Shown: positions 1-64,000, counted from the stretch's first letter. The stretch: 64,000 bases of DNA from an uncultured bacterium (GCA_963977015.1 CAXBMO010000003.1:32001-96000); one strand, 5' to 3'. The notes: generated from the sequence alone by a model not told the origin. Numbers and translations: made by a program.

Positions 1-2
1 AT

Positions 3-941
3 GCAAATCTCTCAATTCATCGGGTTGAACCCAAAACCGAGGAGTTGGGCCCTCCCATTTTCGCGGAGGTGAAAAGTGAAGCCAATCGGCTTCGGCTTAA
101 ACCCCGGATTTCCCTGAGTGGGGGAGCCGAATATCGTGCCGTACTGCAGCTCTCAAACGGGAAGCGGATTGAAGCCGCCTACAAGGTCCCTCGGGTGGAA
201 GGAACGGTTCCCCAGGTGACTCGAATTGAGCCGGGTTCCGGAGTCGTTCCGGCCAATCTTCTCAAGTTTTACGTCTACTTCGACCAGCCGATGCGGGAAG
301 GTCGCGCCATCTTCGATCATTTCCATCTGGTGGACGACGCCGGGATGGAGATTGAAGCGCCTTGGCGCCGACAGGAAATTTGGGACCATGAAGTGAAGAG
401 GCTGACGCTTCTCATTCATCCGGGAAGGATCAAACAAGGCGTCAATCTCCGTGAAGAATTGGGTCCTGTTCTTAAACCCGGCTCTCAATATCGGCTGGTC
501 ATTGATCCGGACCTGAGAAGCGCACGGGGAGTCGAACTGGGAAAACTGGTCACCCACGAATTCGCGACCGGACCCGAGATCTATCAAATTTTGGATCCCG
601 CAACTTGGGAGCTGGTAGTTCCGGGCACCGGGACCACGGAACCTCTGTCCGTTCGCACGGATCGCCCGGTGGACCACGCCATGGCGCAATGGCAACTGAA
701 CGTGTTGAGCGAGGATCATGCTCCGATCAGGACAACCGTTGTGGTGAATCCGCAGTCGGGCGTAATTGAATTGGTGCCGGCGGATCCTTGGCGCGAAGCG
801 GATTACTTTCTCGAGATTGGTGAATGGCTTGAAGATTTGGCGGGGAATACGAGACTCCGGGTTTTTGACACGGACCTTTCTCAACCCGAACCTAAGCCCG
901 GTTTAAGCATTTTGAATTTTCACCCCGAAACCCGCAGTTAA
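3..941 (+). CDS. Conserved hypothetical protein with tandem Ig-like beta domains (5'-truncated by window edge)
   Basis: Frame 3 is open from base 3. Motifs PANLLKFYVYFDQPM, LLIHPGRIKQG and LEDLAGN are typical of bacterial Ig-like (Big_5-like) proteins. Confidence 0.65.
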   Translation, partial: ANLSIHRVEPKTEELGPPIFAEVKSEANRLRLKPRISLSGGAEYRAVLQLSNGKRIEAAYKVPRVEGTVPQVTRIEPGSGVVPANLLKFYVYFDQPMREGRAIFDHFHLVDDAGMEIEAPWRRQEIWDHEVKRLTLLIHPGRIKQGVNLREELGPVLKPGSQYRLVIDPDLRSARGVELGKLVTHEFATGPEIYQILDPATWELVVPGTGTTEPLSVRTDRPVDHAMAQWQLNVLSEDHAPIRTTVVVNPQSGVIELVPADPWREADYFLEIGEWLEDLAGNTRLRVFDTDLSQPEPKPGLSILNFHPETRS

Positions 942-1474
942 TGGACGACAGCTACTTTAGCCAATTTATCAACGACCCCAGTCAGGAGAACTTCGCGGAG
1001 CTTAGAAACGCCCATTTGCAGAGCGGATATGATCCCTATTCCAGTGAATTGGAGGGAATCGATCAACTTCTCAAAGAGGCCAAGTTCGAAGAGGTGGTTG
1101 CACGCATCAAACAGGTCATGACGCCCAATTTTCTGCTGAGCCCATCCACTCATTTGAGGTTGGCCGCAGCTTATGAGGGGACCGGTGATCAAGAGAAATG
1201 TGAGCTGGAGCGAGCCATTGGAAGGGCCCTGATCAAGGGGATTCAGGAAAGCGGAAAGGGAACGCCTGAAGAGCCATACAAAGTAACACGGACCTCTGAT
1301 GAGTATGATCTTTTGTATTTTGAAGGACTGAAATTCGAGTCCCAAAGCCTGAGGGAGGTGGATGGGCGTCGAATGGATGTCCTAAAGACGAAGGAAGGTC
1401 GGGAAATCTGGTTCGATGTCAGCGATCTGCTGGCCGCCATCAAAGCGAAGCTGACCAAGAAGGGCCCTCAATAA
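941..1474 (+). CDS. DUF4919-like protein
   Basis: 177 aa, 1-nt stop/start overlap with the upstream ORF. Motif SGKGTPEEPYKVTRTSDEYDLL...IWFDVS resembles DUF4919. Confidence 0.65.
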   Translation: MDDSYFSQFINDPSQENFAELRNAHLQSGYDPYSSELEGIDQLLKEAKFEEVVARIKQVMTPNFLLSPSTHLRLAAAYEGTGDQEKCELERAIGRALIKGIQESGKGTPEEPYKVTRTSDEYDLLYFEGLKFESQSLREVDGRRMDVLKTKEGREIWFDVSDLLAAIKAKLTKKGPQ

Positions 1475-1491
1475 CGTTGCGCGCCCGGCTT

Positions 1492-2595
1492 CTAAGTCGG
1501 CTTGTGACCGATGAGGTCGCGGAGACGATTGCGGAGCTCATCCAGGCCGGTTTCCTCAAGCGCGGAAATTGGGAAGACTTCGATCTTTGGAAAGCGCTGC
1601 TGGAACTGGGCCAACTTTTCGTCGGCGTCTTCCAGATCCATTTTGTTCGCGACAATAATCCAAGGCCGCTTCGACAGGTCTTCATCGTAGAGTTTGATCT
1701 CTTTGCGGAGTGTTTCGAGATCCTCGATCGGATCCCGCCCTTCGCTTCCTGCCATGTCGATGACAAAGACCAGCAGATTGCAGCGCCAGATATGCCGAAG
1801 AAACTCGTGGCCCAAGCCCACGTTTTCGTGTGCGCCCTCGATCAAGCCGGGAATATCGGCAATGGTGGTCCGGCAAAAACCCGGAAATTCAAGAACTCCG
1901 ACTTGGGGAGTCAACGTGGTAAACGGGTAAGCCGCGATTTTTGGCTTCGCGTGTGAGAGCTTCGTCAGAAGTGTCGATTTTCCTGCGTTGGGGAATCCTA
2001 CCAAACCGGCGTCTGCGATTCGGCGAAGCTCCATGTAGAAATACCCTTCTTCACCAGGCTCACCGGGTTCTGCTTCGGTCGGCGCACGGTTGGTCGAACT
2101 CTTGAAGTGAACGTTGCCCCTTCCTCCTTTCCCTCCTTTGCAGAGCACGAACTTCTCGCCAATCTCGGTCAAATCCGCGACCAACTCTCCCTCGACCCGA
2201 TTGTCGGCAGGCGCCAACACGTCTTCGGCCTGGGCGTCCAGGTCATAAAGAAACGCCATCCCGTCTTCAACATTTTCCGGCTCCTCGGTTTTCGGCCCTT
2301 TCGCCGTATAGATCAGGGTTCCCGGCGGCACGGAGATGACCATGGTTTTGCCGCTTTTGCCGGTCTTTTGCTGGCCTTGCCCGTGGTCGCCCCGTGGAGC
2401 TTTCAGGTTCGGTTTAAAGAAGAACGCCTTCAGGTTGTCGGTGTGCTCATCGACGCGCAGGACGATATCCGCGCCCTTTCCTCCGTCCCCCCCATCGGGT
2501 CCCCCTTTGGGAATAAACTTAGCCCGGTGAAAGCTGGCACTTCCATTGCCGCCGTCGCCTGCTTTGGCGTAAATGCGAAGATGATCCACAAACAT
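1492..2595 (-). CDS. obgE: GTPase ObgE/CgtA
   Basis: Gly-rich OBG N-terminus (AGDGGNG, GGPDGGDGG), G1 GFPNAGKS, YPFTTL, DIPG, NKMD. Confidence 0.97.
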   Translation of the reverse strand: MFVDHLRIYAKAGDGGNGSASFHRAKFIPKGGPDGGDGGKGADIVLRVDEHTDNLKAFFFKPNLKAPRGDHGQGQQKTGKSGKTMVISVPPGTLIYTAKGPKTEEPENVEDGMAFLYDLDAQAEDVLAPADNRVEGELVADLTEIGEKFVLCKGGKGGRGNVHFKSSTNRAPTEAEPGEPGEEGYFYMELRRIADAGLVGFPNAGKSTLLTKLSHAKPKIAAYPFTTLTPQVGVLEFPGFCRTTIADIPGLIEGAHENVGLGHEFLRHIWRCNLLVFVIDMAGSEGRDPIEDLETLRKEIKLYDEDLSKRPWIIVANKMDLEDADEKLAQFQQRFPKIEVFPISALEETGLDELRNRLRDLIGHKPT

Positions 2596-2669
2596 GCCCC
2601 AACTTCTCAGGTTTCACCCAAACTGCAAGGCGTGTAACCGTTCAAAGATTTCTTTCGTCTCGCCCAATC

Positions 2670-4184
2670 ATGAAGTTCCTCTTTTTCGTCTTCGTTCTCT
2701 CTAGCCCGTTGATGCTGTTGGCCGAGGAAATCACCTTCAATCAGCATATTGGGCCACTCGTTTATCAAAAATGCGCCACTTGTCACCACCCGGGCGCGGC
2801 GGGGCCTTTTTCACTGCTCTCCTACAGTGAGGTGAGTAAGAAAGCGCGCACGATCCGACGTGCGGTCGAAAGTCAATACATGCCGCCGTGGCATCCCGTC
2901 GATGCCGGGGTTGAGTTTGCCCACAATCGGAGTTTATCAGCAGCAGAGGTCGCGATGTTCGGAGCTTGGATTGAAGGAGGGAAGCTGGAGGGAACTGGCC
3001 CGGCGCCGGCAGCTCCTTCGTTTGCGGATGGCTGGTCGCTGGGCGAGCCGGATTTGGTCGTTTCGATGAAGGAAGCGTTTCCTGTTCCGGCGGAAGGTCC
3101 TGACATTTACCGGAATTTCGCTCTGAAGCTCGATCTGCCCGACGACAAGTGGGTCACCGCGATTGAGCTGCGCCCAAGTGCGCGGAGTGCGGTTCATCAT
3201 TCACTGTTTTTCCTCGATGATACCGGAACCGCTCTTGAAATGGACGGAAAAGATGGAAAGCCGGGCTTTCGAGGGATGGCTTTTCGGAGAACGGGACGAC
3301 TCGGTGGGTATGTGCCTGGATCGACCACCCAGTTTCTGCCGGAAGGGCTTGCCATGGCGCTTCCCAAAGGGAGCGATCTGGTTCTGTCGACGCACTTTCA
3401 TCCAACAGGAAAGGAAGAATTGGAAATGAGCACCGTGGGACTCTATTTCGCAGATGGACCGCCGAGCCGGACCTTGGCCAACATTCAGGTGCCACCCGCG
3501 TTTGGTCGCGGCTTGGGAATTGATGTTCCCGCCGGCGAATCCAACTACCGGCGGTCCGATTCGTTTGTTCTCCCCGTTGGAGTTGATGCGTTCGCGGTTG
3601 GTGGCCATGCGCATTACATCTGTAAAGAGATGAAAATGACTGCGGTTAGCCCTGACGGCGAGGAGACAATTCTGCTGCAGATCGATAATTGGGATCTGAA
3701 CTGGCAGGACCGCTACTTTTTCAAGCAACCGATTCACCTCGTGGCAGGAACGGAAATCCGCACGGATTTGGTTTACGACAATAGCGCAGACAATCCGGAC
3801 AACCCGTTCGATCCCCCTCAGCGGATTCGGTGGGGGCATGAAAGCACGGACGAGATGGGCAGCATCACTCTGATGGTGGCACCTAGCGAAAATGTGGACG
3901 AAGCCAAGCTCGCTCGGGCTTCCCGAATGAAGCAGGTCGAGGTTCTGGGCGCGGTCGCTCGGGAAATGAGGGAGGGATCCGGTTCCGCAATGGTCAAGCG
4001 CATTGGGCAGTTGGATACCAATCGCAACGGGTTGATCGAAAAAGCGGAGATTCCGGAACGATTTCGGGCGCGGGTGCTTCAGAATTTTGATGGAAACAAG
4101 GATGATGCGATCGATCGCAAAGAACTGGGCGCGTTGCTGGAATCGATTCGCAACGGGTTGGTCAATGCTGGAGGTCAGGAATGA
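2670..4184 (+). CDS. Secreted cytochrome c / copper type II (PHM/DBH-like) monooxygenase-domain protein with C-terminal EF-hands
   Basis: Signal peptide; CATCH heme-c motif; VHH, THFH, GHAH and DEM putative Cu ligands; EF-hand-like loops DTNRNGLIEKAE and DGNKDDAIDRKE. Confidence 0.75.
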   Translation: MKFLFFVFVLSSPLMLLAEEITFNQHIGPLVYQKCATCHHPGAAGPFSLLSYSEVSKKARTIRRAVESQYMPPWHPVDAGVEFAHNRSLSAAEVAMFGAWIEGGKLEGTGPAPAAPSFADGWSLGEPDLVVSMKEAFPVPAEGPDIYRNFALKLDLPDDKWVTAIELRPSARSAVHHSLFFLDDTGTALEMDGKDGKPGFRGMAFRRTGRLGGYVPGSTTQFLPEGLAMALPKGSDLVLSTHFHPTGKEELEMSTVGLYFADGPPSRTLANIQVPPAFGRGLGIDVPAGESNYRRSDSFVLPVGVDAFAVGGHAHYICKEMKMTAVSPDGEETILLQIDNWDLNWQDRYFFKQPIHLVAGTEIRTDLVYDNSADNPDNPFDPPQRIRWGHESTDEMGSITLMVAPSENVDEAKLARASRMKQVEVLGAVAREMREGSGSAMVKRIGQLDTNRNGLIEKAEIPERFRARVLQNFDGNKDDAIDRKELGALLESIRNGLVNAGGQE

Positions 4185-4762
4185 AACCGTTTCTAGTGGC
4201 AGTTGTCTTTTTACTCGGATTCCTGCTTCCAAGTTTGGGAAATGAGCAGGGAGCTGGGATTGAGCTCAAAGACCTGAAAGGACAGAGCGTCCGACCTTTG
4301 GAGTGTGTGACTGGAGAGGCGTTTTCAGTGGTCATCTTCATCACCACCGATTGCCCGATCGCGAATGCTCTCATTCCGGAAATGAATCGACTGGCGGAAC
4401 AGGTGCAATCCCGTGGCGGAAAGCTCACGTTGGTCCAAGTCGATTGGGAACTCAGTGATGTGGACGCCCTCAAGCATGCAACGGAGTTTGGCATTCAAGC
4501 ACCGGTCGTCATTGATCGAAATCATGATCTCGTTCGCTCGACCAAGGCGACCATGACCCCGGAAGCCTTTCTTCTCAGCAAAACCGGACGAATTTTGTAT
4601 CAGGGGCGGATCAACAACCTGTTTACCGACTATGGGGATCGGAGAAAGACGGTAACCAAGCATGATTTGCGCGTCGCCATTGAGCAATATCTCGCTGGGG
4701 AAGAGGTTTCCCATCCGAAGGTGGAGGCTCTCGGCTGCTTTATTCCCGAATTGCCGAAGTGA
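4181..4762 (+). CDS. Redoxin (AhpC/TSA-like thioredoxin fold) protein, exported
   Basis: ATGA overlap with the upstream gene; signal peptide; TTDCPIAN, TPEAF, YQGRIN and C-terminal GC motifs. Confidence 0.85.
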   Translation: MKPFLVAVVFLLGFLLPSLGNEQGAGIELKDLKGQSVRPLECVTGEAFSVVIFITTDCPIANALIPEMNRLAEQVQSRGGKLTLVQVDWELSDVDALKHATEFGIQAPVVIDRNHDLVRSTKATMTPEAFLLSKTGRILYQGRINNLFTDYGDRRKTVTKHDLRVAIEQYLAGEEVSHPKVEALGCFIPELPK

Positions 4763-4818
4763 TGCAATCCACGCGAACTTCCTTGCATTGATCGATGAGA
4801 CGATGTGAAGCTGCGGGA

Positions 4819-5562
4819 ATGAGTCGCAAAATCCTCAAGTACCTTCCGGTTCTGGTCGCCGTGGCGGTGATGTCCTGCTCGAATGATGACGAGTCTTCAT
4901 CCGTGGCAACCACGGTTCCCGAACCAGCGGAAGAGTCGGCTTCGCCCGAAACTCCGAAGCCGGAGGAATCATCCTTGTTTTCTCCAATCAGCGCCGCGCA
5001 TGAGAAGAATATGGAGCAACGGAAGGAAGAGGCGGCTGAGATCGAGCGAAGGATCGAGGCTGCGGCAAAGGTTCGTGACGCGGAGTTCCTCGTCGAAGTG
5101 AAAGCAAAGCTGGTGGAATACAAATCCCACTATGCGTCCCAATACGCGGAACAGATCCAATCTTCAGTCACCCAGTATCGCACTGATCTCCAGGCAAAGT
5201 ATCTGGAGACGCTCAAGCAGAACTACGACGCTGCCCAGGCTGGCGGCATGACGGTTCTGGCACAGCAGATTGCAGAGGAAGGAAAGCGCCTCAAGGCCGG
5301 GCAACCGGTTCCCCGTCCTCCGGCTGAGAGCGACCAGGCCAATCCGGGGATGCAGCTTCTCTTCGATCTTCGCAAATGGTATCACGATGGGGCGGCAAGC
5401 ATCGACGAATCCAAAAGAACCAGCGAAGCCGCGCTAACGGAAGCCTACCGAAACACCCTTGCCGAATACCACGGACACGTTTCGCAAATGTCGCCCCCGG
5501 AGGCTGCCGAGGCTGTTGCCAATGCGTTGGCCGAAGTCAAAGGGGATTGGTGGACTCAATAA
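4819..5562 (+). CDS. Hypothetical helical lipoprotein
   Basis: Start chosen at MSRKILK; lipobox-like VMSC; Pro/Glu linker followed by a coiled-coil region. Confidence 0.65.
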   Translation: MSRKILKYLPVLVAVAVMSCSNDDESSSVATTVPEPAEESASPETPKPEESSLFSPISAAHEKNMEQRKEEAAEIERRIEAAAKVRDAEFLVEVKAKLVEYKSHYASQYAEQIQSSVTQYRTDLQAKYLETLKQNYDAAQAGGMTVLAQQIAEEGKRLKAGQPVPRPPAESDQANPGMQLLFDLRKWYHDGAASIDESKRTSEAALTEAYRNTLAEYHGHVSQMSPPEAAEAVANALAEVKGDWWTQ

Positions 5563-5569
5563 GTCGCCC

Positions 5570-7039
5570 CTAAGCGAAAAGCTTTAACGCTGCCTGCGCC
5601 TTCACCAGTTCCCTGGGCTGGTTCAGGTGGTTGTAGACAATGGTCTCGGGATCGATGCCCATGGAGTGATAAATCGTTGCCAGGACTTCGCACGGATGAA
5701 CGGGATCTTCGGTTGGCGCTGATCCGGTTTTGTCCGATTTGCCGTGACCGTATCCACGCTTAATTCCGGCACCACCGATGATCGATGTGTAGCAATAGGG
5801 CCAGTGGTCGCGACCATCGGCGCTGTTCCCGTTTCCTGAAGTCGAAACTCCCTTCTCCGGGCTGCGACCAAACTCACCAATCGCGACGACGAGTGTTTCG
5901 TCGAGAAGGCCGCGGTCGTCGAGATCTTCGAACAGAGCGGAAAGCCCGGCATCAAGCATCGGACCGCTCTGATCCTTCATCCGCTTGGGCAGTCCGGAAT
6001 GATGATCCCAACTGTGATTGTTGGAGTTCGCCACTTTGGGCCAAATCACTTCAACGACCTTGGTTCCGGCCTCGACCAGACGGCGAGCGAGCAGGCAGCT
6101 TTGGCCAAACGTGTTCCGCCCGTAAAGATTACGGGTTCTTTCGTCTTCTGCTTCGATGTCGAAGGCATCCCGGGCTCGGCCGGACACGATCAGGCTCAAC
6201 GCTTTGTCGTAATATTCATCCAGATTGTAGTCCTCAACTGCTTTCTCGATCACGGGCATTTGGGCCGTGAGGGCTTCACGCAGCTTTGCGCGGCGTTGCA
6301 ATCTCAAGGAGAAAACCTCCGGGCGCAGCTGAAGGTCATCCACCTTGATCCGCTCCAGCTTGTTCATATCCATGTCGTCACCGTCCGGAAACAGGTAATA
6401 GGGATCGTAGGCCTTGCCGAGAAACCCGGCTGTTCCGCCTTTGTTGATGACGCCTGACTCTTGGAGCGGACGTGGCATCACGACAAATGGCAACATCGGC
6501 TCATCGGTCGGCCTCAGGCGAATGATGTTCGAGCCGAAGTTCGGGAAATCCTTCGGGCTGGGCGGTTCCAGCTGGCCGCTAGGGCTCACTTTATCCGTCG
6601 TGTAACCCGTCATGATCTGGTAAATCGCCGCGGTATGATTAAACAGACCATTGGGCGTATAGCTCATGCTCTGGATCGTGGTGAAACGATCGTTCACCTT
6701 TGCCAGCCTGGGCAGAATCTCGGTGTATTGGATGCCATCGACCTTGGTCGGAATGGGCTTGAAGATCGATCGAACGTTGTCCGGTGCATCCGGTTTTGGA
6801 TCCCAAAGATCAAGATGGCTCGGGCCGCCTTGAAGATAGATCATGATGACGCTCTTCGCCTTTCCCCAACCCGGCGATCCCACCAAACCCGAGTTTGCGC
6901 TCGCGCTTTGCACCGCCAGAATGTTGTTCAAACTCATCCCCAACATGCCGGCTCCACCGACTCGAAGGAAGTCACGTCGCGTTGGTCGCAAATGGGAGTC
7001 GCAGAGGTCTTGGGCTACAGAACCGGGGATTCGAATCAT
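5570..7039 (-). CDS. DUF1501 domain protein (Tat-exported, sulfatase-like fold)
   Basis: TRRDFL Tat motif; [32 protein letters not shown] and GRDHWP signature motifs. Confidence 0.92.
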
Positions 7040-7088
7040 GGCGGTAAATGGGGGCTTTACCTAGAATACGGGATTTTTCGGCGGATTC

Positions 7089-7826
7089 TTACATGAATCG
7101 CCATTGGGGGGCGCTCCCATCGGAGAGCAAAACTCGAGCGGGAGAGGCCGTTTCCAACGCTGCCGAGTTGTCTTTCTCAGCCCCAGATTCGCTGATGTAG
7201 ATGAAGTAGACCAGAAGGCCAAGGATCACGAGCGAGAGAAAGAGGTGAAAGATCTGGCTGTGATTCGGACGGAGGAAAAACGCCGTCAGCACGATCAAAA
7301 ACGCGATGCCGCGCAGGGCCAATTCCGATTGATTGTTCTCCCAGGTCTTGTCCCACAGAAAAATCGCCTGAAGAAGCGCGGTCACGATCAGCGCACCGAC
7401 AATCAGGTAGAAAGCGCGCGCCTGGTCCGTGAAGTGTTCCTTCATCGAAAACTCTTCGACATCGCGGAGGTCTTTGCACAGAACCGCCGTCGCACCATAA
7501 ATGAAGAGGGGCATGAGCAGCAGTCGGGCGTAACTCAAAAAGGTGAAGTCTTCGGCCAACTGCGGTTGACCTTTGAGGTCCCAGGCCGACCACCAGTAGA
7601 AAATCTGGTAGGTGAAGAGGGCCAGCATGTAGATGAGGAAAGTCGGATGCCAGGTCACCACATCACGATTGATGATGATTTGCCCGGAAAACGTGACCAA
7701 CCGGCCTATTGAAAGACCGACGACGACGCCGATCAGGACGATGAGAAAGTCGAGCCTCGTTGGTTGGATGAGAACATATTGCACGTTCTCCTCAGCCAAC
7801 CCGCCAATGGTTTGAGCTAACAGCAT
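7089..7826 (-). CDS. Hypothetical integral membrane protein (about 6 TM)
   Basis: About six hydrophobic segments and a YWW motif; no function recognised. Confidence 0.7.
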   Translation of the reverse strand: MLLAQTIGGLAEENVQYVLIQPTRLDFLIVLIGVVVGLSIGRLVTFSGQIIINRDVVTWHPTFLIYMLALFTYQIFYWWSAWDLKGQPQLAEDFTFLSYARLLLMPLFIYGATAVLCKDLRDVEEFSMKEHFTDQARAFYLIVGALIVTALLQAIFLWDKTWENNQSELALRGIAFLIVLTAFFLRPNHSQIFHLFLSLVILGLLVYFIYISESGAEKDNSAALETASPARVLLSDGSAPQWRFM

Positions 7827-7885
7827 AGTTCCAAAAATGGTTCAGAAGTTTCTCAATTCTGGGATGGAACCATCCTTTCGGCAAG

Positions 7886-9244
7886 CTATTTGCCAATGCA
7901 AAAGGCCCCGAATATTTCGCCAAGAATTTCCTCAATATCGGTATGACCAATGACCTCACCAATCGAAGATAATGCGGATCGCAGTTCGAGGGCGATGAAT
8001 TCGGGAGATTCGCCGGTCATGAGCTTTGTATTCGCCTCTTGCAAGACTGCGGAAGCCTTCAGTAGGCATGCCTGGTGCCTTGCATTGATCGCAACCGCAT
8101 GATGCCCACCTTCTTCCGTGTCGACTCCTAGCGAGTTGATGATCGCTGCGGTGAGGTTTTCAAAACCTTGGCGATCTGCGCAGGAGACTCGGATGGCTTC
8201 TGATTCTTTCCAATCGGGATGCTCGGCGAGATCGGACTTGTTGAGAATCGTGACGACCGATTGACTCTCTGAGATGGGGAGCGGGCGCTGATTTTGCTGC
8301 GGGCTGCAACTGCCGTCGAACACCTGGAGCACCAACTCTGCATCAGCAATCTGGGATTCCGCCCTGGCGATACCCTCCTGCTCAATCTGATCCGTCGCGG
8401 TTCGCACACCTGCGGTATCGATCAACCGCAAGGGAATGCCTTCCAGGTTGATCACCTCTTCGATCGTGTCGCGGGTGGTTCCGGCGATCTCACTGACGAT
8501 CGCGCGATCAAAGCCGAGCAAAACATTGAGCAGGCTGCTTTTGCCCACGTTCGGTGCTCCCGCGATCACGGTTCGAACGCCTTCCCGCAGAATGCGTCCC
8601 TGGTGAGCAGTGGCGGTCAATTTGGAGATGGCCGCGTCGAGTTCCCGAATTCGCCCGGCCAACCCCTCACCGGTATCAGGATCGATATCTTCGTCAGGAA
8701 AGTCGATAAAGGCCTCCACGTGCGCAATGACTCCGATCAACTCCTTTCGAAGGCGTTCGACTTCGGTGCCCAACTGGCCCTGAAGCTGCTCGTTTGCCGA
8801 TCGGAGTGCCAGCTCCGTTTGGGCAGAGATCACGTCCATGACCGCCTCCGCCTGGGTGAGATCCATCTTGCCGTTGAAGAACGCTCGTTGAGTGAACTCG
8901 CCTCCGGTGGCGGCTCGAGCGCCGGCCTGGAGAAGTTGACTCAAGACCGCACGGGTCACGAGCATGCCGCCATGACAACTGATCTCGATGAGGTCTTCTC
9001 CCGTGTAACTGCGAGGTCCCTTGAACCAGGTGAGCAGGACTTCATCGACTGGCTGTTCGTCTGCATCGACAATGGTCCCAAACGTGGCGTAGCGCGGTTT
9101 GATGGAGGCAAAGTCTCCGGAGGCTGGTCGGAAAAGACCTTCGCAGATGGGGCGGGCGCCAGCTCCACTGACGCGAATCAGTGAGATGGCCCCTTTTCCG
9201 GGAGGAGTCGCAATGGCTGCGATCGTGTCTTGATCCGGGCTCAT
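7886..9244 (-). CDS. mnmE: tRNA modification GTPase MnmE/TrmE
   Basis: DTIAAIATPPG, GAPNVGKSS, GTTRD, DTAG and C-terminal FCIGK; start at the ATGA overlap with the hisC stop. Confidence 0.97.
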   Translation of the reverse strand: MSPDQDTIAAIATPPGKGAISLIRVSGAGARPICEGLFRPASGDFASIKPRYATFGTIVDADEQPVDEVLLTWFKGPRSYTGEDLIEISCHGGMLVTRAVLSQLLQAGARAATGGEFTQRAFFNGKMDLTQAEAVMDVISAQTELALRSANEQLQGQLGTEVERLRKELIGVIAHVEAFIDFPDEDIDPDTGEGLAGRIRELDAAISKLTATAHQGRILREGVRTVIAGAPNVGKSSLLNVLLGFDRAIVSEIAGTTRDTIEEVINLEGIPLRLIDTAGVRTATDQIEQEGIARAESQIADAELVLQVFDGSCSPQQNQRPLPISESQSVVTILNKSDLAEHPDWKESEAIRVSCADRQGFENLTAAIINSLGVDTEEGGHHAVAINARHQACLLKASAVLQEANTKLMTGESPEFIALELRSALSSIGEVIGHTDIEEILGEIFGAFCIGK

Positions 9245-10332
9245 TCCAACAGCTGCTTCAAGACCTCGACGCAGCGAGCGTTCTGATCGGGTCTTCCAAT
9301 GCTGATGCGAACCCAATCCGGGAGCTTGTAACCTCTCATGGCCCGCAAAATGACACCTTGCTTCATCATCTCGCGAAAGATGCGATCTCCGTCACCTACC
9401 TTCACGAGAACGAAATTGGCGAAGCTGGGAACGAACTCGAGACCCATTTTCTCGAACTCCGTTTGGAAATACGTTCGGCCTTCATCGGTGAGTTGCCGGG
9501 TCTTTTCCTGATGATCTTCATCCAGCAGACCGGCCAGAGCTCCAACCTGGGCAATTGCATTGGCATTGAACGGCTGGCGACATTTTTGGAGCACATCGGC
9601 GATTGGTTGTGGCGCCAATCCATAGCCGATCCGGAGCCCGGCAAGCCCCTGAATTTTCGAAAACGTCCGCAAAATAACCACGTTCCGGCCTTCTCGCACA
9701 AATTTCAGCGTGTCGGGCGGCTCGTTGAGAAACTCATAATAGGCTTCGTCAAAAATGACCACCACGTGCTCAGGGACCTTGTCCATGAAGCGTTCAATGT
9801 CTTCCTGCCCGACCATTGTCCCGGTGGGGTTATTCGGGTTGGCGACGAAAATTTGTTTGGTATTTGGGGTAATCGCTGCCGCCATCGCATCGAGATCATG
9901 AACAAATCCAGGATCCGGGATCTCGATGGTGTCCGCACCAAAGAGCGTGGCCATCAGCTTGTAAACGACGAATGCGTGATCGGCGACAATCACATTGTCC
10001 CCGGGGTTGAGGAATGCGTGACCAATCAACTCGATAATTTCGTTGGAGCCGTTGCCGAGAATCACGTTTTCGCGGTTCAGGCCAAACTTTTCAGCGATCG
10101 CATTGCGCAACCGCCAGCCACCGCCGTCCGGGTAAAAGTGAACGTTTTCGACGGCTTCCTTCATGGCCTCGACTGCTTTGGGCGAGGGGCCGATTGGATT
10201 TTCGTTGGAGGCAAGTTTGATGATCTCATCCGGCTCCAAGCCGAGTTCGCGCGCCACATCCTCGATGGGCTTTCCGGGTTCGTAGGCGATTAAATCGCGT
10301 AGCTGTGGTTTGGCGTAATCCCAAATGGACAT
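9241..10332 (-). CDS. hisC: Histidinol-phosphate aminotransferase
   Basis: YEPGKPI, KLASNENP, GNGSNE, NPNNPTG, DEAY and RTFSKIQGLAGLRIGY (PLP lysine). Confidence 0.95.
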   Translation of the reverse strand: MSIWDYAKPQLRDLIAYEPGKPIEDVARELGLEPDEIIKLASNENPIGPSPKAVEAMKEAVENVHFYPDGGGWRLRNAIAEKFGLNRENVILGNGSNEIIELIGHAFLNPGDNVIVADHAFVVYKLMATLFGADTIEIPDPGFVHDLDAMAAAITPNTKQIFVANPNNPTGTMVGQEDIERFMDKVPEHVVVIFDEAYYEFLNEPPDTLKFVREGRNVVILRTFSKIQGLAGLRIGYGLAPQPIADVLQKCRQPFNANAIAQVGALAGLLDEDHQEKTRQLTDEGRTYFQTEFEKMGLEFVPSFANFVLVKVGDGDRIFREMMKQGVILRAMRGYKLPDWVRISIGRPDQNARCVEVLKQLLE

Positions 10333-10449
10333 GCGCGAACCTGCCGTTGTGTTGATGAAATTCAAATGAGAAAGCGGAGGGGACTTCGCGCGGCAGAAGG
10401 TCCATCGCGTCCTTCTCGTCGATCGCTGAAGGGATGGCCAGGTCTCTTC

Positions 10450-11160
10450 CTAGCTCGGGCCGAGGAAGTCGGCCCTGATGCTTGGCTCAAAGGGCATTTG
10501 GATGATCCTTGGACTCCTCAGTTTCGATTGAAGGGCGGATTCGAAGTTCTGTAGCATCAAGGATCTCGATTCGGAGGATGAATTTCGATGGTGGGCGGAA
10601 GTGGTGAAATGGTGATGGTTCAGCAGCAGGCTTAGCAGCCCTGCAAAGCCAATCGGTTTCACAGCTGGAGGAGAGGGGAGTGCCCGCAGCCGAATTTTAG
10701 GTTGGAAGTCACCTAAATAGACGTCATCTGGATGCAAGGAATCGATGGTCAGTTCCAGCCGTTCGCTTCGTTTTAGCGCACGATGAATTGCCCAGCCGAT
10801 CTGAATGGCTTTCGGTGTTTCGAGCGGTCCTGATTTCAGGATTTGGGAAATGGTGCTCAACTCGTCCACATCCTCGATCACCCAATGAGAGGTCTTCGTG
10901 CTCCAACGCTCGGACAGATGGGTGATTGGCCGGTGCCAGGTTTGGCTGAATGCCCAAGCTCGGTTGATGGTGTGACAAGACTCCGAATCTTTGGGAAACC
11001 GGTGAACCACAGTTTTTCTCCCGCTTGGTTTCCGAACATGAAACCGGGTTGGGCCGTCGCTCTCATGGTTCTCGCAGGGCAGAAAAATCCCACGTCTTGC
11101 CAGCTCGATTCGGTCTTCGTCTCTAAAAAATGACTTCGGGAATTTCTGAGATTTCAGCAT
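10450..11160 (-). CDS. Hypothetical protein with degenerate Ser/Thr kinase-like segment (putative pseudokinase)
   Basis: WVIEDVDELSTISQILKSGPLETPKAIQIGWAIHRAL...IDSLHPDDVYL parallels Hanks kinase subdomains V-VIb, but HRD, the VAIK lysine and DFG are absent. Confidence 0.45.
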   Translation of the reverse strand: MLKSQKFPKSFFRDEDRIELARRGIFLPCENHESDGPTRFHVRKPSGRKTVVHRFPKDSESCHTINRAWAFSQTWHRPITHLSERWSTKTSHWVIEDVDELSTISQILKSGPLETPKAIQIGWAIHRALKRSERLELTIDSLHPDDVYLGDFQPKIRLRALPSPPAVKPIGFAGLLSLLLNHHHFTTSAHHRNSSSESRSLMLQNFESALQSKLRSPRIIQMPFEPSIRADFLGPS

Positions 11161-11254
11161 TGCGTCTCAATTTTGAGATTGAGAATCTAGGCAATATTGA
11201 AAAGAAGGCAATTGAGATTGTCAGTATTTCAGAGTTATCACCCTCAGAGCGCGA

Positions 11255-12253
11255 TCAAGGCACTGGAAGATGATTCAGGATCTCCTGAATGATCTGTTCC
11301 GTTGTGATTCCCTCGGCCTCAGCCTCATACGTCAGCAAAATCCGATGCCTCAGTACGTCGGTCGCGAGATCTTTGATGTCCTCAGGCCAAACGCTGCCCC
11401 GGCCATTCAGGAAAGCGCGCGCTCGAGCGGCAAGCGTAAGGTTAATGGTGCCTCGGGGCGAAGAACCGGCCCGAATCAGAGGCTTGAGGTTCTCGTGGAT
11501 TCGGTCGGGATTCCGGGTCGCATCAATCAAATCAACAATGTAGTCCTTGATCGAATCGTCGATATAGATCTGATTCACCAATGACCGGCTGTTGATGATG
11601 GTTTCCGGATCGACAATCTGCCGAGTCTCGGGGGGCTTCGAACTGGTGGCCATCAGGTCGAGAATTTGGCGCTCTTCCGCCCGGGTTGGGTAGTCGACGT
11701 TTACTTTGAGGAGGAAACGGTCCAGTTGAGCCTCTGGAAGTTGGTAGGTTCCTTCCTGGTCAATTGGGTTCTGCGTTGCCAGGACCAGAAACGGATCGGG
11801 AAGAAGGTAGGTGTTTTCTCCAATCGTGACCTGTCTCTCCTGCATCGCTTCGAGAAGAGCACTTTGAACCTTTGCTGGCGCCCGGTTAATCTCGTCAGCC
11901 AGAATCAGGTTCGAGAAAATGGGGCCTAACTTCGCGGTAAATTCAGCAGATTGCTGATTGTAAATCATGGTGCCGATCAGGTCGGCGGGAAGGAGGTCCG
12001 GGGTAAATTGGAAGCGTTGAAAGTCAACATGCAAGCACCCGCTGAGGGCTTTGATGGTCAGGGTTTTCGCGAGACCGGGAACCCCTTCGAGGAGGACATG
12101 GCCATTGGTGAGCAAGCCAACCATCAGCCGATCCACCAACTCGTGCTGGCCGATCAAGACCCGGGACATCTCGTCCCTAACTGCCTGAACCCAGGTAAAT
12201 TGCTTCTCGATTTGTTCAGTGAGGACCGCGGGTTCGATGGGAGCGCTAGGCAT
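11255..12253 (-). CDS. moxR: MoxR family AAA+ ATPase
   Basis: HVLLEGVPGLAKT, FTPDLLPAD, LADEINRAPAKVQSALLEAM, ATQNP and PEAQLDRF. Confidence 0.95.
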   Translation of the reverse strand: MPSAPIEPAVLTEQIEKQFTWVQAVRDEMSRVLIGQHELVDRLMVGLLTNGHVLLEGVPGLAKTLTIKALSGCLHVDFQRFQFTPDLLPADLIGTMIYNQQSAEFTAKLGPIFSNLILADEINRAPAKVQSALLEAMQERQVTIGENTYLLPDPFLVLATQNPIDQEGTYQLPEAQLDRFLLKVNVDYPTRAEERQILDLMATSSKPPETRQIVDPETIINSRSLVNQIYIDDSIKDYIVDLIDATRNPDRIHENLKPLIRAGSSPRGTINLTLAARARAFLNGRGSVWPEDIKDLATDVLRHRILLTYEAEAEGITTEQIIQEILNHLPVP

Positions 12254-12325
12254 AAGTTGATCCGATAATAGTATGAATGAAGATCGCAAAGGATGCCGAA
12301 ACCCTCGCAAAGTTCAAGCTAAGAG

Positions 12326-13768
12326 CTAGGAATCCGGTGATTCAGCATTTCCTCCGTCTTCGACGCCGCTTTCCGGGGTTTGATTCGCTCCTTCTCTCGC
12401 CAGTCGCTGAGTCATTTCCGGCTGAATTCGCCGCTCCCAGATATATCGCCGGAAGAGCACTTTGACGGCTGCGGTGAGGGGAACCGCGAGAAGCGCTCCG
12501 AGTAATCCACCAAGAAGCAGACCCCAGAAAAGCATTGAAAAAATGACCGTGATTGGATGGAGGCCAACGCTGTCGCCAACAATTTTCGGTGCCGTCACCA
12601 ATCCGTTGATCTGCTGTAGAATCACAAAAAGCAAAATCACGATGACGGCATAGGTGCCCACTTGTGTCGGTAGCCAATTCCAGGTGTTCGTGTAGATCTC
12701 GTAGCTGAGCGGGTTTCCCGCGGCATCGAGAATCGTCTCATGAATCCGATGATCACGGCCGGCCAACTCAGCTGCCGGAATCAGGGTTTTTGACCCAAAG
12801 TGCACCAGCGTGATAATAATCGTGGGAATCAGCACGATGAGCGAGCCGACGTAGGGAATGAGGCCGAGAATTGCGAGAAACACCCCCAGCAGGAGAGCGT
12901 AGGGCAGTCCCATGAAACTGAGGGCGATCGTGACAAGCAGCGCGTCAATCATGCTGACGAGCATTTGTCCGCGAAAATAGGCGATGAGATATTGATTGAT
13001 CTCTTTCAGGACATCGACCAGCTCGTCTTTGAGCTTCGATTTCCGGAGCGGAACATAGTCACTCCAATTCTTTGCGATGCTCGTGCTTTCCCGAAGGAAG
13101 AAGAACAGATAAATGGGAACGAGGAAAAACCCGAGGAGATAGCCCAATATCGAGGCGGCGCTGGAGAAACCTCGACCGAAAAAGACGGCCAATTCGTCCA
13201 TAAAGCCGCTCACGTGATCCCAAACCCAGCTTGAAAGCGTCCCGACATCCCAAGTGTTGTCTTCCGTCTTGAAACGTTGGACAAAGGTGAGGTTTCCAAC
13301 CCGTTCGTCAATCGATTGCAGAATATCATTCAGCTTCTGCTCAAGTTTCGTTTCGGTTTTCGTTCCCCCTTCCGGACGGTCTGTTGAGTCCTCAACGATG
13401 ATGCTGGGTATCTCCGTGAGATATTCAGCCGAGAATTTCTTGGCTTGTCGTACGGTTGGATAAATGACGAGGAACGCCAAAAGAAGCAGGAACGAGAGGA
13501 AGGAGAAAAAGACGGTATAGACGGCCCGTTTGCGTTCAACGCCCCGCTTGACCAGAAGAATGATCACGGGTTCCAGAAGGTAGGCCAGGATCGCGGCTAC
13601 GGCGACGGGAACAAGAACCGGCTGAAGATATCCCAAGCCCCAGCTTACGAGGAAGACCGCTCCAACCGAAATTGCACCCAGAACCACGATGCAGAAGGCA
13701 GTCAGGGCTGCCCAAGCCGTTTTCTTTTGGAACGTTGATGGAGAAAAATTGCGCACCTGAGAAATCAA
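12326..13768 (-). CDS. AI-2E family transporter (PerM/TqsA-like)
   Basis: AYLLEPV, YFRGQ, IPYVG, PKIVGDSVGLHP and GALLAVP; start codon uncertain. Confidence 0.9.
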   Translation of the reverse strand: MISQVRNFSPSTFQKKTAWAALTAFCIVVLGAISVGAVFLVSWGLGYLQPVLVPVAVAAILAYLLEPVIILLVKRGVERKRAVYTVFFSFLSFLLLLAFLVIYPTVRQAKKFSAEYLTEIPSIIVEDSTDRPEGGTKTETKLEQKLNDILQSIDERVGNLTFVQRFKTEDNTWDVGTLSSWVWDHVSGFMDELAVFFGRGFSSAASILGYLLGFFLVPIYLFFFLRESTSIAKNWSDYVPLRKSKLKDELVDVLKEINQYLIAYFRGQMLVSMIDALLVTIALSFMGLPYALLLGVFLAILGLIPYVGSLIVLIPTIIITLVHFGSKTLIPAAELAGRDHRIHETILDAAGNPLSYEIYTNTWNWLPTQVGTYAVIVILLFVILQQINGLVTAPKIVGDSVGLHPITVIFSMLFWGLLLGGLLGALLAVPLTAAVKVLFRRYIWERRIQPEMTQRLAREGANQTPESGVEDGGNAESPDS

Positions 13769-13936
13769 AATGAATTGATTCCCAACCCTTCATACGGTCT
13801 CAGGACAAATCAACTTTGGGTTCGTAGAATGCTAAATTCTGTTTAACGACATGGAAAAACGTTGGATTTGCCCTTCAATCTGCGCGACTGGTCCCTCGTA
13901 GCGCCGTCCTTTGGTTCATGGGGGCGAACTTTTACA

Positions 13937-14671
13937 ATGGCTGCGACCAATCAATTTTTCAGCTTAAGCCTGACCCGTCCCGGCGCAAAACGAGACGTCG
14001 TTGATCACAAGGAAAACGAGGATCGCGTGTTGGTGCGAGAGTTTAGCAAGGAGGAAACCTTCAGCGAATCTCCGACCATGCTGGTCGCGGTCGCTGATGG
14101 CGTCAGTCGATGTGCGGACGGTGGTGCGGTGGCCGAATGGTTGCTGACGCAAATTGATCGCGATGTGATTTTCGAAGAGAATCACCAGAAAACCCTCATC
14201 AATCAGTTTCACGATTACGCCGAGTCGCTCCGAGCCAAGTTCATGGTCGAGTTTAAGGACCGGCCTGAAATCCAGGAGAGCGGTTGCACGTTTGCAGCGG
14301 CATTGGTCAGCGGCGACACCGGTGCTGCTTACTGGGCTGGTGATTCGCCAGTCTATTTGATTACCCCGAATGGGGAGCGGTTGAAGGCCCGCACCCTCAC
14401 AATCGCCGACAAAGATCCTTATTCGGGAGCGCTGACCGATTGCTTTAGTGGGGTCACGCCATTTCGGGTGAAGCAGGCCGGGTTTAAGGTGGAGCCTGGC
14501 CACATCGTCGTGGCTGTGAGCGACGGGGTGGCCTACGACGGCGAAGACTTGGCTGCGACGATTCATTCCAACGGTTTTACGCAGGAGTGGATGGAGTCGA
14601 TTTGCCAGCAATCCTTCGATATGCCGTTTTCTGATGATATCAGTTTGGCGGGCGTCCGAATCGAGGATTGA
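13937..14671 (+). CDS. PP2C/SpoIIE-like protein phosphatase
   Basis: NED, VAVADG, GCT, WAGDSP, VSDGV and DDIS metal-binding motifs. Confidence 0.85.
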   Translation: MAATNQFFSLSLTRPGAKRDVVDHKENEDRVLVREFSKEETFSESPTMLVAVADGVSRCADGGAVAEWLLTQIDRDVIFEENHQKTLINQFHDYAESLRAKFMVEFKDRPEIQESGCTFAAALVSGDTGAAYWAGDSPVYLITPNGERLKARTLTIADKDPYSGALTDCFSGVTPFRVKQAGFKVEPGHIVVAVSDGVAYDGEDLAATIHSNGFTQEWMESICQQSFDMPFSDDISLAGVRIED

Positions 14672-14727
14672 AGCTTCCGAAAAAGGCGGTTGAGAGCGAG
14701 CCTTCCCTCGGGTAAATCTTTGCAGAT

Positions 14728-15792
14728 ATGCCTGACGAAACAGCGGTTCGCGAAACACTAGCCCAAGTAAAATACCCGGGATTTTCCCGTGATGTCGTTT
14801 CCTTTGGATTAGTCAAGGAGATCAAAATTGACGGAAGCGCAGTCGACGTTGTCTTCTCATTTGCGACGCGGGATCCCAAAGTTCCGGAGCAAATTTATAA
14901 GGACGCCCGGGCGGCTCTCGAAGCGATGGATGGCGTTGATGAGGTTCATCTTGAGTTTGATATCAAGGATCCGCCACAACAACAGCCGCCAGCAGCCGGG
15001 GGTGAAGGTGGAGTGATGGCTGATGCGAAAATTCCCGGAGTGAAGCACGTCATTGCGGTTGGCAGCGGCAAAGGTGGGGTAGGGAAGTCCACGGTGGCGG
15101 CGAATCTGGCCGTTGCGCTGCAGAAGACCGGCGCCCGCGTTGGGCTTTGCGACTGCGACCTTTATGGCCCGAGCGTCGCGATGATGTTCGGCAGCAATGA
15201 TCAGCCGATGGTGAACGAGGCGGATCAGATCATCCCAATTCGCGCTCACGGGCTTCAACTGATGTCGATGGGCTTTATGCTGGGCGATGATTCTCCAGTC
15301 ATTGTCCGGGGGCCGATGGCGACCCGCTACACCCAGCAGTTTCTCCGGAATGTTGCGTGGGATCAGCTCGATTACTTGATTCTCGATCTCCCGCCCGGAA
15401 CCGGCGATATTCAGCTTACCATCGTGCAAACGGCCTCGCTTTCCGGGGCTGTGATTGTCACGACCCCTCAGGAAGTTGCGTTGATTGACGCCCGCAAGGC
15501 CGTGGCCATGTTCGGGAAAGTGAACGTGGAGATTTTGGGGATCGTCGAGAACATGAGCTACTTCCTTTGCCCGAGTGATGGGAAACGCTACGACATCTTT
15601 GGAACCGGCGGCGGAAAGAAGGAGGCCGAGACTCTCGGAGTTCCACTTCTCGGGGAGATCCCAATTGATATCGAAACCCGGCAGGCTTGCGATGATGGAG
15701 AACCGATCGCGATTCGTGATGAGAAGGACAACGCAACCAGCAAGGTATTTGCGGAAATCGCCCAAAAGCTCATAGCCCGAGTCGATGCGTGA
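14728..15792 (+). CDS. mrp: Mrp/NBP35 (ApbC) iron-sulfur cluster carrier ATPase
   Basis: N-terminal DUF59-like domain; SGKGGVGKST, DLPPGTGD, VTTPQ and ENMSYFLCP. Confidence 0.95.
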   Translation: MPDETAVRETLAQVKYPGFSRDVVSFGLVKEIKIDGSAVDVVFSFATRDPKVPEQIYKDARAALEAMDGVDEVHLEFDIKDPPQQQPPAAGGEGGVMADAKIPGVKHVIAVGSGKGGVGKSTVAANLAVALQKTGARVGLCDCDLYGPSVAMMFGSNDQPMVNEADQIIPIRAHGLQLMSMGFMLGDDSPVIVRGPMATRYTQQFLRNVAWDQLDYLILDLPPGTGDIQLTIVQTASLSGAVIVTTPQEVALIDARKAVAMFGKVNVEILGIVENMSYFLCPSDGKRYDIFGTGGGKKEAETLGVPLLGEIPIDIETRQACDDGEPIAIRDEKDNATSKVFAEIAQKLIARVDA

Positions 15793-16217
15793 TTCGATTT
15801 GAAGTCATTCGCCCGGATCCTGGGTTTTCGCTGACCCTCGAGGAAGAGAGCGGAGAAGTGGAGTTGGAGTGTCCCTTCTCGGTTCCGCTTTTTTTCGCTC
15901 AGAATTGTCGGAAAGGCGACTTGATGCTCTGGCTCGATGTCGAAACCAACGTCGTCGGCATTTTTGCCGGAGACAGAAGGGTGGCTTGGCGCCACGCCAT
16001 GATCGCGAGGGCCAATATTGCCATCCTTCATCCCGCCAAGGGGCAATCTGGGGTCGTTGGATTCGAAGTCGGACTACGAGAGGAAGCCGGGGAGCGGCCG
16101 GTATTCGCGGTGGATGAATATTCCCGGGAGATTCTGGATTGGTTCAAGCTGCGGAGATCCGCTCTGAACGAGTACTTTGGAGTCGAAGTTGCGGTGAAGG
16201 ATTACGGAACTCTGTAG
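15789..16217 (+). CDS. Hypothetical protein
   Basis: GTGA overlap with the mrp stop; 142 aa; no motif recognised. Confidence 0.55.
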   Translation: MIRFEVIRPDPGFSLTLEEESGEVELECPFSVPLFFAQNCRKGDLMLWLDVETNVVGIFAGDRRVAWRHAMIARANIAILHPAKGQSGVVGFEVGLREEAGERPVFAVDEYSREILDWFKLRRSALNEYFGVEVAVKDYGTL

Positions 16218-16288
16218 CAAATTGGGGAATCCGAATAACTCGTTCTCGACGGACGCCCAAGGGTGAGGCAAAGTTGCTCCACCTCCAA

Positions 16289-18244
16289 ATGGCCGTCTCC
16301 CTCGGTAAACAATATGATAAGCGCGCATTTCTGGGCGCAAAAGCGCACAAACGCTGGAAGCAGACGATTGATCCCAAGCGTCACAAGAGCGACCGGGAAC
16401 GACTGAAGCGCATCGAAGGTCTCGCTCAAGAGATGAGCCTGATGGAGCAGGTGGATTTTCGCCGGAAAGTGCAGGAGTGGAGAGCATTGGCGGCAAACAA
16501 GGAGCTAAAGCTGGAGGAAATCATTGAGCCTGCCTTTGCGATGGTGAGAGAGGCGTCTCGCCGAACAACGGGACTTTTCCATTACCCCGAACAGATCCTG
16601 GCTGGGTTGGCACTCGTTCGGGGAGGAGTGGCGGAGATGGCGACGGGAGAAGGAAAGACCCTCGGGGTGACCTTGCCCGCCTTCGTGTTTGCCCTGTTCG
16701 GAGAAGGAGTTCACGTGATTACGGTCAACAGTTACCTGGCGGAACGTGACCACGAGTTTACCGCCCCCATCCTGGAATATTTGGGGATTTCCTCAGCCCT
16801 ATTGCTTGAGGGACAGGAGGGGACTCCCGTGAAGAAAAAAACCGCCTACCTGGCGGATGTGACCTACGGCGTCGGTTATGAGTTTGGGTTCGACTATCTG
16901 CGCGATCAACTCGCGTTGATTCGTGCGCCGAAATCCGGTCCGCGCGAACGATTGAGAAACGCGTTGATGGGCGTCAAAACGCCGGAACCGCCGGTCGTTC
17001 AACGAAAACTGGCCTACGCGATTATTGACGAGGTCGACAGCGTTCTGATTGATGAAGCGGGATCGCCTCTCGTCATCAGTGAATCTCCACCCGGTGAGAA
17101 CGAGGCGTCACCCGCTTATTGGTTGGCGCGCGATGTCGCTGAAGATCTGATCGCGGATCAGCATTTCGAGCTGAAGCTGGCCAATCGCGGCGTGAAGTTG
17201 ACCCACGAGGGGTTTGACCTTGTTCACGAATTTGAAAACATTCCATGGGATCTCCTGCGAAGACCGTGGCACACCTACGTCTTGAATGCTCTCCGTGCGC
17301 TGCACTTTTTCCAGCGAGACGTGCACTATGTGGTCGATGACGAAGACAAAGTCGTGATCATTGACGAGTTTACGGGCCGAAGATTTGAAGAGCGAACTTG
17401 GCGCGATGGACTTCACCAGGCGGTTGAAGCGAAAGAAGAGGTGGAGATTCGCTCGGAGACTGATTCTGCGGCGAGCATTACCCGGCAACGCTATTTCGGG
17501 TTTTACGAGACCATCTGTGGATTGACGGGAACCGCAGCCGAGAGTGCGGGCGAATTCTGGCACTTTTTCAAAATGGATGTGGAACCAGTTCCTCTCCACA
17601 AACCGAGTCAGCGAAAGATCCTTCCGGAACGTGTCTTTCAAACCCAGGACGCGATGTATCACGCCGTCGTTGCGGATGTCATTCAGCGGTACCAGACCTG
17701 GCAGCCAATCTTGATTGGAACCCGTACCATTCGAGCGAGTGAAGCCCTGGCGGAGTTGATGACCCAATCGGGAGTTCCTTTTACCTTGCTTACCGCCAAA
17801 CAAGACGAGGAGGAGAGCGAAATTGTGGCGAAAGCCGGACAACCAGGGCACGTGCTTCTCGCGACCAACATGGCAGGTCGCGGAACCCACATTGGCCTCA
17901 CGGACGACGCGAAAGCTGCCGGAGGTCTTCACGTGATCGTCGTCGAACGCAATGAGTCGATCCGTATCGACCGTCAGCTCATTGGCCGCGGTGCACGGCA
18001 AGGTGAGGTGGGCGGTGCGCAGATGTTTGTCAGCGCAGACGATCACCTGGTTGAGATGTATGCGCCGGAGCTGGCCACCGAGATGCGCAAGGCGCGAGCG
18101 GACTCCAACGGAGAGCTACCCGGAAAATTCAGCAAAGACTTTGATGAGCTTCAAGCAGAAGTTGAGCGTCGACGCTATGAACAGCGTTTGGCAATGGCCC
18201 ATCGCGACAAGTGGCTCGATGAAATCAAAACCAATCTGGCATGA
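16289..18244 (+). CDS. secA2: Truncated SecA paralog (SecA DEAD motor + PPXD, lacking most C-terminal domains)
   Basis: EMATGEGKT, ITVNSYLAERD, FGFDYLRD, IIDEVDSVLIDEA, GLHQAVEAKE, GLTGTA, TNMAGRG and DRQLIGRGARQG; the protein ends at about 650 aa. Confidence 0.9.
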   Translation: MAVSLGKQYDKRAFLGAKAHKRWKQTIDPKRHKSDRERLKRIEGLAQEMSLMEQVDFRRKVQEWRALAANKELKLEEIIEPAFAMVREASRRTTGLFHYPEQILAGLALVRGGVAEMATGEGKTLGVTLPAFVFALFGEGVHVITVNSYLAERDHEFTAPILEYLGISSALLLEGQEGTPVKKKTAYLADVTYGVGYEFGFDYLRDQLALIRAPKSGPRERLRNALMGVKTPEPPVVQRKLAYAIIDEVDSVLIDEAGSPLVISESPPGENEASPAYWLARDVAEDLIADQHFELKLANRGVKLTHEGFDLVHEFENIPWDLLRRPWHTYVLNALRALHFFQRDVHYVVDDEDKVVIIDEFTGRRFEERTWRDGLHQAVEAKEEVEIRSETDSAASITRQRYFGFYETICGLTGTAAESAGEFWHFFKMDVEPVPLHKPSQRKILPERVFQTQDAMYHAVVADVIQRYQTWQPILIGTRTIRASEALAELMTQSGVPFTLLTAKQDEEESEIVAKAGQPGHVLLATNMAGRGTHIGLTDDAKAAGGLHVIVVERNESIRIDRQLIGRGARQGEVGGAQMFVSADDHLVEMYAPELATEMRKARADSNGELPGKFSKDFDELQAEVERRRYEQRLAMAHRDKWLDEIKTNLA

Positions 18245-19056
18245 GAAACTACCTAACCCTATTCCTAATCACGTTGAGCGGAACTTTGGCGGCTCAGGAT
18301 ACTGAAGAAGTTCTGACCTATCTGGAGCCCTACCGTTCCATTGAAATTTCTCCGATTGAAATTGGAGTGATCAGTGAGGTGGTTGCCAACGAAGGCGACA
18401 AGGTATCGGTTGGCGACGTTCTGCTGAAACTTGATACGGAGATTACCGAGGCCCGGTTGGGTATCGCACAAATGCAGGCCGACAGTGAGGGCCGGGTACA
18501 AGCAGCGGAAGCTGAATTTGAACTCCAGCAGGACAGGACGGATCGCGTGGAGCGACTGAGCGGAGCCAGTGCCGCGGAAAAGCGCAAGGAGCGTGCCACG
18601 TTGAAAATCGCCGAAGGAAACCTGATCATCGCTCAGGAGGAACGGGAAAGTTACAAGCTTCAGGTGAAACAAATTGAAGCGGAATTGAGAAGACGGATTC
18701 TGACTAGTCCGATTGATGGGATCGTCACGGAGATTACGAAGGATGTCGCCGAGGCCGTTACTCCTTCTGAAATCCGGGAGGACAACTTTTTGGTCAGGGT
18801 CGTAAAAGTCGACCAACTCAGGTGTGTGGGGCATGTTCCAGAAAGTCTCGCCCGCTCGCTTCACGTGGGGGATAGTCTGGATGTTCGAATCGAAGACGGG
18901 AAAGACACCATGGTTCGGGGGAAGATTGAGTTTGTTTCAGCAGTGATCAATCCTGCCACGAAAACCATTCGAATTCGGTTAGTAATTGAGAACCAATCCG
19001 GGAAGCTTCGAAGTGGTTCTTCCGCCAACATCTTGATTCCGCGGAGACTTTCCTGA
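18241..19056 (+). CDS. Efflux/T1SS periplasmic adaptor (HlyD/RND membrane fusion protein)
   Basis: Signal peptide; lipoyl half-motifs GVISEVVANEGDKVSVGDVLLKLD and SPIDGIV; coiled hairpin; GKIEFVSAVINPATKT; LRSG. Confidence 0.9.
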   Translation: MRNYLTLFLITLSGTLAAQDTEEVLTYLEPYRSIEISPIEIGVISEVVANEGDKVSVGDVLLKLDTEITEARLGIAQMQADSEGRVQAAEAEFELQQDRTDRVERLSGASAAEKRKERATLKIAEGNLIIAQEERESYKLQVKQIEAELRRRILTSPIDGIVTEITKDVAEAVTPSEIREDNFLVRVVKVDQLRCVGHVPESLARSLHVGDSLDVRIEDGKDTMVRGKIEFVSAVINPATKTIRIRLVIENQSGKLRSGSSANILIPRRLS

Positions 19057-19071
19057 TCTGCCTCTAAAAGA

Positions 19072-19099
19072 TTGCTGAGAAATCGGGGACGGCTATAGT
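19072..19099 (+). promoter_or_regulatory. Putative sigma70 promoter of the L,D-transpeptidase gene
   Basis: TTGCTG-N16-TATAGT ending 33 nt upstream of ATG 19133. Confidence 0.4.
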
Positions 19100-19132
19100 C
19101 TGCTGCATGTTCGGTGAACGTAGTTTCCGTCG

Positions 19133-20113
19133 ATGAGTTCTCTCCACCATTCTTTGCTGACTCTGGCGCTGCTATTCTGCGTTTCGTCTGCGCACGCGTT
19201 TGGCGGTCTTTTTCAGCGGAAGGCAGGTCCCCCGGAGAGTCTGGAAGACATCGTGCTTGCCCAAATCGTGCTTGATGAGGGGCTAATGGGACCAGGGAAA
19301 ATCGATGGCAAGCTTGGTGAATTTACCGTCATCGCCGCACGGCACTACAATGAGCAGCGGAATCTGGCAGCAGACAATTGGTTCAGAATTCTGAAGGACG
19401 CGCAGAAAAACGTAAAGCAGCCGTTCACCTCGTATGTGGTTCGTGATCGCGATCATCAGTTCGTCGGTGCGGTTCCGGCTGATCCGGCTGATCAGGAGAA
19501 ACTCGAGTATTTATCCTATCGGTCGCTGCTGGAGCTAGTCGCAGAACGTTATCACACGGATGAAAGGTTCCTTCGCAAGATTAATCCGGGTCGCAATTTG
19601 GACCGATTGCGAGTTGGGGAATCGGTAACGGTTCCCAATGTCACACCGTTCGAGATTTCGGCGATTCGGAAACATCAGCGGTTTGGAGAGAACCAGACGT
19701 TGAGCAGTCGCTACGTCATCGTGGATACGCAGATTAAGGTCGCGTTAATCTACGAGAAGAAGGGTGGGAAGCTTGTTGCGTCATTCCCGATCACTCCAGG
19801 CGTGAAGAAATTCGTTCCCTATGGCGAGTGGACCATGACCACCATGGTAACCACACCGGAATTTCGATGGGACAAGCGGATGCTGGAGGAAGGCGAGCGA
19901 GGCGATGAATTTTTTCAGCTCCCTCCCGGCCCGAATAGTCCAGTTGGTGTGATTTGGGCCGGCTTATCCAAATCGGGTATCGGATTACATGGAACCAGCA
20001 GTCCGGAGACGATTGGTCGGTCTCGAAGTGCGGGTTGCATCCGGCTCGCGAATTGGGACGCTATACGGCTTAGTTCGGTCGTTCGTCCCGGAGCGGTCGT
20101 TATCGTGAAGTAA
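19133..20113 (+). CDS. L,D-transpeptidase (YkuD/ErfK family) with PG-binding/LysM-like segments
   Basis: Signal peptide; GKIDG PG-binding-like motif; PPGPNSPVG; GIGLHGT...SAGCIRL catalytic His/Cys. Confidence 0.92.
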   Translation: MSSLHHSLLTLALLFCVSSAHAFGGLFQRKAGPPESLEDIVLAQIVLDEGLMGPGKIDGKLGEFTVIAARHYNEQRNLAADNWFRILKDAQKNVKQPFTSYVVRDRDHQFVGAVPADPADQEKLEYLSYRSLLELVAERYHTDERFLRKINPGRNLDRLRVGESVTVPNVTPFEISAIRKHQRFGENQTLSSRYVIVDTQIKVALIYEKKGGKLVASFPITPGVKKFVPYGEWTMTTMVTTPEFRWDKRMLEEGERGDEFFQLPPGPNSPVGVIWAGLSKSGIGLHGTSSPETIGRSRSAGCIRLANWDAIRLSSVVRPGAVVIVK

Positions 20114-21218
20114 TCGTCCGAATATACTTCTCACAAATTTGGTAATACGTGATCATCGAGGCGATATCGATCCATTCATCGGCTGCATGCAGGCGTCCGA
20201 CCTCCGGGCGTGAAAGCATCACCGGGGTTCCTTCCTGGCAGATAAACCTGGCGTCACTGCCGCCAGAGGCTTTGGTCAAACTGACCTTCTTACCGGTAAC
20301 CTCTTCGGTGATCTGACAGAAGAGAGGGTCAGGCGCCAGGTGGGTTGGTTCCGCGCAGATGATGGGGTCCATCGCCACTTCCATTCCCAATACCTGGCGA
20401 ACCTCAGCCAGCATTCTCTCGACGGTGTAGGGAGGTGGAAAACGAAGGTCCAACAGTGCTTCTGCTTCGCCGGGGATACGGTTGATCGCCTCGTTAGGGG
20501 TCGAAACCTTTGTCACGGCACAGGTTGGAAACCAATTCCCGTTGCTCCCATCGCCTCTGGTGTCAGCGAAGTGATCTCTCAGCCGTGCCAACCGGCTGAT
20601 GAGTTTCTCCACGGCGTTTTCCGCCAACCAAGGACGAGCCGCGTGGCCAGCCTTTCCTTCGATACTCACCCTGAGATGGATGATGCCCTTCTCATCGGTG
20701 GTCACGTCGTTCAACGAACCTCCGTCGGGAATGATCGCCCGCGCGCATTCCAAACCCACTTCCTCAAAGAGGTAACGCACCCCATTTTCTCCGCCAATCT
20801 CTTCATCGGAAGTAAGGGCAATTCCAACCGGGCAACCTGGCAGATCCCGCTGGAGTTGGCGGAAGAGCTCGATCATGATCGCGTCAGCTCCCTTCATATC
20901 ACCAGCGCCAGGCCCAATGATGCGACCGTCCTCAACTTGTCCGCGATACACGGCTACATCCGAATGTTCGATGACGTCGATATGCCCACAGAGCAATACT
21001 TGAGGTCGAGTCAGCCCCTCAGGCATGGCAACGAGTGATTGGAACCCATTGGACTCGTAGCAATCGATTCTGACATCGGGAATCGCCTCAAGATGGTTCT
21101 CAATGAACTGAAAGCAGCGTTGCCGCTCATCCGGGTGGAGATCCGTGCTTCGGATCATCATCAGATCCCGGGTCAATGCGGTGATTCGTGCCGCGAGTTG
21201 TTGGTCTTCTGTCATCAT
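20100..21218 (-). CDS. M20 family metallopeptidase/amidohydrolase (ArgE/DapE-like)
   Basis: GHIDV, GPGAGDMKG, DEEIGG, GHAARPW, SDARF and HAADEW. Confidence 0.92.
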   Translation of the reverse strand: MMTEDQQLAARITALTRDLMMIRSTDLHPDERQRCFQFIENHLEAIPDVRIDCYESNGFQSLVAMPEGLTRPQVLLCGHIDVIEHSDVAVYRGQVEDGRIIGPGAGDMKGADAIMIELFRQLQRDLPGCPVGIALTSDEEIGGENGVRYLFEEVGLECARAIIPDGGSLNDVTTDEKGIIHLRVSIEGKAGHAARPWLAENAVEKLISRLARLRDHFADTRGDGSNGNWFPTCAVTKVSTPNEAINRIPGEAEALLDLRFPPPYTVERMLAEVRQVLGMEVAMDPIICAEPTHLAPDPLFCQITEEVTGKKVSLTKASGGSDARFICQEGTPVMLSRPEVGRLHAADEWIDIASMITYYQICEKYIRTITSR

Positions 21219-22613
21219 CTAATCACGATCGGCCTGCCATTCGACCGGGAGCATTTGTTCGGCTTTCTCCAGAAGATTCCAACAAACCTCGTGGCTGGGG
21301 GCAAGGCAAAGAAATTGACCTTTATGAACCTGTTCATCACTTCCGAAATTGAAATTGATCGGCAAAATTCCAACCTCATCGCCTTTCTGAAACAGTAGTC
21401 CCGCTTCCTGTAATATGATCAGGAGTTCAGCGCCTCCCATGGGTTGTTTCAATCGGAGATTCTGCATCAGCCAATGCCCATCAGGGGTGAAATGACGGGC
21501 CAACAAACACGGGTAGGTGGCTCCCGTAACTCGCGCATTGATTTCGCAGACGTAGACATCGGGTAATGAAGAATCATCGCGTTCTACGAAAAGAAAGTCA
21601 GTGCTCGCCGTTCCGCGGTATCCCTGATCATGAAGCCATTGTCCCGCGAGGGTCGCTTGTCGGAACAGTTCCTCCCGAGCGCCGGCGATTCGGGAAAGGT
21701 AAGGTGGAGGCGAAACGTTACCCTCATGGACACTGTCCCGACTGAGGATTTGTTCTGTGATGTCGAAGAGCCAGACACTCTTCTCATCCAGAAACATCTG
21801 CACACTGGGACTCTTGATCGCCTGAATGCCGGGTCTGTCCGGGCTGAGCCATCCTTGAACCATGACCGGTCCTTCATAAAACAGGTGCTCGGGAATATCG
21901 ATGAGGCGCGCTTCGTCAAACGTCCCAATCTTTTTGACTCGAAGGATCCCAATTCCTGAGGCTCCGATCTGGGATTTGAGAACGACTTCATCAAACCCTG
22001 CCTGGCTGAGTTCCGCCATACACGATAATATCTCTGTCTTGTGGTTGGCAAGGCAGGTGGGTGGAGTGGGAAGGGTTTGGGACTCGAGAAACTGGTGGAG
22101 AAGAAGCTTATTGTTCCCCTTCCAGCAGCCTTCCTGAGTGGTGACCGTCTTTTTGCCGAGGGAGGTGGCGATTCCCGTCAGAGTTCCGTCGGTGACGTAT
22201 CCGTCGATCCAGTAGGCTCCGTGGTCTGCGATGGTTGAGAGCCGGTCCTGAACCAACGACGTTTCGTTCTGCGCAAGTGCCTCGCCAACCAAACGGTAAT
22301 TGTCGGGGGACATGATTTCCGTCCTGGGCAGGCTCAGGCCCAACTCTTGCTCGAAATATTGATTCAGGACACCTGCGGAATGCCGCTCGAGAACCAAGAG
22401 GTTGTTCTTGCCTCGAAATAGCAGATTGAGAATGGGAACCAGTCGACCTCCGTAGGAATCAACTTCACCGACAATTTCCTCCAATTCGTTGGTCTCCTTT
22501 TCATTCCCAAAGAAGAGCTCCAGCAAATTCGCGAAGAAAATAACGTCACCTTCCCAGAACTGCGGAAGCTTCCCTTTCGTGTCAATCACTGGCGCGGACA
22601 AGGTGTTAGTCAT
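21219..22613 (-). CDS. ATP-grasp amide/peptide ligase (preATP-grasp + ATP-grasp, PGM1-like C-terminus)
   Basis: NNKLLLHQFL..LPTPP, VVLKSQIGASGIG, SPSVQ, GYRGTASTDF and CEINARVTGATYP (ExNxR). Confidence 0.8.
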   Translation of the reverse strand: MTNTLSAPVIDTKGKLPQFWEGDVIFFANLLELFFGNEKETNELEEIVGEVDSYGGRLVPILNLLFRGKNNLLVLERHSAGVLNQYFEQELGLSLPRTEIMSPDNYRLVGEALAQNETSLVQDRLSTIADHGAYWIDGYVTDGTLTGIATSLGKKTVTTQEGCWKGNNKLLLHQFLESQTLPTPPTCLANHKTEILSCMAELSQAGFDEVVLKSQIGASGIGILRVKKIGTFDEARLIDIPEHLFYEGPVMVQGWLSPDRPGIQAIKSPSVQMFLDEKSVWLFDITEQILSRDSVHEGNVSPPPYLSRIAGAREELFRQATLAGQWLHDQGYRGTASTDFLFVERDDSSLPDVYVCEINARVTGATYPCLLARHFTPDGHWLMQNLRLKQPMGGAELLIILQEAGLLFQKGDEVGILPINFNFGSDEQVHKGQFLCLAPSHEVCWNLLEKAEQMLPVEWQADRD

Positions 22614-22658
22614 GACGACAGACCATTTGCCTTAAACTCAGGGCGGTTGGGTGTTGGT

Positions 22659-23042
22659 TCAACCTTGTTTCGCGATGTCTCGGGCTCGAGGCCATTCTCC
22701 GCCAACATCCGGCAATTCCCTGGTCTCGAGTAGGTAGTGATACATGATCACGCCTTCCTGATCGGCGAAGGGCGGTTCGAGCGATGCGGTTGCCCTTTTG
22801 TAAAGTCCTTCGTCAATTCCCTCCAATTCGTCGATCAACGTCAGGCAGTCATCGCTGACGCGCCAAAGTTCTCCCTTAATGGAGTAGCCTCCGGAATCAA
22901 CAATTGCCGCGGGGTAGCCGCCGTAATCGAACATTCGGTATCCGGGCTTGGTTTGCGCGTTACCGACCCATTCAGCGTTTGCGAGATAGAAATGATTCGA
23001 AAACCCGCGTTTCAAACTGCCATAAACGAAAAGCAGGTTCAT
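22659..23042 (-). CDS. Gamma-glutamylcyclotransferase (AIG2-like/GGACT)
   Basis: LFVYGSLKRGFSNH, YPA, GELW and DELEG...YKR. Confidence 0.92.
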   Translation of the reverse strand: MNLLFVYGSLKRGFSNHFYLANAEWVGNAQTKPGYRMFDYGGYPAAIVDSGGYSIKGELWRVSDDCLTLIDELEGIDEGLYKRATASLEPPFADQEGVIMYHYLLETRELPDVGGEWPRARDIAKQG

Positions 23043-23064
23043 TGCTTACTAGGAATAAGAAAAA

Positions 23065-23146
23065 TACCGGCGGTCGGGATCGAACCGACACTCCCGAAGG
23101 AACGCGATTTTGAATCGCGCGCGTCTACCAATTCCGCCACACCGGC
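23065..23146 (-). tRNA. tRNA-Leu (CAA)
   Basis: Minus strand reads GCCGGTGTGGCGGAATTGGTAGACGCGCGCGATTCAAAATCGCG...GGTTCGATCCCGACCGCCGGTA; anticodon CAA; long variable arm; CCA not encoded. Confidence 0.97.
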
Positions 23147-23167
23147 TTTGGGAAAAATTGGGTCGGA

Positions 23168-23196
23168 ATCCTAGGCTTCTCATGTCCGAGGCGCAA
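23168..23196 (-). promoter_or_regulatory. Putative sigma70 promoter of tRNA-Leu
   Basis: Minus strand TTGCGC-N17-TAGGAT, ending 21 nt before the tRNA 5' end. Confidence 0.6.
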
Positions 23197-23213
23197 GCCT
23201 TTTTAGGCCCAAG

Positions 23214-23717
23214 TCATCTGGAATCTTTGAGCGCTACCGGCTTGTCGAGAATCTCCTTGAGCAAAATCGCATTTCGCAAAGAAGCTGAATCGGAAAGCAA
23301 CAGGCGAAGCGAGCGGTGCGAACGCTGTTTTGGCGCCTCGGGTGCGTAATGATCAACCTGGGTTTTGATTCGCTCCAGTGCTTCAATCTCTTCCTTGCTC
23401 AGGGCAGGGGCTTCAACGGGTTTCTCTACCGGAATTGCCCGAACGGCCTGAACTGGGGGAGGTGGCGGCTCTGCTGGTTTCCCGGCCAATTGTTCGAGGA
23501 ACCGTCGCAAATCCTCCGCTCCCTCTGGTTCCTTGGACCGGGCTTCGCCAGGAATGGGAGGCGGCCCGCTGTCCTCCATTTGGTCGGGCTCATACTCAAA
23601 TTCTTCCTCTTCCTGAGTGCGACCCCGTTCCGTGAAGAACCAACGGAAAAAGGCGATGAAGATCATCGCAATGATGACCCAGTAGTCGCCGAGATCCGCT
23701 AATAACGCCGGAAGCAT
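23214..23717 (-). CDS. Single-TM Pro/Glu-rich protein, YqfB-like partner of FloA
   Basis: N-terminal TM segment; C-terminal LRNAILLKEILDKPVALK motif typical of genes downstream of floA/yqfA. Confidence 0.75.
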   Translation of the reverse strand: MLPALLADLGDYWVIIAMIFIAFFRWFFTERGRTQEEEEFEYEPDQMEDSGPPPIPGEARSKEPEGAEDLRRFLEQLAGKPAEPPPPPVQAVRAIPVEKPVEAPALSKEEIEALERIKTQVDHYAPEAPKQRSHRSLRLLLSDSASLRNAILLKEILDKPVALKDSR

Positions 23718-23730
23718 TGGATGGATTTAG

Positions 23731-24786
23731 TTAAGAGGGCTCAGTGGGCTTTGAATCACCCTTGTGTCCAGCGATGCTGTCACGCATTTCGGTATCCGCT
23801 TCGATATTCTTGTATTTGACGTAGTCCATCACGCCAAGATTTCCATTCCGGAAGGCCTCGGCAATGGCCAGAGGAATCTGGGCTTCGGCCTCAACGACGC
23901 GGGCCTGCATCTCCTGGGTTTTTGCCTCCATTTCCTGTTCGCTGGCGACTGCCGCCGCACGACGAACTTCCGCCTTGGCCTGGGCAATCTGCTTGTCCGC
24001 CTCGGCTTGCTTGGCCTGAAGGCGAGCACCGATGTTCTCCCCGACATCCACATCAGCGATATCAATCGATAAAATTTCAAACGCGGTATTGGCATCAAGA
24101 CCCCGGGCAAGAACCATCTTTGAGATCGCATCGGGATTCTCCAGCACCTCTTTGTAGCTTTTGGAGGAACCGATCGAAGAAACGATGCCTTCTCCAACCC
24201 GGGCAATAATGGTTTCCTCCGTTGCGCCACCCACGAAGCGATCGAGAGCGGTCCGGACCGTGACCCGGGCACGCGCCTTGACGGCAATTCCATCGGCGGC
24301 AACCCCATCGATGGTGATTCGAGCTCCGGAGCTCTGGGGGGGCACATCGATCACTGCTGGGTTGATGCTGGTGCGAACAGCTTCGAGAACGGTCTTGCGG
24401 GTTCCTTTGACCGCGAGGTCGATCGCGCAAGCTCTGTCAAAATTGAGCCCCAATCCGGCTTTGTCAGCGGCAATCATCGCCAGCACAACATGGTCGATTT
24501 GGCCTCCGGAAAGATAGTGTGCCTCCAACTGATCCGTTGAGAAATTCAGGCCGGCTTTGCTCGCTGTAATCCGGCTATCAACCACCAGGGCGACCGGCAC
24601 CCTTCGCAACCACATTCCAACGAGTTTGAAAATGCTGACCGGAGCGTTCGATACAAGTGCCCGGAGCCAGATGTTAAAGAACTTCAGGAAGATGAAGAAA
24701 AAAACGATCGCCAGAAGAACGAGAATGGCGCCAACAACGAAGGCAGCGGAATCGCCACCGGGAAGGTTTTGCAGAAGATCCTCCAT
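23731..24786 (-). CDS. floA: Flotillin-like protein FloA (YqfA/UPF0365)
   Basis: [60 protein letters not shown] and GNLGVMDY. Confidence 0.93.
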
Positions 24787-24879
24787 AATTTATGCGTATT
24801 TGGGTTTTTGAAGTGCCTAAGTGAACTAAGACACTAGCATTCTTCCTGTCGTGTAATGCCTGCTTGGTGTCAAGGTGTG

Positions 24880-25353
24880 TTAGGACGCTTTCGGGCGAAC
24901 AATAACGCTGATTCCATCAACTTTGACGACCTCGACGTCAATCCCGGCTTCAATCGAACCTATTTGGGCGACTACATCGTGTTTTTCACCGTCAATCACA
25001 GCTTTTCCGGATGGAAGCAAAGCGGTGGTTGCCACGCCCGTTTTGCCCACCAGTTTCGCCAGTTCCGCGAGGTGCTCATCATTTCCTACTTCAGAGCTCA
25101 GCGTCACCTGCCTGCCAAAGATTGACCTTCTAAAAGTTCGCATCCAATACCAGAGCATCAGGATCACCACCAGTACTGCGATCAGTGCGACGAGGCTACC
25201 GGCGCGAAACCCAAATTCACCGAATACCAGCAGAACGCCCACCGAGATGATGACGCCGCCGATCAGTCCCATGATTCCGCCCGGCAGGTAGAACTCGAGC
25301 CAAAGAAAGGTTAGCCCGAACACGAAGACCGCAACGATGACCCAGATATCCAT
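24880..25353 (-). CDS. Short NfeD family protein
   Basis: Three to four TM segments (LEFYLPGG) followed by an OB-fold: LVGKTGVATTALLPSGKAVIDG. Confidence 0.9.
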   Translation of the reverse strand: MDIWVIVAVFVFGLTFLWLEFYLPGGIMGLIGGVIISVGVLLVFGEFGFRAGSLVALIAVLVVILMLWYWMRTFRRSIFGRQVTLSSEVGNDEHLAELAKLVGKTGVATTALLPSGKAVIDGEKHDVVAQIGSIEAGIDVEVVKVDGISVIVRPKAS

Positions 25354-25395
25354 TTGGACTAGTAGGCTGTTCTGGCGATGGGAACAATCCTAATC

Positions 25396-28300
25396 TCAGG
25401 CACCGCGTCCGCAGCACTGCTTAAACTTCTTGCCGCTTCCACAAGGACAGGCCTCGTTTCGGCCAACTTTGGGTTGTTCACGACGGACTGGTAAACTGAT
25501 TTTTGGTCCCTCGGGCTCTGAGCCGCCCCCGGAAGTCATCACCTGACCAGCACTTGCGGCTTTACTTGGCTGCTGCTGATCACCGAAGAGGTCTGCAAGT
25601 TCAGCCTTCAGGTTGCTGGCAGGCTGGGTTGGAACTCGAATGGTTCGGAAGGCAAAGAGGTTGCCGAGAGCTTCGAACTTGATGTTATCCATCAAGTCAA
25701 CAAAGAGGTTGTAGCCCTCCTTTTTGTATTCCACGAGTGGATCCTTCTGGCCTTGTGCCCGCCATCCGATCGCCTCGCGGAGACCGTCCATGGCGTAGAG
25801 GTGATCTCTCCAAAGGTTATCGATGGCCGAAAGAATGATGAAACGCTCAAGCTCATCAGCATGCTCAGGGTCCTCGTGAGACATCTTCCGGTCATAGGCC
25901 TCGCGAATACGCTCGATGATGAACATCTCCACGCCCTCGTCTGACTTGCTTTCGAAATCGGCGTCTTTCTCGCTGATCATGAGCGGGAAGGTGGAATTGA
26001 GCCAATGAAGAAGACCGGCTGTGTCGCGCTCCGGGCCGTCCGCTTCGAGATGCAGAAACTCGCTGACCTTCGCGGGAACGCATTCCTCAATCAACTCCAT
26101 GATGAGTGCTCTAGGATCCTCTGTCTGGAGAACCTCATTGCGGTAGCCGTAAATGACTTCCCGCTGTTGGTTCATCACATCGTCATACTGAAGAACCCAT
26201 TTGCGGCGAATGTAGTTTCGTTCCTCGACCTTCTTCTGTGCCATCTCGATGGTTTTCGTCAATAGGCCGCCTTCCAATTCCTGACCTTCTTCCAGCCCCA
26301 TCCGGTCCATCAACTTGGTCATCCGTTCAGATGCTCCATACTGACGCATCAGATCATCTTCAAAACTGACGAAGAAGATCGACTGTCCAGGGTCGCCCTG
26401 ACGTCCGGAACGACCTCGCAGCTGGCGGTCAATTCTTCGCGAAGGGTGGCGTTCGGTTCCGATCACGCGCAAGCCGCCAAGATCGGTAACGCCTTCGCCC
26501 AGTTTGATATCAGTTCCTCGACCCGCCATGTTCGTGGCAACCGTGACGGACCCTTTCTTACCGGCGCTTTGCACGATTTCGGCTTCCTGACGGTGATGTT
26601 TCGCGTTCAGGACGCTGTGAGGGATTTTGTCACGTTTCAGCATCTTGGAGAGAACCTCCGATGAACGCTCGCTCGCGGTTCCGAGTAGCAATGGTTGCCC
26701 CTTGTCGTGGGTCTCCTTCACCATATCCACGACCGCCGCCAGTTTTTCGCGTTGCGTCTTGTAAACGCGATCGTTGAGGTCTTCGCGGGCGATGGGTTTG
26801 TTCGTCGGCATGACCATCACGTCACACTTGTAAATATCCTGAAACTCAGCAGCTTCGGTCTCGGCCGTTCCCGTCATTCCAGCCATCTTTTCATACATCC
26901 GGAAGTAGTTCTGGATCGTGATGGTCGCCAGAGTCTGGGTTTCCTGGTCGATCTTGACGCCTTCCTTGGCCTCGACGGCTTGATGCAGTCCATCGCTCCA
27001 CCGGCGTCCCGGCATGGGGCGCCCGGTATTTTCGTCCAGAATCACAACTTTGTTGTCCGTCACCATGTAGTGGACGTCTTTCTCGAACAGGCAATAGGCC
27101 TTCAGAAGTTGACTGATCGAGTGCATTCTCTGAGCCTGGGAGTCCGCTTGCTCTTGGATCTCTTGCTTCTTTTTCTCGCGGTCGGCATCACTGAGAGAGG
27201 TGTCACCATCCATCTCGCTAAAAACCGTGGCGATGTCGTGAAGGACGAAGGCGTCTGGGTCGTCTGGATTGAGAAACTCGCGGCCTTTCTCGGTCAAATC
27301 GGCATCGTTCTGCTTCTCGTCGATGTTGAAGAACAACTCTTCTTTGAGGGCGAAAAGTTGGGCTTTTTGGGTGTCCTGATAGAACGAAAGTTCGGCCTTG
27401 TCGGTCGCGCGCCTCACTTCCGGGTCTTCCAGCATCCGCATGAGTTGGCGATGCCGGGGTTGCCCCAGTTTGACCCGGAAAAGGTTCATGCCAACTTCCT
27501 CCAAATCGCCTTCATCGAGCGCCTTTTTCGCGTCATTGGCGAATTTATTGCAAAGGGCGATCTGTTTTTTGACCAGTTGGTTAACGATGCCTTTGAACCG
27601 GTCAAACTGATGCGTTGAAGAGGCGACCGGACCGCTGATAATCAGTGGAGTGCGGGCTTCGTCAATCAGAATGGAGTCAACCTCATCAATCAACGCATAA
27701 TAGTGGCTTCGCTGGACTTGGTTTTCGACCGTTGTCGCCATTCCGTTGTCGCGAAGGTAGTCAAACCCAAACTCACTCGCCGTCCCATAGGTGATATCCG
27801 TTTGGTACTGCTCGCGCCTGACCGAGGGATCCTGATTGTTCTGAATGCAACCAACAGACAGGCCGAGCCAACGGAAAAGTTCCCCCATCCATTCACTATC
27901 CCGTCTCGCCAGATAGTCGTTCACGGTCACGACGTGGACACCCAGGCCGGTGAGAGCATTCAGATATACCGGGATGGTCGCGACAAGGGTTTTTCCCTCA
28001 CCCGTTGCCATCTCGGTGATGATTCCGCGGTGAAGGGCAATTCCACCGATCAACTGGACATCGAAGTGAACCATTTCCCAAGTGATCGGCAAATCGCAGA
28101 CATCCCAGGTTTTGCCGCACATCCGTCGCGACGCGTTTTTGACGACCGCGAAGGCTTCGGGAAGAATTTCGTCCAAATACTCGGCCCGTTTGTCGGGGAA
28201 CTCTTCGCGCAGTTCATCATAAAGTTTTTGGGAGTCGAGGATGGCTTCGATTTGAGACTCCTTGTTCCCGCTTTCTCCCTCAGTCTCCATTCGTCCGGCT

Positions 28301-28602
28301 AGATCGGCCGCTTTCGGAAACTCCTTGCTGAGCCCTCCCAACCGCTTCTGCCAGGACTTGATCAAATCGAGCCGCACCTCCTCCTCCATCGCCTCAATGT
28401 TGCGAGTCGCGAAGTATTCGACATCCTCTTCGTAGCGGGAGAGGTGTGCTTTCCATGCTGCCGTTTTCTCCTTGAGAACTTCTTCGGGTTCTTCCTGGAG
28501 TCGTTCTTCGATCGTGTTGATCTCCTGAACAATTGGCCACATCTGGCGCAATCGGCGCTGATTTTGATTACCGACGATTTTTTTGAAAACCCACTGGAGC
28601 AT
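25396..28602 (-). CDS. secA: Preprotein translocase subunit SecA (canonical)
   Basis: All motor motifs, HSD/HWD, two-helix finger (LREAIGWRAQGQKDPLVEYKKEG) and C-terminal SEC-C motif CPCGSGKKFKQCC. Confidence 0.98.
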   Translation of the reverse strand: MLQWVFKKIVGNQNQRRLRQMWPIVQEINTIEERLQEEPEEVLKEKTAAWKAHLSRYEEDVEYFATRNIEAMEEEVRLDLIKSWQKRLGGLSKEFPKAADLAGRMETEGESGNKESQIEAILDSQKLYDELREEFPDKRAEYLDEILPEAFAVVKNASRRMCGKTWDVCDLPITWEMVHFDVQLIGGIALHRGIITEMATGEGKTLVATIPVYLNALTGLGVHVVTVNDYLARRDSEWMGELFRWLGLSVGCIQNNQDPSVRREQYQTDITYGTASEFGFDYLRDNGMATTVENQVQRSHYYALIDEVDSILIDEARTPLIISGPVASSTHQFDRFKGIVNQLVKKQIALCNKFANDAKKALDEGDLEEVGMNLFRVKLGQPRHRQLMRMLEDPEVRRATDKAELSFYQDTQKAQLFALKEELFFNIDEKQNDADLTEKGREFLNPDDPDAFVLHDIATVFSEMDGDTSLSDADREKKKQEIQEQADSQAQRMHSISQLLKAYCLFEKDVHYMVTDNKVVILDENTGRPMPGRRWSDGLHQAVEAKEGVKIDQETQTLATITIQNYFRMYEKMAGMTGTAETEAAEFQDIYKCDVMVMPTNKPIAREDLNDRVYKTQREKLAAVVDMVKETHDKGQPLLLGTASERSSEVLSKMLKRDKIPHSVLNAKHHRQEAEIVQSAGKKGSVTVATNMAGRGTDIKLGEGVTDLGGLRVIGTERHPSRRIDRQLRGRSGRQGDPGQSIFFVSFEDDLMRQYGASERMTKLMDRMGLEEGQELEGGLLTKTIEMAQKKVEERNYIRRKWVLQYDDVMNQQREVIYGYRNEVLQTEDPRALIMELIEECVPAKVSEFLHLEADGPERDTAGLLHWLNSTFPLMISEKDADFESKSDEGVEMFIIERIREAYDRKMSHEDPEHADELERFIILSAIDNLWRDHLYAMDGLREAIGWRAQGQKDPLVEYKKEGYNLFVDLMDNIKFEALGNLFAFRTIRVPTQPASNLKAELADLFGDQQQPSKAASAGQVMTSGGGSEPEGPKISLPVRREQPKVGRNEACPCGSGKKFKQCCGRGA

Positions 28603-28716
28603 GACGGAACTGAAATAATTTAAGGGTCGCTGGCCTTAGGCAAACGACAAGAGGGGCACAATGATGCCCAGAGGCATCGGTGACGCAAGAAGAGGAGCGA
28701 TGAAAACGATCAAATG

Positions 28717-29502
28717 CTAGGCTACAGCCGCGATGGGCGCATGCCGATGGATGAATTCGTCGCAAAACGCCGAGTATCCTTTCGCTCCAGGTGAACTTGG
28801 AGCGTATTCAGAAATCGCCATTTGGTGACTGGGTGCTTCGCTCAACTTCACGTTCCGCGGAATCACCGTCTCGTAACACATTTCGGCGAGTCGACCTCGA
28901 ACCTGATTGATCACGTCCTCCGTCAATTTGGTTCGGCTGTCGGCCATGGTCATGACGACGCCTTCAATGTAGAGCCCGGGATTGGCGCCGGACTGCTTCA
29001 ATTCGTCGATCAACTCAATCATTTTGGCGAGACCTTCAATCGCGAAGTATTCACACTGTACCGGGATGAGGATTTCATCGACGGCGGCAAGGGCGCTGGT
29101 CATGTTGATTCCAAGGGACGGAGGGCAGTCGACCAGCATAAAATCGAAAGGCGCGACTGAGCGGTAGTTATGGAGAATGGTGCGGAGACGAACCAAATGG
29201 TCATCAGTTCGAGCCAGTTCCACTTCCACTCCGGCGAGGTCCATGCTGGACGGAATCAAGGAAAGATTCGGATAACGGGTAGGCTGTGGAAGATCCTGAA
29301 TGTCACAGCGACCAACCAGTGGATCGTAAATGCTTGGAAAATCGCCGGGTTCGAATCCGAAATTACTGGTCGCGTTAGCCTGTGGATCAATATCCAGAAC
29401 GCAGACGCGGTTGCCCGCTTTTGCCAGGTAAGCGCCCAAGTTCACGGACGTTGTGGTTTTTCCTACTCCTCCTTTTTGATTGGAAAGGGCAATAATTCTC
29501 AT
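28717..29502 (-). CDS. parA: ParA/Soj family ATPase
   Basis: NQKGGVGKTTT, DIDPQAN, DCPPSLG, PVQCEYFA and IPRNVKLSEAPS. Confidence 0.93.
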   Translation of the reverse strand: MRIIALSNQKGGVGKTTTSVNLGAYLAKAGNRVCVLDIDPQANATSNFGFEPGDFPSIYDPLVGRCDIQDLPQPTRYPNLSLIPSSMDLAGVEVELARTDDHLVRLRTILHNYRSVAPFDFMLVDCPPSLGINMTSALAAVDEILIPVQCEYFAIEGLAKMIELIDELKQSGANPGLYIEGVVMTMADSRTKLTEDVINQVRGRLAEMCYETVIPRNVKLSEAPSHQMAISEYAPSSPGAKGYSAFCDEFIHRHAPIAAVA

Positions 29503-29638
29503 TTTATCGACTCTTGAGGGATTTAATCCTAACATAGTCTCTAAAACAGAAATTATAACGAATCTAGCGATTTTTTGGAAATGTTAAAGAAAATCGCAAT
29601 TGGACGAAGTGGCGCCCCTCAGTTAGGGCTAGTGCTCT

Positions 29639-32623
29639 ATGGAACTGACTGAGAAATGGCTCAACAACGCCGCGGGATGGCAGGTTCTCAAGGAGGCGCG
29701 TGGTTTGTGGAAAGGTGGCGCCGTGATGGATGCGACCTACGAAGGGAAGTTGATGAAGGGAGTTGTGATGCGCGGCGGAAAACGCCAGGTCGCCGGATTT
29801 GTCATCAACAGCCGAACTGACCTGGACAATCTCTGTAAGTGCCCGACCGCAAGGCGTTACGGTCAGGTCTGCGCCCACTCCGTTGCCATTGCCCTGCAAA
29901 TCATCAACGGAGATGCGAATCCTGCGCCGAAAGCAAGCCAGGCATCCAAGGCGCCTTCTTCTCCGAAACCGGATAACGTCGCGAAACCGCGGGGAATCGG
30001 CGTGTTGCCGATTTTCAACAAGCGACTTGTCGAGATGTGGGGAAAGGGGCGGATCCCTTTAAAAATGGAACAAGGAGACGTGGAGCCGCCGGGTGTTTGG
30101 AGCTGGCTTGAAGCGGTTGGAGTGTCAACGCTGCCAGTGCATGCAGTTCTCAATCCAGCTCAGGCCAGCGAGTTTTTGGCCATTATGGAGGGGGCACCTG
30201 CAAAATTGGGCGAGGAAGATCTCACCGTAAGCGCGACGAGTGCCGCGCGTTTGAGGGTCGATCTTCGGCAAGTTGAAGACGATTTCGAACTCAGTCCGTT
30301 GCCGTGGATCAGCGAAGATCAGGTCCGCCTTGATGACTGGGTGTTTCTGGCCAATTCGACCACCATTCAGCCTCTCCGAAAACCACCAAGAGGGAGTGAA
30401 AAGTCCTATGCTGCGTTGCTCGAGGGAAGAACCGTTAGGCTAAGTGCGGGGGAATTGCTCGCAAACGTGGACGGATGGCACGATTGCCTCGAGTTCCGCA
30501 CCAAAGTTGGACGGGGGTTGGTCGTTCGGCCGGGTAATCCGACCTTCAAAATCAAGCTGGAGGGTTCCATGAATGCCCTGGCGGCGGTCGTGACAGTTCA
30601 CTACGGCGATCTGGAGTTTCGGTTGGGCAAAAGCCCGGAAGGTGCCGCGTTTCCGTATCGCGATGAAGACGGGGCATTTGTGGTTCGAAACGGCTTGGCG
30701 GAGCATCGGGCGTCCCTATTTCTGTCGGACGAGATGGAGTTTTCGAGTCCCGATAAGGGTGGCCAGTTTCAGATGCGTGGTGAGGCCAATATTTCGCGGT
30801 TTTATGCGACCGGTATCCCGAAGTTCGGAAGCCAATGGGAAGTCGAATTCGGAGAACGGTTTCAACACGTCACGAGAAACCTGGAAGTCATCCGCCCGCA
30901 GTTGGTTCAGCATGGAATCGACAATCAATGGCTGAGTTTCGCGATCGATTACAGTAGCGCAAGCGGTGCCGAGATTCCGCGGGAGGAGATTCAGCGATTG
31001 CTCAACAAGGGACAGAATCGGGTCCAGTTGGCGAATGGAAGAACTGCTGTGATCGACCTGGATGCCTGTGCCGAAGCGGCTGAGGTGATTTACGATGTTC
31101 ACGCGAATCAGGAGGGAGGGCAGTTTCGGGTTAAGGCGAACCAATCCGGTTATTTGGCCGCTGCGTTAGGGGCGAGTGATCTGGCGGACGCCGCAAAAGT
31201 GAACCTGAAGGAGCTGGGCGATTTGGAGCCCGTTTTGCGCGACTATCAAAAAGAAGGCGTGGAATGGATCATCCAGCGATTCAAGGGTGGAGCCAAGGCC
31301 TGTTTGCTCGCGGATGAAATGGGGCTTGGTAAAACGCTTCAGAGCCTGGCCGCGATTCAGTTGATCAAGGCCTCGGAGGAAGGTCAAATCCTGATCGTGT
31401 GTCCGACGTCGCTGCTCTCCAACTGGCAGATGGAGGCAGCGAAATTCGTTCCGAACCTGACCACCGAAATTCTTCACGGTCCGAAGCGTTGGAGCAATTC
31501 CAAGAAGATCGACAACGCGGATGTGCTGATCACCAGTTACGCACTTCTCGTTCGTGATACCGAAAAATACGCGGAACGCTCCTTTCTCCTCGCGGTTCTT
31601 GATGAAGCCAGTGCGATTAAGAATCCCGATACGAAAAATGCAAAAGCCTGCAGAAGTCTCGAAACGGCTCACCGGATCGCGTTGACCGGAACACCGGTCG
31701 AGAACACGGTTCGGGAACTGTGGTCGATCTTCCATTTCCTGGTTCCCGGATATTTGGGCAGTCGCGATGAGTTCAGGGAACGCTACGAGGCTCCCATTTC
31801 GGGCGGAGCTGCTGCAAGGCCGGTTTTGGAAAGGCTGCGTCATCGGATCAAGCCCCTGACCTTGCGTCGTTTGAAGCAAACGGTCGCGAAGGATCTTCCG
31901 CCCAAAATTGAGCAGGTCAGATTCTGCCAACTCGGTCCGGCCCAAGCTCAACTTTATGAGGCAATTCTCCGGGAAAGCCGTAAGAAGATTGACGATGCCC
32001 TTTCGCAAAACTCTGAGGGGCAGGCGCGGATGACGATGTTGACGGCTTTGTTGCGGCTGCGTCAGGTTTGCTGCGATCCCCGATTGTTGAATCTGGACGA
32101 TGCACCCAAGGTCGATTCCGCCAAGCTGGATCAGTTCTCAGAATTGGTGACGGAAGCGGTTGAGGGGGAACATAAGACACTCGTGTTTAGTCAGTTCACC
32201 TCGATGCTGAAAATTTTGCGGGAGAATCTGGAAGAGGCGGGGATCTCCTATAACTATCTTGACGGTAGTTCTTCTGATCGAGCGGAACAGGTTCAACAAT
32301 TTCAGCAACAACGTGACCGAAAGGTCTTTCTCATCAGCCTTAAAGCTGGTGGATACGGTCTCAACCTTACTGCTGCCGACACCGTCATCCACTATGACCC
32401 GTGGTGGAATCCCGCAGTTGAAGCCCAAGCGACGGACCGTGCTCACCGGATCGGGCAGACCAATCCGGTCAGCGCCTACAAGTTGATCACTACCGGGACG
32501 GTGGAGGAGCGCATCCTCACTCTCCAGCACCGCAAAAAGGCGGTGATTGATGCCGCGCTGGACGACGGCGAACCGCTCATGCGCGGCTTGTCTAACGATG
32601 AGATACGGGAAATGATTGGATGA
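29639..32623 (+). CDS. SNF2/SWI2 helicase with N-terminal SWIM zinc finger
   Basis: CKC...CAH SWIM motif; LADEMGLGKT, DEA, LTGTPVEN, FSQF and DPWWNPAVEAQATDRAHRIGQ. Confidence 0.95.
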   Translation: MELTEKWLNNAAGWQVLKEARGLWKGGAVMDATYEGKLMKGVVMRGGKRQVAGFVINSRTDLDNLCKCPTARRYGQVCAHSVAIALQIINGDANPAPKASQASKAPSSPKPDNVAKPRGIGVLPIFNKRLVEMWGKGRIPLKMEQGDVEPPGVWSWLEAVGVSTLPVHAVLNPAQASEFLAIMEGAPAKLGEEDLTVSATSAARLRVDLRQVEDDFELSPLPWISEDQVRLDDWVFLANSTTIQPLRKPPRGSEKSYAALLEGRTVRLSAGELLANVDGWHDCLEFRTKVGRGLVVRPGNPTFKIKLEGSMNALAAVVTVHYGDLEFRLGKSPEGAAFPYRDEDGAFVVRNGLAEHRASLFLSDEMEFSSPDKGGQFQMRGEANISRFYATGIPKFGSQWEVEFGERFQHVTRNLEVIRPQLVQHGIDNQWLSFAIDYSSASGAEIPREEIQRLLNKGQNRVQLANGRTAVIDLDACAEAAEVIYDVHANQEGGQFRVKANQSGYLAAALGASDLADAAKVNLKELGDLEPVLRDYQKEGVEWIIQRFKGGAKACLLADEMGLGKTLQSLAAIQLIKASEEGQILIVCPTSLLSNWQMEAAKFVPNLTTEILHGPKRWSNSKKIDNADVLITSYALLVRDTEKYAERSFLLAVLDEASAIKNPDTKNAKACRSLETAHRIALTGTPVENTVRELWSIFHFLVPGYLGSRDEFRERYEAPISGGAAARPVLERLRHRIKPLTLRRLKQTVAKDLPPKIEQVRFCQLGPAQAQLYEAILRESRKKIDDALSQNSEGQARMTMLTALLRLRQVCCDPRLLNLDDAPKVDSAKLDQFSELVTEAVEGEHKTLVFSQFTSMLKILRENLEEAGISYNYLDGSSSDRAEQVQQFQQQRDRKVFLISLKAGGYGLNLTAADTVIHYDPWWNPAVEAQATDRAHRIGQTNPVSAYKLITTGTVEERILTLQHRKKAVIDAALDDGEPLMRGLSNDEIREMIG

Positions 32624-32671
32624 TCCCGGGCAGGTGATGAACTGCGATGCCGGGAATCGAATCACTGGCCC

Positions 32672-32700
32672 TTGACACCATCCGGAAACGCAGCTACTAA
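32672..32700 (+). promoter_or_regulatory. Putative sigma70 promoter of rplI
   Basis: Perfect TTGACA, 17-nt spacer, imperfect -10 (TACTAA). Confidence 0.45.
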
Positions 32701-32739
32701 ACCCGCCCTTTTTAACCGAACAGGAATAGCTGTCCCATC

Positions 32740-33222
32740 ATGTCGAATACGAAAATCATCCTCCGCGAAAAAATCAAAGGACTCGGTGCCGAGGCCGATG
32801 TCGTTCAAGTTCGGCATGGCTATGCTCGAAACTTCCTGATTCCGCAAGGGAAAGCATTTGAGGCCACCAAGGGTAACCTTCGCCAGATCGAATCGTTGAA
32901 AGCGACTCGCGCCAAGCGTGAAGCTGAGGAGCTGAATGCGGCTGAGAAGCTGTCCAGCAAGATCAAGCGGACCAAGATCAACCTTGAACTCGCGACCGGC
33001 GAAACCGGTAAAGCTTTTGGATCGATCACGGTGATTGATCTGGTCAAAGCCATCGAGGAGCAGGCAGGCGAAACGATCGATCGTCACACCATCGAACTCG
33101 ACAAGCCAATCAAGACGACGGGAAGCTTCGATATCCCAGTCAAATTGCATCCTGACGTCAGTTTCCAGCTTCGCGTTAAAGTTGAGGCCAAAGGAGCGGC
33201 TGACGCCGAGGGCGAGGAGTAA
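32740..33222 (+). CDS. rplI: 50S ribosomal protein L9
   Basis: GYARNFLIPQGKA, FGSIT, PIKTTG and VKLHPDV. Confidence 0.97.
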   Translation: MSNTKIILREKIKGLGAEADVVQVRHGYARNFLIPQGKAFEATKGNLRQIESLKATRAKREAEELNAAEKLSSKIKRTKINLELATGETGKAFGSITVIDLVKAIEEQAGETIDRHTIELDKPIKTTGSFDIPVKLHPDVSFQLRVKVEAKGAADAEGEE

Positions 33223-33254
33223 GCGCTATTTCCGAGGCCCCGAGCCTCCAATCC

Positions 33255-34505
33255 ATGGACTTTCAGAGATCCCCTTTTGGCGAAAAACTCAGCCAACCGA
33301 GCGGGATCCTGGAATTGATGAACGATCTGGGCGAAGGCCTCACCACCAATCGTGACGCTATCATGATGGGAGGTGGGAACCCCGCCCAGATTCCGAAAGT
33401 TCAGGAGGTATGGCGTGAACAGGCCCGGCGCTTGGTTGACGACGCGAACGCCATTGGAAATGTTCTGGCGAACTACGACCCGCCGTCGGGGAATCCGGCA
33501 TTCTTGCAGAGTCTCGCCACGTTTTTGAAAAGCCATTGTGGTTGGCAGGTCACCGAAAAGAATCTCGCGGTGACGATGGGAGGACAAACCGGGCTTTTCT
33601 TTCTCCTGAATTTGTTCTCCGGCGGTGGAAGAAAGATTCTCCTTCCCTTGATGCCGGAGTACATCGGCTATTCCAATCAACTTGCTGACCCGGATGCCTT
33701 CGTAACCCATCCAGCCAAGTTGGAGCTGCGGGGGGATCATCGTTTCAAGTATCACGTTGACTTTGAGAGCCTGGAGATTGGCGATGATATCGGAGCGATT
33801 TGTGTCTCGAGGCCCACCAACCCCAGTGCGAACGTCTTGACTGACGACGAGATCCAGAGGTTGGCGGCTTTGGCGGAAGAGCACGGGATTCCCCTGATCA
33901 TCGACAACGCTTACGGTCATCCGTTCCCGGGGGTGATCTTCTCGGACGCGAAGCCGTTTTGGAACAGCCATGTCATCCAGACCTTGAGCTTGTCGAAGTT
34001 GGGCTTGCCCGGCACTCGAACCGGTATCGTGGTCGCGAATGAAGATATTGCGGGTCGAATTGCAGCGATGACAGCAGTCGCCGGCCTGGCGAACAACAAT
34101 TTTGGCCAGGCGCTGGTCAAGCCGCTCTTGGAAGGTGACCAGCTGATCAAACTCTGTGACGAAGTGATCCGCCCCTATTATGCGAAACGGTGCGAATTTG
34201 CCTCAGGGAAGCTCGATTCCGAGTTGTCTGGCGATATTCCCTACCGTCTTCACGAGACGGAAGGCGCATTTTTCCTGTGGCTCTGGCTGGAAGACTTGCC
34301 GATCACGAGCCGGGAGCTTTATCTGCGCCTAAAGGAACGGGGTGTCATAGTGGTTCCCGGTGAATACTTCTTCTACGACCTCAAGGAAGATTGGCAGCAC
34401 CAACGGCAATGCCTGAGGATTTCCTACACGCAACCGCATGACCGGGTTGAGAAAGGATTGGGCCTGATCGGTGATGAGATCAAGAAGGTTTACCAAGGGC
34501 TCTAA
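33255..34505 (+). CDS. avtA: Valine--pyruvate aminotransferase
   Basis: SGILELMNDL, GGGNPA, PEYIGY, VSRPTNPSANV, DNAYG and SLSKLGLPG. Confidence 0.92.
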   Translation: MDFQRSPFGEKLSQPSGILELMNDLGEGLTTNRDAIMMGGGNPAQIPKVQEVWREQARRLVDDANAIGNVLANYDPPSGNPAFLQSLATFLKSHCGWQVTEKNLAVTMGGQTGLFFLLNLFSGGGRKILLPLMPEYIGYSNQLADPDAFVTHPAKLELRGDHRFKYHVDFESLEIGDDIGAICVSRPTNPSANVLTDDEIQRLAALAEEHGIPLIIDNAYGHPFPGVIFSDAKPFWNSHVIQTLSLSKLGLPGTRTGIVVANEDIAGRIAAMTAVAGLANNNFGQALVKPLLEGDQLIKLCDEVIRPYYAKRCEFASGKLDSELSGDIPYRLHETEGAFFLWLWLEDLPITSRELYLRLKERGVIVVPGEYFFYDLKEDWQHQRQCLRISYTQPHDRVEKGLGLIGDEIKKVYQGL

Positions 34506-34520
34506 AACCCCTTTCGCCGC

Positions 34521-35039
34521 CTAAAACCCATCGGAAACCGCCGGCTCAATCCGAGGCTCCCCCGGTGACGAAAAAGTGGGAGCGTAGGGGCTGCCAGAGC
34601 TGACGGCGCGACCTTTTCCGCGGACAATCACCGCGTTGGGTTTGCCGTTCACCATATCAACCTGCATGGTCAGATCGAAGAATCGGGAAATCTCACCAAG
34701 GATCTCTCGACGGCTGATCGAAGGGGAGATGAGTTGAAAGACCGGAGTGTTCTCGGGCAAATTCACAAAATCGTAGCGAATGTCGGAAATAGGCTGCTGA
34801 TCAAAGACCATTTTGAGGGGCATGTTCTCGTAGCGAACCTTGAAGCGTTCGTCCATCCACTTCTCAAGTGGTTCGTAGCCGGTGTAGAGAAACGAGCCCG
34901 GTGTCACACCCGGTCCGTCGGTTGGGTTCTCTCCAACGGGAGACCCTCCTGGAGGCGGAGAAACCTTCGGACCATTCGCACAGCTCGATATTGCGAGAAT
35001 CGAAACAGCGAGAAGAAGAAGCTTTGAAAAGAATTTCAT
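34521..35039 (-). CDS. Lipoprotein, possibly with an STN/secretin-N0-like domain
   Basis: MKFFSKLLLLAVSILAISSC lipobox; beta-alpha-beta-beta-alpha pattern in the core. Confidence 0.65.
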   Translation of the reverse strand: MKFFSKLLLLAVSILAISSCANGPKVSPPPGGSPVGENPTDGPGVTPGSFLYTGYEPLEKWMDERFKVRYENMPLKMVFDQQPISDIRYDFVNLPENTPVFQLISPSISRREILGEISRFFDLTMQVDMVNGKPNAVIVRGKGRAVSSGSPYAPTFSSPGEPRIEPAVSDGF

Positions 35040-35167
35040 GCTGGATTTGACGGTAGTTAGTGTGGAAAGCACCAAACCTAAAGTCAATCGCCATTTCCCG
35101 ATAATTAACTGCCGCGAATCAGTGGTAGTCGTTCTTGAAAATCTAACAAATCGCCGTTTCGTCCGGG

Positions 35168-36034
35168 ATGCCAAACTCACCTGAACCGATAGGAAATTAC
35201 GTTGCGAAATGGGGCGAAGGCCCGGTGTGGTGGGAAGGGCGGTTGCTCTACGTCGATATCGAAGGCCACAACGTGATTCGGTTTGACCCGGAAACTGGTG
35301 CAGAAGAAGTCTGGGGCGTAGGAGAGCGCGTGGGAACGGTGGTTCCTCGTTCCAACGGGCAAATGGTCATTGCAGGAGACAATGGTTTTTCCTTTTTGGA
35401 TCCCTCAACAGGAACCAAGACACCGATTGCTGATCCTGAGCCCGACAAAAAGCCCCAAAACCGTTTCAACGATGGAAAGTGCGATCCCGCCGGGCGTTTT
35501 TGGGCCGGCACCTACAGCACGATTAAGAAAACTGGGGATTGCTGGCTTTATCGGTTGGAACACGACCTTTCGGTGAGCCCAACCTATGGACCAGTCACCA
35601 GTTCAAACGGACTTTGCTGGAGCAAGGCCGCCGATACGATGTATTACATTGATACGCCCAAGCGGGAGATCCTTGCCTTTGACTACGACAATGCCACGGG
35701 AAACATCACCAATTCGCGTGCTGTTGTTGATTCCAAGGCCCTGGGAATTGAGGGATCTCTGGATGGGATGGCGATTGATGTGAATGGCAATCTATGGGTA
35801 GCGGTTTGCCACGCGGGAATCGTGGTGTGTTTCGATCCGGAAACCGGGCGCGATTTGGAACGATACGAGTTTCCCTGCATCGAAACGACTGCGGTTGCGT
35901 TCGCGGGAGAGAATCTCTCGACCCTCATGGTAACCACCGGGATTAAACCTGGCCTTGAGGAACCCGCTGCGGGAGGCCTCTTCGCCCTCGACGTCGGGGT
36001 GAGTGGTTTGCCAAGCTGCGCCTTCCAAGGTTGA
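35168..36034 (+). CDS. SMP-30/gluconolactonase/LRE family protein
   Basis: GEGPVW, RFNDGKCDPAGRFWAG, SNGLCWS and DGMAID. Confidence 0.95.
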   Translation: MPNSPEPIGNYVAKWGEGPVWWEGRLLYVDIEGHNVIRFDPETGAEEVWGVGERVGTVVPRSNGQMVIAGDNGFSFLDPSTGTKTPIADPEPDKKPQNRFNDGKCDPAGRFWAGTYSTIKKTGDCWLYRLEHDLSVSPTYGPVTSSNGLCWSKAADTMYYIDTPKREILAFDYDNATGNITNSRAVVDSKALGIEGSLDGMAIDVNGNLWVAVCHAGIVVCFDPETGRDLERYEFPCIETTAVAFAGENLSTLMVTTGIKPGLEEPAAGGLFALDVGVSGLPSCAFQG

Positions 36035-36051
36035 TTCGATCGATCAAAGAT

Positions 36052-36369
36052 CTAATCCTTGGGCGCTTCGTGAATCCACCAATCCCACGCCTTTTTGCTC
36101 GATTTTCCGGCGCCTTGGAGCCCTTTTCCGGTGGCTTCCACCGCCCCAACTGCTGTGGCACCGACTTCGACAGCGCTGGAGGTTACGATTAAAGCCGGGA
36201 TGCCGACAATGTAGCCGTCATTGTCTTTGAATTCCTTGGCGTCGGCGGCCAACTGTGTGGTTGTCAGGCCAACATCGCTTGGCGTGCCAGACGTTGATGC
36301 AGTTTGGCAGCCTGCGAGCGCAAAGATTGCCAGAATTGGCAGAGTGAGAAGTGCGAGTTGCTTTTTCAT
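36052..36369 (-). CDS. Small hypothetical lipoprotein
   Basis: MKKQLALLTLPILAIFALAGC lipobox; Gly/Ala-rich amphipathic C-terminus. Confidence 0.7.
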   Translation of the reverse strand: MKKQLALLTLPILAIFALAGCQTASTSGTPSDVGLTTTQLAADAKEFKDNDGYIVGIPALIVTSSAVEVGATAVGAVEATGKGLQGAGKSSKKAWDWWIHEAPKD

Positions 36370-36547
36370 GAATCAGGAAGTCGCGATGATGGTGAGATAT
36401 GGTGCTCCTGTCAATCCCAGAAACGACCATAAACGGCTGCGCCACCGGTGCCGGTGCAGGTGAGCGAAGGTTTCGACCTGTAAGCTAGATTATTATCTTT
36501 AAAATCTGGTTGATGATAATATTTACAGGCGCTAAATTTCTTTTAAC

Positions 36548-37471
36548 ATGAAACACATCCTCAACTTTGCCTTAGTTGCGGTAATGGCCACTTGCGCCGC
36601 TATGGCACAAGAGCATGACCCGCGCACCTCATCGGAGACATCTGCTCTGGTCGAGAGAATCGTAACGGAACGACTGGCGAAACATGACCAGCGACTCAGT
36701 TCTCTCGAGAGTCGCACCGGTTATCTCGAAAGACTGTTCCATGGTCTCCCGGTAGACGGCACAGAATCAGTTGCCGATAAAACTTCAACCGGTAAGACGA
36801 GCGAGGTCGGCCCTAAGCCGGCCGCTCAGGCCAATACCCACGTCATTGCAAAAGGGGAGACCCTCAGCAGCATCGCAAGGCTCCACGGAGTTTCTGTCGT
36901 CGAATTGGCACAGATGAATGGGATCAGCATTTACGACACGATTTATATTGGCGATCCCTTGAAGGTTCCTGGAGAGGCACCGGCTTTCAAGGAAAGCCAG
37001 GCACGGAACGAACCGATTCCGGTGACCCATCAACAGACGACTGGAAATGGTTCCTTTCATCGGGTTGCGCCCGGAGATACGCTTTCGAGAATCGCTGCCT
37101 TGCACAAAAAGCAGATTGGTTATTTGATGAAGTTGAACGGGTTGAGCGATCCCGACCAGATCAAGATCGGGGAGCTGATCTATCTAACGGGTGAAGTTCG
37201 TGAAACCGAGCCGAAGAGCACAGGGGGAGGCCGCCCTGCGGGTCCGGTCGCGAAAACCCCGAGTCCTGCCGAAGAAGAGACGTATCACTACTACGACGTA
37301 GCGAATGGAGACACCCTTTCGACCATCGCAGAGACCTTCTTCACAACCGTTCAGGAATTGCGAAAGCTCAACGCCCTTCCTGAGAACGCTGCGATCCGGG
37401 TCGGGCAGCAATTGATTGTCCCCACCAAGGCCTATTTCGATTATCTTCGCGAAGAAGGCGTCATCGGCTAA
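36548..37471 (+). CDS. Secreted protein with three LysM domains
   Basis: Signal peptide; HVIAKGETLSSIA, HRVAPGDTLSRIA and YDVANGDTLSTIA; no catalytic domain seen. Confidence 0.92.
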   Translation: MKHILNFALVAVMATCAAMAQEHDPRTSSETSALVERIVTERLAKHDQRLSSLESRTGYLERLFHGLPVDGTESVADKTSTGKTSEVGPKPAAQANTHVIAKGETLSSIARLHGVSVVELAQMNGISIYDTIYIGDPLKVPGEAPAFKESQARNEPIPVTHQQTTGNGSFHRVAPGDTLSRIAALHKKQIGYLMKLNGLSDPDQIKIGELIYLTGEVRETEPKSTGGGRPAGPVAKTPSPAEEETYHYYDVANGDTLSTIAETFFTTVQELRKLNALPENAAIRVGQQLIVPTKAYFDYLREEGVIG

Positions 37472-38766
37472 ATGCGATTGAGTTTCGCGAATTCGCCGAT
37501 CAGTCCCTGCGATTTGTAGAAACGAATTTCCTCGTTGCCCGCCGTTTCGAGAGCGGCGGAGGTTTCGTCGCCGCCCGTCGCGCCAGTCATGTAGGACTGG
37601 ATGGATGCGATTTTGGAAGTTTGGATCGAAAGAAACTCATCCGAAACCGTCGGGGTTGCCGGATATTGGCCCTCTTGCTGACCTTTCCGAAGTAATTCCG
37701 TGAACGGGATTCCTCCGGATTTGGCGAGTTGTTTGGCGTGATTCACGCCGTCGAGCCATTGGGAGTGCATGATCCGGTAATAATCGCGAATCGACTGTTT
37801 GTTGAAATGGACGACGAGTTCCTGGCCGTCCACGTTGAAGGTCCGTGTCGCCCGCAATGAATCGGTGTCAATCGTATCGACAAAGACGAGGTCATTCCCG
37901 TTTTTCGCGAATTCCCATTTAATGTCCCAGAGTAAAAGGCCGAGATTCTGGAGCAGGTGTTTTACGGCGCAGGCCCCCAGAACCGCCAGTTTGATGCTTC
38001 GGGCATATTGCTCCCCATTCAATCCGCAAAGCGTGAGCGCTTCCTGTTTGGAGAGGCTTCGGTCCTCCGGTTCGAATTTGGTGGTACAATCGCTGATTGG
38101 GCGATCGAGCATTTGCCATGCTTGAAGCGGTTTGGTGACCCCGAGTTCGCTTTCGAAACTCTTCTTCTGATCATCGCTGAGGCGAAGGTACTTTCGATAA
38201 ACTGAAGAGGCTCCGGTGATTCCAAACCGAACGATGTATTCCAGCGGAACCACAAAACGATCTCGGCCTGGAAAACCGGAATAGTCATAGAGCCAAGATC
38301 CCAGAACCTCGACCTCGGACGGTTTTCGGATTTCATAACGTTCCACCACATTAAAACGGCTGGGAGTCTCTGGAACGCCACTGGTCACCACATTGCCCGA
38401 TTCTGCGTCAATCATCCCGCCATGATGCGTCCTTGCGCCGTTTTGGCAGAGTTCGGGAAGGAGTCCATCCGAGAGTTCCGCGCGATATGCCGGACTTAGG
38501 GTTTCATTCTCGGCGATCGAACCGGCCACCTCTTGCCAGAAACCCGCCTCTCCCATTCGGCTATACAGCGCATGTCGAAATACGGCTCGCGCGACGTCAC
38601 TTCCCGGAACCTCAAAAATGGAGCCCACGTCAAAAACGCTTCCCGCGCTTGTCGTTTCCGTTACCATGTGGGAATCGGTCCCCGGGATGCCGTAAAGGCG
38701 TTGCACGGAGCCGACGTAGAAAGGGGTTCCCAGATTGGTGATCGGGATGTTGTTAGGAACGACCAT
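37468..38766 (-). CDS. purC: SAICAR synthetase (PurC)-like protein, long and divergent
   Basis: GSVQRLY, SVFDVG, PLEYIVR, TTKFEPEDR, DIKWEF, VDTIDTDSLR and NKQSIRDYY map onto PurC motifs. Confidence 0.7.
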   Translation of the reverse strand: MVVPNNIPITNLGTPFYVGSVQRLYGIPGTDSHMVTETTSAGSVFDVGSIFEVPGSDVARAVFRHALYSRMGEAGFWQEVAGSIAENETLSPAYRAELSDGLLPELCQNGARTHHGGMIDAESGNVVTSGVPETPSRFNVVERYEIRKPSEVEVLGSWLYDYSGFPGRDRFVVPLEYIVRFGITGASSVYRKYLRLSDDQKKSFESELGVTKPLQAWQMLDRPISDCTTKFEPEDRSLSKQEALTLCGLNGEQYARSIKLAVLGACAVKHLLQNLGLLLWDIKWEFAKNGNDLVFVDTIDTDSLRATRTFNVDGQELVVHFNKQSIRDYYRIMHSQWLDGVNHAKQLAKSGGIPFTELLRKGQQEGQYPATPTVSDEFLSIQTSKIASIQSYMTGATGGDETSAALETAGNEEIRFYKSQGLIGEFAKLNRI

Positions 38767-38850
38767 GGCTGCGAATGATGGAGGGGACGACTGATTTGCA
38801 AGTAGAATTCGCGGTTGCGCAGTTTTTCGAAACTGGTTAGGTCGGCTGCA

Positions 38851-39888
38851 ATGCTTCCTTATGCCTTGGCCAAATTGTTGCTTTTTCGGCTCGATCCGGA
38901 AAAAGCTCACCATCTTACGCTCGACGCAATGAACGCGGCCCAGCGACTCGGTCTTCTCTCGACGCTGGCCGGAGACTCACCCGATCAGGATTCACCGCGC
39001 ATGGTGATGGGGCTGAAGTTTCCAAATGCGGTGGGTTTGGCGGCCGGCATGGATAAATCAGGAATCGCGGTCGATGCGTTTGGAGCGATCGGTTTTGGCC
39101 ATGTGGAAGTGGGAACGGTCACTCCGAGAGCGCAACCCGGAAACCCGAAACCGCGCCTCTTCCGGCTCCCCGAACACGAGGCGATCATCAATCGAATGGG
39201 CTTCAACAATCCCGGAATGGAGGCAGTGCTCAATAACTTGAACCAACGAAGCCATTTTAAAGGGATTTTGGGAGTCAACATTGGGAAGAATTTTGATACC
39301 CCAAATGAGAACGCGATCGACGACTACGTGAAGGGCTTTCGCGGGGCCTACCCAACCGCAGACTACATTGCGGTGAATCTTTCGTCGCCCAACACCAAAG
39401 GATTGCGGGATCTGCAGGCAATCGATTCCTGTAAGGCATTGATCAAACGTCTCCAGGAGGAACGTATTCAACTGGAGGACGAGACAGGGCTGTTCCGGCC
39501 GATTGCCGTGAAACTGGCTCCCGATTTGAGTGACGAACAAACCAAGGGGTTGGCCAACATGCTGAGCGAGCTGGAAATCGACGCGGTGATTGTGACCAAC
39601 ACCACGATTGATAAGACTGCGGTTCAGGGGCACCCAATGGCTGATGAAGCCGGCGGATTGAGTGGTCGACCGTTGAAAGAGCGCTCGATGGAGTGTCTGC
39701 AGGTTTGGCGATGCTCCCTTGATCCAAAGATCCCGATTATTTCGGTGGGTGGAATCCTGAATGGGGCAACGGCCAGAGAAAGGTTGGAGGCTGGCGCGGC
39801 GCTGGTTCAAGTTTACACCGGGCTCGTCTACAGGGGCCCTTCCTTGGTCCATGATATTTTGCGGGAAACCCAACTCTTGGGGGCCTAA
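38851..39888 (+). CDS. pyrD: Quinone-dependent dihydroorotate dehydrogenase (class 2)
   Basis: LDPEKAH, GLAAGMDK, QPGNPKPRLFR, INRMGFNN, NLSSPNT and GGLSG. Confidence 0.97.
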   Translation: MLPYALAKLLLFRLDPEKAHHLTLDAMNAAQRLGLLSTLAGDSPDQDSPRMVMGLKFPNAVGLAAGMDKSGIAVDAFGAIGFGHVEVGTVTPRAQPGNPKPRLFRLPEHEAIINRMGFNNPGMEAVLNNLNQRSHFKGILGVNIGKNFDTPNENAIDDYVKGFRGAYPTADYIAVNLSSPNTKGLRDLQAIDSCKALIKRLQEERIQLEDETGLFRPIAVKLAPDLSDEQTKGLANMLSELEIDAVIVTNTTIDKTAVQGHPMADEAGGLSGRPLKERSMECLQVWRCSLDPKIPIISVGGILNGATARERLEAGAALVQVYTGLVYRGPSLVHDILRETQLLGA

Positions 39889-39945
39889 CAGCGCCACCAA
39901 CGCCGCTTGACTTTCGCGTGTCCCGGCATTGAATGCGCTTCCATT

Positions 39946-40479
39946 GTGAGTGATTCCCAAATAGTCCTCCGCGAAAGCGATATCCAACACAAGATCCAGC
40001 GCCTTGCGGCTCAAATTCTGGAGGAGTGCGCTGACGTTCAACCCTTGGGATTTGTGGGAATTTACAACCGCGGGGTAGAGCTCGCCAAACGTGTTTTTGA
40101 TCTCGTTAAAAAGAAGCGGGAAGACGTTTTTTTCGGAACTCTCGACATCTCACTTTACCGCGACGATTTCGACAACCGGGGTGACATACCGACTCTGAAA
40201 AGTTCAGACATTGATTTTGACCTTCAGGGATGCCACGTCGTCCTCTTCGATGATGTGTTGTTCACGGGGCGAACCACACGAGCGGCGATTGACGCTTTAA
40301 CCGCCTACGGGCGCCCCTCTTGCATTCAGTTGGCGACGTTGGTGGATCGGGGAAATCGTGAATTGCCAATTTCAGCGGACTATGTCGGCGAAACGTTGGA
40401 AACCTCGCGCGAAGATTATGTTCATGTTCGGCTCCAAGGACCTGACAACGAAGAAAGCGTTTCCCTTATCAAATCATGA
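39946..40479 (+). CDS. pyrR: PyrR bifunctional regulator/uracil phosphoribosyltransferase
   Basis: LDISLYRDD, DDVLFTGRT and DRGNRELPI; GTG start inferred. Confidence 0.95.
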   Translation: MSDSQIVLRESDIQHKIQRLAAQILEECADVQPLGFVGIYNRGVELAKRVFDLVKKKREDVFFGTLDISLYRDDFDNRGDIPTLKSSDIDFDLQGCHVVLFDDVLFTGRTTRAAIDALTAYGRPSCIQLATLVDRGNRELPISADYVGETLETSREDYVHVRLQGPDNEESVSLIKS

Positions 40480-41423
40480 AAGTGCGCAAAGACCTTCTCG
40501 ATCTCGAATCACTCGATCGTGAGGAGATTCGAGAAATCTTGAATCGAGCGGCGCCCTTCAAGGAGTTGTTTGCCAGATCGGTCAAAAAGGTTCCCAGGCT
40601 TCAGGGGAAGACGGTTCTTCTCCTCTTTTACGAACCGTCAACGCGAACTTCGACGTCGTTTGAGGTCGCCGCGAAGCGGATGGATGCGGATGTTATCAAC
40701 CTGCCGGTGGCGCAGAGTTCAGTCACCAAAGGGGAATCCGTTCTCGACACGGTGGAGACCCTTCAGGCAATGCGCGTTGACTACATTGTCGTGAGGCATC
40801 AGCGCTCTGGGGTTCCCGGGCTCATCGCAAAGAACACTGCGGCATCGGTGATCAACGCGGGAGATGGTTTTCATGCGCATCCCACCCAAGGACTACTAGA
40901 CGCCCTGACCTTGAGCGAAGTTTGGGGGGGTGATTTTGGGAAACGAAAGGTTTTGATCGTTGGTGACATTCTCCATTCGCGCGTTGCACGTTCGACTTCA
41001 ACGGTTCTTAGGAAGTTGGGAGTCGAGATTGGCGTTCTCGGACCCGGGACGTTGATTCCCGCTGGTGGGCCGCCTGATTTCAAGGTGTTTCGGACATGGG
41101 ATGAGGCGCTCGATTGGAATCCCGAGGCGGTGTATCTTCTTCGGGTTCAGTTGGAACGCCAAAAGGTCCAGTTTTTCCCGAGCCTTGGTGAGTATCACCG
41201 GAATTTTGGGCTGACGCTGGAACGCTTAAAGACTCTTGAGGATCGCGGAACCTGGGTCCTCCATCCCGGTCCCATCAACAGGGGGGTAGAGCTTGCCGAC
41301 GAAGTTACCCAATACGAGCGCTGCCTGATCAACACCCAGGTTGAGAACGGAATCGCGACCCGGATGGCGGTCCTTTATTCCCTACGACCCGGCGGAAGTC
41401 CAGATGACGATGAGCAAAGTTAG
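40476..41423 (+). CDS. pyrB: Aspartate carbamoyltransferase catalytic subunit
   Basis: FYEPSTRT, INAGDG, HPTQ and HPGPINRG. Confidence 0.97.
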   Translation: MKVRKDLLDLESLDREEIREILNRAAPFKELFARSVKKVPRLQGKTVLLLFYEPSTRTSTSFEVAAKRMDADVINLPVAQSSVTKGESVLDTVETLQAMRVDYIVVRHQRSGVPGLIAKNTAASVINAGDGFHAHPTQGLLDALTLSEVWGGDFGKRKVLIVGDILHSRVARSTSTVLRKLGVEIGVLGPGTLIPAGGPPDFKVFRTWDEALDWNPEAVYLLRVQLERQKVQFFPSLGEYHRNFGLTLERLKTLEDRGTWVLHPGPINRGVELADEVTQYERCLINTQVENGIATRMAVLYSLRPGGSPDDDEQS

Positions 41424-42702
41424 AATTTATGTTGGTGGTGAAATTGCCTCTGAGGACTCTCCCAAACTGGAGAGAGCGGATGTCCTTGTGGAGGACGGTA
41501 AGATCAAAGCGGTTGCTCCGAATCTGAAGATTCCTGAAGGGGCGATAACCATTGACTGTGCTGGGAAGGTAATTCTTCCAAGTTTTTATGATGTCCACGT
41601 TCATGCTCGTGAACCGGGGCAGGAAGGCAAAGAAACGATCGCCACCTGTGCGGACGCGGCCATCAATGGAGGGGTGACCGGAGTTGTGCTGATGCCGAAT
41701 ACTGCACCAAGTATTGACAGTGGGGACCTCGTTCGTGCGGTCTTGGAAAAAGGCAAGGCTACGCCCATCGAGGTAGAGACATCGGGCTGCATCACGAAGC
41801 AAAGGGCGGGGGAGGAATTGGCCGGAATCTCGGGGATGAAATCGGCTGGTGTTGCCTTGCTAACCGATGACGGCTCACCCATCGAAAATCCGCAGGTGCT
41901 GCGAAGGGCGATGGAATACGCCAAGACTTTCGATCTCTTCCTGGCAAGTCATTGCGAAACCATGGCGTTGACGGCCGGGGGGGCCATGAATGAGGGTGCG
42001 GTCTCCTATCGACTGGGCTTGCCTGGAATTCCCGCGATCAGCGAGGAAGTTACCTTGGATCGTGACATCCGAATTGCCCAATACACCGGAACGCACGTGC
42101 ATATTCAACACGTCACAACCGCGAGGGGATTGAACACGATTCGGCGCTTTAAGGAGGAGATGGGTGCCCAAGGATTCCGCGTTAGTTGCGAGGTTTCGCC
42201 GCATCACCTCATTTTCAACGAAGAGGACATTCAAGACTACGACACTCATTACAAGATGAATCCTCCGCTCAGAACTCCGGAAGATAATCTTGGATTGCTG
42301 CAGGGATTGATCGAGGGCGTAATTGACGTCATCGCAACAGATCACGCTCCGCATACCGAGTTCGAAAAAAACACGGACTTTGAGAGTGCGCCATTTGGCA
42401 TTACCGGGCTTGAGACCGCGGTTCCGTCGCTCTACCACCACTTCATCAAACCTGGTAAATTCGGTTGGGATCTTTTGGTAAAGCGATATTCGGCCGAGCC
42501 GCGTCGCCTGATGAAGAAAGAGCCGGTCAAGATTGCTGAAGGCCAGTCGGCTGATCTTGTTGTGTTTGATCCTAACACTTCGACTCACTTCACCAACGAG
42601 TTCATGAAGTCGAAGAGCTCCAACACCCCATTTTTGGACCAACAGTTGGATGGAGCCATTACCGAAGTCCTCTTGAAAGGAAAGGTCCTTCTGAGTCGCT
42701 AG
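41404..42702 (+). CDS. pyrC: Dihydroorotase (type I)
   Basis: DVHVHAREPG, MPNT, KMNPPLR and ATDHAPH. Confidence 0.95.
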   Translation: MTMSKVRIYVGGEIASEDSPKLERADVLVEDGKIKAVAPNLKIPEGAITIDCAGKVILPSFYDVHVHAREPGQEGKETIATCADAAINGGVTGVVLMPNTAPSIDSGDLVRAVLEKGKATPIEVETSGCITKQRAGEELAGISGMKSAGVALLTDDGSPIENPQVLRRAMEYAKTFDLFLASHCETMALTAGGAMNEGAVSYRLGLPGIPAISEEVTLDRDIRIAQYTGTHVHIQHVTTARGLNTIRRFKEEMGAQGFRVSCEVSPHHLIFNEEDIQDYDTHYKMNPPLRTPEDNLGLLQGLIEGVIDVIATDHAPHTEFEKNTDFESAPFGITGLETAVPSLYHHFIKPGKFGWDLLVKRYSAEPRRLMKKEPVKIAEGQSADLVVFDPNTSTHFTNEFMKSKSSNTPFLDQQLDGAITEVLLKGKVLLSR

Positions 42703-42723
42703 CTGAGGAACCGGGTTTTCGGG

Positions 42724-44994
42724 TCAGATTTCGTCCACCACGAAATGCACCCGGTGTAATTCCCCGGTTTCGCTATTTTCGGCCACAATTTGATGTTCTC
42801 CCGGCACGAGAAAGAGAAGGGCCCTCTTCTGATCAATTTCCAAGGTCGGAGAGGACCAGGTGACAAGGCTTGTGGAATTGGTGGCAAGAGACATGACGCG
42901 GCCTCCTTCGATGAGATCAGGATCCAAATAGATGACCATTCCGGGTAAGGGATTGGTGATCTCGAAACGGTCAGGAATAGAAGACTTGGTAATTGCCAAC
43001 TTTTGACGCACCGAGGATGGGGCGCCCTCGAGCCAAGGCGCATAGTGCTCGGGCAATAGAGCGCGCCCTTTCGCATCGTAGTCAAAAACCGTAGCTTCCT
43101 TGATCCAACTGGAGGTCTGGATGAACTCGGACACTGCTGGTTTCGTCGGATCATTCTGCTTATGACCGGTGTTCGGATCTACGTTGACCATTCGTAAAGT
43201 ATCCGGTTGGGGATACCAGGACGCTGGACGGTCCGCATGAAGCCGCTCCATCACGGAATGAAAAATGGGCCCCGCTCCGGCGACACCCGAAAAATGGTCG
43301 AGCGGTGTGTTGTCAAAGTTCCCGACCCAGACTCCGACCGTGTATTCAGGAGTAAAACCAACCGTCCATGCATCGCGATAGTCGGAACTGGTTCCGGTTT
43401 TTGCGGCGACTCGAAACGTCGGAAAGTTCAGCGGATTGCTCCATCCGAAGCTCTGGGCACGAGCTGCGTTATCACTCAGGATATCAGTTAACACGTAGCA
43501 GGCATCCTGATCAAAAAGTCGGGTTCCGGGTTGATCTTCTCCCGGGAAAAAACGGTAGGGTTTTGCGATTCCCAATCGAGCCAGACAGGCATAGGCATTG
43601 GTCAATTCAAGCAGGCGAACCTCGGCGCTTCCTATCGTGAGCCCCAACCCATATTCAGACGGCTCTTTGTCGAGTGAAGTAAGACCCAGCTCCTTGAGTC
43701 TCTCTTGCAACAGTGCTGGCCCGCCCAATTTTCTCAACATCCGGACGGCTGGAATGTTCAAGGAATTCCCCAGCGCCTGCCGAATCAGTACTGGCCCAGC
43801 ATAACTACGATCATAGTTCACCGGACGATAGACACCGGTTGAAGTCGGAAACTCGGTGGGAACGTCTGCCAAAACCGTTGTGGCGGGAAAGCCATTCTCC
43901 AACGCCAAAAGGTAGGTGAAGGGTTTCAGCGCGGATCCCGGGGAGCGGGCGGTCCACGCCCCATTGATCTGGCCGCCGTTTCGGTCGAAGTAATCTCGGG
44001 ATCCGGTCAGGACGCGAATGCTTCCGGTGGAGTTTTCAATGACGACAACGGCAGCGTGAAGAAAGGGGGACGTCAAGCGATGGCGGGCAATGAAGTCGAG
44101 GTGCTCGTCGATCGCTTGGTCCGCATGTTGCTGGAGTTCGAGGTTGAGCGTGGATTGAACGTTGCCCGGGTGTAGCTCATCAGGAAAGAGTTTGGCCATC
44201 AGCTCCACCGCGTGCGGTGCACGGAAGGTGCTCTTGCCTCCGACCAGAACCAGCTCTTCAGCACGAGCTCTCTTCCATCTGCTCTCGTCGATGTGCTCGT
44301 CCTCCAGCATTCGGTCGAGAATCCAAAGCTGTCGCTCCCGGGCACCAGCAAAGTTCTTATAGGGATTGAACCTGGTTGGCTTGTTGGGAAGCGCGGCAAG
44401 GAGGGCGGCTTCTGCGAGTGACAGGTCGGTCAATGGTTTTCCGAAATACCCTTGCGCTGCGGCGCGGCATCCCGTGCGCATGTTTCCGTAGGGCAACCGG
44501 TTGATGTAGTTCTCCAGAATCCACTCCTTGCTGTTGAACATCTCAATTTTTCGACCAGTCACGGACTCGATCACCTTTGCCTTCATTCCTCGGGGACGAG
44601 GGACGTCGGTGATCTTCACCAGCTGTTGCGTGATCGTCGATGCCCCTGAGATTGGATACCCGGCATCAATGGCTTCACCGATTGCCCGGAAGATCGCGAA
44701 AAAATCGATCCCCATGTGATCCCAAAACCGCTTGTCCTCCGCGGCGACGGTCGCGTTGATGAAATCCTCGGGAATCTCATCCAAACTCGCGTAGTCGCTG
44801 ATAACTTCTTCGCCGTTGACGAGGAACCGCCTCAGTGGGCGCCCATCTTCATCGGTAATAACGGTCGAGGGATCATTCGGTTGCGCCAATCCTTCTGGAA
44901 GGGGGACAAACAGCGGTACCAGCCAGAGAAAGGAAACCAGGTTCAGGATTCCAAACACTCCCAAACCAATGATGATCTTCAGGGATCTCTTCAT
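42724..44994 (-). CDS. pbpC: Penicillin-binding protein 1C
   Basis: Transglycosylase EDKRF/GASTITQQ; transpeptidase SALK, SLN, KTG; C-terminal PBP1C domain; lies downstream of alpha-2-macroglobulin. Confidence 0.92.
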   Translation of the reverse strand: MKRSLKIIIGLGVFGILNLVSFLWLVPLFVPLPEGLAQPNDPSTVITDEDGRPLRRFLVNGEEVISDYASLDEIPEDFINATVAAEDKRFWDHMGIDFFAIFRAIGEAIDAGYPISGASTITQQLVKITDVPRPRGMKAKVIESVTGRKIEMFNSKEWILENYINRLPYGNMRTGCRAAAQGYFGKPLTDLSLAEAALLAALPNKPTRFNPYKNFAGARERQLWILDRMLEDEHIDESRWKRARAEELVLVGGKSTFRAPHAVELMAKLFPDELHPGNVQSTLNLELQQHADQAIDEHLDFIARHRLTSPFLHAAVVVIENSTGSIRVLTGSRDYFDRNGGQINGAWTARSPGSALKPFTYLLALENGFPATTVLADVPTEFPTSTGVYRPVNYDRSYAGPVLIRQALGNSLNIPAVRMLRKLGGPALLQERLKELGLTSLDKEPSEYGLGLTIGSAEVRLLELTNAYACLARLGIAKPYRFFPGEDQPGTRLFDQDACYVLTDILSDNAARAQSFGWSNPLNFPTFRVAAKTGTSSDYRDAWTVGFTPEYTVGVWVGNFDNTPLDHFSGVAGAGPIFHSVMERLHADRPASWYPQPDTLRMVNVDPNTGHKQNDPTKPAVSEFIQTSSWIKEATVFDYDAKGRALLPEHYAPWLEGAPSSVRQKLAITKSSIPDRFEITNPLPGMVIYLDPDLIEGGRVMSLATNSTSLVTWSSPTLEIDQKRALLFLVPGEHQIVAENSETGELHRVHFVVDEI

Positions 44995-45025
44995 TCGACG
45001 TCTTCAGAACTATGAACACAGGGAA

Positions 45026-48000
45026 TTACTTCTGCGCAACCTGGTTCTCCTTCGCAGTTGGCAGACTGGCGGTAATACGAGTGGTGGCGCTGAGGCCGTA
45101 GCGTTGCGGCTCATACATCGCCTCGATTTTGGCCGGGGGAGCGGACACATTCCCCGAGGCAACAACCCGGGCGAGATACTGGATACTGTAAGTACCTTTC
45201 TTCCAAACTTCGTTCGAGAAGAACAGGGCGCGATCCGTCCGAATTTCCTCGTAATCGCGGCGGAGTTGCTTCCAGCGATTCAAGGGTGTGTCGACATTGG
45301 CCCGGTTCTCGAATGCGGGGTTAATCGCCTCAAACACACCGGGCAAGGGGTCATCGATGGCAAGGTAAGTCTCGTTATCATTTGGAATCCCGGTCTCAAG
45401 GTCCACCACCACCAGATCTCCGACTTCAAAATGGGTCGACTCTGTGAGCGCGCCGTCCGGAGCGAGCTTGTAGTAAGTGCGGCGAATTTGAAATCCGCGA
45501 TCCTTTGCTTCCGCGGAAAGTTCTTCCGGTCGAGTTGCCACGGAAATGTTGGCAAAAAGCGGCGCATCGTTTCCGTTTTCAAAGTTCAGGGCTCGAGTTC
45601 GGATATCGCCCTCAAATCCGAAACGGATGTTTTGACTGCTGAACGTTCCCTCGAGGTCGATCGACGGATTCTCGTCTCCCCAGGCAAGACTCATGGAGGC
45701 GGGCTTTGAATCGATGACCTCTTTATCGGCGATATTCGCCAAGGCCAGGAGAGGCCAGGCATTCGCGTAGGTGCTCCCCCAGCCATAGGGTGGCTTTCGG
45801 TGGCTCAAGAGTTGGTTGAGGGTCTCATCCACCGCTGTGCTTTGAGCATCGAGCTTGGTCAGGGCAATCAGCCGAGTCGAAAGCGCGACTCCTTTGCCGT
45901 ACCAACGCATCGTTGATTCCAACTCTTCAGCTTTGAGAAGTTCATTGACGAGAGGCTTTTGTTCAGCGGTACCGCCTTCGAGGATGGCCAAAGCAAGCAG
46001 AGCCTTCGCATCGGACTTCATCTTGTCGCGGTCCTCATAATAGACCTCATGGTAGGACGGTTCTGCTTTTCCGGCGATGGCCAGAGTATAGAGACCGAGG
46101 CATCGATAGTAGTAATCGCTGTCTCCTTGCCCTTCCTGACCCTTTTCCGTGCGGAGCTGGCCGGATAACCATGACCACAGGGAGTCAAGACGCTCCTGTG
46201 GAAGGTCAAATCCTTGTTGTTGACCAAGCGCTAACGCCAATCCTCCCCAAGCGCTCCCCCAAAGCATGGGTTCCTGAGCTCCGGGCCAGTAACTGAGCCC
46301 TCCAGAGTGGGTCTGCATACTCAGCAGGCGGTTGAGCCCGTGGTTAATGGCTTCTGCTTTCTCCTCCTGATCTTTGGTGAGAGATGGAAACGCCTTCTCC
46401 AGACTGTTCATCGTCATCCAGGGAAGTGTCGAGGAGGTCGTTTGTTCAACACAGCCATAGGGATACTGCAGGTTGTATTCCAAGGCATCCAGCGCTTCCA
46501 ACATCCGCGTGTTTGAGATCGTTACATCAATGTCACCCATGCCATTCATGACGTCGGGTCCAAAGCTGGCCAATAGATTACCGTTGGAATTGGGTGCCAA
46601 CCTCACATGGTGAGTTTCACGAAGAAGCGGAACGGGGTACCCAACCCGCAAGCTCGTTTCGACGGAATCGGTTCGGGCCTTCGCATTCTGGTTGAGATCA
46701 CGGATGGTCCATGTCCACGTTGCCTCTCCTGTTTCAACAAACTCCACCGGAAGTCGAATCGCCTCCGTGGACTGCGCCTTGAGATCGATCACGGCTTTCC
46801 AGGCCCCATCGGTGGTAACCGGTTCGATCGCGGCCGGGACAATCTGAAAATTGGTTTCGAGAAACTGAATGGTCTCATCCGGCGTCATGGTGACCTCAAA
46901 CCGACCGTCTTCGTTCGTGGTGTTGTGAACCACCGCTTGAAGCAGGAACTGATCTCCCACATTGGCAAACGCGGGAAGCGCAGGCTCGATCACCACTGGT
47001 TTGTTCACCGTGACTTTGGACGACCCGGAACCATACTGATCCGTGTCGACTCCCAGGGCGACGGCGAAAATCTTGAATTCGGTCAAGTTCTCGGGCGCGG
47101 TGAAGGATGCCGTGACGGTTCCGTCGGCATCACTGAGCAGGGTTCCCTCCCAGAATGCAGTTGCTCGAAAATCCTTTCTCGCATTCTGACGCAGCATGGC
47201 GAGATCACTTCCTCCACCACCTATCATCAACCCCTTGTTGCTATAGTTGCGCTCCTCGGGATTTTCCGTCATCACATCAAAAAGGGTATGCCAGGTTTTC
47301 ACCGACAATGGGTAGGGGCTGTGAAAGACGCTGCCCGGATCGGGGATCTCATAGCCAGTGAGACTTAAAACTCCGCGATCAACCGCATAAAGTGCAACCT
47401 CGGCATTTGCCACCGGCTGCCCCGACGAATCATGGATGCTGGCAACCACCTCCACTTGTGATCCTGGCAATACTTCGGCCTGCGACTGCTGGAACGATAC
47501 GGAAAGAGCGTTTGCTGGCTGACTAACCTTCAGCTCACAGTATCCCAGCTTGTAATCGGTGTCCTGATACTTGTGGGGGCTGTCCTGGGAGCCCCGAATC
47601 ACCAAAACGCTCACGAACAGGTTCGGCGCGTCCGTTCCGGTGATGGGAAGATCAATCATTTGGCTCTTGCTTGAGAGTTCCCGAACAAAGGTCCGGTAGA
47701 CCCCGGCACGTTCGGTGGTGATTAGAGCGGTTCCGAGAATGGGAGAACGAACCATGATCTTGGCGGTGTCGCCAACCACATAGCTCTCCTGATCCGTCAC
47801 CAATTCAATCGCGTCGCCGTCGCGATGCGCCCAATAAACATCTCCATCCCCCCAGATGTATCGCTTGGTGACCGTTTTGATTTTGGACTCATCTCCGGTT
47901 GTCTCCAAGGTGAAGCGGTAGGTTCCACCTTCCGGCAGGGTGACGGTTTGGTTCGCATCCTTTTGCACCGTGACCACCTGTTCGCTCACGGGTTGATAGA

Positions 48001-50419
48001 CCCATTCGTTCTTGTGCCGGATTTGTCCTCCGGCCGTCTTGATTTTGGTTGTCGTCCAAACTTCGCGCTCAATCGTCAATTTGGCTTCCACGCTCCCCTC
48101 GTAAATTTGCTCATCCCGGGTAACCGGCAGCATCTCCAGTTGGATCGGGTTACCGGCCTCGAGCCAGCCATCCGGCAGCTTGAGACCAAGGTAGTAGTCC
48201 GAGGAATGAACCAAAAAGCTGGACTGCTGACTGATGGTTTGCTGGTTGATATCGGTGATATCCACCCCCAGTTGGACGCGAACCGGTTGCTCCAGTTCTC
48301 CAGTTGGAATGAAGTCGAGTTTGGCGACGCTGGAGCCTTCCGGCGAAAGTTCCTCCTCACCGGCTTTGTGCCCGCGAATATTGGGATTCTCCTCCCCAAA
48401 CGTATACGCCTCAAAGTTCGAGGGCCGGAACGTCGACGCGAAGTAGGACGCGTGCCATTGCATCTGGGCCTTGGAGAGAGGCTTACCCCGATAGTAATTC
48501 GCCTTCACCGGTATCTCAATGGCTTCGTTTCCATCGTAGGTTCCCTGCCCGTTGACGTGAACTTCAAAGGTGTTTGGCCGGTAGTCGGCTACCGTGAAAT
48601 AATGGCTCGCAAACCGATCATAGTGATCGTCCTCCGGATCGTTTGGGTTTTTCCCTAACAACGCGTCAAAGTCGAGTTGTGCCCGATAGCTGCCGACATT
48701 TCCCATGGGGATTGGGAAGGAAACATCCAGGGAACCGCGCTCCGAGAAGGAAACATCGCGCTTTGATACCACCATTCCCCTGCTGTCATAGATTGTCAGT
48801 TTGGCATCAAAGGACTTCCCGCGGTTTGGTCGCGCCAACCGGTCTCCATCAGCCATTCTTGTGACCGCCTTGAGGTTTACCGTGTCCCCCGGTTTGTAGA
48901 TCCCCCGATCGCTGAACATGAAGGTCCGGAGGCGGACGTCCGGAGTTCTCCAATACTTTTGATTGATGTCAAACCGCCATGTGGAAAGGCCATACTTCAT
49001 GCTCGGATCAAAGTCCGTTGCATAGCGGTCTTGTCCGTGGCTTGCGACGAGGTAAGTGGTTTCCGCATTGGAACCCGTCAGTGGAAAACTGACGACACCG
49101 TCTTGGTTCGTTGTCTGGGTGGAGAGTTCGGTGTTGTCGGAATCAAAGAGTTGCAGTTCAGCTCCCGGAACGGCTTGGCCTGTTTTGAGGGAAAAGGCGT
49201 AAACCAGAGCCTGATCGCGATTCTTTTTCCATACGATTCCCAGATCGGTGAGCTGAACAATGCTGGAAGCGCCGACGCGATGCTTCTTCAAGTTGGGGTG
49301 ATCCCGGGATTCTCCCTCGACCGCAAGATAGAGACCCGCAGAGGTTCCTTCCGGCAGAATATCGCTCCAATTGATCTCGTAACTGTCGCTATGATCGAGT
49401 TCGCTTTTCAAGGTAATCGTTTCGTCATAGATGACTTTGCCGGGAACCATTTCAAAGGCGGGGTATTTCTGCCCTTCCTCCCAATCGATCTTTTCGGGGT
49501 TGTAGATCGCATAGCCGCGTTTCGCATAGACGAGCGCGTTGCCCTTCAAGTCCTTGACGCGAATTCGGAGGCTTTCCAGGTTCCCGGCCAGGATCTTGAA
49601 CTTGCCTTCTCCGCTGATTGGTTGCGCAACCTCGTAATCGGGGAGGGTAATGAACCCTTCGCGCGGCTCAAACGTGACGGTCGAGCGATAAGCCTCTTCC
49701 AGCTCAAGATCGTCTGTCGCCAGCAATCCCGCCCGGACGAGGAGGTCGTATTTTTGCCCATACTTGAAATCGCCATGCAAGCGGACGCTGCGTTGGAACG
49801 TTTCGATTCTGAGATTCTCGGGCGTCGGCGAGAGTTGAATAAAGCGATCCAAATTGCTGGCAACCGTCTGTTCGATTGCTTTGGAAAATGACACCCCGAT
49901 GGTGGGCTCTGAATTGTAGGGGTTCTCCGCGTAAGAACTCGTCACGGTGAAGGGCCTAACCGAGCCAGCTCCGACGTTGACCCGCTTTTTCAATTGAAAC
50001 TGTCGATCTGAGGCCCGGAGCCCTTCTGGAACCACCAGCTTCCAGTTCTTTCCGACCGGGAGCAGTCGCGAGGGAGAAACGGTCAGAAACCGTTCGGCCG
50101 GAGGAGAGGTGCTGTCCTGACTGCCATAATATTTCCAAAATCGCTCAATCTCGTCAGCGGTCGAATTGCGGACTGTCGCATTCACGGCCTTGCCATCATG
50201 ATCCTCAAAAAAAAGCTCCCTTCCGGCACGGGTGGGAGCAACTGGCGAATTAAAGAGCAGGGTGAATTTGGGGGCTCTACTGGCGTTGTAATAATAACGC
50301 GGATAGTGCTGAAACGTTAGGGCGGAGTCAGCGCTATCCTGATTTGCGGCATCCTGCGAGAAGGCGGGGGCACAAATGGCTGCCGAAAGCAGCGTGGCGA
50401 CGAAGAGAAGTTTTTTCAT
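45026..50419 (-). CDS. Bacterial alpha-2-macroglobulin
   Basis: SDRGIYKPGDTV (MG2), RKDFRATAFW, thioester YPYGCVEQ and EAMYEP. Confidence 0.95.
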   Translation of the reverse strand: MKKLLFVATLLSAAICAPAFSQDAANQDSADSALTFQHYPRYYYNASRAPKFTLLFNSPVAPTRAGRELFFEDHDGKAVNATVRNSTADEIERFWKYYGSQDSTSPPAERFLTVSPSRLLPVGKNWKLVVPEGLRASDRQFQLKKRVNVGAGSVRPFTVTSSYAENPYNSEPTIGVSFSKAIEQTVASNLDRFIQLSPTPENLRIETFQRSVRLHGDFKYGQKYDLLVRAGLLATDDLELEEAYRSTVTFEPREGFITLPDYEVAQPISGEGKFKILAGNLESLRIRVKDLKGNALVYAKRGYAIYNPEKIDWEEGQKYPAFEMVPGKVIYDETITLKSELDHSDSYEINWSDILPEGTSAGLYLAVEGESRDHPNLKKHRVGASSIVQLTDLGIVWKKNRDQALVYAFSLKTGQAVPGAELQLFDSDNTELSTQTTNQDGVVSFPLTGSNAETTYLVASHGQDRYATDFDPSMKYGLSTWRFDINQKYWRTPDVRLRTFMFSDRGIYKPGDTVNLKAVTRMADGDRLARPNRGKSFDAKLTIYDSRGMVVSKRDVSFSERGSLDVSFPIPMGNVGSYRAQLDFDALLGKNPNDPEDDHYDRFASHYFTVADYRPNTFEVHVNGQGTYDGNEAIEIPVKANYYRGKPLSKAQMQWHASYFASTFRPSNFEAYTFGEENPNIRGHKAGEEELSPEGSSVAKLDFIPTGELEQPVRVQLGVDITDINQQTISQQSSFLVHSSDYYLGLKLPDGWLEAGNPIQLEMLPVTRDEQIYEGSVEAKLTIEREVWTTTKIKTAGGQIRHKNEWVYQPVSEQVVTVQKDANQTVTLPEGGTYRFTLETTGDESKIKTVTKRYIWGDGDVYWAHRDGDAIELVTDQESYVVGDTAKIMVRSPILGTALITTERAGVYRTFVRELSSKSQMIDLPITGTDAPNLFVSVLVIRGSQDSPHKYQDTDYKLGYCELKVSQPANALSVSFQQSQAEVLPGSQVEVVASIHDSSGQPVANAEVALYAVDRGVLSLTGYEIPDPGSVFHSPYPLSVKTWHTLFDVMTENPEERNYSNKGLMIGGGGSDLAMLRQNARKDFRATAFWEGTLLSDADGTVTASFTAPENLTEFKIFAVALGVDTDQYGSGSSKVTVNKPVVIEPALPAFANVGDQFLLQAVVHNTTNEDGRFEVTMTPDETIQFLETNFQIVPAAIEPVTTDGAWKAVIDLKAQSTEAIRLPVEFVETGEATWTWTIRDLNQNAKARTDSVETSLRVGYPVPLLRETHHVRLAPNSNGNLLASFGPDVMNGMGDIDVTISNTRMLEALDALEYNLQYPYGCVEQTTSSTLPWMTMNSLEKAFPSLTKDQEEKAEAINHGLNRLLSMQTHSGGLSYWPGAQEPMLWGSAWGGLALALGQQQGFDLPQERLDSLWSWLSGQLRTEKGQEGQGDSDYYYRCLGLYTLAIAGKAEPSYHEVYYEDRDKMKSDAKALLALAILEGGTAEQKPLVNELLKAEELESTMRWYGKGVALSTRLIALTKLDAQSTAVDETLNQLLSHRKPPYGWGSTYANAWPLLALANIADKEVIDSKPASMSLAWGDENPSIDLEGTFSSQNIRFGFEGDIRTRALNFENGNDAPLFANISVATRPEELSAEAKDRGFQIRRTYYKLAPDGALTESTHFEVGDLVVVDLETGIPNDNETYLAIDDPLPGVFEAINPAFENRANVDTPLNRWKQLRRDYEEIRTDRALFFSNEVWKKGTYSIQYLARVVASGNVSAPPAKIEAMYEPQRYGLSATTRITASLPTAKENQVAQK

Positions 50420-50686
50420 CTTACCGATTGGGTGTGTTTTGATTTCACGAACAATGTGAAAGGCTGCGAAGTAGATTTTATCAGACTGGTATCGGAAACT
50501 GAACGCAAAAAGAGACGGTCCTTTTGAGATTACCCCAGTTTGACGCAATCCCTTTCAAACTTGCGTGATAAAACTCCCCGAATTTTGTAGCGGCAGACAA
50601 CGATTTGGCCCTTTCTCGAAAGCTGCGGAATTGGCTTCTTCCCAATATTGGTTGTGGAGTTGGCGCGCTTTGCTTTACTCGCGCCT

Positions 50687-51403
50687 ATGAACACGAAGGA
50701 AGTTTCAAGAGCGATGATCCTGGCTGCCGGCAGAGGGACGCGAATGAAGAGTCTGACCGACGATGTGCCCAAGCCGATGTTGCCCGTGCAGGGAAAACCG
50801 ATTCTCCAGCACATCGTGGATGGACTCTCGAAGAACGGAGTTCGCGAATTCCTGATCGTGGTCGGTTATCGGAAGGAAGTGATTATGGAGTTTTTTGGCG
50901 ATGGCTCAAAGTTTGGCGTCAAAGTCGAATATGTTGAGCAAGTCACTCAGGATGGAACCGGTAAAGTTGTGGAGTTGGGACGCGGTTTCACCGGAGAGGA
51001 CCCCTTTGTTCTCAGCTACGGTGATATTCTGGTTTCACCGGAAAGCTATGCCCCTCTCGTAGAGCTCGATGGAGACGACGCCCGGATGACGGTCAAAGTT
51101 GATCAGGATGTTTCCAAAGGCGGCGCCGTCTTCATTACGAATGACTATGTCACCGATCTTATTGAAAAGCCTCAACCGGGTCAGCCGACGAGCCCATACT
51201 ACAACGCGGGGATCTACACCTTTACTCCGGAAATTTACGACTACATCGCGAATCTCGAACTGTCTCCTCGGGGTGAATACGAGCTGACTGACGCGATCCG
51301 CAATATGGCGTTGGATGGTAGAAAAGTCCGAGCCGTTGAGCTGAGCGGAGATTGGGCCGATGTGAGGGACCCGGAAGTTCTGGCCGAACTGAACGACGCT
51401 TAA
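50687..51403 (+). CDS. Sugar-phosphate nucleotidyltransferase (RmlA/GlmU-like N-domain)
   Basis: ILAAGRGTRM, PKPMLPV, EKP and SPRGEYELTDA. Confidence 0.9.
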   Translation: MNTKEVSRAMILAAGRGTRMKSLTDDVPKPMLPVQGKPILQHIVDGLSKNGVREFLIVVGYRKEVIMEFFGDGSKFGVKVEYVEQVTQDGTGKVVELGRGFTGEDPFVLSYGDILVSPESYAPLVELDGDDARMTVKVDQDVSKGGAVFITNDYVTDLIEKPQPGQPTSPYYNAGIYTFTPEIYDYIANLELSPRGEYELTDAIRNMALDGRKVRAVELSGDWADVRDPEVLAELNDA

Positions 51404-51414
51404 GCGTCGCTGCT

Positions 51415-52044
51415 TCAGGGAACCTTGAACTGAATGGTCTCTCCGGTTCGCTCGGGATCCTGGACTTCCACAGGCGTTCCCGGTGGAATACCGCGAACAT
51501 CAATATCCGGGAGATCACGATTCGGAAGCGTCACATATCCGGAACGTCCGGGGACCGCGACCGCGAACGGGAGATTATTGAGTTTTGGTACCGATGAACT
51601 TGAATCCGCCGCCTTTGAAGAATTGGAACCGATTGATGACTGGCTTGATCGATTCGATGAAACCGGCGTAGAACCGCTGCTCCACGGCGAGGGCGCAGGC
51701 TTTTTGACCTGAGGTTTGGGCTTGGAACTCACGGATGCGCTCCTCGTTGATGAACTCGAAGTGCGATTGCTCGCGTAAGTTTCACGTTTTGGAACTCCTG
51801 CGCCAATCCCGGACCAAATTGACGTTGGTCGGCCGGAAGACATCTGCCGACGCTCCTTTGCCCTCTGTTCCAGCCGCGATTCGAGGCGCGCCAATCCTTT
51901 TTGACTGCGATCACCGATTTCAGCGAACCCTTGGCGAAGGTTCTTGGCAACGGGCTTCAGTTGAGTCGCGGCATTTTCCATGACCACACAACTGCTGAGA
52001 GAGGACGCCAAGAGCAAGGCGAGGAGTGAAATGGGGAGTTTCAT
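51415..52044 (-). CDS. Ser-rich lipoprotein with a small conserved C-terminal beta domain
   Basis: LSSC lipobox; C-terminal VPGRSGYV...IDVRGIPPGT...FKVP motif that I recall from verrucomicrobial lipoproteins. Confidence 0.7.
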   Translation of the reverse strand: MKLPISLLALLLASSLSSCVVMENAATQLKPVAKNLRQGFAEIGDRSQKGLARLESRLEQRAKERRQMSSGRPTSIWSGIGAGVPKRETYASNRTSSSSTRSASVSSKPKPQVKKPAPSPWSSGSTPVSSNRSSQSSIGSNSSKAADSSSSVPKLNNLPFAVAVPGRSGYVTLPNRDLPDIDVRGIPPGTPVEVQDPERTGETIQFKVP

Positions 52045-52154
52045 TGGTTACGCAGAGTTAATTAAAATTATCAAAATTGTAATCCAGTTCAATTCACTTG
52101 CAAAGGAATGCATGAATCCGGATCAAGCTGAAGGACCAACTCTCCGCAATGCTG

Positions 52155-53000
52155 TCAGTTCAGGAGCTTTTCGCCAAGCGAATTCCAGGTGAGCTGCCCC
52201 GACTCAATCAAGGAGATCTCGTCTGCGAGTGTTTCTTTGAGCGCCGCCAGGTCTTCCGTTGTGGAGCCTTCCTGAATGCATAGGGCGACCGCTTCCCGGT
52301 GTCCTTCCTGCGCGGACTCAACGGCTGTGACGAAGTCTTTTGCCATCTCAGCATCAATAAACGCCTTGCACGACCGCCAGATTTCCGGGGAAATGACGCG
52401 TCCGGCAGCCCACCGTTCGTGGGCGTAGTTGGAGAGCGCCTTGGCGAGGGTTTTGTTGGCCCGGTCGTCCAAGCCGAGAATCTGGTAGGTTGGGCGACTT
52501 AGGAAAAACGCCTTCAACACCATTTGATTCCAGCCCTCTTCGTCAAAGTGTTTTGAGGGGAAGGTGTTGTTGAGCGCGATGGCATCAAAGACGTCGACGA
52601 TGTTGGTCCGAAGTCCTTCGCGGGCCAGAGGAGAAAGTTCATCGGGAAAAGGGAGGAAATGAAACGTGGAAAAGATCGCCACGGTTTCGCGTAAATCCGC
52701 CGTCTCTACCAAGGCTTTGAGCGAACGGAGAAACAGCTCGGAATCCTGCTTTCCCAAAAACTGAAGCATCACCGAGCGAGCCAATTGATCGACCGTCCAC
52801 TGCTTTTCCGGCTCAGACTCGCTTGAACCTGGTGCTCGAAAGGAGATCGGAGTTTTCGGGAACAAGCGTGTCGCTCCGCTGAACGCGTAGAAGAACTTTC
52901 GCTGGTTAAACTCAGGATCAGAAGACAAGAATTGATCTAGCCAGGCATTTCCCTCCGAATCGGAGTTTGCCCGAAGAATGTTGAGAAAATCGTCAAACAT
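52155..53000 (-). CDS. eboA: EboA domain protein
   Basis: WTVDQLAR, EGLRTN, FDAIALNN, WNQMVLKAFF, GLDDRAN and YAHERWAAGR. Confidence 0.88.
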   Translation of the reverse strand: MFDDFLNILRANSDSEGNAWLDQFLSSDPEFNQRKFFYAFSGATRLFPKTPISFRAPGSSESEPEKQWTVDQLARSVMLQFLGKQDSELFLRSLKALVETADLRETVAIFSTFHFLPFPDELSPLAREGLRTNIVDVFDAIALNNTFPSKHFDEEGWNQMVLKAFFLSRPTYQILGLDDRANKTLAKALSNYAHERWAAGRVISPEIWRSCKAFIDAEMAKDFVTAVESAQEGHREAVALCIQEGSTTEDLAALKETLADEISLIESGQLTWNSLGEKLLN

Positions 53001-53067
53001 GATGTTCTCCCAACCTAGACCTGCCTCGTTTTCCTGCAAGCTTCCACAGGGCGCGGCTGTCGGTGAC

Positions 53068-53865
53068 TTAGCGTTTGTCGGTGCTTTCGAAGATTTTGTC
53101 GGCGGATTGGGCCAGGAATCCCGAAAATAGTTCGCCATTTGGCATGGGGTGCCGCTGGGCGAATTCATAGTAGCAGGATGGAATGGTTTCGACGCCATCC
53201 GAAAAAGTTACGGCGACTCGGTTCGCGAGGGTTGAGGCCTGCTCGAGCATGGATTCGGTGGAGCCCTTGATCTCGCCGCCGCTTGCGTTGATTTCGAACC
53301 CGTTTTCCTTCAAAAACTCGACCAACTCGCGAATGCCAGGGAAAGTGTTCAAGGAGTTGACGAGAATCGTGAAGTGGTTTGGGCGAAAACCAAACGCACC
53401 CATCCAGGCTGCGTATTCGCTTTCCTTGCGAAGATTCTCATACGTTTCGAAGCTCAAATTCCAAGGGCGCCCTGAAAGGGAGGCATGGAGATTGCCAGCC
53501 ATGTCTTCGGGGGCGTCTTCAAGCAATTCGGTCACGGTCTTCTGCAACTCAGGCGAAAAAGCTTCAAGCTGGAGCTGACTGATGAAAATTCGCGGAAATG
53601 AGGAGTCCGGATGCTCGAAATGCCGGGCATCGAGATGTTTTCCCGGGAATTGATAGGATCCAGCTTGTTCGTAGCCTTCGCTGAGAAAGGGTTTCGCGAG
53701 AACCTGAAGATCGACTCTCGGCTCATTGAAGGTTCGGAGCGCAATGTGATCATTAACGATTTGCTCGCCACGCTCAGTCAGGAGATCGAAAATCCGCTTC
53801 GCGTCGGGATTCAAGGCGAGGTAATCTCCCCATAGGAGTTGGAAAAGTTTGGTGAGGTTGTTCAT
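53068..53865 (-). CDS. DUF1338 family protein (HglS/YdcJ-like 2-oxoadipate dioxygenase/decarboxylase)
   Basis: NDHIALRT, ESEYAAW, NHFT, LEQAST, YYEFAQR and ADKIFEST. Confidence 0.88.
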   Translation of the reverse strand: MNNLTKLFQLLWGDYLALNPDAKRIFDLLTERGEQIVNDHIALRTFNEPRVDLQVLAKPFLSEGYEQAGSYQFPGKHLDARHFEHPDSSFPRIFISQLQLEAFSPELQKTVTELLEDAPEDMAGNLHASLSGRPWNLSFETYENLRKESEYAAWMGAFGFRPNHFTILVNSLNTFPGIRELVEFLKENGFEINASGGEIKGSTESMLEQASTLANRVAVTFSDGVETIPSCYYEFAQRHPMPNGELFSGFLAQSADKIFESTDKR

Positions 53866-53916
53866 GAAAATTAGACGTCGCAGAGGCGCCCAATCATCAC
53901 GAACCCCGCCAAAGCC

Positions 53917-55407
53917 CTACAGGTATTGATTCGCCGCCAACAGGGAGGTCAGTGAGCTAAACTTTTCCAATTGGGCTTGGTAGAGTGCGACGTTTTCGGC
54001 CAAAGGTTCTGCCCGGGTCTTATCGTCAAGCGCCACCCATTGATCACATAGCCGGGAAAGATCACTTCCAAAGTCCCCACTTGCGAATGCCGCTTGAATC
54101 GCGGCTCCGAGCCCCGCTCCTTCGGCTGTGGCCAGAGTCACAACCGGAACCCCGAAGCAATCCGCAGCGATCTGGCGCCAGATAGCGCTCTTGCTTCCGC
54201 CACCGGTAAGTCTGATTTCAGTCGGCGTGACTCCCAGTTCCCGGAGACGGCCCAAGCCGTAGGCAAGTCCCAGGGTTGCTCCCTCCATCGCCGCGCGCGC
54301 GAGATGTTGCGGGGTCATGTTGGAGGGTTTCAGACCAAAAAATGACCCCGACGCATTGGGTAGATTAGGGGTCCGTTCACCGTTCAGGTAGGGTAAAAAT
54401 GTTAGGCCTTCTGCTCCTGGCTTGGTCGAACTGACCGCACGTTCAAGTTCTGAAATCTCCCAGCCAAACATTTCTCGAACCTGCTCGGTGGCAACAGTCA
54501 CATTCATGGTGCAGACCAGAGGAAGCCATTGGTCGGTGCTGTCGCAAAATGCTGCGACTTCTCCCTTTGGATCAACGATCGGCCTGTCGGAACAAGCGTA
54601 GAGCGTTCCGGACGTTCCAAAACTGGCGGTGACGATTCCGGGCGTGACATTTCCGGTCCCGATCGCTCCCATCATATTGTCGCCACCTCCGGCGCTTACG
54701 ACGATGTCCTTGGTGAGCCCGAATTTCTCCGCAAGTTCCGGCTTGAGAGAGCAACTTCCAGAGGTGGATGAGCTCAGCTCGGGAAGCATTTCATTTACGG
54801 CCGGGTCAATGAAATTGATCAAATCTTCGCACCAGGTGCGGGTGCGCACGTCCATCAACCCTGTTCCGGATGCGTCTCCATATTCCATTCGAAGCTCCCC
54901 CGTCAGCCAGAAGTTGATGTAATCATGGGGAAGCAAAACATGTTTCGTAGCCGAAAAATGATCGGGCTCGTTTTGCTTGAGCCAGGCGATCTTTGGCGCG
55001 GTGTAGCCCGGGAGCATGGCGTTACCCCCTTTTTTGATCAGGCCCGTTGTGCCTCCAAAAGCCTCTTCGAATTGAGCGCATTGTTCCACCGTGGAAGTGT
55101 CGCACCAAAGTTTTGCGGGCCGAATCACCTTTTTGTCGGCATCGAGCACCACCAATCCATGTTGCTGACCGCTGACTCCAATTCCTCGCACCTCATTCTT
55201 TCTTTCTCCCAACTGGGAGAGGCAACTGGAGATGGTCGTTTCACAGGCCTCTATCCAGACTCTGGGCTCCTGCTCCAAGTGACCTTCAGACAGGCCCGAA
55301 ATCATCTCATAACCCTCCTGAGCTTCAGCCACCACGTGGCCGGAGTCCGTATCCAAAGCGATACATTTCGTGCTTTGGGTTCCGCTATCGATTCCGAGAA
55401 AAATCAT
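53917..55407 (-). CDS. xylB: Xylulokinase (FGGY family)
   Basis: GIDSGTQSTK, SGQQHG, LWCD, GDASGTG, GGGDN and PYLNGERTP. Confidence 0.9.
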   Translation of the reverse strand: MIFLGIDSGTQSTKCIALDTDSGHVVAEAQEGYEMISGLSEGHLEQEPRVWIEACETTISSCLSQLGERKNEVRGIGVSGQQHGLVVLDADKKVIRPAKLWCDTSTVEQCAQFEEAFGGTTGLIKKGGNAMLPGYTAPKIAWLKQNEPDHFSATKHVLLPHDYINFWLTGELRMEYGDASGTGLMDVRTRTWCEDLINFIDPAVNEMLPELSSSTSGSCSLKPELAEKFGLTKDIVVSAGGGDNMMGAIGTGNVTPGIVTASFGTSGTLYACSDRPIVDPKGEVAAFCDSTDQWLPLVCTMNVTVATEQVREMFGWEISELERAVSSTKPGAEGLTFLPYLNGERTPNLPNASGSFFGLKPSNMTPQHLARAAMEGATLGLAYGLGRLRELGVTPTEIRLTGGGSKSAIWRQIAADCFGVPVVTLATAEGAGLGAAIQAAFASGDFGSDLSRLCDQWVALDDKTRAEPLAENVALYQAQLEKFSSLTSLLAANQYL

Positions 55408-55540
55408 TCGGGAACCTGAGGTGTCGATAGCGGCTTTTCCACTGTTTTTCGAGTTCGGACCAAGCTCCAGCATTCCAACCAAAAAATAACCCACCTCGGC
55501 CGTCGCCAAAGTGGGTTATTCAGGAGTCTCAGGTGTGAAC

Positions 55541-56326
55541 TTATTCGGCCAATCGGACACGAAGCTCGCCGGAACTGATGTCCAGCACCTCGATACCGGC
55601 GACAATTTGGCGAAAGAACTCATACTCGCTTTCCAATCCGGCCAGAAGATTCTCTCCCTTGGGGATCCCGGCAAGCTCAAGCCAGGCTGTCGGCATCGGC
55701 ACTCCAGCAATGTTGACGTCGCGGATGGTCAAATCCATGCTTCCTCCGGGGGACTTTTGGAGGGCCAGATCCAAGCTCAAGCGGAGGGACTTGCCACCAA
55801 TCAAGGCAACCTGTTCATCCACCGGTTGCACATACTGGATGTCGATATAGCCGGGTTTGAAGAGAACCTTGACCCGTTCACCCAGATTGCTGTTGTGATT
55901 CAGCATTCCGTTAATTTCCCGTTCCGTCAGTCGCAACGTCCGCGGATCGGCCGGATCTGGAGGTGCCACCGCGGTCCCATTCGGCTGGATGAGAGTAACT
56001 TGATTGGTTTCAACGAGAAACCCGGGTTGATCGGCCGGGGCTGTGGAGCCGGCTTCTTCAAGGGCTTCCATTTTGGCTTCAAGCAGGAGCTGTTCCTGCG
56101 GAGTGAGATTGGTTGCCGCAATGTGAGCCTGGAAATAATAGCGGTAGGCGAAATACCCGGTCGCCATCAGGACCGCTAGAACACCGAGCGTAATCCAAAG
56201 CCAAAGCAGTTTTGGGGTTGTTTTTGCCGGCTGCTCAAACTGAGGTGCCTGATCGGGAATTCCTCCAGTTTCAGAAAAGGGGAGGGATGATGCGGGATTC
56301 GGAGAAAGGATGGATTGTTCACTCAT
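55541..56326 (-). CDS. Hypothetical single-TM membrane-anchored protein
   Basis: One TM segment followed by a periplasmic alpha/beta region (LTEREINGML..., GVPMPTAWL). Confidence 0.7.
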   Translation of the reverse strand: MSEQSILSPNPASSLPFSETGGIPDQAPQFEQPAKTTPKLLWLWITLGVLAVLMATGYFAYRYYFQAHIAATNLTPQEQLLLEAKMEALEEAGSTAPADQPGFLVETNQVTLIQPNGTAVAPPDPADPRTLRLTEREINGMLNHNSNLGERVKVLFKPGYIDIQYVQPVDEQVALIGGKSLRLSLDLALQKSPGGSMDLTIRDVNIAGVPMPTAWLELAGIPKGENLLAGLESEYEFFRQIVAGIEVLDISSGELRVRLAE

Positions 56327-56487
56327 GATACTTCCTGTAAGTTTGGTTGGTAATGAATCGCCGCCAGCACGGCATTTTGTTCAAAGCATAAGACTTTTCA
56401 AAAGAATGTGGCGCTGGTATAAATCGACCGATCGTTTGTAACGCTGCCGCTGAAGATCGCGCTGTGAAGTTGACTCGAATCACTTTG

Positions 56488-57990
56488 ATGAAGCCCTATT
56501 GGATATTTTACCTGCTCATGATGAGCGTGGGAGGGCTTGGTGCCAACCCGAACTACGTTAAGGTGGAAGCTCTGCCACCCGTCCCAAAGCGTGAATTCCG
56601 TGGAGTTTGGGTCACGACCGTCCACAACGTGGATTGGCCCAGCAAGGCAGGGTTGTCGATGGAAGAGCAGCAGCAAGAGTTCATCGCCATTCTGGATCGA
56701 TGTGTTGAACTCAATCTCAATGCCGTGGTCCTCCAAATCCGTTCCCAATGTGATACGATTTGGCCTTCCAAAATTGAACCCTGGTGTCCCTGGTTTACCG
56801 GAACCATGGGAATGGATCCCGGTTATGATCCACTGGCCTTTGCGCTAAAGGAAACGCACCGGCGCGGTCTGGAACTACATGCCTGGCTCAATCCATTTCG
56901 GGTGATCAATTCAAGGTATGTGAATCCCTCCAAGACGCACTTGGCGGTTTCCCACAAAAAATCCCTGCGTTACTACGGCGACAAGGTCTGGTTGGAACCG
57001 ACCCAGGAATTTGCGAGGAAACGGGTTCTCGAAGTGGTAAAGGAAGTTCTCACCAACTACGATGTCGACGCCATCCATTTGGATGACTACTTCTATCCTT
57101 ACCCGGTGAAGAACGAAAAGGGAGAGTGGAGGCAGTTCAACGATTACTATAGTTGGACAGCCTACAAGGAATCCGGCGGCGAATTGACCAAGGGGGACTG
57201 GCGGCGCGAGCATGTAAACGATTTCGTTCGGGATCTGAGGGCTGAGGTTAAAGAGGTCAAGCCTTGGGTGAAATTCGGGATCAGTCCGTTTGGGATTTAT
57301 CGCCCGGGATACCCGGAGCAGGTGAAGGCGGGACTCGACACCTACGAAACGCTTTACACAGACGTGTTGCTCTGGTGGCAGGAAGGTTGGGTCGATTATC
57401 TGGCGCCGCAGCTTTACTGGGACACCACGCATCCTCAGCTGGGGTTTGCCGGGTTGTATGATTGGTGGCGCGACGAAAATGTTGTTCAGCGTCATCTCTG
57501 GCCGGGGATTGCAACGTATCGCATCAAGACCGAGCAGCGATCCGCCAAGGAGTCATTGCGGCAGATCGAGATTGCCCGATCGCACAACAACCTTCCCAAC
57601 GGAACGGGGCATCTTCACTTCAGCATGAAATCTCTGATGGAGAATGTTTCGAATGTGAACGGGATCCTGAAGGGCGGAGCCTACAGCGAGATCGCTCTTG
57701 TGCCGGAAAGTCCCTGGCTGATTCGAAAAACGGCACCCACCATTGCGGCAGAGGTCACCAAGACAAGCGACAGTGAATTCTCCCTCTCGTGGTCGGGAGG
57801 AGAAAGCGAAGACAATGTGCGGTGGTGGGTTCTGCAGACTCAGGATAAGGGGAAATGGAAGATTGACCGTGTGCTGCCGAAAGGTGTGAGATCTTTCAAG
57901 GTCCAAGGAAGCCCGGCCATGATTGCGCTGACTCCGGTTGGTCTAGCCGGCGAACTGGGAAATCCCGCAGCGTTTGAGAGAATGGAATAG
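56488..57990 (+). CDS. GHL10 family glycoside hydrolase (YddW/DigH-like)
   Basis: REFRGVWVTTVHNVDWPS, YDPL, HAWLNPFR, IHLDDYFYPYP, FGISPFG and DYLAPQLYW. Confidence 0.92.
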   Translation: MKPYWIFYLLMMSVGGLGANPNYVKVEALPPVPKREFRGVWVTTVHNVDWPSKAGLSMEEQQQEFIAILDRCVELNLNAVVLQIRSQCDTIWPSKIEPWCPWFTGTMGMDPGYDPLAFALKETHRRGLELHAWLNPFRVINSRYVNPSKTHLAVSHKKSLRYYGDKVWLEPTQEFARKRVLEVVKEVLTNYDVDAIHLDDYFYPYPVKNEKGEWRQFNDYYSWTAYKESGGELTKGDWRREHVNDFVRDLRAEVKEVKPWVKFGISPFGIYRPGYPEQVKAGLDTYETLYTDVLLWWQEGWVDYLAPQLYWDTTHPQLGFAGLYDWWRDENVVQRHLWPGIATYRIKTEQRSAKESLRQIEIARSHNNLPNGTGHLHFSMKSLMENVSNVNGILKGGAYSEIALVPESPWLIRKTAPTIAAEVTKTSDSEFSLSWSGGESEDNVRWWVLQTQDKGKWKIDRVLPKGVRSFKVQGSPAMIALTPVGLAGELGNPAAFERME

Positions 57991-58188
57991 AATCAAAAAG
58001 GCGCAGGGCATTCTCCAGGCCCCCTTCATCTCGGGACGTGATGGGCTTATTCGGAGAATTGATCTCGACCCATCCTCGAGGAGAGAAACTTGCCCATGCA
58101 GTCTCCTTTGGAGAATTTTGCGCGGATTTTCTGCTTTTAGGCATACAACTGCCTTGAAACCGATGCACCGCTCTCTATGTGGTCTCGC

Positions 58189-59259
58189 ATGGCCAAGACT
58201 GGATACGACTACGCCCCAACCTCACAAACCCTTCCTCCCGTCGTAAAGCCGGGAGAGTTTGTCTTTTCTGTTGCAGGATTAGATCACGGGCACATTTACG
58301 GTCAAACCAATGGTCTCAAAGACGCCGGAGCGACGTTGAAATTTGTCTGGGATTCGGATCCGGCCAAAGTCGCGGAATTCGTTGCCAAGAACCCGGAAGC
58401 AGTTCCTGTCGACTCGCTTTCGGAAATCCTCGAAGATGAGGAAACGCAACTGGTCGCCAATGCCTCGATTCCTTGCGATCGGGCTCCGCTCGGAGTCAAG
58501 GTGCTCAACGCCGGAAAACATTACTTTGTGGATAAGTCTCCGTTTACCACGCTTGAACAGTTGGAAGAGGTTCGGCAAACGGTGGCCACAACTGGGAAAC
58601 GCTATTTCTGCTACTTTTCCGAGCGCCTTCACAATGAATCGTCCATGCACGCGACGAAGCTGATCGATGACGGTGTGATTGGGGATGTCCTGCAGGTGAT
58701 TTGCCTGGCTCCCCATCGGATGTCACGTGACGCACGGCCAGATTGGTTTTTTGAAAAGGAAAAGTATGGCGGTATCCTGACCGATATTGGCTCGCATCAA
58801 TTTGAACAGTTCCTGCGATGGACGGGTGCTGAAGATGGTGAGGTCAATTTTGCTCGGGTGGCGAATTTTACGGCACCTGAAAAACCGGGGTTGGAAGACT
58901 TTGGCGAGGCTTCCCTGACCATGGACACGGGAGCAAGCTGTTACGCCCGTGTCGATTGGTTGACGGCCGATGGTTCCCGCGTTTGGGGAGATGGCCGGGT
59001 ATTTATTGTCGGCTCAAAAGGAACGTTGGAAATCCGCAAATACACGAACGTCGCTCAGGAAACGCCCGGGAATAAGATCTTCCTGGTGACTTCCGACTCT
59101 GAAGAGGAAATCGATTGCGAGGGAATCACCGGGTTCCCGTTCTTTGGGGAGATGATTCTCGACGTCATGAATGGTACCGAAAACGCGATGACTCAGGAGC
59201 ACATCTTCAAGTCAGCAGAGCTATCCATGAAAGCTCAGGCCATGGCGGACGGGCAGTAA
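58189..59259 (+). CDS. Gfo/Idh/MocA family oxidoreductase
   Basis: GLDHGHIYG, DKSP and GGILTDIGSHQ. Confidence 0.92.
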   Translation: MAKTGYDYAPTSQTLPPVVKPGEFVFSVAGLDHGHIYGQTNGLKDAGATLKFVWDSDPAKVAEFVAKNPEAVPVDSLSEILEDEETQLVANASIPCDRAPLGVKVLNAGKHYFVDKSPFTTLEQLEEVRQTVATTGKRYFCYFSERLHNESSMHATKLIDDGVIGDVLQVICLAPHRMSRDARPDWFFEKEKYGGILTDIGSHQFEQFLRWTGAEDGEVNFARVANFTAPEKPGLEDFGEASLTMDTGASCYARVDWLTADGSRVWGDGRVFIVGSKGTLEIRKYTNVAQETPGNKIFLVTSDSEEEIDCEGITGFPFFGEMILDVMNGTENAMTQEHIFKSAELSMKAQAMADGQ

Positions 59260-59289
59260 GGTCGGCGCTTAAGGCGCCCCGGGACTCAT

Positions 59290-60681
59290 CTAAGCGTTGG
59301 CGAGGTTCGCCGCCGCCAACTTTGTGACCGGGTTGACGATCTTTCCTTCCAAGTCCTCTTTCGTGTCGTTCACGAGTTCATCCCGGAACTTCTCCACGAA
59401 ACTCTCGGTTGGCCAGGCGCAGGCTTCTCCAAAGGCACAAATTGTGCGCCCATCAATGTTGCGTGCCACCGAATCGAGCGTGTCAACGTCACTCGGTGAG
59501 CCTTCCCCGGCAACGAGGCGATCGGTGATCTTCGCCATCCAAAGGGATCCTTCGCGACAAGGCGTGCATTGGCCGCAGCTTTCGTGCGCGTAGAACTTGT
59601 TGATGTTGTTCAGCACCCAACTAATGGGACGACTGTCATCGATCACGATCACACCGCCGGAACCGGCCATTGAGCCGCAGGCTGCCAACGTGTCAAAATC
59701 CATCGGGATGTCCCAAATGGAGAGCTCTTGATCCTTTACCTTGAAGGTTTCATCCGCGCGCAAAACCTTGGCCGAACTTCCGCCGGGGATGATGGCCTTG
59801 AGCTTGCGACCTTTCTTGAGACCGCCACACATGTCGTTGATCAGATGCTCGAGGGTGACCTTGCCGACTTCGACTTCGAAATACCCTGTCTTCTGAACAT
59901 CGCCGCTCACACAAAGGATCCGGGTGCCCGTGTTGTTCGGCGTGCCCAGCTTCGCATACTCCTCACCCCCCATTTTGATGATGTGCTTCACGTGGCAAAG
60001 CGTTTCCACATTGTTCACAATCGTTGGCGCGAGGTAAAGCCCCATGGCCGCCGGGAAATAGGGAGGCTTGATTCGTGGATAGGGGCGCTTCCCTTCCAAC
60101 GACTCGATGAGCCCGGTTTCTTCACCGCAAATGTAAGCACCAGCACCGCGATGAACATAGATCTCCAAGTCGTATCCGCTTCCCTGGATATCCTTGCCCA
60201 AAAAATTGTGCTGTTTTGCTTCTTCGATCGCGGCCTCGAGAATTTTGGCCGCCTCGGGAAACTCCTCCCGGATGTAAATGTAGGCAAGGTGACACCCTAC
60301 CGCATAACAGGCAATCGCCATCCCTTCGATCAGTTGATGGGGATCCTGATGCATGATGTAGCGGTCCTTGAACGTGCCGGGCTCCGACTCGTCAGCATTA
60401 CAGATCAAATAGACCGGCTTGGTGTTGTTCGGTGGGATAAAGCCCCACTTCACTCCCGCAGGAAAGCCGGCTCCGCCGCGACCACGAACTCCCGCCTTCT
60501 TGACTTCGGTCGTGATATCGCCGGGCTCCATCTTCATCGCAGTCTTCAACTGCTCATAACCGCCATCCCCCAGAAAAGAGTCGATCCCGGGGGTCCAACC
60601 CTCGCGGTCGATGTTTCGAAAGATGAGGCGATACTCACGCTCGTGAGGCTGTTTGTCTGCCTTGTAGGTGACGTCGGACAT
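59290..60681 (-). CDS. nuoF: NADH-quinone oxidoreductase subunit F
   Basis: RGRGGAGFP, CNADESEPGTFKD, GAGAYICGEET and ESCGQCTPCREG. Confidence 0.97.
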   Translation of the reverse strand: MSDVTYKADKQPHEREYRLIFRNIDREGWTPGIDSFLGDGGYEQLKTAMKMEPGDITTEVKKAGVRGRGGAGFPAGVKWGFIPPNNTKPVYLICNADESEPGTFKDRYIMHQDPHQLIEGMAIACYAVGCHLAYIYIREEFPEAAKILEAAIEEAKQHNFLGKDIQGSGYDLEIYVHRGAGAYICGEETGLIESLEGKRPYPRIKPPYFPAAMGLYLAPTIVNNVETLCHVKHIIKMGGEEYAKLGTPNNTGTRILCVSGDVQKTGYFEVEVGKVTLEHLINDMCGGLKKGRKLKAIIPGGSSAKVLRADETFKVKDQELSIWDIPMDFDTLAACGSMAGSGGVIVIDDSRPISWVLNNINKFYAHESCGQCTPCREGSLWMAKITDRLVAGEGSPSDVDTLDSVARNIDGRTICAFGEACAWPTESFVEKFRDELVNDTKEDLEGKIVNPVTKLAAANLANA

Positions 60682-60693
60682 GGGAGTGCTGGA

Positions 60694-61191
60694 TTATTGG
60701 TAAGAGGACAGAAGGTCGGCAGCCTTATCAGGAGAGATGGCCTCATGGAAATCGTCTTCCACCATACAGACGGGGCCAGTGCCGCAGGAGGCCAGGCATT
60801 CGGCGAACTCGATGCTGAACTTGCCATCTGCTGATACCGCAATCGGGTGGTGATGATCCACCGCCGAGCGATCGATTTGAGCGATTTCACAAAGTTTTTC
60901 CATCAATTCCTCACTCCCGGCCATTGCACAGGACAGGGTTCGACAGACCCGGATATGATATTTGCCGGGGGCAGTTTGTCGGAAACCGGGATAAAACGTC
61001 ACCACTTCCAAAACCTGGATGGGTTCCAGGTCCAACTTGGACGCGGTCCATTCAACGGCGTCATTGTCGATGTAACGGAAATGATGCTGCAGGGCATGCA
61101 AAGTAGGCAGCACCGCACTGCGTTTGACCGGATAGTGAGTGATGCGCTCGTCGACCTCTTTTTCGACCTCGGCGGGAACGTGAAAAGCCAT
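60694..61191 (-). CDS. nuoE: NADH-quinone oxidoreductase subunit E
   Basis: VVTFY; 2Fe-2S ligands in CRTLSC and ECLASCGTGP. Confidence 0.95.
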   Translation of the reverse strand: MAFHVPAEVEKEVDERITHYPVKRSAVLPTLHALQHHFRYIDNDAVEWTASKLDLEPIQVLEVVTFYPGFRQTAPGKYHIRVCRTLSCAMAGSEELMEKLCEIAQIDRSAVDHHHPIAVSADGKFSIEFAECLASCGTGPVCMVEDDFHEAISPDKAADLLSSYQ

Positions 61192-61266
61192 GGTTGCGCC
61201 CAATCTGGCCTTCGAGATTGGTGCCGCAACGGGATTTTGTGAAATTTTTCACAAAGTCCGGCTCAT

Positions 61267-62670
61267 CTAGATTTCGAGACCCAGGTATTCGCGGGCGTTT
61301 CCGAAGCAAATGTTCTCAACCATGGGGCCAACGAGACTGTCGTCGTCCGGGATGAGTCCCTTTTCGACATCATCGCCAATCAGGTTGCAAAGCGTCCGCC
61401 GGAAATATTCGTGGCGTGGAAAACTCATGAAGGAACGGGAGTCGGTAAGCATCCCGATGAATCTCGAGAGAAGCCCGCAATTGGAGAGGGCGTTCATCTG
61501 CCACTCCATGCCTTCTTTCTGATCGAGGAACCACCAACCGGACCCGAACTGGATTTTTCCAGGAATCTCTCCATCCTGGAAGTTTCCGATCATGGTCGCG
61601 AACGTGAAGTTGTCCACCGGGTTGATATTGTAGATCACCGTTTTGGGCAGGGAATCGGTTTCGCTGAGTTTGCCGAGGAAGGATGACAGCGATTTTGCCT
61701 GAGGGAAGTCGCCAATCGAGTCGCAACCAATGTCCGTGCCGATCTGATTGAACAACCTGGTGTTGTTGTTGCGAATCGGTCCCAGATGAAGCTGCATGGT
61801 CCAATTTTTGGCCGAGGCCCACTGCCCAAAGAGCAACATGAGGTTTGCCGCGAATTGGGATTTCTCCTCCGGTGACGCGGGTTCGCCCGATAGGGCCTTT
61901 GCAAAGATTCTGGAGGCCTCTGCATCACTGCAAAAGTTGGCGTAACTGTGTTCGAGCCCATGATCCGAGAGTCTTCCTCCAATGCTGTGAAAAAAGTCAT
62001 GACGGCTTTCGAGAGCCGCACACAATTCTGCGTAAGTTGAGACGTCGTTGTTGGCCACCGTCCTAAGCCGATCCAGCCAGGGGTTGAACACGGACGGTTG
62101 GTCGACCATCAATGCGCGGTCGGGCCGGAAGGTCGGATAAACTCTCGTTCCGATATCGGAATCCGAAATGGACTGGTGATGTTCGAGCGAATCTGTCGGA
62201 TCGTCAGTGGTGCAAAGTGCCTTAACCTGGAAATCCTTGAGAATTCCCCGTGCGGAAAGTCGCTCGTCAGCAAGTTGCTCATTGGCCCGTTTCCAGATGG
62301 CCTCGGCTGTGGAGGGGCTCAGCAGTTCCTCAATCCCGAAGTAGCGTTTGAGTTCAAGATGGGTCCAATGGTAGAGCGGATTTCTTAATGCATTCGGCAC
62401 CGTCTCGGCAAAGGCGAGGAACTTGTCGTAAGGATCAGCGTCGCCGGTGCAAAATCGTTCCGCAGCACCATTGCTTCGCATCGCCCGCCATTTGTAGTGG
62501 TCTCCCTCAAGCCAAATCTCGAAGAGGTCGCCGAAGGTACGGTTCGTCGCAATGTCTTCCGGCGGGAGGTGGTTGTGATAGTCGAGGATCGGTTGGTCCT
62601 TGGCGAACTGATGGTAGAGCTTCCGTGCGGCGTCGGACTGCAGAAGGAAATCGTCATGAATGAAGGGCAT
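61267..62670 (-). CDS. uxaC: Uronate (glucuronate) isomerase
   Basis: DYHNHL, GDHYKWRAMR, NPLYHWTHLEL, GSGWWFLD and GMLTDSRSF. Confidence 0.97.
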   Translation of the reverse strand: MPFIHDDFLLQSDAARKLYHQFAKDQPILDYHNHLPPEDIATNRTFGDLFEIWLEGDHYKWRAMRSNGAAERFCTGDADPYDKFLAFAETVPNALRNPLYHWTHLELKRYFGIEELLSPSTAEAIWKRANEQLADERLSARGILKDFQVKALCTTDDPTDSLEHHQSISDSDIGTRVYPTFRPDRALMVDQPSVFNPWLDRLRTVANNDVSTYAELCAALESRHDFFHSIGGRLSDHGLEHSYANFCSDAEASRIFAKALSGEPASPEEKSQFAANLMLLFGQWASAKNWTMQLHLGPIRNNNTRLFNQIGTDIGCDSIGDFPQAKSLSSFLGKLSETDSLPKTVIYNINPVDNFTFATMIGNFQDGEIPGKIQFGSGWWFLDQKEGMEWQMNALSNCGLLSRFIGMLTDSRSFMSFPRHEYFRRTLCNLIGDDVEKGLIPDDDSLVGPMVENICFGNAREYLGLEI

Positions 62671-62825
62671 CCGAAATTCTGGACCGAAGTGACCGGAGAC
62701 GCAAACGGCAATCCTCAACCTAACCGGTTAACTAGACCCAAAGAGCTGCTGAAGCCTAACAAGTAAACAAACAAGAACTGTCAAAGATGGCTTGCTTTTC
62801 GTCATTTGCGTGGCAAAGACCTAAC

Positions 62826-63164
62826 ATGAGCAAACTTGACGATGCCATCGAGGCCTGCAAAGCGCAGATGAAGAAACAGAAGATCCCTTGCAACGATGAT
62901 TTGTTGCGAGCGATTGCAAAGTCCCTCGGACCGTCTCTTTACAAGGCGGACGCAAAGCTGGTCGCAGCTGCGCAGCCGAAAGAGATTGAGGGAATCAAAC
63001 AGAAGTTTCTGATCAAGAAACTTGGACTCGAGGACGGACCGAAATTGGATGCTGCCATTGAGCATGCCATCGAAAAGATCGGCCGTTCCAATCGTGCGAA
63101 ACTCCGCCCGGTGTTTTATTACATTTTGGTAAAGAAGCTGAAGAAGGAAGACGTCTTCGCCTAA
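62826..63164 (+). CDS. DUF2853 family protein
   Basis: LGPSLYKADAKLV, FLIKKLGL and RPVFYYILVK. Confidence 0.88.
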   Translation: MSKLDDAIEACKAQMKKQKIPCNDDLLRAIAKSLGPSLYKADAKLVAAAQPKEIEGIKQKFLIKKLGLEDGPKLDAAIEHAIEKIGRSNRAKLRPVFYYILVKKLKKEDVFA

Positions 63165-63195
63165 GCCGAGAAAAACCAATTTACAGAAGAATAAG

Positions 63196-63225
63196 AAAGG
63201 GCCAGCAATCGCTGGTCCTTTTTTT
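63196..63225 (+). terminator. Intrinsic terminator after the DUF2853 gene
   Basis: AAAGGGCCAGC-AATC-GCTGGTCCTTT followed by a T-run. Confidence 0.8.
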
Positions 63226-63468
63226 GTTGGTCTAAGAAATGTGTTAGACGGTGAGTGCTAATTTGGCTTTCAAAACCTTGCAAGAGTTCGGCTGATGCCT
63301 GCCTTTTGAGAAGTCGACTGTGGGTCGTTTCAAAGGTTCATTCTGAATCGAATCGCGTGTGACGGAGAAGCTTGGGCTGCTGAATCGGGCGATTTGGTGC
63401 CGCTTTAAGCTCAAGGTGATGGCGAAGGAAACTTTTCTCCCCCAATCATGAGGGAAGAATCGGGACAC

Positions 63469-63508
63469 AAAAAAGCTGGATCAAGGCTCACCCTCGATCC
63501 AGCTTTTT
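63469..63508 (-). terminator. Intrinsic (bidirectional-type) terminator after ftsH
   Basis: AAAAAAGCTGGATC...GATCCAGCTTTTT inverted repeat with A/T tails on both sides. Confidence 0.85.
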
Positions 63509-63529
63509 GAAAGATTGTTCTATTGATCC

Positions 63530-64000
63530 TTATGCTCCGACTGGCGCTCCTTCAAGGCCGCCGGGAAGTTCATCATCATTTTCCTTGGGCCGCTCGAGCT
63601 TGGGCTCGGATGGAGCTTCGGAATCTGATGGCAAGGCTGGAGGAGTTGGGCTGCTTGGAGGATTTCTAAGCTCTCCAAACTCCATGATTTCCCCGATGTG
63701 CTTGGCATCAAGCGTTTCGTATTCCAACAATGCCTTTGCGATCGCGTCCAATTGGCTGCGGTGTTCATTGATCATGTTTGTCGCAGTCTCATATGCTGTA
63801 TCGATGAGGGATTTGACTTCGCGATCAATTTTTTGGGCAGTGGCCTCGCTGTAGTTGCGGCCGGCCGAAACATCACGGGCAAGGAAAACATGTTCGTGAT
63901 TGTCGCCGTATTCGATCATTCCGAGTTCCGAACTCATGCCCCATTCACAGACCATTTTCCGCGCTGAGTTGGTGGCCATTTTGATATCACCATAGGCCCC
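63530..64000 (-). CDS. ftsH: ATP-dependent zinc metalloprotease FtsH (3' part; gene continues past the window)
   Basis: GAYGDIKMAT..ARKMVCEWGMS..LG, YSEATAQKIDREV and LLEYETL (peptidase M41 C-terminus). Confidence 0.93.
   Translation of the reverse strand, partial: GAYGDIKMATNSARKMVCEWGMSSELGMIEYGDNHEHVFLARDVSAGRNYSEATAQKIDREVKSLIDTAYETATNMINEHRSQLDAIAKALLEYETLDAKHIGEIMEFGELRNPPSSPTPPALPSDSEAPSEPKLERPKENDDELPGGLEGAPVGA

Follow-up and report, generated by a model that had tools for sequence, protein, structure and literature searches.

Two overlapping genes, one for a shortened SecA-type ATPase and one for a HlyD-type adaptor, raise the question of which machine their products serve. Both lie in the stretch of DNA analysed here at its full length of 64 kb (the window). 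Since the adaptor is periplasmic and carries a signal peptide, it cannot alone connect a cytoplasmic ATPase to anything. In a preliminary description of the window, the ATPase was suggested to power a conduit like that of type I secretion systems (T1SS) rather than SecYEG. We examined the gene pair, its relatives and the rest of the genome by computational analysis.

The SecA-like ATPase and its short adaptor

As first described, the window encodes a SecA paralog of about 650 residues with NBD1, PPXD and NBD2 (Table 1). Pfam detected these domains in the 651-aa product and found neither SecA_SW nor SEC-C, in agreement with the reported loss of the wing, SEC-C and most of the scaffold. The reported end near the scaffold start was also recovered: by BLASTP, its C-terminal sequence QAEVERRRYEQRLAMAHRDKWLDE (residues 620-645) was paired with residues 787-812 of the canonical SecA of the window, in which the SecA_SW match starts at 777, and the SecA-like protein ends about 35 residues into that match (Pfam and BLASTP). 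Identity to canonical SecA was 43-45%, in two pieces, and query residues 59-640 matched residues 43-600 of the 778-802 in the Bacillus subtilis SecA chain. Canonical SecA passed the cut-offs of TIGR00963 and NF009538, and the SecA-like protein stayed below both (563.6 vs 800 and 559.2 vs 814 bits). In total, the genome carries four SecA_DEAD genes, one full-length and three truncated, and the three SecA-like paralogs share one architecture. The window protein belongs to the 'secondary SecA_DEAD' family: it has SecA_DEAD without SecA_SW beyond a fragment, it is additional to a full-length SecA, and its nearest kin are truncated, a kinship of which the SecA tree, with canonical SecA as the outgroup, is no independent test.

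Table 1. Positions in the window of the gene pair, its domains and motifs, and the comparator
Feature	Position	Strand	Basis or detail
Truncated SecA-like ATPase ('secondary SecA_DEAD' family), 651 aa	16289..18244	+	NBD1, PPXD, NBD2 and scaffold-helix stub
SecA_DEAD (NBD1 with embedded PPXD), residues 30-424	16376..17560	+	Pfam, E 4.1e-89
Walker A MATGEGKT, residues 117-124; DEVD, residues 247-250	within 16376..17560	+	sequence
Family-specific insertion of ~21 residues (214-234), directly after FDYLRD	16928..16990	+	gap against canonical and B. subtilis SecA
Preprotein cross-linking domain (SecA_PP_bind), residues 276-380	17114..17428	+	Pfam, E 3.5e-25
NBD2 (P-loop_SecA), best stretch 440-541	17606..17911	+	Pfam, E 4.9e-45
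TNMAGRGTHI, residues 526-535	17864-17893	+	NBD2 motif
QLIGRGARQGE, residues 563-573	17975-18007	+	just past the best P-loop_SecA stretch
C-terminal stub, residues 620-651 (protein end)	18146..18241	+	aligned to first ~35 residues of canonical wing/scaffold region
ATGA overlap of SecA-like stop and adaptor start (translational coupling)	18241..18244	+	sequence
Short HlyD/MFP-type periplasmic adaptor, 271 aa (lipoyl, alpha-hairpin and beta-barrel; without membrane-proximal domain)	18241..19056	+	Pfam HlyD_D23, HlyD_3
Signal-peptide-like N-terminus of adaptor, residues 1-18 (...TLAA/QD)	18241..18294	+	read by eye
Canonical full-length SecA, comparator outside the system, 1068 aa	25396..28602	-	all five SecA domains including SecA_SW and SEC-C (Pfam)

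Comparison with homologs indicates that the truncation is natural and no assembly artefact, because none of the 120 best homologs listed (508-686 aa) carries PF07516 (SecA_SW) and dN/dS is about 0.03 (0.024-0.037 among orthologs, with dS saturated). The preliminary description had named a frameshift or assembly error as a possible source of the short SecA. This was contradicted by the uninterrupted frames of the orthologs in seven other genomes (648-714 aa) and by the best homologs listed, of which 120/120 are short. Both ends are also conserved. The N-terminal M-x5-(K/S)QYDKR and the length are common to orthologs of 59-87% identity, the C-terminal DKWLDEIK(T/A)NLA is retained in same-genus orthologs, and W642 reaches at least 90% conservation over 75 sequences.

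Motifs were counted in 99 full-length homologs. No variation was seen in ATGEGKT (residues 118-124) or in the two Asp and the single Glu of DEVD (99/99), and M117 and V249 are shared by 93 and 83 homologs, respectively. TNMAGRG, G566, R567, R570 and G572 are likewise invariant. Both of the changes pointed out beforehand, GRGTDI to GRGTHI and QLRGRSGRQGD to QLIGRGARQGE, were found in the translated sequence; the His is present in 94/99 homologs, and Ile or Val stands at the Arg position in 86/99. The insertion described after FDYLRD was confirmed by BLASTP as a 20-residue gap in the alignment with canonical SecA. It is present in the two other paralogs of the genome (loci C11 and C12), and its residues P214, G217-P218, E220, L222-R223 and P234 are kept in most of the 99 homologs. 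As judged from these alignments, the D-to-H and R-to-I/V changes and the insertion are family signatures, not private mutations.

The downstream gene starts within the stop of the SecA-like gene, as had been noted. Its product passed the cut-off of NCBIfam TIGR01730 RND_mfp (118.3 vs 94.9 bits, covering profile positions 11-245 of 322) and scored 33.4 bits vs 208.65 for the T1SS-specific TIGR01843; its nearest solved relative is MacA (residues 27-254 of 369). The cleavable-looking signal peptide was again recognised by eye, and at the site read here as AA/QD the same-genus orthologs of genomes G002 and G001 have ALA/QD and ASA/QD. Linkage of the two genes in homologs stood for the closer relatives, where the short adaptor adjoins the SecA-like gene in 12 of 13, and did not extend further: no short adaptor lies alongside the ortholog in G017, and with the queries of this analysis none was detected beside any of 10 more distant SecA-like genes.

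Housekeeping genes surround the pair, and the whole window neighbourhood is syntenic in G002. In G001, a 66-residue SecA-like fragment was observed upstream of the SecA-like ortholog. The absence of ABC, RND and TolC genes near the pair was borne out, as no ABC, RND, OEP/TolC or M50 domain was detected in the 64-kb window among ORFs of at least 250 aa and five of 127-236 aa. PADLOC matched neither the window genes nor their partners on contig C7 to any defence system. The promoter and terminator scan of 13500-20400 was uninformative, with counts no higher than in shuffles. For 16289-19056, no matching RNA run was listed, and the best of nine listed DNA runs had a share of sampled words of 0.48. 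A 142-aa ORF at 15789-16217 overlaps the stop of the upstream Mrp-like gene; a role for this ORF was dropped, as it is conserved in G002 only and gave no family hits.

Partner genes elsewhere in the genome

The adaptor had been called lone. This did not hold for the genome as a whole, in which GAF-HlyD, M50-HlyD and OEP genes are present elsewhere in equal copy number, the GAF-HlyD and M50-HlyD pair also with parallel phylogeny. By tblastn of the whole genome, exactly three copies each were detected for the SecA-like, short HlyD, GAF-HlyD, M50-HlyD and cassette-type OEP genes. The C12 locus carries the four core genes side by side and in the order that Kamneva et al. (2015) gave for the operon of Methylobacterium extorquens. 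At C11 the order is GAF-HlyD, M50-HlyD, a gene for a 3766-aa LEPR-XLL protein, OEP, SecA-like and short HlyD. At C7 the third GAF-HlyD/M50-HlyD pair stands alone, and the GAF match of its GAF-HlyD is under the cut-off. The OEP gene nearest to the window (C3:183839-185890) lies 133 kb off and encodes a protein with 56.8 bits for Pfam OEP and no NCBIfam hit; it is 61% identical to a cassette-adjacent OEP in genome G021 and was tentatively paired with the window genes by copy number and this identity. No ABC domain was found by Pfam in the ORFs scanned in the window or at the C7, C11 and C12 loci. Beside the window pair and the C7 pair, there is neither a cargo gene nor any tailoring enzyme or short precursor gene.

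The window SecA-like gene clustered with those of G002 and G001 (100/100), then with G017, G005 and G020. The C7 M50-HlyD clustered with G003, G002 and G001 (100), then with G020, G005 and G017, in a tree from a quick search with SH-aLRT support only. Within the clade the two trees do not agree in full, since the partner of G000_C12 is G010 in the tree of SecA-like genes and G021 in that of M50. In G005, the orthologs of all four genes are contiguous. Because the trees match and the four genes are contiguous in this relative, the two pairs are regarded as one cassette broken in two. On this phylogenetic and positional evidence, the window pair is the 3' half of a four-gene cassette (GAF-HlyD, M50-protease-HlyD, SecA-like, short HlyD) that is broken between genes 2 and 3 in the genus, and the C7 pair is its 5' half. 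Among 41 relatives, M50-HlyD was present in 16 of the 17 genomes with a SecA-like gene, and the copy numbers were equal in 14 of these 17. Two genomes, G017 (96% complete) and G001 (87% complete), carry the window-type set only.

Alternatively, the window pair might be a spare motor and adaptor for any of the three assemblies, or might replace the C11 and C12 motors under some conditions. Such an exchange would suit the likeness of the paralog sets (48-52% identity over the full length for the SecA-like proteins and 36-46% for the three short adaptors) and the position of the pair among housekeeping genes with no partner nearby, but it is at odds with the 3:3:3:3:3 stoichiometry, with the parallel trees and the unbroken cassette of G005, and with the presence of the window-type set only in G017 and G001. 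We consider it unlikely.

The protease partner was also characterised. The C7 M50-HlyD matched NCBIfam daptide_HExxH (NF041824) over residues 40-401 with E 1.5e-41, its score of 142.9 being far under the cut-off of 300. The HExxH and N..P....DG motif is invariant in 77 sequences, and no PqqD/RRE domain was detected in the first 150 residues (Pfam, E up to 1). By profile and motif, the protein is homologous to the daptide leader peptidase, yet it is no family member.

Giant LEPR-XLL proteins as candidate cargo

The preliminary description named no substrate. This point could be improved on, since the family was found to co-occur with giant LEPR-XLL-leader proteins in surveys of 301 and of 41 genomes. 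By NCBIfam NF012209 search, thirteen such giants, of 2,400 to over 12,000 residues, were found to be encoded by this genome; their genes occupy about 3.7% of it, and 11 of them adjoin no machine. Among 301 genomes of the phylum at least 90% complete, SecA-like and LEPR-XLL genes were found together in 21, SecA-like genes only in 3, LEPR-XLL only in 2 and neither in 275. LEPR-XLL thus occurs in 21 of the 24 genomes with a SecA-like gene, the other three giving no hit, vs 2 of the 277 without (Fisher p 5e-27, the genomes being kin and not independent). The corresponding numbers for the 41 relatives were 16, 1, 4 and 20. G044 is a clear LEPR-XLL genome that gave no SecA-like hit. LEPR-XLL giants are also present in both G017 and G001.

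In 6 of the 24 SecA-like genomes of the phylum survey, the SecA-like gene is followed downstream by the start of a LEPR motif at a distance of no more than about 450 bp. Most LEPR-XLL frames in this survey are longer than 1,000 aa, the longest reaching 20,466 aa. By eye, neither a hydrophobic Sec-type core nor a Sec signal peptide was visible in the cargo leaders. These observations point to the giant proteins with an N-terminal LEPR-XLL leader as the likely cargo, and suggest that the cassette probably exports the giant surface proteins of this bacterium.

A candidate export route and its alternatives

Secondary SecA_DEAD proteins beside HlyD, M50-like and GAF-HlyD genes were published earlier (Kamneva, Poudel and Ward 2015, PLoS One, PMC4452313), and the preliminary description had correctly pointed to them and to their T1SS-related neighbours. 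In the part of that paper available, a T1SS-like role is put forward as a hypothesis, the biological role of the family is called completely unknown, and the locus is noted to occur in Verrucomicrobia. The system analysed here shares with theirs a second SecA_DEAD gene without SecA_SW, genes for HlyD, weak-M50 plus HlyD and GAF plus HlyD, sometimes an OEP gene, and the M. extorquens order of GAF, M50, SecA_DEAD and HlyD; it differs in that the window has the 3' half of the cassette only. No substrate is given there (the words 'giant' and 'adhesin' have 0 occurrences each), nor are multiple paralogous sets per genome or a LEPR-XLL link reported. In the literature searched, no later experimental study of the family was found. 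Systems of this kind have been published before, and what the window instance contributes is detail, not discovery.

The proposal that a SecA-derived ATPase may serve a T1SS-like conduit instead of SecYEG is partly supported and fits everything found. On balance, we favour the reading that the window pair is a detached cassette half whose SecA-derived motor may feed such a conduit for LEPR-XLL giants. In the cytoplasm, the ATPase, which has neither the finger that inserts into SecY nor an autoinhibitory C-domain, would bind the unfolded cargo and drive it, N-terminus leading, into a complex formed in the inner membrane by the polytopic proteins M50-HlyD and GAF-HlyD. M50-HlyD would use its N-terminal part, a homolog of an RRE-dependent leader peptidase, to recognise the cargo leader and cut it off, and the three HlyD-type adaptors, including the secreted one of the window, would form a periplasmic duct to the OEP. 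More tentatively, a distinct, unnamed secretion pathway could be envisaged, in which a fingerless SecA motor takes the place of the ABC transporter in a tripartite duct like that of T1SS and threads the giants with the N-terminus in front, the intramembrane M50 protease, fused to an adaptor, reads and removes the LEPR-XLL leader, and the window pair with its C7 and C3:184k partners forms a general-purpose copy for the 11 machine-less giants.

This candidate machine resembles T1SS (HlyB-HlyD-TolC; LapBCE/LapA-type giant adhesin exporters) in its HlyD-family adaptors, a candidate TolC-family outer-membrane protein, very large, surface-type candidate cargo and the use of an ATPase as energy source. 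It differs from T1SS in its SecA-derived motor, with no ABC transporter found in the ORFs scanned at the three loci, and in its three different adaptors, one of which is fused to an M50 protease. The candidate cargo tag, as judged from the cargo N-termini compared, is the N-terminal LEPR-XLL leader, unlike the C-terminal, uncleaved secretion signal of classical T1SS substrates.

The motor itself has a laboratory counterpart. E. coli N68 (residues 1-609) consists of essentially the same domains, a DEAD motor and a preprotein-binding domain, and has high, unregulated ATPase activity; the regulating C34 part carries the SecY-interaction regions (PMC5456053, in the part available). We infer that the end points of N68 and of the window protein correspond residue by residue. 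Unlike this fragment, the window protein is encoded by a gene that occurs naturally and is conserved, and it bears signature changes of its own and a distinct N-terminus with a QYD motif. SecA_DEAD/PP_bind without the wing-scaffold has also been reported, in the accessible text of 10.1101/2023.11.21.568195, inside giant Omnitrophota and actinobacterial proteins, where it is proposed to aid the export of giant proteins; there the motor belongs to the giant polypeptide, and in the window a 651-aa protein of its own is encoded in an adaptor operon.

It is also conceivable that the SecA-like protein is an accessory SecA2-type ATPase and that the cargo passes through ordinary SecYEG, with the HlyD, M50 and OEP proteins acting afterwards in leader removal and outer-membrane passage. 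The DEAD motor and the preprotein cross-linking domain are complete and 43-45% identical to those of canonical SecA, the Gram-positive SecA2 systems (TIGR03714, TIGR04221, TIGR04397, NF012136) likewise have a second, specialised SecA beside the housekeeping one, and SecA2-only systems using the housekeeping SecY are known in Gram-positive bacteria (PMC4452313, in the text available). SecA2 is, however, full-length, with models of 762-776 positions including the scaffold, and the window protein breaks off near model position 600. Almost the entire wing/scaffold region is missing, as is SEC-C, and in E. coli it is the C34 region that bears the SecY-interaction sites (PMC5456053, same part). All four NCBIfam SecA2 models gave scores of 400-551 bits vs cut-offs of 725-1100 (TIGR03714, 449.8 vs 930; TIGR04221, 409.3 vs 725; TIGR04397, 550.9 vs 1085; NF012136, 400.3 vs 1100). 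In addition, the SecA-like copy number tracks M50-HlyD and not SecY, and the leaders are without a hydrophobic Sec-type core by eye. Passage through SecYEG is thus rather improbable.

Homology of M50-HlyD to the daptide leader peptidase could also suggest a RiPP-like system for the maturation and export of small leader peptides, the link with giant proteins being incidental. The daptide enzyme MpaP is an RRE-fused site-2 protease that removes the leader, the motif of which, ELExMEAP, is vaguely like LEPR-XLL (10.1101/2023.03.08.531785, as far as available). The C7 partner keeps HExxH and N..P....DG as in MpaP (NF041824), but unlike MpaP it has a C-terminal HlyD fusion, no RRE by Pfam, and presumed substrates of thousands of residues. 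Its daptide_HExxH score is under the family cut-off, tailoring enzymes and short precursor genes are lacking beside the window and C7 pairs, and the near-perfect co-occurrence with LEPR-XLL frames mostly above 1,000 aa, adjacent in six genomes, also argues against this view, which we regard as very improbable. A decaying, functionless remnant of the broken cassette is hardly credible, even though the pair lies apart from the other cassette genes and the fragment in G001 shows that rearrangements occur, given the low dN/dS, the invariant catalytic motifs, the same length and ends in the orthologs of seven genomes and in 120/120 homologs listed, the genus-level synteny and the three paralogs of one architecture; a pseudogene or assembly error is effectively refuted by these conservation data.

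The apparently orphan pair may from now on be annotated as one half of a defined set of five components, and the LEPR-XLL co-occurrence gives the hypothesis of 2015 a concrete, testable substrate. Three paralogous sets and 13 candidate cargos in one genome provide material for specificity tests. If the machine works outside the Sec channel, it would be a natural experiment on a SecA motor without scaffold, wing and finger. ABC-driven type I systems are, to our knowledge, the only ones for which it is understood how polypeptides of many thousands of residues cross two membranes. If true, putting a SecA motor to work without the Sec channel would solve giant-protein export in a new way.

Structure and conservation of the SecA-like protein

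The protein encoded by the SecA-like gene of the window was found by Pfam to contain SecA_DEAD (residues 30-424, E 4e-89), SecA_PP_bind (276-380) and P-loop_SecA (from 440), and neither SecA_SW nor SEC-C, in agreement with the preliminary description of a truncated SecA. In BLASTP comparison with the canonical SecA of the window, the identity was 43% in NBD1 and 45% in NBD2, and the SecA-like protein ended level with residue 812 of the canonical one, some 35 residues inside the wing/scaffold match. By comparison with solved SecA structures, it covers residues 43-600 of the approximately 800 of B. subtilis SecA. The domain content is that of the N68 fragment of E. coli SecA, for which high ATPase activity is described in the accessible text of PMC5456053; the C34 part, described there as regulating the ATPase and carrying SecY-interaction regions, is missing from the SecA-like protein. 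As to the rival explanation of a SecY-dependent, SecA2-like role, the score against every NCBIfam SecA and SecA2 model was below the curated cut-off. The canonical SecA is itself unusually long; its preprotein-binding region measures about 176 residues, compared with about 70 in the SecA-like protein, its best model was the long PRK12901 type (1148.7, below the cut-off of 1493), and TIGR00963 and PRK12904 were passed.

A total of 7,957 database proteins matched the SecA-like protein at E ≤1e-50. The best 120 of these were 508-686 aa long, with source names pointing to Verrucomicrobiales, and SecA_DEAD, P-loop_SecA and PP_bind were present in all and SecA_SW in none. The truncation is natural; a frameshift or assembly error, raised as a concern in the preliminary description, was checked against these 120 homologs, which likewise lack SecA_SW. 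In an alignment of 99 full-length family members, ATGEGKT (Walker A), the acidic residues of DEVD, TNMAGRG, the G and T of the TGT motif and the G and R of motif VI were invariant. The sequence changes reported at first, GRGTHI, QLIGRGARQGE and an insertion after FDYLRD, were all present but are signatures of the family: GRGT-H occurred in 94 of the 99 homologs, I or V stood at the R position of QLRGR in 86, the insert of about 21 residues carried conserved prolines and an L-R pair, and all three features were common to both other paralogs of the same genome (G000). The dN/dS ratio, which speaks against the rival explanation that the window pair is a dead remnant, was 0.024-0.037 against same-genus orthologs, with dS saturated.

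The family has a conserved N-terminus of its own, different from that of canonical SecA. Its QYD(K)R motif, in which Q8 and Y9 reach 90% conservation or more across 75 sequences, is a candidate docking motif. In the relative G001, the intact ortholog is preceded, at a distance of about 1.5 kb, by a 66-residue fragment 79% identical to SecA-like residues 147-212, which is a remnant of duplication or rearrangement.

Positions of features. Bare positions are those of the window, part of contig C3; C numbers are contigs of G000 unless a relative is named, and L numbers are stretches fetched from G000 or related genomes
Feature	Position	Strand	Remark
Mrp/NUBPL-like ATPase gene	14728-15792		
142-aa ORF	15789-16217	+	without family match
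SecA-like protein, 651 aa	16289-18244	+	translated ORF
QYD(K)R N-terminus	16289-16330	+	
YkuD L,D-transpeptidase	19133-20113	+	
Canonical SecA, 1068 aa	25396-28602	-	Pfam: all domains including SecA_SW and SEC-C
Bacterial alpha-2-macroglobulin (1840 aa) and transglycosylase/transpeptidase (756 aa) genes	42724-50548	-	alpha-2-macroglobulin domains MG2, bMG3, A2M_BRD, A2M, bMG10
GAF-HlyD (626 aa) and M50-HlyD (755 aa)	C7		alone among housekeeping genes
Integrase, DNA polymerase and DUF3987 genes	L007:275-7315		C7 contig start
S11 D,D-carboxypeptidase	L007:12099-13070	-	
Cassette-type OEP	C3:183839-185890		dispersed third set
SecA-like fragment, 66 residues	L042:12783-12965		G001:C5
LEPR-XLL giant frame	C37:6167-19882		NF012209
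LEPR-XLL giant frame	C6:25253-39625		NF012209
LEPR-XLL giant frame	C12:81201-107849		NF012209
LEPR-XLL giant frame	C5:215550-239513		NF012209
LEPR-XLL giant frame	C23:35611-42696		NF012209
LEPR-XLL giant frame	C2:348325-359175		NF012209
LEPR-XLL giant frame	C11:110433-121733		NF012209
Two LEPR-XLL giant genes	C14:86630-151779		NF012209
Four LEPR-XLL giants in tandem, head to tail	C3:231727-314212		NF012209; ~136 kb past window end
188-aa frame with LEPR-XLL leader	C7:182729-183295		NF012209

Three component sets and the dispersed third set

The TGA of the SecA-like gene overlaps, as ATGA, the ATG of a gene for a 271-aa adaptor of HlyD/MFP type (short HlyD). TIGR01730 scored above cut-off with profile positions 11-245 of 322 covered, and the best solved relative was MacA (residues 27-254 of 369); from these two coverages, the adaptor lacks the membrane-proximal domain. 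As judged by eye, its N-terminus carries a signal-peptide-like segment ending AA/QD, and the AxA/QD site is kept in two orthologs. No ABC, RND, OEP or M50 domain was detected in the 64-kb window among ORFs of at least 250 aa and five shorter ORFs. The ORF, domain, overlap, signal-peptide and neighbourhood results therefore bear out every element of the preliminary observation, which had also noted the stop/ATG overlap, the cleavable-looking signal peptide and the absence of adjacent ABC, RND or TolC genes; the observation is correct and its interpretation reasonable. The adaptor was called lone, which holds within the window, but it has partners on C7 and, in the case of the OEP, a probable one on C3 of the same genome.

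The genome contains four SecA_DEAD genes, and whole-genome tblastn detected exactly three copies each of SecA-like, short HlyD, GAF-HlyD, M50-HlyD and cassette-type OEP genes. On C12, GAF-HlyD, M50-HlyD, SecA-like and short HlyD are contiguous, with the OEP about 5 kb upstream, and this is the gene order of the M. extorquens operon (strain AM1, META1p2399-2402) in the accessible text of PMC4452313. The C11 set, on one strand, consists of GAF-HlyD, M50-HlyD, a 3766-aa gene, OEP, SecA-like and short HlyD. The third set is dispersed, with SecA-like and short HlyD in the window, GAF-HlyD and M50-HlyD on C7 and, by probable assignment, the OEP on C3. The start of contig C7, about 6 kb from the pair, carries genes for a phage-type integrase, for a DNA polymerase of family B (organellar/viral type) and for a DUF3987 protein, which may belong to an integrated mobile element.

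Among 41 related genomes, the best matches of the window SecA-like protein were in G002 (87%), G001 (82%), G017 (64%), G005 (61%), G020 (59%) and G010 (59%), followed by the C12 paralog (52%); those of the C7 M50-HlyD were in G003 (90%), G002 (87%), G001 (80%), G020 (48%), G017 (48%) and G005 (46%), followed by the C12 paralog (44%). In maximum-likelihood trees, each was placed in a fully supported genus clade beside G005/G017 and G020. A larger clade (support 99/98 and 99) takes in the genus group and the C12 copies, with the C11 copies as sister clade in both trees; the two trees, that of M50 being a quick search, disagree on the attachment of C12 inside the clade. Orthologs of all four cassette genes are contiguous in G005; in G021 they share a locus with an OEP and with a frame that runs past the end of the fetched stretch and has 1,988 aa or more. 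M50-HlyD was present in 16 of the 17 genomes bearing SecA-like genes (the exception, G010, is 80% complete), and the copy numbers of the two were equal in 14 of the 17. These sequence comparisons assign the window pair and the C7 pair to one set; the rival explanation is promiscuous use of the window pair with any of the three membrane sets.

Of 13 closer-clade loci, 12 have the short adaptor adjoining SecA-like, the two genes being convergent in G021; with the queries used here the adaptor was found at none of 10 distant-clade SecA-like loci. The exception in the closer clade is G017, whose components seem to be scattered even further: no short adaptor follows the SecA-like ortholog (L044, G017:C6), and no GAF-HlyD lies within 1.5 kb upstream of the M50-HlyD ortholog (L055, G017:C43).

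G002 is fully syntenic with the window (PP2C, Mrp-like, 142-aa ORF, SecA-like, short HlyD, YkuD, M20, ATP-grasp). The GTG of the 142-aa ORF overlaps the stop of the Mrp/NUBPL-like gene; the G002 counterpart of the ORF shows 48% identity, and none was detected adjoining the G001 ortholog. In G000, G001 and G002 the gene after the short adaptor is YkuD, and in these three genomes and G003 the detached M50-HlyD is followed by the S11 enzyme, so that in the genus both cassette halves lie directly upstream of a peptidoglycan-remodelling enzyme. This arrangement, absent in G020, G017 and G005, may be due to chance or to a link with wall passage. Elsewhere in the window, the alpha-2-macroglobulin gene lies directly upstream of a transglycosylase/transpeptidase gene (756 aa), an instance of the known A2M plus PBP1C-type pairing.

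LEPR-XLL giant proteins as likely cargo

The giant 3766-aa protein of C11 has at its start a basic stretch and then FEPLEPRILF; it passed NCBIfam NF012209 (LEPR-XLL, an N-terminal leader motif of giant proteins). Search of G000 with this model detected 13 frames of 2,361-12,571 aa, in total 84,295 aa (about 253 kb) or about 3.7% of the genome. Their N-termini are K/R-rich, followed by the motif (mostly LE[PA]R[IV]LYSAAPV) and an acidic proline-rich linker, and an obvious hydrophobic Sec-type core was seen by eye in none of the 13. Only two of the 13 are adjoined by a machine.

Among the 41 relatives, SecA-like and LEPR-XLL occurred together in 16, SecA-like only in one (G024, 80% complete), LEPR-XLL only in four (three genomes 59%, 79% and 83% complete, and one weak match) and neither in 20. 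In an even sample of 301 genomes of the phylum with completeness of at least 90%, the corresponding numbers were 21, 3, 2 and 275 (Fisher p 5e-27, kin not being independent), and the carriers were spread over at least 10 families. In 6 of 24 carriers, the SecA-like gene is followed by the start of the LEPR motif within about 450 bp. G017 and G001, which carry the window-type set only, possess LEPR-XLL giants. LEPR-XLL giant proteins are likely the cargo of the cassette.

Proposed working and relation to the published family

Residues 150-460 of the C7 M50-HlyD include about seven hydrophobic segments, and HExxH and N..P....DG were invariant across 77 homologs. Residues 40-401 of the C7 protein match NCBIfam daptide_HExxH (E 1.5e-41, 142.9 bits, below the cut-off of 300); the homology speaks for the rival explanation of the cassette as a peptide (RiPP-like) system, the score against it. 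According to the accessible text of 10.1101/2023.03.08.531785, the leader peptide of daptides is removed by a site-2 protease with an N-terminal RRE. Since residues 1-150 of the C7 protein gave no Pfam match to an RRE/PqqD domain, we only infer leader binding by M50-HlyD.

The most likely working scheme, proposed on the basis of these features, is as follows. The SecA-like motor would be incapable of two-helix finger insertion into SecY and, having retained the clamp-forming PPXD, could drive an unfolded chain forward with the N-terminus leading. Its docking site would be an assembly of M50-HlyD and GAF-HlyD, where binding and cutting of the cargo leader would take place; connection to the OEP would be made by the three adaptors, one of which is the secreted adaptor of the window.

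This kind of system is in print already, as a prediction from genomes. The family of the window SecA-like protein was described by Kamneva, Poudel and Ward (2015; PMC4452313), and the preliminary description was right that secondary SecA_DEAD genes beside T1SS-related genes feature in the literature. As given in its accessible text, the conserved locus consists of a SecA_DEAD gene with HlyD, weak M50 with HlyD, GAF with HlyD and sometimes OEP, proposed to form a T1SS-like system with the SecA_DEAD protein as ATPase and the M50-like membrane protein as pore; the paper contains neither 'giant' nor 'adhesin'. Giant Omnitrophota proteins containing SecA_DEAD/PP_bind domains without wing/scaffold are described in the accessible part of a 2023 preprint. 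No experimental follow-up on the SecA_DEAD/M50/HlyD/GAF cassette or on LEPR-XLL was found in the literature searched. For the window locus, three points are new: the cassette lies in two halves, the second of which was located here, the genome holds a strict 3:3:3:3:3 component set, and the link with LEPR-XLL giants was tested independently across the phylum.
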